Below, piece after piece: positions 1 to 44,890 of a stretch of 44,890 bases of DNA. Where the stretch lies: NCBI GenBank assembly GCA_023251895.1, contig JAHEXX010000002.1:668-45557 (forward strand). The letters run 5' to 3'. A model generated the notes under the pieces. The model was given only the letters and a program-made list of their open reading frames with translations, did no database searches and was not told the DNA's origin. Source of the stretch: a bacterium (GTDB lineage Bacteria > Actinomycetota > UBA4738 > HRBIN12). Within the stretch, counting starts at the first letter, position 1. Every line of letters begins with the position of its first letter. A program made the position numbers and the translations under genes.

Positions 1-641
1 CGTTCGTGTCGGGCGAGGTCGCGGTGGCCGACGCGTCGGCGGTGACCACCCAGCGCAGGCGGAGCGTCGGATCGATCCTGCTGTTCATCGCGGGTTTCGG
101 CGCCGTCTTCACTGCCCTAGGGGCGTTCAGCACCGCCCTGGTCCCGATCCTGAAGTCGACGGTGGGGCTGCGGCTGGCCGGGGTCGTGGTGGCCCTGTTC
201 GGGGCCGCGCTGTTGCTGTACGGACTCCGGCTAGGGTCCCCTGGGCTGTACGCGGAACACCGGCCGTTCCTCGACAAGGTGAGGCCAGGCCGGGCGTGGG
301 CCTTCCCGCTGGGGATGGCCTTCGCGGCCGGGTGGACGCCGTGCATCGGTCCGGTGCTGGGGGCGATCTTCACGCTGGCCGCGGCACAGGGGGGCGCGGT
401 GCGGGGGATGTTCCTGATGGCGGCCTATTCGGTGGGGCTGGGTCTGCCGTTCCTGCTCGTCGGGGTGGGGCTGACCCGGATCATGGAGGCCCTATCGGTG
501 GTCAAGCGCAATTACCGATGGATCGCGGTGTCTTCTGGGGGCCTCATGCTGGCGATCGGCGCGCTGATGGTGACCGGGGCGTGGGTCACGCTGCTGAACC
601 CGGTGCTTCAGTGGGTCGGACGGTTCACCCCGGCGCTATGA
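1..641 (+). CDS. ccdA: Cytochrome c biogenesis thiol-disulfide transporter CcdA (DsbD-like membrane domain); 5' end lies outside the window
   Basis: Frame 3 is open from position 3 (FVSGEV...), extending track ORF 6..641. Polytopic hydrophobic protein with the conserved AAGWTPCIGPVLG motif. Its stop overlaps the next start (ATGA 638-641). Sits directly before resB/resC. Confidence 0.85.
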   Translation, partial: FVSGEVAVADASAVTTQRRRSVGSILLFIAGFGAVFTALGAFSTALVPILKSTVGLRLAGVVVALFGAALLLYGLRLGSPGLYAEHRPFLDKVRPGRAWAFPLGMAFAAGWTPCIGPVLGAIFTLAAAQGGAVRGMFLMAAYSVGLGLPFLLVGVGLTRIMEALSVVKRNYRWIAVSSGGLMLAIGALMVTGAWVTLLNPVLQWVGRFTPAL

Positions 642-2206
642 GCGACGTCCGGAGGTCCCTGGCCCTGGTGTGGCGGACCCTCCGATCGATGCGGACCGCG
701 CTGGTCCTGCTGCTGCTGTTGGCCGTTGCGGCCATCGCAGGGTCCCTGATCCCCCAAGCCATGAACTCCCCGGCCCGGGTGGAGGCGATGTTCCGCGACC
801 ACCCGGCCCTGGCGCGCTTCTACAACGCGGCCGGCCTGTTCGACGTGTACGGGTCGTGGTGGTTCACGTTCATCTACACGCTGCTCCTGATCTCGCTGGC
901 GGCCTGCCTGCTCCCCCGGAGCCGGGCCCTGGTCCGAAACGTCCGGGCCCGGCCGGTCGCGGCCCGGGAGCTGGACGGCTTCCGCCACTACGCGGAGCGC
1001 ACGATCCCCGCCGACCCGGAGCGGGTGATCACGGGAGCGCGGCGGGTCTTGCGGCGCCGCCTGTTCCGGGTGGAGGCCGCGAACGGGCGGGCCCCGGGGC
1101 TGGCGGCGGACAAGGGACTGGCCCGGGAGGCCGGCAGCCTCCTGTTCCACTGGTCGTTCTTCCTGATCCTGATCGGCATCGTCTGGGGGAAGGGAACGGG
1201 GTTCACCGGGTTCGCGGTGATCGCGGAGGGCGAGACGTGGACCGAGGCCCACGCGAACTACGACGGGAACATCCGCGAGGGCCGGTTCTTCAACGAGGAC
1301 CACTCCGGCGTTCAGATCCGTGTGGACGACTTCCAGGTCACGTACGGTCCGAACCTGGTGCCGAAGGACTTCGTGACGCGCGGTGAGCTACTCGATCCGC
1401 GGGGGAACCCGGTGAGACGAGTGGACATCCGCGTGAACCATCCCGCCGAGGAGGGCGGTGTGAAGTTCTACCAGTCGGGATTCGGATGGGCGCCGGTGAT
1501 CGAGGTCCGCGACGGCGGCGACGTGCTGTATCGGGGTCCCGTCCCCTTCGCTGAGGACCCTCCCCCGAAGGGGGTCGGCCAGCTCCAGCTGCCCTGGCAC
1601 GGGGTGGTGCGGCTTCCCACGTTGGATCCGCAGGCCGGGATCCAGTTCGAGCTATGGCCGGACAGCCGGGCGCTGCTGATGCTGCAGAGCACCGGGGTCG
1701 CCCCGCCGATGCCCTACGCCTTTGCGCCGGTGATGCGGTACACCGTGTACCGGGGCAACCTGGACGCCTCGCCGGTCCGATCATCCACCCGGTTGGACAC
1801 GACGCTCCTGCACACGGAGGCGAGCGGCATCGTGGGCGCCGCGACCACGGTGGACGTGGCCTCGGGAAGGATCGTCGAACCCGGCCCGAGCGGGGCGATC
1901 GATTACCCGAAAGGCCTTTCGATCACGTTCCCCGAGCTGCGCCGGTACACGGTCCTCGAGGTGGCCCGGGACCGGGGCCTGTGGATCGAGTTGCTGGCGG
2001 CTATCCTCATCCTCCTGGGCCTTTTGCCGGCGCTGTATACGTCGAGGCGGAAGGTCTGGGTGACCGCCGAACCCGACGGGGGGGCCGGCACCGTACTGAA
2101 GGTCGGGGGGTTCGCCCTGCAGCGGAAGACCCAGTTCGAGGAAGAGTTCGACCGGCTCGTGAACGAGCTGGCCGGGGCGTCCTCGGGGAGGGCGGAGGGC
2201 TCGTGA
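638..2206 (+). CDS. resB: Cytochrome c biogenesis protein ResB/Ccs1 (System II)
   Basis: Start set at ATG 638 inside track ORF 296..2206 (MSDVRRSLALVWRTLRSMRTALVLLLLL...). N-terminal TM helices, a large extracytoplasmic domain and a C-terminal TM helix. Lies between ccdA and resC. The upstream part of the track ORF is an out-of-frame read through ccdA. Confidence 0.85.
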   Translation: MSDVRRSLALVWRTLRSMRTALVLLLLLAVAAIAGSLIPQAMNSPARVEAMFRDHPALARFYNAAGLFDVYGSWWFTFIYTLLLISLAACLLPRSRALVRNVRARPVAARELDGFRHYAERTIPADPERVITGARRVLRRRLFRVEAANGRAPGLAADKGLAREAGSLLFHWSFFLILIGIVWGKGTGFTGFAVIAEGETWTEAHANYDGNIREGRFFNEDHSGVQIRVDDFQVTYGPNLVPKDFVTRGELLDPRGNPVRRVDIRVNHPAEEGGVKFYQSGFGWAPVIEVRDGGDVLYRGPVPFAEDPPPKGVGQLQLPWHGVVRLPTLDPQAGIQFELWPDSRALLMLQSTGVAPPMPYAFAPVMRYTVYRGNLDASPVRSSTRLDTTLLHTEASGIVGAATTVDVASGRIVEPGPSGAIDYPKGLSITFPELRRYTVLEVARDRGLWIELLAAILILLGLLPALYTSRRKVWVTAEPDGGAGTVLKVGGFALQRKTQFEEEFDRLVNELAGASSGRAEGS

Positions 2207-3174
2207 CCTCGGCGCAGTGGGCCCGGCTGTCCCAGGACCTGTTCAACGCTGCCATGGCGGCCTACATCGCGGCCATGGTCGGCTATTTCCACTACCTGGT
2301 GTTCCGCAAGCGGCCGGCGTGGATCGCGGCCCGGGGGCTGGCCGTCGTGGGCGTTGGCGCGCATACGGCCTCGGTCGTCTCCCGGGGGATAGCCGCCGGC
2401 CGCGTGCCTTGGGGCAACATGTACGAATACTCCTCGCTCCTCGCGCTGCTGGTGGTGGCCGGATACCTCGTGATCGTTGAGGGCCGGTACAAGGTTCGGA
2501 CGCTCGGCGGGTTCGTGCTGGCGTTCTCGGTGCTCACGATGGGCATCGCCGCGGTCAGGCTGAGGGTTCCCCCGGGCCCGCTGGTGCCGGCCCTGAACTC
2601 CTATTGGATCAAGATCCACGTCGTGGCCGCCATCGTGGGCTCGTCGCTGTTCGCGCTGGGCGGCGGGGTCCTCACGATCCTGTACCTGGTGCAGGACGCC
2701 CGGGAACGGCGGGAAGCGGCGACGCTTGCGGCGCAAGCGCCGCCGCCGATCATGGGTGGCGCGTCGATCGACACGGACCCGGACGCCCCGCCTCACTTCG
2801 AGGCGGGCGGCGACGATCCGGCCGCCGGGACAACGCCGGTCCCGAGGGCGCTGCTCCCCCCGGCCGCCGTGCTCGACCGGATGGCCTATCGGACCATCGC
2901 GTTCGCCTTCCCCATCTGGACCTTCGCGGTGATCGCCGGGGCCATCTGGGCCGAGAACGCGTGGGGCCGCTATTGGGGCTGGGATCCCAAAGAGACCTGG
3001 TCGTTCATCACGTGGGTGATCTACGCCGGGTACCTGCACGCCCGATCCACCGCGGGGTGGAAGGGGCGGAAGGCCGCCGTCCTGGCTCTGGTCGGGTTCG
3101 CCTCGCTGCTCGTCACGTACTACGCCGTGAACCTGTTCATCGTGGGCCTGCACTCGTACGCGGGTGTCCCGTGA
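2203..3174 (+). CDS. resC: Cytochrome c biogenesis heme-handling protein CcsA/ResC (System II)
   Basis: GTG 2203 overlaps the resB stop (GTGA). Polytopic protein with the Trp-rich heme-handling motif WGRYWGWDPKETWSFITW. Start lies inside track ORF 1654..3174. Confidence 0.9.
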   Translation: MTSAQWARLSQDLFNAAMAAYIAAMVGYFHYLVFRKRPAWIAARGLAVVGVGAHTASVVSRGIAAGRVPWGNMYEYSSLLALLVVAGYLVIVEGRYKVRTLGGFVLAFSVLTMGIAAVRLRVPPGPLVPALNSYWIKIHVVAAIVGSSLFALGGGVLTILYLVQDARERREAATLAAQAPPPIMGGASIDTDPDAPPHFEAGGDDPAAGTTPVPRALLPPAAVLDRMAYRTIAFAFPIWTFAVIAGAIWAENAWGRYWGWDPKETWSFITWVIYAGYLHARSTAGWKGRKAAVLALVGFASLLVTYYAVNLFIVGLHSYAGVP

Positions 3175-3263
3175 CGGGTCACGCGTGCGTGGACGGGGGT
3201 GGTATCGTGCGCGGTGCCCCGGTGCCGGGGCATGGATCCCTCGGTCCAGCGGAGAGGTAGAGC

Positions 3264-4334
3264 GTGCGGAGGAAGCTGTGGCTGGTCATGGGCGTCGTCG
3301 CCCTGGCCGCCCTGTCGGTGTCCTGCGTTTCCAACGCCTCGCAGGACGCACTGAAACCGCAGGGGCCGTACGCCCAGGAGATCAACAACCTGTTCACGTC
3401 GGTGTTCTGGATCGCGGCCGCGATTTTCTTCCTGGTCGAGGGCGTGTTGGTCCTGTTCGTGGTGAAGTACCGGCACCGCATGGGCCGGACCGAGATCCCG
3501 CCCCAGATCCACGGCAACACCCGCCTGGAGATCGCCTGGACCATCCTCCCCGCCCTGATCCTGGCCGGGGTGGCCGTGCCGACCGTGGCCACGATCTGGG
3601 ATCTGGCCGGGAAGCCCACCGGCGACGTGATGCACGTGACCGTGATCGGCCACCAGTTCTGGTGGGAGTACCGGTACACGGATCCCGACATGAAGACGGC
3701 GTCGGGGAACCCCATCACCACCGCGAACGTCATGGTGATCCCGGAGAACAAGACCGTGTACCTCTCGATCGAAGCCGAGCCGAAGGACATCCCGGTGGGG
3801 GAAACCGTGATCCACTCGTTCTGGATCCCGGAGCTGGCCGGCACGCAGGACGCGGTCCCGGGGCGCACGAACCACATCTACATGCAGGCCGATCACCCGG
3901 GTACGTACTGGGGTCAGTGCAAGGAGCTGTGCGGCCTGTCCCACGCCAACATGCGGACCAAGGTGGTCGCCGAGACCGCGACCGACTTCGCCACGTGGGT
4001 GGCCGCCCAACAGGCCCCGGCCGCCCGGTCCGGTGACCTGCTGGCGCAGCGGGGCGCCGAGGTGTTCGCGGGCGGCCAGTGCATCCTGTGCCACACGATC
4101 GACGGCCTGCAGACCGCGGCCGGGAACCCGGTCGCGGGGATCGGCGGGCCCAACCTGACCCACTTCGCCAGCCGCGACTGCTTCGCCGGCTGCACGTTCA
4201 GGACGAACCCCGACGAGCTGCGGAAATGGCTGGCCGACCCGCCGGCGCGAAAGCCCGGCGCGGCGATGCCCAACTACCACCTGAGCGAGGACCAGATCAA
4301 CGCGCTGGTCGCCTACCTGCTCTCGCTGAACTGA
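3264..4334 (+). CDS. ctaC: Cytochrome c oxidase subunit II with fused C-terminal cytochrome c domain (caa3-type)
   Basis: GTG start preceded by GGAGAGG. Lipoprotein-like signal (LAALSVSC). CuA ligand pattern HSFWIPE...CKELCGLSHANM. C-terminal heme c site CILCH. Confidence 0.95.
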   Translation: MRRKLWLVMGVVALAALSVSCVSNASQDALKPQGPYAQEINNLFTSVFWIAAAIFFLVEGVLVLFVVKYRHRMGRTEIPPQIHGNTRLEIAWTILPALILAGVAVPTVATIWDLAGKPTGDVMHVTVIGHQFWWEYRYTDPDMKTASGNPITTANVMVIPENKTVYLSIEAEPKDIPVGETVIHSFWIPELAGTQDAVPGRTNHIYMQADHPGTYWGQCKELCGLSHANMRTKVVAETATDFATWVAAQQAPAARSGDLLAQRGAEVFAGGQCILCHTIDGLQTAAGNPVAGIGGPNLTHFASRDCFAGCTFRTNPDELRKWLADPPARKPGAAMPNYHLSEDQINALVAYLLSLN

Positions 4335-4350
4335 TGGAGGACCGGCTGAC

Positions 4351-6228
4351 ATGGCAAGCGTGAGCGTTCCGGCGGAGGGGGCCAGGCCCCGGGGGCTGCT
4401 GCGGCGTCCCACCGCGACCACCGGCGTGTGGAGCTGGATCACGACGGTCGACCACAAGCGGATCGGGCTGCTCTACGGGGCGACGGCGCTGCTCTTCTTC
4501 CTGATCGGGGGGACCGAGGCGCTGTTCATCCGGCTGCAGCTGGCCGAGCCGAACGGCCAGGTGCTCTCGGCCGATACCTACAACCAGTTCTTCACGATGC
4601 ACGGCCTCACGATGATCTTCTTCGTCGTGATGCCGCTGTCGGCCGCGTTCTTCAACTACCTGATCCCACTGATGATCGGGGCCCGCGACGTGGCCTTCCC
4701 CCGGCTGAACGCCTTCAGCTACTGGGCCTTCCTGGCCGGCGGCCTGTTCCTGTACTCCAGCTTCTTCCTGGGCGGCGCGCCGAACAACGGGTGGTTCTCG
4801 TACCAGCCCCTCGCGGAGACGTCCGCCGGGAACGGCGCGAACTTCTACGCCGCGGGGCTCATCATCACCGGCCTCGCGTCCACGGTCTCGGCGGTGAACC
4901 TGGCCGTGACGATCATCAACATGCGGGCTCCTGGTATGACGCTGTTCCGCATGCCGGTGTTCATCTGGATGGGCCTGACCGTGCAGCTCCTGCTGGCCTT
5001 CTCCCTGCCGATCATCACGGTCGCGCTGTTCGAGATGCTGTTCGACAAGCGGTTCGGGACGCACTTCTTCGACCCCAAGACCGGGGGCGACCCCGTCCTT
5101 TGGCAGCACCTGTTCTGGCTGTTCGGCCACCCGGAGGTGTACGTCCTGATCCTGCCGGCCATGGGCATCGTGTCCGAGGTCCTGCCGGTGTTCGCCCGCA
5201 AGCCGTTGTTCGGCTACCAGTTCGTGGTGTTCGCGGGGATCGCCATCGGGTTCATCGGGTTCGGCGTGTGGGTGCACCACATGTTCGCGGTGGGCCTGGG
5301 TCCGGTGGCCAACACCGCGTTCGCGGTGTCCACGATGATCATAGCGGTGCCCACCGGGATCAAGATCTTCAACTGGATGGGCACGCTGTGGAGGGGCGAC
5401 CTCCGCTTCACGACGGCCATGATGTTCGCCATAGGGTTCGTCGGGCTGTTCGTGATCGGCGGCCTCTCCGGCGTGACCCACGCGGTCGTTCCGTCGGACT
5501 TCCAGCAGACCGACACCTACTACATCGTGGCCCACTTCCACTACGTCCTGTTCGCCGGGGCCATCTTCGGCCTGTTCGCGGGGCTCTATTACTGGTGGCC
5601 CAAGGCCTTCGGGCGCCGGCTGTCCGAGGGCTGGGGCAAGGCGCATTTCTGGTTGATGTTCGTCGGCGCCAACCTGACCTTCGGGCCCATGCACATGCTG
5701 GGACTCCAGGGGATGCCGCGCCGCATCTACACGTACCCGGCTCGGCTGGGGTTGGGGTTCTGGAATCTGGTCGCCACGATCGGGGCGTTCACGATCGCGC
5801 TCTCGGTCTTGGTCTTCCTAGCGAACGTGATAGTGACCTCGCGGAAGGCGGCGCAGCACGAGGCAGACCCCTGGGACGGGCGGACCCTGGAGTGGACCAC
5901 CTCCTCGCCGCCCCCCCCGTACAACTTCGAGGAGATCCCCGCGGTCCACTCCCTCGACGACCACTGGCACCGCAAGTACGCGGAGGGGAAGGGCGGAACC
6001 CTGGTCCCTGTGCCCGCGGGAGGAGCCGACCACCATGCCGAGGCGCAGTCGGGCGGGCACGGTATCCACCTGCCGGGCCCCTCGTACTACCCGATCGTGG
6101 CATCGATCGGCCTTCCGATCATCGGGTACGGCGTCGTGTATCCCAAACTCTGGTGGCTGGCCATCGCCGGCGCGGTGGTCCTCCTGGTCGGCCTGTACGG
6201 ATGGGCCCTCGAGCCCTCGGCGGAATAG
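4351..6228 (+). CDS. ctaD: Cytochrome c oxidase subunit I (A-type heme-copper oxidase, 14-TM Bacillus-like form)
   Basis: 625 aa. Motifs WLFGHPEVYVLILP and WVHHMFAVG, and the DHKRIGLLY N-terminus typical of subunit I. Confidence 0.97.
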   Translation: MASVSVPAEGARPRGLLRRPTATTGVWSWITTVDHKRIGLLYGATALLFFLIGGTEALFIRLQLAEPNGQVLSADTYNQFFTMHGLTMIFFVVMPLSAAFFNYLIPLMIGARDVAFPRLNAFSYWAFLAGGLFLYSSFFLGGAPNNGWFSYQPLAETSAGNGANFYAAGLIITGLASTVSAVNLAVTIINMRAPGMTLFRMPVFIWMGLTVQLLLAFSLPIITVALFEMLFDKRFGTHFFDPKTGGDPVLWQHLFWLFGHPEVYVLILPAMGIVSEVLPVFARKPLFGYQFVVFAGIAIGFIGFGVWVHHMFAVGLGPVANTAFAVSTMIIAVPTGIKIFNWMGTLWRGDLRFTTAMMFAIGFVGLFVIGGLSGVTHAVVPSDFQQTDTYYIVAHFHYVLFAGAIFGLFAGLYYWWPKAFGRRLSEGWGKAHFWLMFVGANLTFGPMHMLGLQGMPRRIYTYPARLGLGFWNLVATIGAFTIALSVLVFLANVIVTSRKAAQHEADPWDGRTLEWTTSSPPPPYNFEEIPAVHSLDDHWHRKYAEGKGGTLVPVPAGGADHHAEAQSGGHGIHLPGPSYYPIVASIGLPIIGYGVVYPKLWWLAIAGAVVLLVGLYGWALEPSAE

Positions 6229-6236
6229 GGACGGTC

Positions 6237-6851
6237 GTGGCGCAGGCGGTACACGAGGCACACGGGGCGGACCACGAGACCAGCACCGGCCTGCCCAACG
6301 TCAAGCTGGGGATGTGGCTGTTCCTGGCGTCCGAGTGCCTGCTGTTCGGCGCCCTGATCTCCACCTACGTGCTGTACCGCGGCAGTATCGGCGAGGGCGT
6401 TCACCCCATCGACGTCTTCGACATCGCGTACACGTCGATCTCCTCGTTCGTCCTGCTGGCATCGAGCCTCACGATGGTGCTGGCCCTTTCGGCCATCCAG
6501 CGCGGCGACCAGGTCCGCCTGCGGCTGTGGCTGATGACGACCGCCATGCTCGGCATGGTGTTCGTCGGGGGTCAGGTGTACGAGTTCACGTCGTTCATCC
6601 GCGAGGGGATGACCATCAAGACGAACGTGACGTCCGGCGCCTTCTACACGCTGACCGGGTTCCACGGAGCGCACGTCACGGTGGGGATCCTCATGCTGCT
6701 CTCCCTGGTCGTCCTGTCGGGCCTGGGCCGGCTGGGGCAGGAGCGGAGCCAGGTCGTGGAGCTGGTGGGGTTGTACTGGCACTTCGTCGACATCGTGTGG
6801 ATCGTGATCTTCACGGTCGTGTATCTGATCCCGGCGGGAACGGCGAGGTAG
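6237..6851 (+). CDS. ctaE: Cytochrome c oxidase subunit III
   Basis: Start set at GTG 6237 inside track ORF 4428..6851 (VAQAVHEAHG...LGMWLFLASECLLFGALISTY). About 204 aa, 5 TM helices, ends ...HFVDIVWIVIFTVVYLI. The upstream 600 aa of the track ORF is an alternative frame of ctaD. Confidence 0.9.
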   Translation: MAQAVHEAHGADHETSTGLPNVKLGMWLFLASECLLFGALISTYVLYRGSIGEGVHPIDVFDIAYTSISSFVLLASSLTMVLALSAIQRGDQVRLRLWLMTTAMLGMVFVGGQVYEFTSFIREGMTIKTNVTSGAFYTLTGFHGAHVTVGILMLLSLVVLSGLGRLGQERSQVVELVGLYWHFVDIVWIVIFTVVYLIPAGTAR

Positions 6852-6858
6852 GGGGACG

Positions 6859-7191
6859 ATGGACGTCGAGACGAACCAAGAACCGCCGGAGCGGCCGGCC
6901 GTGGCCAGGGCCGAGCGGCATCCCGGCCCCAAGGAGTACATCCGGATCGCGATCATCCTGGGGGCGGTGACGGCCATGGAGGTCGCGATCTACTACGCGG
7001 ACGTCCCGCACCCCCTGTTCATCGCCACGCTGATCTTCTTCTCGTTCGTCAAGTTCTCCCTGGTCGTGCTGTGGTTCATGCACCTCAAGTTCGATAGCAG
7101 GACCTACGCCCGGTTCTTCGTGATGGGGCTGGCCCTGGCGGCCACCCTGTACTTCGTCGTGCTGATCTCGTTCCGGGCGTTCCAGGGGTAG
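6859..7191 (+). CDS. ctaF: Cytochrome c oxidase subunit IV (prokaryotic COX4 / CtaF-like)
   Basis: 110 aa, three hydrophobic helices, FVKFSLVVLWFMHLKFD motif. Position immediately after ctaE matches the Bacillus ctaCDEFG order. Confidence 0.8.
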   Translation: MDVETNQEPPERPAVARAERHPGPKEYIRIAIILGAVTAMEVAIYYADVPHPLFIATLIFFSFVKFSLVVLWFMHLKFDSRTYARFFVMGLALAATLYFVVLISFRAFQG

Positions 7192-7194
7192 GGC

Positions 7195-8031
7195 ATGCGA
7201 CTCAGTCCCTTCCACGTGCACGCCGATGTCCTCATGATCCTGGGGGGCGTGTGGGCCTGGTACGGGCTGACCGTCCGGCGGCACCGCTCCAGTCACCCGG
7301 ACGATCGGGTCTCGCGGCGGAAGGTCGTGCTGTTCTCGCTGGGGATGGCGACGCTTCTGGTCGGCAGCTCCTGGCCCATCCACGACCTGGCCGAGCGCTA
7401 CCTATACAGCGTGCACATGGTCCAGCACATGCTGTACTCGCTGGTTGCGCCCCCGCTGCTGATCGCGGGGATGCCGGTGTGGCTGTTGCGGAGGATCCTC
7501 GCGCCACGGCCGGTGGCCGCGGCCTTTCGGGTGCTGTCGCGGCCGCTCGTGGCGCTCGTCGTGTTCAACGCCGCCTTGCTGTTCACGCATTGGCCGGCCG
7601 TGGTGGAGTCGTCGGTTCGGTCGCAGCACCTGCACTTCTCGTTGCACGTGCTGCTCGTGGGGTCGGCCCTGCTGATGTGGTGGCCGGTGATGTCGCCGCT
7701 GCCCGAGTACCCCCCGCTTCCGCTTCCGGGGCAGATGCTGTACGTATTCCTGCAGTCGCTCGCGCCGACGATCCCGGCATCGTTCCTGACGTTCGGGCAC
7801 AGCCCCCTGTACCCGGTCTACGCGACGTTCCCCAGGATCTGGGGGATCTCGGCCCTGACCGACCAGCTGCTCGCGGGGCTGATCATGAAGCTGGTGGGCG
7901 GCGCGATCCTTTGGGTGGTCATCGCCACCGTGTTCTTCCGCTGGCACGCGAAGGAAGAGCGCGACGGGCTGGATCCGCTGAAGTACCGGGACGTGGAGCG
8001 TGACGTCCGATTGGAGCTGACCAAGCGATGA
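7195..8031 (+). CDS. ctaG: Cytochrome c oxidase assembly factor CtaG (Bacillus caa3_CtaG type, polytopic membrane protein)
   Basis: 278 aa polytopic protein starting 3 nt after the ctaF stop. Position and size fit the caa3-type CtaG family. Contains HMVQHML and WWPVMSPLPE motifs. Confidence 0.8.
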   Translation: MRLSPFHVHADVLMILGGVWAWYGLTVRRHRSSHPDDRVSRRKVVLFSLGMATLLVGSSWPIHDLAERYLYSVHMVQHMLYSLVAPPLLIAGMPVWLLRRILAPRPVAAAFRVLSRPLVALVVFNAALLFTHWPAVVESSVRSQHLHFSLHVLLVGSALLMWWPVMSPLPEYPPLPLPGQMLYVFLQSLAPTIPASFLTFGHSPLYPVYATFPRIWGISALTDQLLAGLIMKLVGGAILWVVIATVFFRWHAKEERDGLDPLKYRDVERDVRLELTKR

Positions 8032-8972
8032 AGCGGCAGACCCGCGACCGGCTGGTGCTGCCCCTGCTGATCCCGGTGGGAGCCCTCCTGATCATCCTGG
8101 TGGCCGTGCTGGGGTTCTCCCGCATCCTCCTGTCGCTGTCCCCACATGCCGCCAACGCCACGGCGCTGGTGGTCGTCGCCTCGATCATGGGGGTCGCTGC
8201 CAGGGTAGCCACGCTGAAGCGCCTCACCGCGGCCAGCCTGGTGCCGACGGTGGCCGTCGTCGCAGGTGTGGCCATGCTGGCCGGCGGGATCGCGGTGGCC
8301 ACGATCGGCCCCGAGAAGCCGCCGCCGGAGGTGCCGGTCCTGAACCTCGCGGCCCCGGTGGATGCGGCCACGGCCGGGTACTCGGAGACCGAGCTCACGG
8401 CGCCGGCGGACACGACGTTCAAGATCCTATTCGACAACCGAGACACGAAGGCGCCGAACAACACCCACAACGTCACCGTGACCGACTCCCAGGATCTCGC
8501 GTCGGCCACGGTGATCGGCAAGACGCCGCTCTCCCCCGGGCCGTCGAAGCATCCCCTCACGGTGGCTCCCTTGAAGGTGGGGACCTTCTACTTCCACTGC
8601 GAGGCCCACCCCACGACGATGACCGGGACGTTGAACGTCGTGGCGGGCGGCGGGGCCCCGTCCGGTGCGCCGTCGGCTGGCGGTGGGGGCGGGAACGCCA
8701 TCAGCGTGACGGCTGCCAACACGCAGTTCGACACGAACCAGATCAACCTGCCGGCGAACGCCGACGTCAAGCTGACGTTCGAGAACAAGGACACCCTCTC
8801 GCACAACCTGTCGATCTACACGGACTCCTCCGCGACGAAGAAGCTGTTCGGGTTCGACTACTTCGCCGGACCGGCCACCAAGGAGTTCACGATCCCGGGC
8901 CTTCCTGCCGGCTCCTACTACTTCAAGTGCGACGTCCACGCGCAGATGAACGGGACGGTCTCGGTCGCCTGA
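8028..8972 (+). CDS. Membrane-anchored protein with two type-1 (blue) copper cupredoxin domains
   Basis: ATG overlaps the ctaG stop (ATGA 8028-8031). About 3 N-terminal TM helices. Two domains, each with a His (NNTHNVTV; DTLSHNLSI) and a Cys-x2-His-x2/3-Met loop (FHCEAHPTTM; FKCDVHAQM), joined by a Gly-rich linker. Confidence 0.8.
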   Translation: MKRQTRDRLVLPLLIPVGALLIILVAVLGFSRILLSLSPHAANATALVVVASIMGVAARVATLKRLTAASLVPTVAVVAGVAMLAGGIAVATIGPEKPPPEVPVLNLAAPVDAATAGYSETELTAPADTTFKILFDNRDTKAPNNTHNVTVTDSQDLASATVIGKTPLSPGPSKHPLTVAPLKVGTFYFHCEAHPTTMTGTLNVVAGGGAPSGAPSAGGGGGNAISVTAANTQFDTNQINLPANADVKLTFENKDTLSHNLSIYTDSSATKKLFGFDYFAGPATKEFTIPGLPAGSYYFKCDVHAQMNGTVSVA

Positions 8973-9007
8973 CGCCGCTCCGCGGGGGGGCTGCTAGCGT
9001 GGACGGC

Positions 9008-9487
9008 ATGCGCAGATTGCTCCTGCCCGCCGCCCTGGTCCTGCTGGTCGCCTGCGCCCGCGGCCCGGCCTCGGACTCGTTCCCGAAGCTCGAGGGTTCC
9101 ACCCTCGACGGGGGGAAGATCACGCAGGCGGACTACCGCGGCAAGGTGATGCTGGTGAACGCCTGGGCCTCCTGGTGCAACCCGTGCCGGAGGGAGATGC
9201 CGGCCCTCCAGCGGCTACACCAGCGGTTCGGGGCCCGGGTGTACTTCCTGGGGGTGAACGAACGCGACAACCACGCAAGCGCCGTGGCTTTCGTCCGCCA
9301 CCTCGGGGTCACCTACCCGAGCATCGAGGACCCCGCCGGAGCCTGGGCCGACGACTTCGGGTGGGTGGGGCTGCCGGACACATATCTCGTGGATCGGGCG
9401 GGCACGATCCGGTATCGGATCGCCGGCCTGATCGACGAGCGCGAGGTGGCCGGGCTGCTGGAGAAGATGCTCGGGCCCACCGGCTAG
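9008..9487 (+). CDS. TlpA/ResA-like periplasmic thiol:disulfide oxidoreductase (thioredoxin fold, lipoprotein-like signal)
   Basis: Start set at ATG 9008 (MRRLLLPAALVLLVACA...) inside track ORF 8927..9487. Active site WASWCNPC. Context of cytochrome c and oxidase maturation genes. Confidence 0.85.
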   Translation: MRRLLLPAALVLLVACARGPASDSFPKLEGSTLDGGKITQADYRGKVMLVNAWASWCNPCRREMPALQRLHQRFGARVYFLGVNERDNHASAVAFVRHLGVTYPSIEDPAGAWADDFGWVGLPDTYLVDRAGTIRYRIAGLIDEREVAGLLEKMLGPTG

Positions 9488-11307
9488 GGCCGGCCAGCGA
9501 TAAGGCTGTCCGCGCCCACCGAGGCGAACAGGACGGCCAGGTACACGATGGAGAACCGGAACAACTCCACGGCCAGGGCGGGCGTGGCGTGTCGCCACAG
9601 CTTGAGGGCCCGCCAGATGAACGCGCCGCCGAGCACGACCGCGGTGGTCAGGTAGACCAAGCCCATGTGGGCCACCGGCACCAGCAGGAGCGTGACGGCG
9701 AACAGCGCGAGCGAGTAGAGCAGGATCCGGCGGCGGGTCTCCTCTTCGCCCCTGACCACGGGCAGCATGGGGATCCCGGCCGCCGCGTAGTCACCCCGAT
9801 ACCGCATGGCCAGGGCCCAGAAGTGCGGCGGCGTCCACACGAACACGATGGCGAACAGGAGGAGGGCCGGCAGGCCCACGGTGCCGGTGACCGCGGCCCA
9901 CCCCACCAGCGCCGGGACGGCTCCGGCGGCACCGCCGATCACGATGTTCTGCGCACTGGTCCGCTTCAGCCAGAGTGTGTACACGAACACGTAGAACGCG
10001 ATCGCCGACAGGGCCAGCGACGCGGCCAGCGCGTTCACGGTGATGGACAGGAAGAAGAACGACACGGCGCCGAGGACGAACCCGAACCGAAGCGCCCCCT
10101 CCGGCGTCACCCGATGGGCGGGGAGCGGCCGCTTCCGGGTGCGGCGCATGACCTCGTCGATGTCGCGATCCAGGTAGCAGTTGATGGCGTTGGCCGACCC
10201 CGCGGCGATGGTCCCGCCGAGCAGGGTGGCGAGGATCAGGGTGATGGACGGGGTGCACCGGCAGGCCAGGAACATCGCCGGAACGGTGGTTATCAGGAGC
10301 AGCACGATGATCCGGGGCTTCGTCAGCCAGAAGTAGGCTGACGTGGTTTCGCGCAGCGAGCGCTTGTGGCCATCGCGCGAGAAGGTGTGCACGTTCTCCG
10401 GTGTGCCGCCCTCCGCCGCCAGCCGGCGGCTCACCGTGGCCAGGGCCACCAGCGTCGCCCATATCAGAACCGACAGCCCAACGTGAGCAACGACCGCCCA
10501 GGGCTTCAGTCGGGTCCACACGTTCGCGGCTCCGGAGAGGATCTGCCCGGCGAACAGGACCAAGGCAACCGAGGAAAGGGTCACGACGGCCTTCGGCCGC
10601 TGCGGCATGGCCCAGATCCGGATCGCGACCCACATGACGAGCAGCAGCGAGGCGGCCGCCAGCAGCCGGTGCGCGAACATCACCGTCGCGGCACCTCCCA
10701 GGGCCGGTACGAGGCGGCCGTCCATCAAGGGCCAATCCGTGAACACCAGCTGCGAGTCGCTCGCCCGCACGTAGGTGCCGACGAACAGGAGGATGCCGAC
10801 CACCGCCGTCGTGATCACCGCGAGGCGGGCGAAGGCCGCGTCCACCCGGCCCTGGAGCCCGGGTCCTCCGGCCTGCGCCCACGCGTTGGCCGCCAGGACG
10901 GTCACGGCCGCGATCAGGGCGATCGCCGCGACGAAGTGCGCCGACACCGACCACTTCGGCTCGAGGTTGGTGAGGACCACGAGGCCCCCCAGCGCCGCCT
11001 GGACCACCCAGATGGGGAAGGCCAGCACGGCGGGAAGGAAGATGCCGCGTTCATTGCGGAACGCCCGCCACGCGCCCACGGCGCAGGCGAACGTGAGGAT
11101 CCCGACGATCATCGCGAGGGTGCGGTGAGAGAACTCGATCAGCGAGTGGATCGTGCCGGCCGGGAACAGCCGCCCCGGCTCGCAGCCGGGCCACGTGGAG
11201 CACCCCAGCCCCGACCCGGAGCCCCGGACCAGCCCGCCCACGGCGAACAGCACGATCGTTGTTGCGGCGCTGGCGATGGCAAGTCTTCGGAAGCGGGTGG
11301 GCGTCAT
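9484..11307 (-). CDS. ctaA/ctaB: Fused heme A synthase (CtaA/COX15, N-terminal half) and protoheme IX farnesyltransferase / heme O synthase (CtaB, C-terminal half)
   Basis: Start set at ATG 11307 (MTPTRFRRLAIASAATTIV...), residue 260 of track ORF 9484..12084. CtaA marks: GCSTWPGC, IEFSHR, MFAHRLL. CtaB/UbiA marks: YFWLTKPRIIVLLL, NCYLDRDIDEVMRRTRKRPLP. About 607 aa, polytopic throughout. Confidence 0.85.
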   Translation of the reverse strand: MTPTRFRRLAIASAATTIVLFAVGGLVRGSGSGLGCSTWPGCEPGRLFPAGTIHSLIEFSHRTLAMIVGILTFACAVGAWRAFRNERGIFLPAVLAFPIWVVQAALGGLVVLTNLEPKWSVSAHFVAAIALIAAVTVLAANAWAQAGGPGLQGRVDAAFARLAVITTAVVGILLFVGTYVRASDSQLVFTDWPLMDGRLVPALGGAATVMFAHRLLAAASLLLVMWVAIRIWAMPQRPKAVVTLSSVALVLFAGQILSGAANVWTRLKPWAVVAHVGLSVLIWATLVALATVSRRLAAEGGTPENVHTFSRDGHKRSLRETTSAYFWLTKPRIIVLLLITTVPAMFLACRCTPSITLILATLLGGTIAAGSANAINCYLDRDIDEVMRRTRKRPLPAHRVTPEGALRFGFVLGAVSFFFLSITVNALAASLALSAIAFYVFVYTLWLKRTSAQNIVIGGAAGAVPALVGWAAVTGTVGLPALLLFAIVFVWTPPHFWALAMRYRGDYAAAGIPMLPVVRGEEETRRRILLYSLALFAVTLLLVPVAHMGLVYLTTAVVLGGAFIWRALKLWRHATPALAVELFRFSIVYLAVLFASVGADSLIAGRP

Positions 11308-11408
11308 CGTGTCGGGGCCCCGGTGGGCTCCAGCATGATAGCCCGCTTCCCGCGACGGGGCTCCACAAACGGGCGGCGCCGGGCCGGCCCCTGCGATACT
11401 TGCGGGTG

Positions 11409-12293
11409 ATGGCCACCGAAGCCGAGCTCGCGTTGCCGCCCGCGCTCGAGGCGGTCCGGGCCCGAGTCGACCCCGTGCTGGAGACGTTCCTGGAGGGGGA
11501 GCGCCGGGAGCTGACGGCGGCCGCCCCCGAGGCCGCCCTGCTGGTCGACGAGTTGATCCGGCTGGTCCGGGCCGGAGGCAAGCGGCTTCGGCCGGCCTTC
11601 TGCTACTGGGGGTACCGGGCGGCGGGAGGTCGCGACGATGAGCCCATCGTCCGCGCGGCCGCCGCTCTGGAGCTGCTGCACACGTTCGCCCTGATCCACG
11701 ACGACGTGATGGACGCCTCGCCGACCCGCCGTGGGGTGGCCGCGTCCCATGTGGAGATGGGGGAGGAGGCGGGCCGCCGGGGCTGGGAGGTCGACGAGAG
11801 GTTCGGCACGTCGGCCGCCGTGCTGGTGGGCGACCTCGCCGCCGTGTTCGCCGACCGGCTCCTGCACGAATCGGGGTTCGCACCCGAGACCCTCGTGAAG
11901 GCCCTCCGCGACTACGACCGGATGCGCGCCGAGATGGGCGTGGGTCAGCTCCTGGACCTGGCCGGGGCGGCGCGATCCGGCGGGCCGGGGGCCCGCGGGG
12001 TCGCGGCGCTGAAGTCCGGCACCTACACCGTGGCCGGCCCCCTGTGCATCGGCGTGTCCCTGGCGGGTGGATCCCTCCAGGCACTGAACTGCCTCTCGCG
12101 GTACGGAGTGCCGCTGGGGGAGGCCTTCCAGTTGCGCGACGACGTGGTTGATGGCGAGGCGCCTCCGGGCGCCGCCGACCGGGTGAACGCGCTGATCCAC
12201 CGGGCCGTGTCGGCGCTGGATCCGCACGTCATCTCGCCCGAGGCCGTCGGGGTCTTGCGGTCGTTGGCGGAGCTGCTCCTGTTGCCCGAGTGA
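11409..12293 (+). CDS. Short-chain (FPP/GGPP-type) trans-prenyl diphosphate synthase
   Basis: Start at ATG 11409 (MATEAELALPP...) inside track ORF 11259..12293. First Asp-rich motif LIHDDVMD with Phe at position -5 (HTFALIHDD). Second motif FQLRDDVVD. Confidence 0.85.
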   Translation: MATEAELALPPALEAVRARVDPVLETFLEGERRELTAAAPEAALLVDELIRLVRAGGKRLRPAFCYWGYRAAGGRDDEPIVRAAAALELLHTFALIHDDVMDASPTRRGVAASHVEMGEEAGRRGWEVDERFGTSAAVLVGDLAAVFADRLLHESGFAPETLVKALRDYDRMRAEMGVGQLLDLAGAARSGGPGARGVAALKSGTYTVAGPLCIGVSLAGGSLQALNCLSRYGVPLGEAFQLRDDVVDGEAPPGAADRVNALIHRAVSALDPHVISPEAVGVLRSLAELLLLPE

Positions 12294-12718
12294 TGGAGGA
12301 GGCCGGGGCGCGGCGGATGTTCCGCGATCTGCCGGCCGTCCACGTCGCGACGGTCGGCCCGCTGGGAGAACCCCACGTCGTGCCGCTCTGGTTCGTGTGG
12401 GGCGAGGACGCCGTCTACGCCTCGGCCGGCCGAAGCAGCCGTACCTGGCGCAACCTGGAGACGGACCCACGCGTCAGCCTCGTGTTCGACGTGGGTCGGG
12501 ATTGGGTCGAGCTGGCAGGCGCGGTGGTCGGGGGGCGAGCCGAGCTGCTCGCGCCGGGCCAGCCTCCGCTGCGGAGCCCCATGTCCGAGTGGCACGAGAA
12601 GTACCGGGTGTATCTGGCCGGGGACGGGTTCCGCCGATTCACCGGCCAGGTGCCCGACCTTGGCTTCATCCGGGTCGTTCCCGAGTCGATCGCGACCTGG
12701 AACCACGCCCGCGGATGA
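12290..12718 (+). CDS. Pyridoxamine 5'-phosphate oxidase (PNPOx)-like split-barrel flavin/deazaflavin-binding protein
   Basis: 142 aa. HVATVGPLGEPHVVPLWFVW...RNLETDPRVSLVFD is typical of the PNPOx-like/FDOR fold. GTG 12290 / ATG 12293 overlaps the stop of the prenyl synthase. Confidence 0.7.
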   Translation: MMEEAGARRMFRDLPAVHVATVGPLGEPHVVPLWFVWGEDAVYASAGRSSRTWRNLETDPRVSLVFDVGRDWVELAGAVVGGRAELLAPGQPPLRSPMSEWHEKYRVYLAGDGFRRFTGQVPDLGFIRVVPESIATWNHARG

Positions 12719-12724
12719 TGTGGC

Positions 12725-12753
12725 TTGCCGTACCGAGGGGTCCCGTATAGCCT
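12725..12753 (+). promoter_or_regulatory. Putative housekeeping-sigma promoter: TTGCCG (-35), 17-nt spacer, TAGCCT (-10)
   Basis: -35-like hexamer at 12725-12730 and TANNNT-type -10 at 12748-12753 with exactly 17 nt between. Located in the 111-nt gap before the reductase-nuo run. By-eye match only. Confidence 0.3.
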
Positions 12754-12771
12754 TTGTGAATCGGTTCACAA
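12754..12771. promoter_or_regulatory. Perfect Rex-type operator TTGTGAA-TCGG-TTCACAA (also fits TGTGA-N6-TCACA of CRP/GlxR-type regulators)
   Basis: 18-bp site with perfect 7-bp inverted arms, abutting the putative -10 and 59 nt upstream of GTG 12830. Matches the Gram-positive Rex operator consensus TTGTGAAnnnnTTCACAA. Confidence 0.6.
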
Positions 12772-12829
12772 GGCGGGTACCGTCGGCTTGTGGAGATCCT
12801 CACGAGCCCTTCGAGGGGGTAGGTCGCGC

Positions 12830-14092
12830 GTGCCGGGAGCGGCGAGCGGCAAGCACGAGGTCGACGTCGTGGTGGTGGGGGCCGGACCCGGCGGGTCCGC
12901 GGCCGCGTACCACCTCTCCAGGCACGGAGTCAACGTCCTCCTCGTGGACAGGGCTTCCTTCCCCCGAGAGAAGGTCTGCGGCGACGGCCTCACTCCCCGC
13001 GGGGTGAAGGTCCTCCTGCGGATGGGCATCGACCCCGACGAACCGGGGTTCGAGCGCGTGAAGGGCCTCCGGATCTTCTCGCGGAAGGTCATGCTCGAGC
13101 TCCCCTTCCCCCAGCTCGAGGAGTTCCCCGACTACGGCCTGGTTCGTACCCGGCTGGACTTCGACGAGCTCCTGGCGCGTCGGGCCGAGAAGGCCGGGGC
13201 CCGGCTGCTGGAGGGCACCGAGGTCCTTGGGCCTATCTCCAGCGACGGATATGTCACCGGCGCGACCATCCGAGATGCGCGGGAGGGCGGGACGGGGCCG
13301 ACGGGCGAGATCCGGGCCCGGTACGTGATCGCGGCCGACGGCGCCTCCTCCCGGTTCGCCGGGCAGGCCGGGGTCCGCCGCGACGCCACCCGACCTATGG
13401 GAATCGCCGCCCGCCGCTACTACCGGATCGAGCGCCGTCCCGGGCCCTGGCTGGAGGCCTGGATGGACCTGTGGGAGGGAGACGCCCAGCTCCCGGGCTA
13501 CGGCTGGTTCTTCCCGGTGGCCGACGGCCGGTCGAATATCGGGGCCGGTCTCCTGAACACGTTCAAGGGCTTCAAGGACCTCTCGGCCCAGCGGGTGTTC
13601 GACGCGTTCGTCCGCATGCTGCCCGAGGACTGGAACGTGAACGACGACACCGCGGATGGCCGGGTGCTGTCTGGGGCCCTGCCCATGGGCATGAACCGCA
13701 GCCCTCCCGCCCTGCCCGGGATGCTGCTGGTCGGCGACGCCGCGGGCATGGTGAACCCATGCAACGGTGAGGGGATCGCGTACGCGATGGAGTCCGGGGA
13801 GGTCGCGGCCGAGCTGATCCACGACGCGCTCGTGACGGGGCGGCCCGGTATCGCCCACATGTACCCGACGGTGTTGCGGCAGCGATACGGGAGCTACTTC
13901 CACATCGGGCGAGGATGGGTCCGTGCTCTCGGCCACCCCCCGGTGATGCGCGCCCTCACGGAGTACGGGCTGCCCCAGGCGTGGCTGATGCGATTCGCCT
14001 TGCGGTTCTTGGGGAACCTGACCGATGGCCCGAAGGGTGACGCCTCGGACAAGGTGATGGAGGCGCTCCTCCGGCTGGCCCGGGCGTCGTGA
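12830..14092 (+). CDS. Geranylgeranyl reductase family flavoprotein (candidate isoprenoid / menaquinone side-chain reductase, MenJ-like)
   Basis: GTG 12830 preceded by GAGGGGGTAGG. FAD dinucleotide motif VDVVVVGAGPGGSAAAY. GDAAGMVNPCNGEGI motif typical of the family. Start lies inside track ORF 12725..14092. Confidence 0.85.
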   Translation: MPGAASGKHEVDVVVVGAGPGGSAAAYHLSRHGVNVLLVDRASFPREKVCGDGLTPRGVKVLLRMGIDPDEPGFERVKGLRIFSRKVMLELPFPQLEEFPDYGLVRTRLDFDELLARRAEKAGARLLEGTEVLGPISSDGYVTGATIRDAREGGTGPTGEIRARYVIAADGASSRFAGQAGVRRDATRPMGIAARRYYRIERRPGPWLEAWMDLWEGDAQLPGYGWFFPVADGRSNIGAGLLNTFKGFKDLSAQRVFDAFVRMLPEDWNVNDDTADGRVLSGALPMGMNRSPPALPGMLLVGDAAGMVNPCNGEGIAYAMESGEVAAELIHDALVTGRPGIAHMYPTVLRQRYGSYFHIGRGWVRALGHPPVMRALTEYGLPQAWLMRFALRFLGNLTDGPKGDASDKVMEALLRLARAS

Positions 14093-14104
14093 ACGGAATC
14101 AGAC

Positions 14105-14522
14105 ATGCTGGGTGACTACCTGCCCGTCCTCATCCTCGGGGGGTTGGCCTTCGCCTTCGTGGTGGCGTCGCTGTTCGCGTCGTCGCTGCTGCGCCCCAGC
14201 CGCCCGTCGCCGGCCAAGCTGGCCCCCTACGAGTGCGGGAACGAGCCGGTGCGGCTTCCCAAGGGCGAGAAGTTCTCGGTGAAGTTCTACGTGGTCGCGA
14301 TGATGTTCATCATCTTCGATATCGAGACCATCTTCCTGTTCCCGTGGGCGGTCTCGTTCCGCAAGCTCGGCCTGTTCGGGCTGGTCGAGATGGCCGTGTT
14401 CATCGCCCTGGTCTTCGTGGCCTACGTCTACATCTGGATGCAGGGCGGGCTGGAGTGGGAGCAGGCGCCTCGGCCGATGGAGCGAACCGCGGCGGAGGGC
14501 GAGCAGGAGGAGGAGCTGCTCC

Positions 14523-14533
<11 letters not shown>
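14105..14533 (+). CDS. nuoA: NADH:quinone oxidoreductase subunit A
   Basis: Starts 12 nt after the reductase stop. 3 TM helices. APYECGNEP and [11 protein letters not shown] signatures. Acidic C-terminal tail. Confidence 0.95.
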
Positions 14534-15037
<504 letters not shown>

Positions 15038-15041
<4 letters not shown>

Positions 15042-15538
15042 GGCTTCAGGACATCGCCGAGCGGGTCCGGAGCCGGTGCCCCGACGTGGTCGTGGCCCGC
15101 GGCGAGGCGACGGCGATCGTGGACCGGGGTGACCTCCTCGAGGCCCTGGCGTGGCTGCGCCGCGAGCACGACCTCGCGTTGGACTTCCTGTCGTCCGTGA
15201 CCGCCACCGACTGGCCCGGCCGGGAGCCGCGCTTCTGGGTCGCGTACGAGCTGTACTCGCTGGCTCACAAGCACCGGCTGCGCGTGAAGGTCGGCCTCCC
15301 GGAGGGCGACCCCCATGTCCCCACAGTGACCGGCCGGTTCCCGACGGCCGACTGGCTGGAGCGGGAGACCTTCGATCTGTACGGGATCGTCTTCGATGGG
15401 CATCCGGACCTCCGGCGGATCCTGCTCCCCGACGACTGGGAGGGGCACCCGCTGCTGAAGACCGAGGGGCTGGGGGGCGTGAACACGCGGTACAAGGGAG
15501 CGTTCATCCCGCCCGTCGACGAGCGGACGGCGCACTGA
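15038..15538 (+). CDS. nuoC: NADH:quinone oxidoreductase subunit C (30 kDa)
   Basis: GTG 15038 overlaps the nuoB stop. [36 protein letters not shown] signature. Start lies inside track ORF 14651..15538. Confidence 0.93.
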
Positions 15539-16800
15539 TGGACGAGGCGATGCGGGGTCCGGCCTTCGACTCCGACGAGGAGATCCGGCAGGAGACCATG
15601 ATCATCAACATGGGGCCACAGCACCCCTCGACCCACGGGGTGCTCCGGCTGCTGCTCGAGCTGGACGGGGAGACCGTCCTGTCGTGCAAGCCCATCATCG
15701 GTTACCTGCACACCGGCATCGAGAAGAACTGTGAGTCGCGCACGTGGATGCAGTCCGTCGCGTTCGTCACGCGGGCCGACTACCTGTCGCCGTTCTTCAA
15801 CGAGCTCGCGTACTGCCTGGCCGTGGAGCGGCTCCTCGGCATAGAGTCCCCGCCACGCGCGCAGGTCCTGCGCGTGCTGTTCAGCGAGCTGAACCGGATC
15901 TCGTCCCACTTCGTGTGGCTGGCGACGGCCGGACTGGAGCTGAATGCGGTGTCGGTCATGCTCTACGGCTTCCGCGAACGCGAGATGATCCTCGACGTCT
16001 TCGAGGCCGCGACCGGCCTGCGCATGAATCACGCCTACTTCCGGATCGGCGGCGTGATCATGGACCTGCCGCCGGGCGGGGAGGACCGGATCCGCGAGCT
16101 GCTCCGGGTACTTCCAGGACGGATCGACGACTTCGACCACCTCCTGTCGGGCAACCCCATCTGGATCGAGCGGAACAAGGGCGTCGGGTTCCTCTCGGCC
16201 GAGCGGTGCCTCGCCGCCGGCGTGACGGGGCCCCCCTTGCGGAGCGCCGGCGTGGCCCGCGACGTGCGCAGGGACGAGCCGTACAGCGGGTACGAGACCT
16301 ACGAGTTCGACGTGATCGAGCGGTCCGACGCGGACTGCTACGCGCGGTTCGAGATACGCCTGGACGAGATGCGCGAGTCGCTCAAGATCGTCGAACAGTG
16401 CCTGGACCGGCTCCAGCCCGGCCCGGTGATGATCGAGGACCCCAAGGTCCGGTGGCCGGCCGAGCTGGAGGTAGGCCCGGACGGGATCGGCAACTCCCCG
16501 GCATACGTGAAACACATCATGGAGGAGTCGATGGAGGCCCTGATCCACCACTTCAAGATGGTGACCGAGGGGGTGGCGGTTCCAGCCGGCGAGGTGTACC
16601 AAGCCGTCGAGTCTCCCCGCGGCGAGCTCGGGATGTACGTCGTGTCCAACGGCGAGCACCGGCCGTACCGCGTGAAGATCCGCGACCCCTCGTTCGTCAA
16701 CCTCCAGGCCGTCCCGTCCATGGTGGAGGGCGGCCTGATAGCCGACGTCGTCGCTTGCATCGCCAGCTTCGATCCTGTCATGGGAGGGGTGGATCGCTGA
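15538..16800 (+). CDS. nuoD: NADH:quinone oxidoreductase subunit D (49 kDa)
   Basis: ATG 15538 overlaps the nuoC stop. [19 protein letters not shown]-terminal signature, ends ...[10 protein letters not shown]. 420 aa. Confidence 0.96.
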
Positions 16801-17366
16801 TGGCGGTGCTGTCGCCCGAGCTCCGCGGGGAGGCCGAGCGCATCAAGGCCCGTTACCCGGCGGGGCGGGAGCGGTCCGCGATGCTGCCGCTGCTGTACCT
16901 CGTGCAATCGGTGGAGGGCCGAGTGACCCGCGATGGCCTCCGGGAGGTCGCGGATGTCCTAGGCCTGAAGACCGCCGAGGTCGAGGCGGTGGCCAGCTTC
17001 TACTCGATGCTCCGGCTACGTCCCACCGGGGCGCACGTGGTCTCGGTGTGCACGAACCTGGCGTGCGCGCTCCGGGGCGCCAAGGAAGTCTACGCGGCGG
17101 CGCACGATGCCATCGGGTCGCACGCGGAGGAGATGACCGAGGACGGGCTGCTCACCCTGCACGAGGAGGAGTGCCTCGGCGCGTGCGACGCCGCGCCGGT
17201 CGTGCAGGTCGACTTCGCCAACCACGACCGGGTCACGCCCGAGCGGATGCGGGAGCTGATCGAGGCCCTCCGCCGGGGGGAGGTCTCGGAGCCTTCGGCG
17301 GGCCGGGCTCCCCGGGACTTCAAGGAAGCGTCATGGATCCTCGCCGGGCTGGGGGACGGGGCGTGA
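16800..17366 (+). CDS. nuoE: NADH:quinone oxidoreductase subunit E (24 kDa, 2Fe-2S)
   Basis: ATG 16800 overlaps the nuoD stop. MLPLLYLVQ motif. Cys pattern VCTNLAC ... EECLGACDAAP. Confidence 0.93.
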   Translation: MAVLSPELRGEAERIKARYPAGRERSAMLPLLYLVQSVEGRVTRDGLREVADVLGLKTAEVEAVASFYSMLRLRPTGAHVVSVCTNLACALRGAKEVYAAAHDAIGSHAEEMTEDGLLTLHEEECLGACDAAPVVQVDFANHDRVTPERMRELIEALRRGEVSEPSAGRAPRDFKEASWILAGLGDGA

Positions 17367-18667
17367 CGACCGACCGGATCATCACGCGGAATTGGGGCAA
17401 CCCCGACGTCTTTCACGTCGACGGGTACGTGGCGAACGGCGGATACGCGGGGCTGAAGAAGGCGCTCGCGATGGCGCCCGAGGATGTCATCGAGTTGGTC
17501 AAGGGCTCCGGGCTGCGGGGGAGAGGCGGGGCCGGCTTCCCGACCGGCGTGAAGTGGTCGTTCGTCCCCCAGGACACCGGAAAGCCTACGTACGTCGTCT
17601 GCAACTTCGACGAATCGGAGCCCGGAACCTTCAACAACCGGGAACTGGTGGATCGGGAGCCGCACCAGTTGCTCGAGGGCCTCGCGATCGCGGCCTACGC
17701 CGTGCGGTGCCACAACGCCTACATCTACGTGCGGGGTGAGTTCCTGCATCAGGGCACGATCGTCCGGCGTGCCGTCGAGGAGGCGTACGATCGCGGATTC
17801 CTCGGCAAGGGCATCTGCGGGAGCGACTTCGACCTCGATGTGGTCCCGCATCGTGGCGCCGGCGCCTACATCTGCGGCGAGGAGACGGGTCTGCTGAACT
17901 CCCTGGAGGGGTTCCGGGGACAGCCGAGGCAGCGCCCGCCGTTCCCCGCGGTGGAGGGCCTGTACGCCTCGCCCACCGTCATCAACAACGTCGAGACCCT
18001 GTGCAACGTGCCGCACATCCTGGAAAACGGCGCCGATTGGTTCCGGGGGTTCGGCACCGCGAAGTCGCCGGGCACGAAAGTCTTTTCGGTGTCGGGGAAG
18101 GTCGAGCGCCCCGGCAACTACGAGGTGCCGATGGGCACGCCGTTCCGGGTCCTGCTCGAGGAGCACGCGGGCGGCGTCCTGGGAGGGAAGGCGCTGAAGG
18201 CGTGGACGCCCGGCGGATCGTCGACCCCCATGCTGACCGCCGAGCATCTCGACGTGGGCCTGGACTTCGAGTCCCTCCAGGCCGCCGGCTCCCTGCTCGG
18301 GACCGGCGCCGCCATCGTCCTGGACGAGACCGACTGCGTGGTCGAGGCGGCCCGGCGCCTGCTTGCCTTCTATGCCCACGAGTCCTGCGGCAAGTGCACG
18401 CCGTGCCGCGAGGGGACCTGGTGGGCGGTCCGGGTCCTCTCCCGCATCGAGGAGGGCCTGGGGCGGCCCGAGGACCTCCCGATCATGAACGACCTTGGCC
18501 GCAACATCCTGTTCCGGGCCTTCTGCCCGCTGGCAGACGGCGCGGTCTCACCGATCACCTCCACGCTCACGTACTTCCGCGAGGAGTACGAGGCCCACGT
18601 CCGCGAGGGCCGCTGCCCGTTCACGGGCAGCGGCCCGGGGCGCCGGATCGAGGAGGTCGCCTCGTGA
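17363..18667 (+). CDS. nuoF: NADH:quinone oxidoreductase subunit F (51 kDa, FMN/NADH site)
   Basis: GTG 17363 overlaps the nuoE stop. GLRGRGGAGFPTGVKW, ESEPGTF, and HESCGKCTPCREG (N3 cluster). Confidence 0.96.
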   Translation: MTTDRIITRNWGNPDVFHVDGYVANGGYAGLKKALAMAPEDVIELVKGSGLRGRGGAGFPTGVKWSFVPQDTGKPTYVVCNFDESEPGTFNNRELVDREPHQLLEGLAIAAYAVRCHNAYIYVRGEFLHQGTIVRRAVEEAYDRGFLGKGICGSDFDLDVVPHRGAGAYICGEETGLLNSLEGFRGQPRQRPPFPAVEGLYASPTVINNVETLCNVPHILENGADWFRGFGTAKSPGTKVFSVSGKVERPGNYEVPMGTPFRVLLEEHAGGVLGGKALKAWTPGGSSTPMLTAEHLDVGLDFESLQAAGSLLGTGAAIVLDETDCVVEAARRLLAFYAHESCGKCTPCREGTWWAVRVLSRIEEGLGRPEDLPIMNDLGRNILFRAFCPLADGAVSPITSTLTYFREEYEAHVREGRCPFTGSGPGRRIEEVAS

Positions 18668-21099
18668 CGCAGGAGGCGGTGACCCTCACGATCGACGGGA
18701 AGGAGGTCACGGTTCCGAAGGGGACCCTGATCATCCGGGCGGCCGAGCAGCTCGGTATCGAGATCCCGCGGTTCTGCGATCATCCGCTGCTGGAGCCGGC
18801 CGGAGCGTGCCGGCAGTGCTACGTGGAGGTCGAGGGCCAGGCCAAGTTGTTCACGTCCTGCACGGCGACGGTTGCGCCGGGCATGGCCGTGCGAACCCAG
18901 AACTCCAGCGAGGTGGTCCACGAAGCGCAGGTCGCGAACCTCGAGTTCCTTCTGCTGAACCACCCGCTCGACTGTCCCATCTGCGATCGGGGCGGTGAGT
19001 GCCCGCTGCAGGACCAGGCCTTGGCGTTCGGGCCCGGGGAGAGCCGGTACGTGGAGGCCAAACGGACCTTCGAGAAGCCCATACCGCTTTCGCCGCTCGT
19101 GGGCCTGGACCGGGAACGGTGTGTGCTGTGCGCTCGATGCACCAGGTTCTGCGACCAGATCTCCGGCGACCGGTTCATCGAGCTGTTCGCCCGGGGCGCC
19201 GGCGAGCGGGTGTCGATCGCTGCCGGCGAGGATTTCCTCTCGCCATTCTCCGGCAACACGATCCAGATCTGCCCGGTCGGCGCGCTGACCGCGACGCCGT
19301 ACAGGTTCGTGGCCCGGCCCTTCGACCTGTCCAGCGTCGACACCGTCTGCCCGCACTGCTCGGCGGGGTGCAACGTCAAGCTGGACGTGCGCCGGGGGAA
19401 GGTCGTGCGCCACCTGGCCCGCGACAACCTGGACGTGAACGACGCCTGGTTGTGCGACAAGGGGCGGTTCGCGTTCCGGTTCCCCGACGACGAGCGGCGG
19501 GTCACCATCCCGCTGCTCCGCGACCGGGGCTTGGAGCCGACGTCGTTCGGCGAGGTGATGGACGCGATCGGCGACTGGTCCAGAGGCAAGCGGGTGGCGT
19601 TCCTCACCGGCGGCCGCCTCGCTGACGAGGACGCGTACGCGCTCTCGAAGGTGGCGCGCACCGCGTTCGTCACGAACGACCTCGATCACCGGCGCGAGTT
19701 CGCGGGCGGCGAGGCGGAGCGCCTCGCCGCCGTCGCCGTCACGGATCGGGCCCTCTCCGTCACCTACCGGGACGTCGAGCGGGCGAAGGCCATCGTGGTG
19801 GCTGGGCTCGACGCTGAACAGGAGGTGCCCATCCTGCATCTGCGGCTGCGGAAGGCCGCGAGGCGGGGGGCGCGGATCTTCGTCCTGAACCCGCGGCGGA
19901 CGCGACTGTGGGACGTGGCGGAGCACGTCCTCTGCAGGCCTGGACAAGAGGCCCACGTGCTCGAGCAGATCGTCGACGGCGAAGGCGGCGACTCGGGGGT
20001 GGGCCGGGCCGCGGACGCGCTTCGGGAGGCAGGGGAGGCCGGCGTCGTGCTGGCCGGGATGCGTCTCGCCGAGCACCCGCTCGCCGCGGACGTGGCGCTG
20101 AGGGCGGCCCGCAGGACCGGGGCACGGTTCTCTCTGGTCCCAAGGCGGGCGGGCGACAAGGGCGCGCTGGCCGCGGGCGTACACCCCCGGCTGCTCCCCG
20201 GCGGGCGGCGCGTGGACGACCCCGGGGAGCGGGCCGAGGTCGAGGCCGTGTGGGGGGAGCTGAAGAACGTGGTACCCGGCCGGAACGCGAAGCAGATCTT
20301 GGAGGCCGCCGCGAACCGGGAGATCGACGTGCTGTTCCTGGTCGGCGTCGATCCCCTGCGGGACTTCCCGGACGCGAGGCTCGCCCGCCACGCGCTGGAG
20401 AACGTGCCGTACAAGGTCGTGCAGTCCCTCGAGCTGGGGAGCCTGGAGCCGTTCGCCGACGCGTTCCTGCCGGCGGCCGCGTTCCCGGAACGCGACGCGC
20501 ACTTCACGACGTGGGAGGGCCGCGCCCAGCGGATCCGCCCGGTCCGGGGCCCCGCGGGGCTGTCCCGACCGGACTGGGAGATCTTCGCCGGCCTGGCCCG
20601 GGCCATGGGCGGGAGCCTCGGGTTCGAGTCGCTGGAGGATCTGCAGGAGGAATCGGTTGGGCTGCTCTCCCCCCGAGCGTTCTCCGGAGGGGCCAGCGCG
20701 TGGGTGGGGGCCGGCGCACCCCAGTGGATCGACGAGCTGACGCTCTTCACCTACCCGCTGCTGGTGGACGAGGGCAGGCTGTCCGAGGGCGCGTCGGAGC
20801 TCAAGGCGGCTCTCGAGGAGAAGCCGTTCCTTGAGATCCATCCGGTCGATGCCGACAAGCGGAGCATCGCCGACGGCGGAGAGGTTCGCGTCCGCACCCA
20901 GGCCGGACAGGCCGTTGTTCCGGTCCGCGTGACGCCGGACATCGCCGAGGGCTCCGTCTTCGTCCCTTTCAACCAGCCGGGCCTGGCGGCCAACACGCTC
21001 CTGTCGGGCCGGTTCACGGCGGGAGCGACGGTGGAAGCCGTGGCGGCCGCGGAAGCCGCCGCCGACCCCGAGCGGCTCACCGTGGGGGGTGGCCCCTAG
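18664..21099 (+). CDS. nuoG: NADH:quinone oxidoreductase subunit G (75 kDa)
   Basis: GTG 18664 overlaps the nuoF stop. N-terminal 2Fe-2S ferredoxin domain (IPRFCDHPLLEPAGACRQCYVEV), HPLDCPICDRGGECPLQ, CVLCARCTRFC. 811 aa. Confidence 0.95.
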   Translation: MTQEAVTLTIDGKEVTVPKGTLIIRAAEQLGIEIPRFCDHPLLEPAGACRQCYVEVEGQAKLFTSCTATVAPGMAVRTQNSSEVVHEAQVANLEFLLLNHPLDCPICDRGGECPLQDQALAFGPGESRYVEAKRTFEKPIPLSPLVGLDRERCVLCARCTRFCDQISGDRFIELFARGAGERVSIAAGEDFLSPFSGNTIQICPVGALTATPYRFVARPFDLSSVDTVCPHCSAGCNVKLDVRRGKVVRHLARDNLDVNDAWLCDKGRFAFRFPDDERRVTIPLLRDRGLEPTSFGEVMDAIGDWSRGKRVAFLTGGRLADEDAYALSKVARTAFVTNDLDHRREFAGGEAERLAAVAVTDRALSVTYRDVERAKAIVVAGLDAEQEVPILHLRLRKAARRGARIFVLNPRRTRLWDVAEHVLCRPGQEAHVLEQIVDGEGGDSGVGRAADALREAGEAGVVLAGMRLAEHPLAADVALRAARRTGARFSLVPRRAGDKGALAAGVHPRLLPGGRRVDDPGERAEVEAVWGELKNVVPGRNAKQILEAAANREIDVLFLVGVDPLRDFPDARLARHALENVPYKVVQSLELGSLEPFADAFLPAAAFPERDAHFTTWEGRAQRIRPVRGPAGLSRPDWEIFAGLARAMGGSLGFESLEDLQEESVGLLSPRAFSGGASAWVGAGAPQWIDELTLFTYPLLVDEGRLSEGASELKAALEEKPFLEIHPVDADKRSIADGGEVRVRTQAGQAVVPVRVTPDIAEGSVFVPFNQPGLAANTLLSGRFTAGATVEAVAAAEAAADPERLTVGGGP

Positions 21100-22247
21100 T
21101 GGGCTGGCTCGACTGGATGCTGCTGCTTGCCCGGATCGTCTTGACGTTCTTCATGCTGCTGTTCGCGCTGGTCATCGTGATCTGGCTGGAGCGCAAGTTC
21201 ATCGCCGATATGCAGACCCGCCCGGGGCCGCTGCGGGCGGGGCCCCGGGGCGTCCTGATCACGCTGGCCGACGGCATGAAGCTGTTCTTCAAGGAGAGCT
21301 TCGTCCCGACCCTGGCCGACCGCCCCGTGTACCTGATCGCCCCGATCCTGGCGGTGGTGCCCGCCTTCCTGGCGTTCTCGGTGATCCCGTGGGGGACCCA
21401 CGTCACGTTGTTCGGGCGGGAGATCCCCTTCCAGATCGCCGACCTGAACATCGGGATCCTCTGGGTGCTGGCCATGACCTCGATGACCGTCTACGCGGTG
21501 GTACTGGCGGGGTGGTCCAGCGGCTCGAACTACCCCCTCCTCGGCAGCGTGCGGTCGTCGGCCCAGATGATCTCGTACGAGGTGGGTATGGGCCTGGCGC
21601 TGATCTCGGTGCTGATGTTCACCGGCCACCTTAAGATGTCGGAGATCGTGGCCGGCCAGGGTGGCTACTACTGGGGGTTCGTCCCCCGGTGGAACTTCAT
21701 CCCGCAGTTCCCGGCGTTCCTGCTGTACCTCATCGCCGGACTGGCCGAGACGAACCGCCCGCCGTTCGACCTGCCGGAGGCGGAGTCGGAGCTGGTGGCC
21801 GGGTTCCACACCGAGTATTCGGGCTGGCGCTTCGCCATGTTATACCTGGGCGAGTACCTGAACACGATCACGGTGGCCGCCATCGCCACGACGCTGTTCC
21901 TAGGGGGCTGGCGCGGACCCCACCCCAGCTTCCTTCCGTGGCTGTGGCCGATCGCGTGGTTTGCCCTGAAGATCCTGGTGATCTTCTACGTGTACGTGTG
22001 GATCCGAGGGACCATGCCGCGTATCCGCTACGACCGGCTGATGGCCTTCGGGTGGAAGCTACTGATCCCCCTCGGGCTGTTCTGGGTGCTGGCGACCGGC
22101 ACGATCGTGCTGCTGCCGGGCCTCTACGGGAGCCGGGGCCGGCTGGTGGCCGTGGGCCTGATCGTGGGCATCGGCATGCTGCTGCTCCTCGCGGCGGACG
22201 TGCTGGAGCGGCCCCGCTCCCGCTCGCGCGAGGGGGCATCGCCGTGA
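21099..22247 (+). CDS. nuoH: NADH:quinone oxidoreductase subunit H (ND1)
   Basis: GTG 21099 overlaps the nuoG TAG. Polytopic protein with [29 protein letters not shown] signature. Confidence 0.95.
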
Positions 22248-22741
22248 GCCGGGGGGAGCAGCGGCCCCAGGATTTCCTGGGAGGGTTGGCGGCGGCAGCC
22301 CGAGGCATGGGCGTGGTGATCAAGCAGGTGTTCCGGCCCGACGTGACCGAGCGGTACCCCCAGCAGATCGACGAGCCGCCTCCGCGCTCACACATCGGCC
22401 GCCACCTCTTGAACCGGTACGAGAACGGCTTGGAGAAGTGCATCGGCTGCGAACTGTGCGCGTACGCGTGTCCGGCCGACGCGATCTGGGTGGAAGGGGC
22501 CGACAACGACCCGGAGAACCCCGTCTCCCCCGGGGAGCGGCACGCCAAGGACTACCAGATCAACTACCTGCGCTGCATCATGTGCGGCCTGTGCGTGGAG
22601 GCCTGCCCCACCCGGGCCCTCACGATGACGCACGCGTACGAGATGGCGTTCACCTCGCGGGAGGACGCCATCTTCACCAAGGAACAGTTGCTCGAGCCGC
22701 CGCTTCCCCTCGGAACCGCCCCGGGGACGCAGGAGGGGTAG
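22244..22741 (+). CDS. nuoI: NADH:quinone oxidoreductase subunit I (2x[4Fe-4S])
   Basis: GTG 22244 overlaps the nuoH stop. [12 protein letters not shown] and [12 protein letters not shown]. 165 aa. Confidence 0.95.
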
Positions 22742-22743
22742 GC

Positions 22744-23324
<581 letters not shown>

Positions 23325-23328
<4 letters not shown>

Positions 23329-23630
23329 GGGTGCCCATCGCCGACTTCCTCGTGCTGTCCGGGATCCTGTTCGCCATCGGCACGGCCGGGGTCCTGGTCC
23401 GCAGGAACGCCCTGCTGATCTTCATGTCGGTTGAGCTCCAGCTGAATGCGGTCAACCTCACGCTCGTCGCGTTCTCCCGCATGCGCAACGAGCTGAACGG
23501 GCAGGTGTTGGCCTTCTTCTCCATGGTCGTGGCGGCGGCCGAGGTCGTGGTGGGTTTGGCCATCATCGTTTCGATGTACCGGCGGCGAGGCAGCGTGAAC
23601 GTCGACGACGCGAGCGTCCTGAGGGGGTGA
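23325..23630 (+). CDS. nuoK: NADH:quinone oxidoreductase subunit K
   Basis: ATG overlaps the nuoJ stop (ATGA). 101 aa, 3 TM helices, conserved membrane Glu residues in [10 protein letters not shown] and [11 protein letters not shown]. Confidence 0.93.
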
Positions 23631-23634
23631 CCGG

Positions 23635-25506
23635 GTGCTCGATCTGATATGGCTCGTCCCGGCGCTCCCCCTGGCGGGGGCGGCGATCAACCTGTTCTTC
23701 GGCAAGCGGTTGGGGAAGGCCGCCGGTGCGCTCGCCGCCGCGGTGATGACCGCGGCGTTCGTGATCGCCGTCTTCGTGGTGGCCGAGCTGCTCAAGCTCC
23801 CGGCCGAGCAACGGGCGCACGTCCGGCATCTGTGGGAATGGATCGCGTCGGGGTCGTTCCGGGTCGGCGTGGACCTCTTGGTCGATCCGCTCTCGGCCAC
23901 CATGATCCTGGTGGTGACAGGGGTCGGCACGCTGATCCACATCTACTCGATCGGCTACATGGACGGGGACCCCCGGTACGGCCGGTTCTTCTCGTACCTC
24001 AACCTGTTCGTGTTCTTCATGCTGATGCTGGTCCTGGCCCAGAACTACCTGCTGCTGTACCTGGGCTGGGAGGGCGTCGGCCTGTGCTCGTACCTGCTGA
24101 TCGGGTTCTGGTACGAGCGCGCGTCGGCGGCCAACGCCGCGAAGAAGGCCTTCATCACCACCCGCATCGGCGACACGGGCATGATGATCGGGATCGCGCT
24201 GATCTTCGTGAAGCTCGGCACGCTCGACTTCGGGCAGGTACTCGGGCCGGGCGCAGGGCGGCTCTCGGAGGGAGCGGCCACCGCGATCGCGCTGCTGCTG
24301 TTCGCCGGCGCGGTCGGCAAGTCGGCGCAGTTCCCGCTCCACGTGTGGCTCCCGGACGCGATGGAGGGCCCCACGCCGGTGTCCGCCCTGATCCACGCCG
24401 CGACGATGGTGACGGCCGGCGTGTACCTGGTGGCTCGCTCGCACGCACTGTTCGAGGCGTCGACGGTGGCGCTGCCAATCGTGCTGGTCGTGGGGTTGGC
24501 CACCGCCCTGTACGCGGCCCTCGCCTCGATCGGGCAGTTCGACATCAAACGCGCACTGGCCTACTCCACGATGAGCCAGTTGGGGTTCATGTTCTTCGCC
24601 GCTGGGATGGGCTACTACGCCGGCGCGATGCTGCTGCTCGTGTGTCACGCGTTCTACAAGGCGTTGCTCTTCCTCTCGGCGGGGAGCGTGATGCACGGAA
24701 CCGGCGATGAGGCCGACATGCGGAACATGGGTGGCCTGGCCCGGGAGATGCCGGCGACCACCGCCGCCTTCACGGTCGGGGCCCTGGCTTTGGCCGGCAT
24801 CCCACCGCTGGCCGGGTTCTTCGCCAAGGACCACATCGTGAGCTTCGCCGCCACCAGCGGGCGCGACCTCGCGTGGGTTTTGGCGAGCGTGGGCGCGTTC
24901 CTGTCGGCCCTGTACATCACCCGGCCGGTGTTCATGGCCTTCTTCGGGACCAGGCGAGCGGAGGGCCACGCGCACGAGTCTCCCCCGGTCATGACCGTCC
25001 CCCTCGCCCTCCTGGCTGTGGGGGCGGTGGGCGCCGGCGTGCTTGGCCTGTCCGTCGCGGGGGGGTTCCTGGCTCGGTTCCTGGAGCCGTCCGTCGGAAC
25101 GGCCGCGGAGGGGGCGGTCGGTCCGTCCGAGGCGGTCCTGGTGGGGATCTCTGTGGCCCTGGCCATCCTGGCCGTGGCCGTGGCCTGGTACGTCTGGGGG
25201 TCCGGCCGCGTGGACTGGCTGGGCATCCCCGAGCGGCACCCGGGGCTGGCCGGCGCGCTGGGCACCGCGTTCTACATCAACGCGCTCTACTCGTGGCTGG
25301 TGCAGTTCCCCGGCAAGGGCTTCGGCCGGCTGGTGGCCCGAGGCGACGAGCAGGTCATCGACGGCATGGTGAACGATGTGGGCGCGGGCGTGGAACGTCT
25401 GTCGCGGGTCGCTCCGAGGTGGGAGACGGGTAGGGTTCGCAGCTACGCGCTCTCGTTCGCCGTGGGTGCCTTCGCCGTCCTCGTCGTTCTGGGCTTGAGG
25501 CTCTGA
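23635..25506 (+). CDS. nuoL: NADH:quinone oxidoreductase subunit L (antiporter-like)
   Basis: GTG start 4 nt after the nuoK stop. 623 aa. [47 protein letters not shown]. Confidence 0.95.
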   Translation: MLDLIWLVPALPLAGAAINLFFGKRLGKAAGALAAAVMTAAFVIAVFVVAELLKLPAEQRAHVRHLWEWIASGSFRVGVDLLVDPLSATMILVVTGVGTLIHIYSIGYMDGDPRYGRFFSYLNLFVFFMLMLVLAQNYLLLYLGWEGVGLCSYLLIGFWYERASAANAAKKAFITTRIGDTGMMIGIALIFVKLGTLDFGQVLGPGAGRLSEGAATAIALLLFAGAVGKSAQFPLHVWLPDAMEGPTPVSALIHAATMVTAGVYLVARSHALFEASTVALPIVLVVGLATALYAALASIGQFDIKRALAYSTMSQLGFMFFAAGMGYYAGAMLLLVCHAFYKALLFLSAGSVMHGTGDEADMRNMGGLAREMPATTAAFTVGALALAGIPPLAGFFAKDHIVSFAATSGRDLAWVLASVGAFLSALYITRPVFMAFFGTRRAEGHAHESPPVMTVPLALLAVGAVGAGVLGLSVAGGFLARFLEPSVGTAAEGAVGPSEAVLVGISVALAILAVAVAWYVWGSGRVDWLGIPERHPGLAGALGTAFYINALYSWLVQFPGKGFGRLVARGDEQVIDGMVNDVGAGVERLSRVAPRWETGRVRSYALSFAVGAFAVLVVLGLRL

Positions 25507-25507
25507 G

Positions 25508-27016
25508 ATGCCTTGGCTCTCGGTCACCATCTTCCTGCCGCTGATCGGGGTGCCGATCCTGCTTTTCTGGCGGGGGATCCCCGACCCGGTGGCAAGGGGG
25601 GTCGCGCTGCTCGCGTCCACGACGACGTTCGTCGTCTCGCTGGGGCTGCTCGGTGCGTTCGACGCCTCCACGCCCGGCTACCAGCTCGTGGAGCGGGCCA
25701 CGTGGGTGAGGTCCATCGGTCTCCAGTACCTGGTCGGGGTCGACGGCGTGAGCCTGTTCCTGGTGATGCTCACCACGCTCATCATCCCCATCGGCATCCT
25801 GGCCTCCGGATCGGTCACGCGGAACGTCCGGCTGTTCATGGCATGCTCGCTGCTGCTCGAGACCGCGGTGCTGGGCGCTTTCCTGTCGCTCGACCTTCTG
25901 CTGTTCTTCGTCTTCTTCGAGGCGCTGCTGTTCCCCATGTACCTCCTGATCGGGATGTGGGGCTCGGGCCGCCGCGTGTACGCCGCCGTGAAGTTCTTCC
26001 TGTTCACGATGTTCGGTTCGGCCTTCCTGCTGGTCGCGATCCTGTTCCTGTTCTCGCGAGCGAGCGGCCAGTTCGGGCGGGGCACGTTCGAGCTGACGAA
26101 GCTCCAGCACCTGTCGCTGCCGCCGGCGACCGAGCGGTGGCTGTTCCTCGCGTTCTTCATCGCCTTCGCCGTGAAGGTGCCGCTCGTCCCGCTGCACACG
26201 TGGCTGCCAGACGCCCACACGGAGGCTCCCACGAAGGGCTCGATCATCCTTGCGGCCCTCCTTCTGAAGACCGGCACCTACGGGCTGATCCGGTTCAACC
26301 TGGTCCTGTTCCCCGAGGCCTCGCACTACTTCGCGAACGCCGTGTCGATCCTCGCGCTCGTCGGGATCATCTACGGCGCGATCGTGGCCATGATGCAGAG
26401 TGATCTGAAGCGGCTGATCGCCTACTCGTCGGTGTCCCACCTGGGGTTCGTCGTCCTGGGCATCTTCGCCTTCACGCAGCAGGGCATGTCGGGGGGCGTC
26501 CTGCAGATGGTGAACCACGGGATATCGACCGGTGCGCTGTTCCTGCTGGTCGGACTGCTGTACGACCGAACCCACACGCGGCAGCTGGACGAGCTCGGCG
26601 GGCTGGCAGACATCACGCCGCTCCTGGCCGGCTCGTTCATGGTGGCCGCCCTGTCCTCGATCGGACTGCCCGGCCTCAACAACTTCGTGGGGGAGTTCCT
26701 GGTGATCCTGGGTACTTTCACGGCAAACCGGGCCTTCGGCGTGCTCGCCGCCACCGGCGTGGTGCTGGGCGCGATCTATCTACTGTGGGCGTACCAGCGG
26801 ACCTGGCACGGGCCCCCCAACGAGCGGTACAGGGGCCTGGCCGACCTGTCCCGTGTGGAGATCACCGCGGTCGCCCCGCTGCTCGTGGTGATGCTCGTGC
26901 TGGGCGTGTACCCGAAGCTGCTGTTGGACCGGATCAACCCAACCACCAACAAGATCGTGCAGCAGGTCCAGGTGGTGCGGCACGACCAACGGCTCCTGGC
27001 TCGGGGAGGCGGCTGA
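25508..27016 (+). CDS. nuoM: NADH:quinone oxidoreductase subunit M (antiporter-like)
   Basis: ATG 1 nt after the nuoL stop. 502 aa. FAVKVPLVPLHTWLPDAHTEAPT motif. Confidence 0.95.
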   Translation: MPWLSVTIFLPLIGVPILLFWRGIPDPVARGVALLASTTTFVVSLGLLGAFDASTPGYQLVERATWVRSIGLQYLVGVDGVSLFLVMLTTLIIPIGILASGSVTRNVRLFMACSLLLETAVLGAFLSLDLLLFFVFFEALLFPMYLLIGMWGSGRRVYAAVKFFLFTMFGSAFLLVAILFLFSRASGQFGRGTFELTKLQHLSLPPATERWLFLAFFIAFAVKVPLVPLHTWLPDAHTEAPTKGSIILAALLLKTGTYGLIRFNLVLFPEASHYFANAVSILALVGIIYGAIVAMMQSDLKRLIAYSSVSHLGFVVLGIFAFTQQGMSGGVLQMVNHGISTGALFLLVGLLYDRTHTRQLDELGGLADITPLLAGSFMVAALSSIGLPGLNNFVGEFLVILGTFTANRAFGVLAATGVVLGAIYLLWAYQRTWHGPPNERYRGLADLSRVEITAVAPLLVVMLVLGVYPKLLLDRINPTTNKIVQQVQVVRHDQRLLARGGG

Positions 27017-27017
27017 C

Positions 27018-28466
27018 GTGATCCCCGCGCCGCATCTGGACTTCCTGCCGCTCCTGCCGGAGCTGATCGTGGCCGGCGTGGCGGTGGCGCTGCTGGTCGG
27101 CGGCGCCCTGGTGGGCCGGCCGTCGCAGACGGTCCTGCTTCTCCTCACGCTGGCCGGCCTGATCGCCGCCGCGGCCGCCTCCGCGTACCTGTGGAACTGG
27201 GACGGCCCGGGCCGCGTGCTGGGAGAGATGATCCAGGCCGACCGGCTGGCAGTCGTGTCCCGGATGATCCTCCTGGGCGTCGGGGCGTTCGGAGCGCTGT
27301 ACGGCCATCACTACTTCGCTCGCACCGGGGTGGCCCGGATGGAGTTCTACCCGTTGCTGCTGCTGGCGGTGTCCGGCATGACGCTCCTGGTGGCCTCGGC
27401 CGATCTCATCGTGGTGTTCCTGGCCCTGGAGATCCTGTCGCTCGCGCTGTACATCCTGGTGGCGCTGTCTTTCCGCATGGCCTCCGCCGAGGCCTCCATG
27501 AAGTACTTCCTGCTCGGCGCGTTCTCCTCGGCGTTCTTCCTGTACGGCCTGGCCATGGCGTACGGTGCCGCCGGGACGACGAAGATCGACGGCATCGCGC
27601 TCGCGCTGTCGGGCCGCACCGGGAGCCAGCCCCTGGCCCTGGCCGCCGTGGGCCTCCTGCTGATCGGGTTCGGGTTCAAGGTGTCGGTCGTGCCGTTCCA
27701 CATGTGGACCCCCGACGTCTACCAGGGCGCCCCGACGTCGGTGACGGCGTTCATGGCGGCGGGGACCAAGGTGGCCGCGTTCACGGCGCTGATCCGAGTG
27801 CTGGACGTCTCGTTCCAGCCGCTCACGTGGGACTGGCGGCCGGCGGTCTGGGCGCTGGCGGCGGCCAGCATGGTCCTGGGGAGCCTTCTGGCCATCGCGC
27901 AGACCGACCTCAAGCGCCTGCTGGGGTACTCGAGCATCGCGCACGCCGGGTTCATCCTCACCGGGCTGATCGCCACCGACGGGGCGGGAATCGCCGCGGT
28001 GACCTTCTACCTCGTGGCCTACTCGGTCACGGTCCTGGGGGCGTTCGGCACCGTGATGCTGGCCTCCGGGGGGATCCGGGAACGAACGTCCTTCGACTCT
28101 TTCAGGGGCCTGGCCGGGCGGAGCCCCATGCTGGCCGGCCTGCTGACGCTGTTCCTGCTGTCGCTCGCCGGTATCCCGCCGACCGTGGGCTTCATCGCCA
28201 AAGCCGGCGTGTTCGGATCCGCCATCCGCGCCGGGTTCTGGCCGCTCGCGCTGATCGGCGTGCTGGCCAGCGTCGTCGGTGCCTTCTTCTACCTGCGGGT
28301 CATCGTGCTGATGTACATGGAGGAGCCGCAGGCCGAGCTGGAGCCCGAGGGGGCCGCGCTGCCCGGGGCCGCGCTGGCGCTGGCCGCGGGCCTCACCCTG
28401 GTGCTTGGGGTGTTCCCGCAGATCATCCTCCCGGTCCTGGAGAAGGCGGCGATCCTCCGGTGGTGA
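27018..28466 (+). CDS. nuoN: NADH:quinone oxidoreductase subunit N (antiporter-like)
   Basis: GTG 1 nt after the nuoM stop. 482 aa. FKVSVVPFHMWTPDVYQGAPTSVTAFM motif. Confidence 0.95.
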   Translation: MIPAPHLDFLPLLPELIVAGVAVALLVGGALVGRPSQTVLLLLTLAGLIAAAAASAYLWNWDGPGRVLGEMIQADRLAVVSRMILLGVGAFGALYGHHYFARTGVARMEFYPLLLLAVSGMTLLVASADLIVVFLALEILSLALYILVALSFRMASAEASMKYFLLGAFSSAFFLYGLAMAYGAAGTTKIDGIALALSGRTGSQPLALAAVGLLLIGFGFKVSVVPFHMWTPDVYQGAPTSVTAFMAAGTKVAAFTALIRVLDVSFQPLTWDWRPAVWALAAASMVLGSLLAIAQTDLKRLLGYSSIAHAGFILTGLIATDGAGIAAVTFYLVAYSVTVLGAFGTVMLASGGIRERTSFDSFRGLAGRSPMLAGLLTLFLLSLAGIPPTVGFIAKAGVFGSAIRAGFWPLALIGVLASVVGAFFYLRVIVLMYMEEPQAELEPEGAALPGAALALAAGLTLVLGVFPQIILPVLEKAAILRW

Positions 28467-28509
28467 GCCCCGTTCGCCGCCCATGCCGCGCCCCGATAGG
28501 CTTCTCCGC

Positions 28510-29544
28510 ATGAGCAGGCGCGTGATCCCCGGCCTGGAAGCACCCGACGCCATCCTGGAGGCCGACATCCGCGCCCGCCTGGACCAGGTCGAGGGGGCAC
28601 TGGAGAAGGCCGTCCGGGCCGACTCGGACCTCCTGGCCGAGACCTCCTCGTACCTCCTGGCCGCGGGGGGGAAGCGGTTCCGGCCCATGTTGGTGCTGCT
28701 GTCCGGGTACTTCGGCGATCCCGCCGACCCTCGGTTGATCCCGGGCTCGGTGGCCATCGAGCTCGTGCACCTGGCCACGCTGTACCACGACGACGTCATC
28801 GACGAGGCGGATGCCCGGCGGGGCGCGCCGTCGGTGAACGCCCGATGGGACAACACCGTGGCCATCCTGACCGGCGACTACCTGTTCGCCCGGGCCTCGG
28901 AGATCTCGACGGAACTCGGCACCGAGGTGTGCCGCTTGCTCGCCCGGACCATCGCCACGCTGTGCGATGGCCAGATCCGGGAAGTGGAGTCCTCCGGGAA
29001 CGTCGACCAGGAGGAGGAGTCGTACATGGAGATCATCCGCCGCAAGACCGGCGCGCTGATCGCCACGTCGTGCCGGCTGGGTGCGCTGCTCTCGGACACG
29101 CCGATGGACCAGGTCGACGTCCTGGAGGAGTTCGGGGAAGCCCTGGGCATGGCGTTCCAGCTGTCCGACGACATCATGGACGTGACCGCCAGCCAGATGG
29201 AACTGGGCAAGGAGCCCGGCGTGGACCTCAGGGAGGGCGTCTACACGCTCCCGGTGCTGCACGCGCTGCATGAGGGAGAACGCCGGGAGGAGCTGTCCCG
29301 GCTGCTCCGGCAGGGTCCGCCGGACGGGGAGCGCTTGGACCGAGCCCTCGAGATCGTCCGGGCCGACGGCAGCCTCGCCCACGCCAGAGCCGCGGTCGCC
29401 CGGGAGGTCCACCGGGGAACCGAGCTCGCCGAGCGGCTGCCTGCCGGGCCGGCCCGCACCGCGCTGGTCCAGTTGGCAACGTTCCTGGCGGTACGGTGCG
29501 GTGCCGCGCAGGCCCCCCATACAACGATAGAATCCCCGGCTTGA
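28510..29544 (+). CDS. Long-chain trans-polyprenyl diphosphate synthase (hepta/octa/nonaprenyl type, quinone tail)
   Basis: ATG 28510 ([13 protein letters not shown]...) inside track ORF 28405..29544. First Asp-rich motif [15 protein letters not shown] with small Ala at -5 (HLATLYHDD). Second motif FQLSDDIMD. Confidence 0.85.
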
Positions 29545-29558
29545 GAATGCTTTCACAA
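29541..29558. promoter_or_regulatory. Rex-like operator TTGAGAA-TGCT-TTCACAA (one mismatch to TTGTGAAnnnnTTCACAA), overlapping the synthase stop and the nuoA2 start codon
   Basis: Left arm 29541-29547, spacer 29548-29551, right arm 29552-29558. The nuoA2 ATG (29547-29549) lies inside the site. A TAGAAT -10-like hexamer sits at 29528-29533. Confidence 0.45.
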
Positions 29559-29930
29559 GCGTCCGCCGAGACCTACTACCAGTCCTACGCCGTCGTCCTG
29601 GCCGTCCTCGCGGCGGGCGTGCTGCTGGTGGGGGTGGCCTTCCTCGCCGCCCGGCTGATCGCCCCCCACCGGCCCCTGCCGGCCAAGCTCACCACCTACG
29701 AATGCGGCATCGACCCGGTGGGCCAGGGCTGGTCCCAGAGCCAGGTCCGCTACTACATCTACGGGTTCCTGTTCGTGATCTTCGACGTCGAGGCAGTGTT
29801 CCTGTTCCCCTGGGCGCGGATCTTCGAGCGCCTCGGCTACCAGGCCGTGGTCGAGATGGGCATCTTCATCGGGATCCTGGCGGTTGGCCTCCTGTACGCC
29901 TGGCGCAAGGGGGTGCTGAAGTGGGTCTGA
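29547..29930 (+). CDS. nuoA2: Complex-I subunit A paralog
   Basis: ATG 29547 lies 2 nt after the preceding stop. [10 protein letters not shown] and [11 protein letters not shown] signatures. 127 aa. Start lies inside track ORF 29496..29930. Confidence 0.88.
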
Positions 29931-30436
29931 TCACCGAGAAGACCCCTCTGGCCAGCATCCAGCCGGTCAAGTTCCTCCTGAACTGGGGCCGCCGGTGGTC
30001 GCTGTGGGTCATGAACTTCGGCCTGGCTTGCTGCGCCATCGAGTTCATCGCCGCCTCCACCTCCAAGAACGACTTCATCCGGTTCGGGGTCATCCCATTC
30101 GCCCACGGACCCCGGCAGGCCGACCTGCTGGTCGTGGCCGGGACCCTGACCGACAAGATGGCTCCTGCCCTCAAGCGGGTGTACGACCAGATGCCTGACC
30201 CCAAGTACGTGATCTCCTTCGGTTCCTGCTCCAACTGCGGCGGGCCGTACTGGGACTCGTACTCGGTGACCAAGGGCGTCGACCAGATCGTCCCCGTGGA
30301 CGTGTACGTGCCCGGCTGCCCGCCCCGGCCAGAGGCGCTCCTGCACGGGATCATCAAGCTCCAGGAGAAGATCTCCGGCGAGGACATCAGGGAGAAGTTC
30401 AGTGGCAGGCTCACCCAACCCGCTGCCACCTCCTGA
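29921..30436 (+). CDS. nuoB2: Complex-I subunit B paralog (N2-type cluster ligands intact)
   Basis: GTG 29921 overlaps the nuoA2 end. [19 protein letters not shown] and PGCPPRPE retain all four Cys. Start lies inside track ORF 29702..30436. Confidence 0.9.
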
Positions 30437-30926
30437 CATCGAGGCCCGCCTGCGGGCCCAGTTCGGCGACGACATCATGGGATTCGAGGACCAGTACGGG
30501 CACGCGGTGGCCACCGTCCCGCGCGAGCGGTACCGGGAGATCGCCCGGTTCCTGCGCGACGAGCCCGAGTTGGCTTTCGACTACTGCGACTTCGTGGGCG
30601 GCGTTGACTTCCAGGACCGGGGCCTCGAGATCGTGGCCCACCTGTTCTCCACGACCCACCACCACAACGTCCGGCTGAAGACCCGGTTCCCCCAGGACGA
30701 CGCTCGCTGTCCCACCCTGTCGGACCTGTTCCCCACGACCAACTGGCACGAGCGCGAGGCCGCCGAGATGTTCGGCATCGAGTTCGAGGGCCATCCACAG
30801 CCGGTCAAGCTCCTGCTCTCCGAGCCTTTCGAGGGCCACCCGCTCCGCAAGGACTTCCCCCTCATGTCGCGCGAAGCGAAGCCGTGGCCGGGCGCTGTCG
30901 AAGGCGAGGAGGAAGAGGAAGAGTGA
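30402..30926 (+). CDS. nuoC2: Complex-I subunit C (30 kDa) paralog with poly-Glu C-terminus
   Basis: [40 protein letters not shown] signature. GTG 30402 preceded by GGGAGAAG (35-nt overlap with nuoB2; start uncertain). Ends GEEEEEE. Confidence 0.85.
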
Positions 30927-31936
30927 TCGCCCAGGCCGGGGCCAGCTTCGTCAACGACCTCTTCAACAACTTCTGGGTCGTCCTGGTCATCAAGGCGGTC
31001 CTGGTCCTGGGGTTCTTCCTGGTGGCGCCGCTCGTGGTGGGCTACATGGAACACAAGGTCCTGGCCCACATGCAGGCCCGCCTGGGCCCCTGGTATGCGG
31101 GGCGGTTCCACGGCTGGGCCCAGCTCGTCGCGGACGGCGTGAAGTTCGTCCAGAAGGAGGACGTGATCCCCGAGGCCGCCGACCGGTCGGTGTTCTCGCT
31201 GGCCCCGGCCGTCGTGATGATTCCCTACATCGTCACGGTGGTCGTCATCCCGTTCAGCCACACGATCTACGCCGAGAACCTGGACATCGGGATCTTCTTC
31301 GTTCTGGCGATGTCGTCGGTCTCGGTGATCGGCGTGCTGATGGCTGGTTGGTCGTCGGCCAACAAGTTCTCGCTGATCGGGGCGCTGCGGGCAGCCGCGC
31401 AGCTGATCGCCTACGAGCTGCCGTTGGTGCTGGCCGCGGCGGCGGTCGTGATGCAGAACGGAACGCTCTCGCTGATCGGCATCTCGGAGTCCCAGAGCCA
31501 CGTGTGGAACGTGGCCTGGCAGCCCATCGGGTTCCTGATCTTCCTCGTCGCGTCGCTGGCCGAGCTCACGCGTCCCCCCTTCGACATGCCGGTCGCGGAC
31601 TCGGAGATCATCTTCGGTGCCTACACCGAGTACACGGGGCTGAAGTTCGCGTTCTTCCTGCTGGCCGAGTACGGCGGCATCGTGGTTCTGTCGGCCGTCG
31701 CGTCGGTGCTGTACCTGGGCGGGTACCTCGGGCCACCGGTGGTTGCGTCGCTCCTGCCGGCGCCGATCTGGATGGCCGGGAAGATCGGTGCGCTATCGTT
31801 CTTCGTCATCTGGCTGCGGGCCACCTACCCGCGGCTCCGCGAGGATCAGCTCCAGCGGTTCTCGTGGCTGGCGCTGGTCCCCCTGGCGCTGCTGAACGTC
31901 ATGGTCGTGGCGATCGTGAAGATCGCGGTCAAGTAA
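30923..31936 (+). CDS. nuoH2: Complex-I subunit H (ND1) paralog
   Basis: GTG 30923 overlaps the nuoC2 stop (GTGA). [15 protein letters not shown] and [28 protein letters not shown] signatures. 337 aa. Confidence 0.9.
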
Positions 31937-31949
31937 AGGAGAGGGACGG

Positions 31950-32828
31950 ATGGCGGTCGACGCGGACGAGGTACGCCGGGAGGGGCAGCCGTCCATCCCC
32001 GGCCTTGGGCTGCTCAAAGGCCTGACGGTCACCCTGAAGACGATGTTGCGCCCCGCCGTCACGCAGCGATACCCGGATGTGAAACCCGACCTCCCGGCCC
32101 GCACCCGGGGCGTCATCGCGCTGAAGGAGGCGAACTGCACGGTCTGCTACAAGTGCGCCCGCGAATGCCCGGACTGGTGCATCTACATCGACGCCCACAA
32201 GGAAACGCACGAACCCGCCGGCGGCGGCAAGGGGCGGTCGGCCAAGGTGCTCGACCGGTTCGCCATCGATTACGCGCTGTGCATGTACTGCGGCATCTGC
32301 GTGGAGGTCTGCCCCTTCGACGCGCTGTTCTGGAGCCCCGAGTTCGAGTACGCGGAATACGAGGTCGACGAGCTGATCCACGAGAAGGAGAAGCTGGAGG
32401 AATGGACCTACAAGGTCCTTCCCCCACCTCCACTCGAAGACGGCGCCGAACCACCGGCCGAATCGTCCGGGTCACAGAGCGCCGGGGTTCCGGGGGTCGA
32501 GACTGCTCCCCCCGGAGCTGCAGCCGCCACCGTCGCAGCGACCTCCGTACCGGGGGTCCGCAGCGTCTCTCCCCCCGAAACCCCGGCGCCCGCCGCGCCC
32601 CCGGCGGCGGCTCCGGCTGAAGCAGTGGCTGTCTCGACCCCCGAGGCCCCGGCGCTCAAGGCCCAGCCGGCTCCAAGCACGGAGCACAAAGAAGTCAGCC
32701 TTGACCAGGAGACGTTCGATCGGGTCTTGGCGGAACTGCTGGACAAGGGCACCGACCGCCGGGTGGCCGAGGGCCAGGCCCGGCGGGCCGCCATGATCGC
32801 GGCCCGCAAGAAGGCGGAGGAGGGCTAA
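31950..32828 (+). CDS. nuoI2: Complex-I subunit I paralog (2x[4Fe-4S]) with about 135-aa Pro/Ala-rich linker plus charged helical C-terminal module
   Basis: ATG preceded by [22 protein letters not shown] and [12 protein letters not shown]. 292 aa versus 165 aa for NuoI of the first operon. Confidence 0.88.
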
Positions 32829-32832
32829 CCGG

Positions 32833-33333
32833 GTGACGGGGCAGGAATACGCGTTCGTCGTGCTGGCCCTGGTCGGGACGGTCGGTGCGGTCCGCCTGGT
32901 CACGGCCAAGAACGTCGTGCACGCCGCCCTCTACCTCGTGGTGACCCTGGCCATGGTCGGGTCGATCTACCTGGTCCTTGGCGCGGAGTTCGTGGGCTGG
33001 GTCCAGATCCTGATCTACGTGGGCGCCATCGTGATCCTGTTCCTGTTCGGCCTGATGCTGACCAAGGCCCCCATCGGCCGGGAGAGCCTGGACAACCAGC
33101 AGCGCGGTCTGGCTCTGCTGGTTGCCCTGGCCGTGCTGGCCGGGCTGGTGTTCTTGATCCAGGACGCGTTCCACTGGGGCGACCGCAAGATGAACCTGGT
33201 CCACAACACCACCGGTGAGGTGGGCCGCTCAATCTTCCAGCACTACGTGCTGCCCTTCGAGGCCGTGTCGTTCATCCTGCTCGCCGCGCTGATCGGCGCG
33301 GTGGTTCTGGCACGCAGGGAGGAACGCGAGTGA
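32833..33333 (+). CDS. nuoJ2: Complex-I subunit J paralog
   Basis: GTG 4 nt after the nuoI2 stop. Hydrophobic ND6-like protein ([28 protein letters not shown]). 166 aa. Confidence 0.85.
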
Positions 33334-33632
33334 TCCGCCTGCCCCTCGTCCTTTTCTTCTCGGCCGTCCTGTTCTCGACGGGTGTGTACGGCGTGCTGGC
33401 CCGGCGGAACGGGGTGCTGGTCCTGATGTCGATCGAGCTGATGCTGAACGCCGTCAACGTGAACCTGGTCGCCTTCTCCCAGTACGTCAGGGACATCGGG
33501 GGTCAGGTGTTCGCGCTGTTCGTGATCGCCGTGGCCGCGGCAGAGGTGGGCATCGGGCTGGCCATCGTGATCCTGATCTTCCGCAATCGCGAGTCCATCA
33601 ACGTGGATGAGGTGAGTCTCCTTAAGTGGTAG
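33330..33632 (+). CDS. nuoK2: Complex-I subunit K paralog
   Basis: GTG overlaps the nuoJ2 stop (GTGA). 100 aa. Both membrane Glu retained ([21 protein letters not shown]). 49 of 97 aligned residues identical to NuoK by manual alignment. Confidence 0.9.
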
Positions 33633-35602
33633 GGGCATCGGAGATCGCGAGCGCCGTGGGGCCGGGGTTCCTTCCTTGGACCTGGGTCATCGCCGTGCTG
33701 CCGCTCGCCTCCGCGGCCCTGATCCTGTTCTTCGGCAAGCGCACTCCCGGCAAGGGCCCCGTCTACGGCATCGCCGCGGTGGGCACGGGGTGGGTGCTGT
33801 CGCTCGTCGTGCTGTGGCATTTCGTGCAGGGCGGTGGCCCCCTCGAGCGGTCGGTGGCGTGGTTCCAGGTCGGGCCCCTCCACATGGAGCTGGGGGAGCT
33901 GGTCGACGGCCTGACCGCCGTGATGCTGGTCGTGGTCACATCGATCTCGCTCGCCGTGCAGGTGTACTCGCTCGGGTACATGAAGGGCGACGCCCGGTAC
34001 ACCTGGTTCTACGTCGCGCTCTCGCTGTTCACGGCGGCGATGCTGAACGTGGTCACGGCCAACAACCTGTTCCAGCTCCTCGTCGGGTGGGAGGTCATGG
34101 GCCTGTGCTCCTACCTGCTGATCGGGCACTGGTGGGAGGAGAAGGTCAACTCCAACGCGGCGATCAAGGCGTTCATCACGACCCGCATCGGCGACGTGCC
34201 GTTCCTGTTCGGCATCTTCGCGCTGACTTTCGCCACCGGCTTCACGACCTCGAACATCCGCGTGATCGCCGAGCGGATCTCATCCGGCGAGGTGTCCACG
34301 ATGCTGGTCGCGGCGGCAGCGCTCCTGCTGTTCGGGGGCACGATGGGGAAATCGGCTCAGTTCCCGCTGCACGTGTGGCTCCCCGATGCCATGCAGGGCC
34401 CCACCCCCGTATCGGCCCTGATCCACGCCGCCACCATGGTCACCGCCGGCGTGTACCTGGTCGGGCGGCTGTTCGACGTGTTCGTCCACGCGAACGCCCA
34501 CGTCCTGCAGTACGTCGGCGTGATCGGGGGCATCACGATGCTGGGGGCCGCCCTGCTCGCCTTCGTGCAGGACGACATCAAACGGGTGCTCGCGTACTCA
34601 ACCATCTCCCAGCTCGCCTACATGGTCGCCGGGATGTCGATGGGGCCGGCCGGGCGGACGGCCGGATTCTTCCACCTGTTCACGCACGCCTTCTTCAAGG
34701 CCCTGCTGTTCCTCGGCGCGGGCTCGGTGATCCACTCCGCGCATTCCAACAACATGAGCGAGATGGGCGGGCTGAGGAAGAACATGCCGGTCACCTTCTG
34801 GACCTTCGCAATCGGGGCCGCCGCCCTGGCCGGCGTGTTCCCGCTCGCCGGGTTCTGGTCCAAGGACGAGCTGCTGACGGTGGCCCAGGAGAATGGGCAC
34901 CCGGTGCTGTTCGTCGTCCTGCTGGGGACCGCACTGCTGACGGCGTTCTACATGACCCGGGCCGTGTGGATGACGTTCTTCGGCGAGTACCGGGGCCAGG
35001 GGCACCCGCACGAGTCCCCGGTCTCCATGACGGGTCCCCTGGTCGCACTGGCCGCCGCCTCGGCCGGGGTCGGGTTCTTGGGGGCGCCCCAGCTCGGCGC
35101 GGTGTTCGGCAAGTGGGTGTTCTACCAGGAGGCCGAGAAGGCCGTCTTCGTCCCTTGGGTCGCGCTGGCGTCCACCGCCGCGGCCCTGTTCGGGATCCTG
35201 GCCGGCTATTCCCTCTACAAGAGGTACCGGGAGCCGGATCCCCTTCGCGCCTACGCCGGCGCCGTCTACGGCGTACTTGAGAACAAGTACTACATGGACG
35301 ACTTCTACATGCGCTGGATCATCAGGCCGATCCAGTACCCGGTGGCGGTCGCCGTCAACTGGTCCAACCAGCGGATCCTGGACGGTGCGGTCAACGGCGT
35401 GGCCGTCGTCACCCGGGCATCCGCATGGGTCGTGAACCTGTTCGACCAGCGGGTCGTGGACGGTGCAGTCAACGAGGCCGCGGAGATCACCGGCGAAACC
35501 GGCGGCGTCCTGCGGGCCCTTCAAACGGGGAACGTCCAGTGGTACGCGGCCCTTCTGTTCATCGGCGTCGTGGTGGCGGCCGTCCTGATCACGAGAGCGT
35601 AA
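33626..35602 (+). CDS. nuoL2: Complex-I subunit L paralog (antiporter-like)
   Basis: 658 aa. [48 protein letters not shown]. The GTG 33626 start overlapping the nuoK2 end is uncertain by a few codons. Confidence 0.9.
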
Positions 35603-35618
35603 GAGGGGAGAACACCGG

Positions 35619-37166
35619 ATGAGTGGGTGGGAGCAATCGGCGATCACCATCGCGACCTTCCTGCCGCTGGCGGGAGCACTGGTGATCGCGATGGTCCCCA
35701 GGGAGAAGGAACGGGTCGTCCGCGGCCTGGGGATCGTCTTCACCGGGGCTGCCTTCCTGGTCTCGATCGTCATCGCGCTCGGCTTCGACTACGGGGTCGG
35801 CTCGAAGCTCCAGTTCGAGCTGGACGTGAGATGGATCGCCGCGATCAACGCCCGGTACCACGTGGGCGTCGACGGCATCAGCCTGCCGCTGTACGTGCTG
35901 ACCTTCGCGCTGTCGTTCCTCTGTGCCATCTACACGTGGCGGTTCGTGCCGAGCCCCGGGAAGACCAAGGCCTTCCTGGCCCTCATGCTCCTGCTCGAGA
36001 CCGGGATGGCCGGCACGTTCATCGCCTTCGACCTCATCCTGTTCTTCATCTTCTGGGAGATGGTCCTGGTGCCCATGTACTTCCTGATCGCGATCTGGGG
36101 GAGCGCGAACCGCGAGTACGCGGCCATCAAGTTCTTCCTGTACACGGTGTTCGGGAGCGTGTTCATGCTCCTGGGCTTCCTGGGGATGTACTTCCGTTCG
36201 GACGTGGCCGGGCACCACTCCTTCGACCTCCTCCGGCTGACGAACTTCGCCGCCGCCGGCGGGTTCTCGCACGGGTTCCAGCTGGTGGTGTTCGGCGCCG
36301 TGGGCTTGGGCCTGGCCATCAAGGTGCCGATGTGGCCGTTCCACACGTGGCTCCCCGATGCCCACACCGAGGCCCCCACGGTCGGCTCGGTGCTGCTGGC
36401 CGGGGTCCTGCTGAAGATGGGGACGTACGGATTCATCCGGATCGCCTTGCCGGTCCTGCCCTACGGGGCCCAGAAGTTCGCTCCGTGGATCGGGCTGCTC
36501 GCGGCGATCGCGATCGTCTACGCGGCCCTGGCGTGCCTGGCGCAGAAGGACCTGAAGCGGCTGATCGCGTTCTCCTCGGTGGGGCACATGGGCTTCGTGA
36601 TGCTGGGCATCGCGACGCTGACCTCGATCGGGATCAACGCTGCCATCTTCGGGATGGTCGCCCACGGCCTCATCACCGGGATGCTGTTCTTCCTGGTGGG
36701 GTCCGTGTACGACCGGTACCACACCCGCCAGATCGCCGAGATCGGCGGCGGGATGATGCAGAAGCTCCCGTACCTGGGAGGCGTGCTCGCGTTCGTGTCG
36801 ATCGCCTCGCTGGGGCTGCCCGGCCTGGCCGGCTTCTGGGGCGAGGTCATGGCGCTGCTCTCGTCGTTCAATCCCAGTCATGCCGCCGGGCTGAACACCG
36901 GACTGTTCCGGGGATTCATGGTCGCCGGCGGCATCGGAACCATCATTACCGCCGGCTACTTCCTGTGGATGCTCCAGCGGGTCAACATGGGCACGCTTCC
37001 GGAGAGATGGAAGGAGGCCGCGTTCCCCGACATCGTTGCGGTGGAATGGGTCTCGTGGGTGCCGCTGCTGGTCGGCATCGTGGCGCTGGGGATCTTCCCA
37101 CGGCTGATCTTCGGAGTCACCGACGGGGCCGTGAACGGCCTGCTCCGACTGTTCGGGGCAGCGTGA
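35619..37166 (+). CDS. nuoM2: Complex-I subunit M paralog (antiporter-like)
   Basis: ATG preceded by GAGGGGAG. 515 aa. LAIKVPMWPFHTWLPDAHTEAPT motif. Confidence 0.9.
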   Translation: MSGWEQSAITIATFLPLAGALVIAMVPREKERVVRGLGIVFTGAAFLVSIVIALGFDYGVGSKLQFELDVRWIAAINARYHVGVDGISLPLYVLTFALSFLCAIYTWRFVPSPGKTKAFLALMLLLETGMAGTFIAFDLILFFIFWEMVLVPMYFLIAIWGSANREYAAIKFFLYTVFGSVFMLLGFLGMYFRSDVAGHHSFDLLRLTNFAAAGGFSHGFQLVVFGAVGLGLAIKVPMWPFHTWLPDAHTEAPTVGSVLLAGVLLKMGTYGFIRIALPVLPYGAQKFAPWIGLLAAIAIVYAALACLAQKDLKRLIAFSSVGHMGFVMLGIATLTSIGINAAIFGMVAHGLITGMLFFLVGSVYDRYHTRQIAEIGGGMMQKLPYLGGVLAFVSIASLGLPGLAGFWGEVMALLSSFNPSHAAGLNTGLFRGFMVAGGIGTIITAGYFLWMLQRVNMGTLPERWKEAAFPDIVAVEWVSWVPLLVGIVALGIFPRLIFGVTDGAVNGLLRLFGAA

Positions 37167-37176
37167 GCGAGGCATC

Positions 37177-38631
37177 GTGAACCCGACCATCGACTACCAC
37201 GCGATCCTGCCGGAGCTGATCCTCTCCGGGACGCTAGTCGTCGTGCTGGTGGTCGACGTCTTCTTGCGGCCGCCCCGGAAGTGGTTGGCCATGCCGCTGT
37301 CGTTCGCCGGTGTCCTGGCCGCATTCGTCGCCACGCTCACCCTGATCGGTGCCGACCGTACGACCTTCGGCGGCAGCTACCACGTCGACCCGTTCGCCGT
37401 GCTGTTCAAGGTGTTCTTCCTGTCCGTGGCCATGATCGTGCTGTTCCTGTCGCTTCGGTACTTCCGGGAGGGGCGCTACTACCAGGGCGAGTACTACTTC
37501 TTGCTGCTGTCGTCGGTCCTCGGCTGCGTGATGATGCCGTCGTCCCGGGACCTGCTGATGCTGTTCATCTCGCTCGAGCTGGTCTCGGCCCCGGCGTTCC
37601 TCATCGCGGCCTTCCGCAAGAACGACCCTCGCTCGAACGAGGCCGGCCTGAAGTTCTTTCTGATCGGGGTGCTCTCCTCAGCGGTGATGCTGTACGGGAT
37701 GAGCCTGATCTACGGGGTCACCGGCAGCACGAACCTGTACGAGATCGGAAAGGCGCTGGCCGGCCACCTGGGCGGGCAGGAGACGCTTGCCCTGGCGGCG
37801 ATCCTGTTCGTCGTGACGGGGTTCGCGTTCAAGGTCTCCGCTTTCCCCTTCCAGTTCTGGGCCCCCGACACCTACGAGGGGGCGCCGGTGCCGGTGACCG
37901 CGTTCCTGGCCTCGGCGTCGAAGGCGGCGGGGTTCACCGGCCTCCTGCAGCTGATGTTCGTGGCATTCATCCACCAGGCCGCGTTCTGGGGGCCGGTGTT
38001 CGCGGCGTTCTCGATCTTCACGATGAGCATCGGGAACCTCGTGGCGCTGCAGCAGCGGCAGGCGGTCCGGCTGCTCGCGTACTCGAGCATCGCCCAGGCC
38101 GGGTACATGCTGCTTCCGTTCGCCCTGGCCGGCCACGGGGTCGACAAGGAGGCGTTCGCGGCGGCGGTCACGTACATCCTGATCTACGCGATCATGAACC
38201 TAGGGGCCTTCGCCGTGGTGGTGGCGGTGTCGCGGAAGTCCTCCGCACTGTTGATCGCAGACTTCGCCGGTCTCATGCGGAACGCCCCCCTGCTGGCGTT
38301 GGCCATGACCATCTTCATGGTGTCGCTGGCCGGGGTTCCACCCACGGCGGGGTTCTGGGGCAAGTTCTTCGTGTTCCGGGCCGGCATCGATGCCGGTGGG
38401 ATCGGCATCGCGCTGGCCGTGGTGATGGTGGTGAACTCCGTGATCTCGCTCTTCTACTACCTGGCCATCCCCAGGCAGATGATCCTGGTCGAAGGGCCCG
38501 AGGAGCCGATGCGCTCGCCGGCCCTGGTCACCTTCGTGGCGGCCCTGGCAGCGGCGGCCGTCATCGCGGTGTTCGTCTACCCGGACCTCATCGCCCACTT
38601 CCCGCCGCTCTCGACGCTGGTCGGCAGCTAG
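37177..38631 (+). CDS. nuoN2: Complex-I subunit N paralog (antiporter-like)
   Basis: GTG 10 nt after the nuoM2 stop. 484 aa. FKVSAFPFQFWAPDTYEGAPVPVTAFL motif. Confidence 0.9.
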   Translation: MNPTIDYHAILPELILSGTLVVVLVVDVFLRPPRKWLAMPLSFAGVLAAFVATLTLIGADRTTFGGSYHVDPFAVLFKVFFLSVAMIVLFLSLRYFREGRYYQGEYYFLLLSSVLGCVMMPSSRDLLMLFISLELVSAPAFLIAAFRKNDPRSNEAGLKFFLIGVLSSAVMLYGMSLIYGVTGSTNLYEIGKALAGHLGGQETLALAAILFVVTGFAFKVSAFPFQFWAPDTYEGAPVPVTAFLASASKAAGFTGLLQLMFVAFIHQAAFWGPVFAAFSIFTMSIGNLVALQQRQAVRLLAYSSIAQAGYMLLPFALAGHGVDKEAFAAAVTYILIYAIMNLGAFAVVVAVSRKSSALLIADFAGLMRNAPLLALAMTIFMVSLAGVPPTAGFWGKFFVFRAGIDAGGIGIALAVVMVVNSVISLFYYLAIPRQMILVEGPEEPMRSPALVTFVAALAAAAVIAVFVYPDLIAHFPPLSTLVGS

Positions 38632-38695
38632 GCGTCCGCCCGAACCCTCGTTTCCGGCGGGACGAACTACCCTGTGAAGAAGGAGGGAACCCGAC

Positions 38696-39553
38696 ATGAT
38701 CGGCATCAACCGAGCCAAGACCTGGATCCTCATCGCCGCCATGGGCGGCCTGTTCGTCCTGATCGGGAACCGGCTGTACGGGACGCACGGTGCGTGGACG
38801 TTCCTGTTCATCGCCCTGGCCATCAACTTCGTCCTGTACTGGTACTCGGACAAGATCGCCGTGGCCACGACCCGCTCCAAGCCGGTGACCGAGGCCGAGT
38901 ACCCCGAGCTCTACCGCGTCGTCCGGGAGCTTACCCAGGCCACCGAGATGCCGATGCCACGGATCTTCGTGTCGGAGATGATGCAGCCGAACGCCTTCGC
39001 CACAGGTCGCAACCCCAAGCACGCATCGGTGGCGGTCACGAAGGGCATCCTGCAGATCCTCGATGAGCGGGAGCTCCGCGGCGTCCTGGCCCACGAGCTG
39101 TCCCACGTGGCCAACCACGACATCCTGATCAATTCGATCGCGGCCGGCATCGGGATGAGCATCACGCTGCTCGCCCGGTTCGCGTTCTTCTTCGGCGGCG
39201 ACGACAATCGGGGCGGGAACCCGCTCGCGTTCCTGCTCGCGTGGATCCTGGCTCCCATCGCGGCGGCGATCATCCAGCTCGCCGTGTCCCGCTCGCGCGA
39301 GTACCAGGCGGACGAGTCGGGCGCGCTCCTGTCACACGACCCCCGGGCACTGGCGGGCGCCTTGCGGAAGTTGGATGCCGCCTCCAGGCAGGTCCCCGTG
39401 CCGCCCTCGGTGAGCCCGGCCCAGGCCCACCTGTTCATCGTGAACCCCTTCGCCGGGCGCAACGCGGGGAGGTCGCTGGCGAACCTGTTCTCCACGCACC
39501 CGCCGACGCAGGCCCGCATCGAGCGGCTGGAGGAGCTCGCGGCGCGGATGTAG
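38696..39553 (+). CDS. htpX: Membrane zinc metalloprotease HtpX (M48 family)
   Basis: ATG preceded by GAAGGAGGGA. HELSHVANHD zinc motif, N-terminal TM helices, C-terminal THPPTQARIERL. Confidence 0.92.
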   Translation: MIGINRAKTWILIAAMGGLFVLIGNRLYGTHGAWTFLFIALAINFVLYWYSDKIAVATTRSKPVTEAEYPELYRVVRELTQATEMPMPRIFVSEMMQPNAFATGRNPKHASVAVTKGILQILDERELRGVLAHELSHVANHDILINSIAAGIGMSITLLARFAFFFGGDDNRGGNPLAFLLAWILAPIAAAIIQLAVSRSREYQADESGALLSHDPRALAGALRKLDAASRQVPVPPSVSPAQAHLFIVNPFAGRNAGRSLANLFSTHPPTQARIERLEELAARM

Positions 39554-39565
39554 CGGCAGTCAGGC

Positions 39566-40960
39566 CTACGCGGCGAGCTCCGCGCAGAACTCGCCGAAGG
39601 CGTCCGCGTACCGCCGGACGTCCTCCTCGGTGTGCTGCACCGAGACGGTCCACTGCTCCTCGTCGCCGGGGGTCAGGAAGAGACCTCGGTTGATCATCCA
39701 CGAGAACGACGCGTAGAAGAGCTCGGGGATGGTCTCCAGGAAGTCGCGGTAGTTCCTGAGCGGCTCCCTCCGGTAGGAGACGCATCCCTTCGCCCCGAGG
39801 TCCACGGTGTGGGCCGGGATGTCGTTCTCGTCGATGGCCCGCTGGCAGCCTTCGGCGAGGAGCGTGCCCATCTTGGCCAGCTCCTCGTAGGCGTCGCGGG
39901 TGAGCACCTCGGTAAGTGCGGCGTACCCGGCCGCCACCGACAGGGGGTTCCCGTTGAACGTACCCTGCTGGGCGGCGCCCTTCGTGACGTACTCCATGAT
40001 GCGGGCCTCGCCGCCGAACGCCCCGACCGTGGCGCCGCCGCCGACTGCCTTGGCGAAGGCCGCCAGGTGGGGCCGGACGCCGAACCGCTCGGTGGCCCCG
40101 CCGTAGGCGATCGTGCCGCCGCATTTCACCTCGTCGTAGATCAGCACGATGCCGTGCCGCTCGCAGGTGTCGCGGAGGGCCTGCAGGTAGCCGGGCTGCG
40201 GCACCACGATACCGATGTTCATCATGACCGGCTCCAGGATCACGGCGGCGATCTCGTCGCCGTGCTGCCGGGCAACATCTTCGAAGGCCTGCGCGTCGTT
40301 GAAGGGCACGATGATCGTGTCGTTCCACATCGAGCGAGGCACACCCTTCGAGGTCGGCTGGGTCGTGTAGGCCGTGCCCTCCGCGTCGGCGGACTCGCCG
40401 CTCACGTGGAACCGCGTGCCCAGCACGTCGGACTCGGGGACGACCGAGAACAGTACGCAGTCGTGGTGGCCGTGGTACGAGCCCTCCATCTTGACGATCC
40501 GATCCCGGCCGGTCGCCGCCCGAGCCACCCGGATCGCGTCCATCGTGGCCTCCGTGCCGGAGTTCACGAAACGCATCTGCTCCAGCTCGAACCGCTCGCA
40601 GATCGCCTCCGCCAGGGCCACGGTCGTCGGTGTAGTGACGGCGAAGTGGATGCCCTGGTCCGCGACCTTCCGGATGGCCTCCACGATCTTGGGGTGGGCG
40701 TGGCCGACGACGTTCACCCCGAAGCCTCCGTGGAAGTCGACGTACTCGGTGCCGTCTACATCCCATACCTTGGAGCCCTGCCCCCGCTGCAGGTACACGG
40801 GGTATGGGTCGCCCGCCTGGAAGTTCGAAGCCACACCCTTCGGCAGGCTCCTCACGGCCCGTTCGTGCAGCTCGGCCGAGCCCGGCGTCCTGTCGAGAAG
40901 TCGCTTGATCTCCAGTTCCGAGATCTCGTCGGCCTTGGCCTTCAAACGCTCTACGTCCAC
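39566..40960 (-). CDS. Class-III PLP-dependent aminotransferase, glutamate-1-semialdehyde 2,1-aminomutase-like
   Basis: GTG 40960 preceded by AGGAGG, inside track ORF 39566..41308. MRFVNSGTEATMDAIRVARA and the Lys-containing AAFAKAVGGGATVGAFGG motif resemble the HemL family. 464 aa. Confidence 0.85.
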   Translation of the reverse strand: MDVERLKAKADEISELEIKRLLDRTPGSAELHERAVRSLPKGVASNFQAGDPYPVYLQRGQGSKVWDVDGTEYVDFHGGFGVNVVGHAHPKIVEAIRKVADQGIHFAVTTPTTVALAEAICERFELEQMRFVNSGTEATMDAIRVARAATGRDRIVKMEGSYHGHHDCVLFSVVPESDVLGTRFHVSGESADAEGTAYTTQPTSKGVPRSMWNDTIIVPFNDAQAFEDVARQHGDEIAAVILEPVMMNIGIVVPQPGYLQALRDTCERHGIVLIYDEVKCGGTIAYGGATERFGVRPHLAAFAKAVGGGATVGAFGGEARIMEYVTKGAAQQGTFNGNPLSVAAGYAALTEVLTRDAYEELAKMGTLLAEGCQRAIDENDIPAHTVDLGAKGCVSYRREPLRNYRDFLETIPELFYASFSWMINRGLFLTPGDEEQWTVSVQHTEEDVRRYADAFGEFCAELAA

Positions 40961-41019
40961 TCCGTACCACCTCCTGGAATCGACCGACTGTACCCGGGCC
41001 GATTCAGACTCAGCAACGC

Positions 41020-41517
41020 CTATGGGCGGAAGTTGGTGAACTGCAAGGGGATCCCGACGTCGTGCTCCTTGACGGCTCCGATCACGGCCTGGAGATCGTC
41101 CTTCTTCTTCCCGCTGACGCGGATCTGGTCGCCCTGGACCTGGCTCTGGACCTTCGCGCCGGTGCCTTTGACCAGCTTGACGATCTCGCGGGCCTTCTCC
41201 TCCGAGATGCCGGTGGTCACGTGCACGCTCTGCCTGACCGTGCCCTTGGCGGCCGGCTGGACGGGTCCCTCGGACAGGGCCTTGACGGGAATCTCGCGGC
41301 GGACCCACTTCTCCTTCAGGACTTCCAGGGCGGCCTTGAGGCGGTCCTCGGTTGAGGACCGGATCTCGATGAGGTTCTCGTCCCGGCTGATGGAGGTTCC
41401 GGTGTTCTTGAAGTCGAAGCGCTGCAGGAGCTCCCGCTGGGTCTGGTCGACGGCGTTCGCCACCTGGGGCATCGACACCTCCGAGACGATGTCGAACGAG
41501 AAAGAGTCCTTGGCCAC
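41020..41517 (-). CDS. yajQ: YajQ family (UPF0234) nucleotide / cyclic-di-GMP-binding protein
   Basis: 165 aa. N-terminus SFDIVSEV...QVANAVDQTQRELLQRFDFK and C-terminus ...PLQFTNFR are characteristic of YajQ. Confidence 0.9.
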   Translation of the reverse strand: MAKDSFSFDIVSEVSMPQVANAVDQTQRELLQRFDFKNTGTSISRDENLIEIRSSTEDRLKAALEVLKEKWVRREIPVKALSEGPVQPAAKGTVRQSVHVTTGISEEKAREIVKLVKGTGAKVQSQVQGDQIRVSGKKKDDLQAVIGAVKEHDVGIPLQFTNFRP

Positions 41518-41552
41518 GGCATCATCTTACGGCTATCCTCGAAGGTGCTTCC

Positions 41553-41636
41553 GGGAGGGTGCCCGAGCGGCCAAAGGGAGCGGTCTGTAAAATCGCCGGC
41601 GAAGCCTACGGAGGTTCGAATCCTCCCCCTCCCACC
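41553..41636 (+). tRNA. tRNA-Tyr (anticodon GTA), long variable arm; only CC of the 3' CCA is encoded
   Basis: Hand-folded cloverleaf. Acceptor GGGAGGG/CCCTCCC. D arm CCC-GAGCGGCCAAA-GGG. Anticodon stem GCGGT/ATCGC with loop CTGTAAA. 13-nt variable arm with GGC-GAA-GCC stem. T arm GGAGG-TTCGAAT-CCTCC. Discriminator A at 41634. Confidence 0.9.
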
Positions 41637-41653
41637 TACCTACCTACTAACAG

Positions 41654-41730
41654 ACCCACCCACCTACCCTTCAACCACCGACCCACCCACCTACCCTCCA
41701 ACCACCGACCCACCCACCTACCCTCCAACC
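41654..41730 (+). repeat. 27-bp tandem repeat, about 2.9 copies (ACCCACCCACCTACCCTYCAACCACCG), within a 120-nt G-depleted tract
   Basis: Copies at 41654-41680, 41681-41707 and 41708-41730 (partial), differing at one position (T/C). Only 3 G in 41621-41740 by direct count. Confidence 0.85.
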
Positions 41731-41769
41731 AACCAATACTGACCGACTCACACGTGCCTCGGGCCATCC

Positions 41770-41975
41770 TTCGACGTCAGGTCCTCCCGCGAGCTTGGTA
41801 GTCACGCGTCGGATAGAGGGTGATCTCGCGCAACAGCTCGCCGTCCTCCTCAGCACCCGGATGTCCGGACCGGTTCGCTCACGAGCCTGGTGAGCAGCTC
41901 GAACTCGGTGGTGGGGGGTTCCACAAGGGGCTCGCCCTGCAGGACCTGACGCCTGGGGATGTCATCGTAGAATCC
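41770..41975 (-). pseudogene. Possible decayed fragment of an OmpR/PhoB-type winged-helix DNA-binding domain
   Basis: Minus-strand frame 41963..41850 reads DIPRRQVLQGEPLVEPPTTEFELLTRLVSEPVRTSGC*, resembling the L-T-P-T-E-F-x-L-L...P-G-R-V core. Continuation (ELLREI..., IRRVTTKLAGGPD) appears only after frame shifts. No receiver domain or start codon. Confidence 0.25.
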
Positions 41976-42093
41976 TCAGATGCGCGACGAAGATCACTGG
42001 GGCGGTTGTCGAAATCGGAACGGCCGTTCGTGGTAGGGATGTCGGCACGAGGTCGACACGCTGGTGCGGCCCCGGTCGCAAAGGAGAAGGACC

Positions 42094-42399
42094 ATGAGCA
42101 AGGTGACGGTGATGGGCACGTTCACATGCCAGGACGGCAAGGCCGAGGAGATGGAGGCGGTGCTTACCGCGATGGTCGAGGCCGCCAGCGGCGAATCCGG
42201 GGTTGAGATCTACTCGTACCACCGCGGTGAGGACAACACCTTCTGGTTCTTCGCGCTGATGGCCGACGAAGAGTCGATGAAGAACCACGGCCAGAGCGAG
42301 GCGATGCAGGCGGCCATGACTGGGTTCGGACCGCTGGTCGTGGGGCCGCCGCAGATGACGGTCACCACCCCGGTCGCCGCCATCGGCCTCGACCTCTGA
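42094..42399 (+). CDS. Antibiotic biosynthesis monooxygenase (ABM) domain protein
   Basis: ATG 42094 preceded by AAGGAGAAGG, inside track ORF 42064..42399. 101 aa ferredoxin-like pattern (...IYSYHRGEDNTFWFFALMADEESMKNHGQSEAM...). Confidence 0.65.
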   Translation: MSKVTVMGTFTCQDGKAEEMEAVLTAMVEAASGESGVEIYSYHRGEDNTFWFFALMADEESMKNHGQSEAMQAAMTGFGPLVVGPPQMTVTTPVAAIGLDL

Positions 42400-42428
42400 G
42401 GCCGCAGTACTTGGGCCAGGATCGCGAT

Positions 42429-42444
42429 CGCGTCGCCTGACGCG
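42429..42444 (+). terminator. Weak candidate hairpin CGCGTC-GCCT-GACGCG after the ABM gene
   Basis: 6-bp GC-rich stem with 4-nt loop, 30 nt after the stop, followed by GTTGG. No clear U-tract. Confidence 0.2.
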
Positions 42445-42482
42445 GTTGGCAGCGGCGTTACGTCCAGGAGGAGGGGCGGCCT

Positions 42483-43286
42483 ATGTCATACGCCAAGAAC
42501 GCGTTGGACGGGAGCCGGGTGTACTTCGAGGACGACGGGGGCGACGGCGCCCCGGTCGTCTTCGTCGGGGGGTTCCTCGATCCTGTCGAGTTGGTGCGGC
42601 GCTCGCCACTCGCCCAGGCGCTGCAAGCCGTGTCCGAGGAGTTCCGGCTCATCTTCGTCGACCACCGTGGTCACGGACGGAGCGGCAAGCCGCACGACGC
42701 GCAGGCGTACGCGATGCCGGTCAGGGTCGCGGATGCGGTGGCGGTCCTGGATGAGCTCGGTATCGACCGTGCGCATTTCATAGGCGTGTCCTGGGGTGGG
42801 CGGCTCGGCTTCGGGATCGGCGAACACGCTCCCGCGCGCGTGTGTTCACTCGTCATCGTGGGCCAGCAGCCGTACGCAATCGATCCGCAAGGCCCGCTGA
42901 CCCGCGTGGTGGGGGAGGCTCTCGCCGCGTCGCGAGAGGAGGGCATCGAGGCGCTCGTCCGTGCGTTCGAAGCCATCGCCGGCCGATACCCCGAGCACGT
43001 ACGAGAGGTGTATCTGGCGAACGATTCCGCGGCGATGCGGGCGGCGTGGGACGCGGCGCTGGCCGAGGGTGCCGTTGCGCGTGACCTCCGCACGTGGCGG
43101 ATCAGGTGTCTCATCTCCGTCGCGGCCGAGGACGTCGGCTTCTACGAACAGGCGCGGCGTGCGGCGGATGAGATCCCCAACGCGGAGTTCGTCTCGCTCG
43201 AAGGACTGAGCCACCTCGACGTGGATACGGCGGGAGTCGATCCCGTGCTCCCCGCAGTTCTCCGAACGTTGCGCGGAGTCAGCTGA
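42483..43286 (+). CDS. Alpha/beta-fold hydrolase
   Basis: ATG preceded by AGGAGGAGGGG. HRGHGRSGKP and nucleophile elbow GVSWGG. 267 aa. Confidence 0.85.
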   Translation: MSYAKNALDGSRVYFEDDGGDGAPVVFVGGFLDPVELVRRSPLAQALQAVSEEFRLIFVDHRGHGRSGKPHDAQAYAMPVRVADAVAVLDELGIDRAHFIGVSWGGRLGFGIGEHAPARVCSLVIVGQQPYAIDPQGPLTRVVGEALAASREEGIEALVRAFEAIAGRYPEHVREVYLANDSAAMRAAWDAALAEGAVARDLRTWRIRCLISVAAEDVGFYEQARRAADEIPNAEFVSLEGLSHLDVDTAGVDPVLPAVLRTLRGVS

Positions 43287-43633
43287 CGCGGGAGACCGAG
43301 CGAAGTGCTTCGGAGCTGCTTCGTCAAGAGCGATGACCGATCAACCGCAAGAGGAGTGGCGCCTGGAAGGCCACAGGGTGCCACCAGCCCGTTCCAGGGC
43401 ATCGGGCGGTCTCACCCATCCAGGGCGCGTGATCATGGTTTGAACGCCGAAGAGGGCCTCCGACCTGCTGTGGGTGGTACCCCTCTTAACCTGTGGGTGC
43501 TCGCCGAACACGACCCCATTCGCCCTGGTTAGGGAGTTCTGAGAACACCCCACTAGGGCCAGAGCGGACGCGGAGTGGGGTGGGACGCCAGCGGCGCTAG
43601 GCAACTCCTGCGGGACGTGGCACGATCTCGCAG

Positions 43634-44083
43634 GTGACCAGCAGACCCGCCACGGCGCAGCACCTGCGCGACCTCGCGCGGCTGCGCCGCGTCCGCGACC
43701 GGATCGACCGGGAGTACGCGCAGCCGCTGGACGTCGAGGCGCTCGCCCGCGGCGCGCACATGTCGGCCGGGCACCTCAGCCGCGAGTTCCGGCTCGCCTT
43801 CGGCGAGTCGCCGTACGGCTACCTGATGACGCGGCGCATCGAGCGCGCGATGGCGCTGCTGCGTCGTGGCGACCTCAGTGTCACCGAGGTCTGTTTCGCG
43901 GTCGGCTGCGCGTCGCTGGGCACCTTCAGCACTCGCTTCACCGAGCTGGTCGGGATGCCGCCCAGTGCTTACCGGCGCCACGAGGCGGGTGCGACGGCGG
44001 GGATGCCGCCGTGCGTGGCGAAACAGGTGACCAGACCGATCAGGAATCGAGAAGCGCCGATCCACGAGCCGCAGCTAGTGTGA
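43634..44083 (+). CDS. Short AraC/XylS-family HTH transcriptional regulator (DNA-binding domain only)
   Basis: 149 aa. LARGAHMSAGHLSREFRLAFGESPYGYLMTRRIERAMALLRRGDLSVTEVCFAVGCASLGTFSTRF is a typical double-HTH AraC domain. Confidence 0.85.
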   Translation: MTSRPATAQHLRDLARLRRVRDRIDREYAQPLDVEALARGAHMSAGHLSREFRLAFGESPYGYLMTRRIERAMALLRRGDLSVTEVCFAVGCASLGTFSTRFTELVGMPPSAYRRHEAGATAGMPPCVAKQVTRPIRNREAPIHEPQLV

Positions 44084-44087
44084 CGCC

Positions 44088-44498
44088 ATGGACATCACCA
44101 TCTACCAGGCCCTCCTCCCGCACGACGACCCGGACGCCTCCCTGGCCTTCTATCGCGACACCCTCGGCTTCGAGGTCCGCAACGACGTCGAATACGGCGG
44201 GATGCACTGGATCACGGTCGGCCCCGCCGACCAGCCCGGCACGTCCATCGTCCTGTACCCGCCGGCCGCCACCCCCGGCATCACCGACGACGAGCGCCGC
44301 ACCATCGCCGAGATGATGGCCAAGGGCACCTACGCCTCCATCAACCTGGCCACCGCCGACCTCGATGGCACCTTCGAGCGGCTGCAGGCCAGCGACGCCG
44401 AGGTCGTCCAGGAGCCGACCGAGCAGCCGTACGGGGTTCGCGACTGCGCCTTCCGCGATCCTGCTGGCAACCTGATCCGCATCCAGGAGCAGCGCTGA
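44088..44498 (+). CDS. VOC / glyoxalase-bleomycin resistance family protein
   Basis: 136 aa. SLAFYRDTLGFEV...QPYGVRDCAFRDPAGNLIRIQE pattern. Starts 4 nt after the AraC stop. Confidence 0.85.
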   Translation: MDITIYQALLPHDDPDASLAFYRDTLGFEVRNDVEYGGMHWITVGPADQPGTSIVLYPPAATPGITDDERRTIAEMMAKGTYASINLATADLDGTFERLQASDAEVVQEPTEQPYGVRDCAFRDPAGNLIRIQEQR

Positions 44499-44522
44499 GC
44501 CGTCCGGAGGAGGTGCTTCGCA

Positions 44523-44890
44523 ATGGCTGAGAGGAAACCCGCAAAGAAGGCCACGCAGGAGTCCGCTAAGAGCACCACGGCGATCAACAAGAAGTCCAAG
44601 GGATTCACGGACGAGGAACGAGCCGCGATGAAGGAGCGCGCCCAAGAGCTGAAGGGGGAAGCGCGCCGCGGCCCGCGGGCGGACAAGGCGGACGGGGAAA
44701 GCGCCGTGCTCGCGAAGATCGCCGAGATGCAGGGACCGGATCGCGCCATGGCCAAGCGGCTCCATGCCCTCATCAAAGCCAGCGCGCCAGCCCTCACCCC
44801 GAAAACCTGGTACGGGATGCCCGCGTATGCGAAGGACGGCAAGGTCGTCTGCTTCTTCCAAAGCGCTCAGAAGTTCAAATCTAGGTACGC
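44523..44890 (+). CDS. DUF1801 (YdhG-like) domain protein; 3' end outside the window
   Basis: Not in the ORF track because it runs off the end. ATG 44523 preceded by GGAGGAGG. My translation: [14 protein letters not shown]...[43 protein letters not shown], typical of DUF1801. Confidence 0.7.

Follow-up and report, generated by a model that had tools for sequence, protein, structure and literature searches.

The ten-gene cluster at positions 29547–38631 of the window (the whole 44,890-nucleotide stretch of Actinomycetota DNA that was analysed) is the already described actinomycete “nuo2” and not a new kind of system. Our analysis indicates that, together with a NuoD2 subunit encoded in trans, it probably specifies an enzyme of the 11-subunit type (nuoABCDHIJKLMN), which lacks the NADH-oxidising NuoEFG module. 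Most likely, nuo2 is a split operon rather than a machine that works without NuoD.

The ten genes, in the order nuoA2-B2-C2-H2-I2-J2-K2-L2-M2-N2, are coupled and intact, and all ten ORFs were assigned to a named subunit by Pfam and NCBIfam profiles (Table 1), in agreement with the gene set and positions given in the initial annotation. The nuoA2 ATG lies 2 nt past the polyprenyl synthase stop, and the nuoB2 GTG start overlaps the nuoA2 stop by 10 nt. The shared GTGA that had been noticed at the junction of the nuoC2 stop and the nuoH2 start (30923–30926) was confirmed, and over 78 related loci the median overlap at this junction is likewise 4 nt. In the translations we could read all the cofactor and membrane residues claimed earlier, namely the four N2 cysteines of NuoB2, both CxxCxxCxxxCP motifs of NuoI2 and the two membrane glutamates of NuoK2. 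The YECG loop motif of NuoA2 is also kept, as are the TM5 Glu, the TM7 and TM8 Lys and the TM12 Lys/Glu of NuoL2, NuoM2 and NuoN2, with His replacing Lys at the TM8 position in NuoL2. NuoH2 carries a family-specific TM5–6 loop, PFDMPxADSE, and NuoC2 ends in an invariant 15-residue poly-Glu tail. NuoI2 is built of a two-cluster ferredoxin core, a Pro/Ala-rich linker and a basic C-terminal module of ~42 aa, which gave no match in a Pfam search and is present in about 17 of the 57 species compared.

Table 1. Genes of the nuo2 cluster, its flanking genes and nuoD1, in window coordinates.
Gene	Position	Strand	Length (aa)	Profile match	Remarks
nuoD1	15541..16797	+			sole NuoD gene of the window; tblastn self-hit only; within the canonical nuoA-N operon
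polyprenyl synthase (PPS)	28405..29544	+		Pfam polyprenyl_synt 1.2e-67	between nuoN1 and nuoA2
nuoA2	29547..29930	+	127	Pfam Oxidored_q4 1.2e-35	
nuoB2	29921..30436	+	171	NCBIfam NuoB 2.6e-67	
nuoC2	30402..30926	+	174	Pfam Complex1_30kDa 4e-39	
nuoH2	30923..31936	+	337	Pfam NADHdh 1.7e-100	above the NCBIfam NuoH equivalog cut-off
nuoI2	31950..32828	+	292	NCBIfam NuoI 7e-30	over residues 20-152
nuoJ2	32833..33333	+	166	Pfam Oxidored_q3 1.9e-38	
nuoK2	33330..33632	+	100	Pfam Oxidored_q2 2.3e-29	
nuoL2	33626..35602	+	658	NCBIfam NuoL 1.8e-185 (above cut-off)	NuoL 3e-80 also given for the Pfam/NCBIfam set
nuoM2	35619..37166	+	515	TIGR01972 NDH_I_M 4e-164	
nuoN2	37177..38631	+	484	TIGR01770 NDH_I_N 1e-113	
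htpX-like M48 protease	38696..39553	+		Pfam Peptidase_M48 9.6e-35	downstream neighbour of nuo2

The window's own NuoD, E, F and G were compared by tblastn with the six frames of positions 29301–39000, and the best E value was 0.79. The ten longest alternative-frame ORFs gave no match to the Complex1_49kDa and NiFeSe_Hases profiles. Both results agree with the original observation that no ORF in any frame of this interval resembles the 49-kDa subunit. The canonical nuoA-N operon is separate (about 14105–28466, ~14.1–28.5 kb), and its NuoD1 has GYLHTG, not the GYMHR of the D2 type, plus an insertion of ~30 aa that is absent from D2 proteins. The absence of D, E, F and G rules out the nuo2 interval as a canonical 14-subunit complex I. 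We also rejected a relative of group 4 [NiFe] hydrogenases: NuoB2 scored 195 bits against complex I PSST and 96–130 bits against MbhJ/HycG, and among PDB structures it matches complex I PSST/NuoB best rather than the small subunits of hydrogenases. A relative of Mrp antiporters was ruled out by the presence of NuoA, C, H, I, J and K.

Among uncultured Actinomycetota, 80 species-level genomes have conserved the nuo2 array; in 79 of these species nuo1, the polyprenyl synthase gene and nuo2 form one tightly spaced co-directional array. Median identity across species was 78% for NuoH2 and 68% for NuoH1, 79% for NuoM2 and 65% for NuoM1, and 87% for NuoB2. Overall, nuo2 proteins are at least as conserved as those of operon 1, except for NuoJ, for which the two are about equal; in the alignment of the NuoC2 family, the mean column identity was 83%. 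Nearly all broken ORFs come from long-read metagenome-assembled genomes (MAGs), and they affect nuo1 and nuo2 alike. Identity between set 2 and its operon-1 counterparts is 31–53% (33–53% for the Q-module subunits, 36% for NuoC, 33% for NuoI), and for NuoK the computed value of 51% over 100 residues is close to the 49 of 97 counted earlier by hand. These data bear out the view of nuo2 as an old, intact duplicate under selection that lacks D, E, F and G.

Almost all loci that extend far enough have the order nuoN1–polyprenyl synthase–nuoA2, with median gaps of 31 and 27 nt flanking the synthase gene, and no terminator-like site was found between nuo1 and nuo2. The exception is one species (locus L041), in which nuo2 is intact and the 14-gene nuo1 operon is precisely missing from the syntenic site. 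An intact nuo2 without adjacent nuo1 argues against dependence on NuoD1, although nuo1 may simply lie elsewhere in that genome, as the comparison covers the syntenic site only. A gene of the htpX/M48 type follows nuoN2 also in Nonomuraea, in MAG loci and in the D2-containing cluster L233. No electron-donor gene linked to nuo2 was suggested by the neighbourhood. The window encodes, in addition, a caa3 oxidase together with the full 14-subunit complex I, and its host is an aerobe-type actinomycete.

In orthologous clusters of other Actinomycetota, a D gene still separates C2 from H2, in the order A-B-C-D-H-I-J-K-L-M-N-htpX. Locus L155 reads N1-PPS-A2-B2-C2-D-H2..N2, L168 and L138 are similar, and the genes called in L233 are A-B-C-D-H-I-x-J-K-L-M-N-M48, where x is a 126-aa ORF. 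The proteins of L233 are 55–77% identical to set 2 of the window (only 43% for NuoC) and 29–50% identical to set 1, and the H2 and C2 family motifs are common to the window and the D2-containing clusters. NuoE, F and G are absent from these orthologs (L155, L168, L233). The His and Tyr motifs of the quinone site, GPQHPxTHG and GYMHR, are retained in every D2 protein. The D2 of these clusters is 39–41% identical to D1. Because D2 is still in place in orthologous clusters, we conclude that the D-less form derives from an 11-subunit complex I-like operon.

On the Nonomuraea gerenzanensis chromosome, nuo1 is followed 55 kb later by A2..B2-C2-H2..I2-N2-htpX, whose products are 72.5% (B2), 68% (I2), 65% (K2) and 58% (H2) identical to those of the window. 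On this chromosome there are two NuoB-like places, two NuoD-like ones and no others, a count that holds even at E ≤ 1e-70. The second D, at 471,073–472,179, lies about 740 kb from nuo2 without nuo neighbours and is 56% identical to in-cluster D2 and 40% to D1; judged by sequence, it is the ortholog of in-cluster D2. A further family of orphan D2 genes (L139 type) is 61% identical to in-cluster D2, with at least 86% identity among more than 120 clusters, and always stands without nuo neighbours. It occurs in MAGs of soil “Actinomycetota bacterium” belonging to the WGS series that also contains the D-less loci; among the 12 contigs checked, an orphan D2 and a D-less nuo2 were not found in one assembly, their accessions being neighbouring and not identical. 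A second D is thus present in every relative whose complete genome was analysed or described, Nonomuraea in this analysis and Streptomyces in a published report. The initial annotation had proposed a B-C-I-H assembly without a D of its own. This proposal finds no support in the relatives, given the dedicated nuoD2 located elsewhere in Streptomyces (reported) and in Nonomuraea (shown here), the D2-containing orthologs and the orphan D2 genes of soil MAGs. We infer that a D2 gene is probably present in the window's own genome as well.

The closest known system is nuo2 of Streptomyces coelicolor (SCO4599–SCO4608; nuoA2, B2, [C2], H2–N2). Streptomyces nuo2 has the gene order of the window, nuoABCHIJKLMN (PMC8622039), has no N module, occurs alongside a complete nuoA-N operon and has its nuoD2 elsewhere (PMC3765725, PMC8388888). 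The cluster is transcribed, according to published work, and its proteins were detected by proteomics (PMC9739823); its function has been described as unclear (PMC9239103). The truncated nuoA2..nuoN2 cluster that the initial annotation mentioned for Streptomyces is therefore documented in the literature, and the htpX gene after nuo2 was seen here, in Nonomuraea and in MAGs. Orthology to the cluster of cultured actinomycetes was assessed by sequence through Nonomuraea, whereas Streptomyces was compared by published description. In the window, nuo2 comes directly after nuo1 with only the synthase gene between, in contrast to the 55-kb separation in Nonomuraea, and the poly-Glu tail of NuoC2 and the optional C-terminal module of NuoI2 were observed only in the window's lineage.

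The 11-subunit enzyme of Bacillus likewise does without NuoEFG; its Q module is canonical like that of Nuo2, and with NuoD2 the eleven core subunits of the two would be the same. Menaquinone is its probable acceptor, and its donor is not known (PMC11238625, PMC3144371). Set 2 is slightly closer than set 1 to the B. thuringiensis enzyme, with the higher score in 8 of 10 subunits, and the best matches of D2 proteins outside the actinomycete D2 family, among PLSDB plasmid records, are NuoD of Bacillus and Paenibacillus (45–46%). Unlike the Bacillus type, the window operon lacks D, and the host also has a 14-subunit complex I and a caa3 oxidase. Cyanobacterial and chloroplast NDH-1 offers another likeness, having 11 core subunits, no NuoEFG and variants formed from paralogous subunits, and the best solved-structure match of NuoH2 is NdhA (6hum_A, 228 bits). 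However, NDH-1 variants swap only NdhD/NdhF and always have NdhH encoded, the ferredoxin-docking NdhS/V/O have no counterpart in the window's nuo2, and NuoB2 is nearer to mitochondrial PSST than to NdhK.

In a rival reading, there is no nuoD2, and A2, B2, C2 and H2–N2 would assemble around the single NuoD1, probably with NuoE1F1G1, giving two isoforms with the NADH module and the 49-kDa subunit in common. In the tight array, with gaps of about 30 nt and no terminator-like site found, nuoD1 could be co-transcribed and shared; furthermore, the elements of B2, H2 and A2 that line the Q site are canonical. Borrowing of NuoD1, which the initial annotation had offered as a hypothesis, was already in the literature as a hybrid machinery proposed for Streptomyces (PMC9239103). 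The second D in Nonomuraea and Streptomyces has now made it less likely, and we regard such a hybrid as unlikely, given the low identity of the set-2 Q module to set 1, the orthology of set 2 to clusters with a very different D2 of their own, and the intact nuo2 of L041. That the lineage has no nuoD2 at all, that the 25-gene nuoA1-N1-PPS-nuoA2-N2 stretch is one expression unit, and that NuoD1 (with NuoE1F1G1) serves two B/C/I/H plus membrane-arm sets sharing only 31–53% identity seems quite improbable to us; if true, this complex I would have a pump and a quinone-site scaffold that can be exchanged.

A trans-encoded NuoD2 would also be compatible with docking of the operon-1 NuoEFG onto Nuo2, which would make it a second NADH:menaquinone oxidoreductase. 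Genomes with nuo2 nearly always carry a full nuo1, NuoI2 keeps both clusters, which would take electrons from NuoG, and the cluster has no gene for another donor linked to it. Nevertheless, we consider this arrangement unlikely in view of the divergence of NuoI2 from NuoI1, the slightly greater proximity of most set-2 subunits to a Bacillus enzyme without NuoEFG, the lack in D2 proteins of the ~30-aa insertion of D1 proteins and, again, L041 without adjacent nuo1. Only the lack of D in cluster and window speaks for an ion-translocating machine that truly works without D, or for a relic in decay, and this reading appears extremely unlikely. NuoC, which is not known to do anything but clasp NuoD, is strongly conserved. 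H2 and A2 retain their quinone-cavity loops and the N2 ligands are present, nuo2 is under purifying selection no weaker than that on nuo1, there are orthologs with D2 in place as well as orphan D2 genes, and the Streptomyces cluster is expressed as transcript and protein.

For an 11-subunit Nuo2 completed by NuoD2 in trans, the ancestral operon would have been nuoA2-B2-C2-D2-H2-I2-J2-K2-L2-M2-N2-htpX, and nuoD2 would have been cut cleanly from between C2 and H2 to lie unlinked, as in Streptomyces and Nonomuraea. NuoD2 would then form a normal quinone pocket beside cluster N2 together with NuoB2, C2, I2 and H2. By analogy with other 11-subunit enzymes, electrons could enter at the 4Fe-4S pair of NuoI2 from a ferredoxin-type protein or, alternatively, from a borrowed NuoEFG module, and would pass via N2 to menaquinone while the A/H/J/K/L/M/N arm would pump protons; both this donor and proton pumping by Nuo2 are thus predictions of the scheme. 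What this analysis adds to the nuo2 system already described is the existence of D2-containing orthologs, the orphan D2 of Nonomuraea and a large, conserved family of orphan D2 genes in soil MAGs.

The nuo2 cluster of the window consists of ten ORFs whose boundaries overlap or nearly abut and which, by Pfam and NCBIfam assignment, encode NuoA, B, C, H, I, J, K, L, M and N. The GTG start of nuoB2 at 29921 lies ten bases upstream of the nuoA2 stop. As the initial annotation had described, the GTGA at 30923–30926 contains both the stop of nuoC2 and the GTG start of nuoH2. Direct reading of the translations also agreed with its account of the conserved residues: NuoB2 retains all four N2 cysteines, NuoI2 both CxxCxxCxxxCP motifs and NuoK2 both glutamates. 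The conserved Glu/Lys chain is kept in NuoL2, NuoM2 and NuoN2 as well. When NuoD, E, F and G of the window were compared with the six frames of 29301–39000, no match was obtained (best E = 0.79), and the ten longest alternative-frame ORFs contained no 49-kDa or [NiFe] large-subunit domain. The proposed ten-gene cluster without D thus stands.

The window, with a G+C content of about 68%, is a respiratory island in which nuo2 (set 2) lies downstream of the canonical operon (nuo1, set 1) and of a polyprenyl synthase gene (PPS), the stop of which precedes the nuoA2 ATG by two bases. Scanning the region that separates the operons for terminators and promoters gave nothing above chance, with no terminator-like site from nuoN1 to nuoA2; co-transcription of nuo1 and nuo2 is weakly suggested.

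Order and coordinates of the features of the window
Feature	Coordinates	Strand	Remarks
ResB			First in window order
caa3-type oxidase and CtaG			After ResB
Cupredoxin			After caa3-type oxidase and CtaG
Putative CtaA–CtaB fusion	9484–12084	−	866-aa ORF with COX15/CtaA and UbiA/CtaB prenyltransferase domains, beside the caa3 oxidase genes; appears to fuse heme A synthase with heme O synthase, unless the ORF call is over-extended
First polyprenyl synthase			After the CtaA–CtaB ORF
PNPOx-like gene			After first polyprenyl synthase
Geranylgeranyl-reductase-like gene			Between PNPOx-like gene and nuoA–N
Canonical nuoA–N operon	~14105–28466		nuoD1 at 15541–16797
Second polyprenyl synthase	28405–29544		Between nuoA–N and nuo2
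Ten nuo2 genes	29547–38631	+	
M48 (HtpX-like) protease			After nuo2 genes

NuoC2 belongs to a large metagenome family of proteins of about 174 aa, which are 69–99% identical and share an invariant tail. Scanning a single genome from each species returned 181 relatives, and 80 loci were kept, all from uncultured Actinomycetota MAGs. The gene order was identical in every locus long enough (...G1, H1–N1, polyprenyl synthase, A2 B2 C2 H2 I2 J2 K2 L2 M2 N2, HtpX). When the window's proteins were mapped onto these 80 loci, in none of them were C2 and H2 separated by a D gene, and the median spacing of these two genes was −4 nt. The median identity to the window was higher in set 2 than in set 1 for NuoH (78% versus 68%), NuoK (84% versus 79%), NuoL (67% versus 62%), NuoM (79% versus 65%) and NuoN (70% versus 62%); it was 87% for NuoB of set 2, the set 1 counterpart not being in the loci, and NuoJ was the sole subunit in which set 2 fell below set 1 (68% versus 69%). 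Fragmented ORFs were almost confined to long-read MAGs and affected nuo1 and nuo2 equally, and we read them as assembly indels; decay or pseudogenization of nuo2 was rejected on these grounds. The long-read (MFD) MAGs with many frameshift-split ORFs in both operons include loci L010, L024, L029, L030, L063, L071, L072, L080 and others.

Within the window, the paralogs of the two sets are only 31–53% identical, and set 1 is nearer to a canonical Tsukamurella operon than it is to set 2, except in NuoC, K and M, indicating that set 2 is an ancient paralog or xenolog and not a recent duplicate. The Tsukamurella match to NuoC2, found in the plasmid collection, was rejected as a nuo2 relative; it lies in a canonical 14-gene operon and was used as a reference only. 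The nuo2 feature is real, functional-looking and widespread.

This architecture has already been described in Streptomyces, where the second cluster is a single operon in expression, lacks the N module and has its nuoD2 encoded elsewhere (PMC3765725, PMC8388888). Its proteins were detected in proteomics (PMC9739823), and its function was called "unclear", with the suggestion that it forms hybrid machinery together with the canonical operon (PMC9239103). Consequently, both the hypothesis of the initial annotation that nuo2 borrows NuoD from the upstream operon and the location of nuoD2 elsewhere, which it had said would make this an ordinary split operon, were already in print.

In other relatives, the D gene is still in place. 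A scan of metagenomes for the high-G+C GPQHP..HG pattern gave 120 contigs, some of which carry nuo2-type clusters with a D gene (D2) between C2 and H2. The order in one of them, L155, is N1-PPS-A2-B2-C2-D-H2..N2, which is the window's own context, and L168 and L138 are similar. In a 237-kb Actinomycetota contig, L233, the tool-called genes are A-B-C-D-H-I-x-J-K-L-M-N-M48, and the proteins are 55–77% identical to set 2 of the window (NuoC 43% only) and 29–50% to set 1; x is a 126-aa ORF at 12838–13218, between nuoI and nuoJ, with no Pfam match. The H2 loop PFDMPxA(D/E)SE and the C2 motif KPWPG are common to D-containing and D-less clusters. A change of the H2 loop to PFDMPxADSE was considered as an adaptation to the lack of D and rejected, because the D2-containing clusters have the same loop. 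NuoC2 of the window's lineage ends in an invariant acidic tail of 15 residues (window 30876–30923); since C2 of the D2-containing relatives ends in KPWPGAKEPGE, the poly-Glu run is lineage-specific.

Because PLSDB holds whole chromosomes filed as plasmids, a whole-genome test was possible in Nonomuraea gerenzanensis (11.85 Mb, NZ_LT559118.1); NZ_CP108785.1 (5.73 Mb) is another actinomycete chromosome filed in this way. GGR-nuoA1..N1-PPS is located at 1.137–1.154 Mb, and nuo2 lies about 55 kb beyond nuo1, with A2 followed by B2-C2-H2, then by three unrelated genes inserted over 3.5 kb, and finally by I2..N2-HtpX. This cluster (region L082, 1630–7600; NZ_LT559118.1 1,209,283–1,217,363) is interrupted twice, by an M48-peptidase-like ORF between A2 and B2 and by methyltransferase, AraC regulator and Ser/Thr kinase genes between H2 and I2. 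The record has exactly two NuoB-like and exactly two NuoD-like places, the second D being still there at E ≤ 1e-70, and no second D was found in the 175 kb surrounding nuo1 and nuo2. The second NuoD was not among the matches listed for rhizobial plasmid and alphaproteobacterial NuoD queries, and was located only with the D2-type query from the pattern scan, L155 D2. This best Nonomuraea match, at 471,073–472,179, is 56% identical to the query, the next best matches being from Paenibacillus and Bacillus (45–46%), and 40% identical to NuoD1. Its neighbors are aminotransferase, acyltransferase, TerC and P450 genes, which makes it an orphan; nuo2 is about 740 kb away. Together with the D2-containing orthologous clusters and the motifs common to both types, this orphan indicates that the D-less cluster is a derived form, originating from an 11-subunit operon nuoA2B2C2D2H2-N2-htpX.

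Two metagenome contigs, L142 and L139, also carry D2-type genes without nuo neighbors. The L142 protein is 78% identical to Nonomuraea D2, and that of L139 is 61% identical to L155 D2 and 58% to Nonomuraea D2. The L139 values are those expected for the window's lineage, in which H2 and M2 show about 62% identity to L155 and 50–58% to Nonomuraea. The L139-type family comprises more than 120 clusters at least 86% identical, named "Actinomycetota bacterium", and its D2 is an orphan in every context read (including JBOGVA010000018.1, DATLZQ010000042.1, DASVPT010000238.1, JBIOYQ010000147.1, DASYTC010000434.1 and several metagenome contigs). The orphan-D2 accessions come from the same submission series as the D-less loci (JBOGVD/G/H/I/K, DATLZM/DATLZP, JBIOXZ), and no exact match placing an orphan D2 and a D-less nuo2 within one assembly was found between the orphan-D2 records and the 80 D-less loci. 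The link between the two is strong but circumstantial, and the source genome of the window is likely to have an L139-type D2.

In nearly all contexts, the L139-type D2 adjoins, tail to tail, a PF02636 (Methyltransf_28) gene, usually with selA/selB on the opposite side (L139 613–4002; L210, L211, L212, L215, L224, L228, L229), in genomes so closely related that this synteny is not independent evidence. PF02636 is the NDUFAF7/MidA family, responsible for dimethylation of Arg85 in the mitochondrial homolog of NuoD. This position is Arg in all D2-type proteins (GYMHR) and Thr in actinobacterial D1 (GYLHTG).

A complex I relative working without NuoD, as initially envisaged, would, if true, overturn the accepted quinone-site architecture. 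The D2-containing clusters, the Nonomuraea orphan and the L139 family favor a split operon instead, and the paradox of the missing D most likely dissolves in this way. A hybrid of the kind suggested for Streptomyces, with nuo2 relying on NuoD1, is improbable in the window's lineage, and use of the NuoEFG module of operon 1 by the nuo2 enzyme (Nuo2), slightly less so, is unlikely too. In one D-less relative (L041; JBFMCN010000036.1, 6283–18155), the PNPOx-like gene, the reductase-like gene, the polyprenyl synthase gene and nuoA2–N2 are collinear with the window, and the 14-gene nuo1 is precisely missing between the reductase-like and polyprenyl synthase genes while nuo2 is intact; htpX is also absent downstream. 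Unless nuo1 has moved elsewhere in this genome, Nuo2 would therefore be independent of NuoD1 and NuoEFG.

All D2 proteins keep GPQHP(S/A)THG and GYMHR, which are the quinone-site His and Tyr motifs; an insertion of about 30 aa (...HHFKMVTEG) in NuoD1 (window 16570–16680) and other actinobacterial D1 proteins is found in neither D2-type nor Bacillus NuoD. From the D2 motifs, the N2 ligands of NuoB2, the two NuoI2 clusters, the canonical NuoA2 and NuoH2 loops and the complete antiporter-like subunits, an ordinary Q module and pump are predicted. Compared with the Bacillus 11-subunit enzyme, set 2 outscores set 1 in eight of ten subunits. For such enzymes, a donor of the ferredoxin type is the leading candidate (PMC11238625, PMC3144371). 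No electron-donor gene linked to nuo2 was found in the window.

The C-terminal part of NuoI2 (window 32400–32825, residues ~150–292) consists of a Pro/Ala-rich variable linker and a conserved basic module of about 42 aa without a Pfam match. Comparison of 57 species showed the module in about 17 (L002, L007, L008, L012, L021, L041 and others), with a tandem duplication in L012 and L021; the remaining species lack it. When 1.84 billion representatives were searched exhaustively, 152 matches were obtained but no credible one in any other identified protein family: the large ones tested were spurious (ankyrin or Tudor repeat proteins), and the others comprised one NuoI-type ferredoxin protein, one fragment extending into NuoJ and several proteins without a family match. 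The module may serve as a tethered element for docking. It was rejected as a clue to the donor, because it says nothing on partners.

Taken as a whole, the sequence evidence points to the actinomycete nuo2 cluster known from Streptomyces, an 11-subunit complex I-like operon, with its D gene most likely relocated. Many soil Actinomycetota have such an N-module-less enzyme beside the canonical one. nuoD2 lies outside the operon in several actinomycete lineages, in differing contexts, with the other ten genes still coupled, which makes it a clean case in which to study the tolerance of stoichiometric assembly to the relocation of a gene. The orphan D2 has the arginine that is methylated in mitochondria, and in one large lineage an NDUFAF7/MidA-family methyltransferase gene adjoins it. 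Aerobic actinomycetes would be a tractable system in which to address the electron donor of 11-subunit enzymes, a question of long standing.
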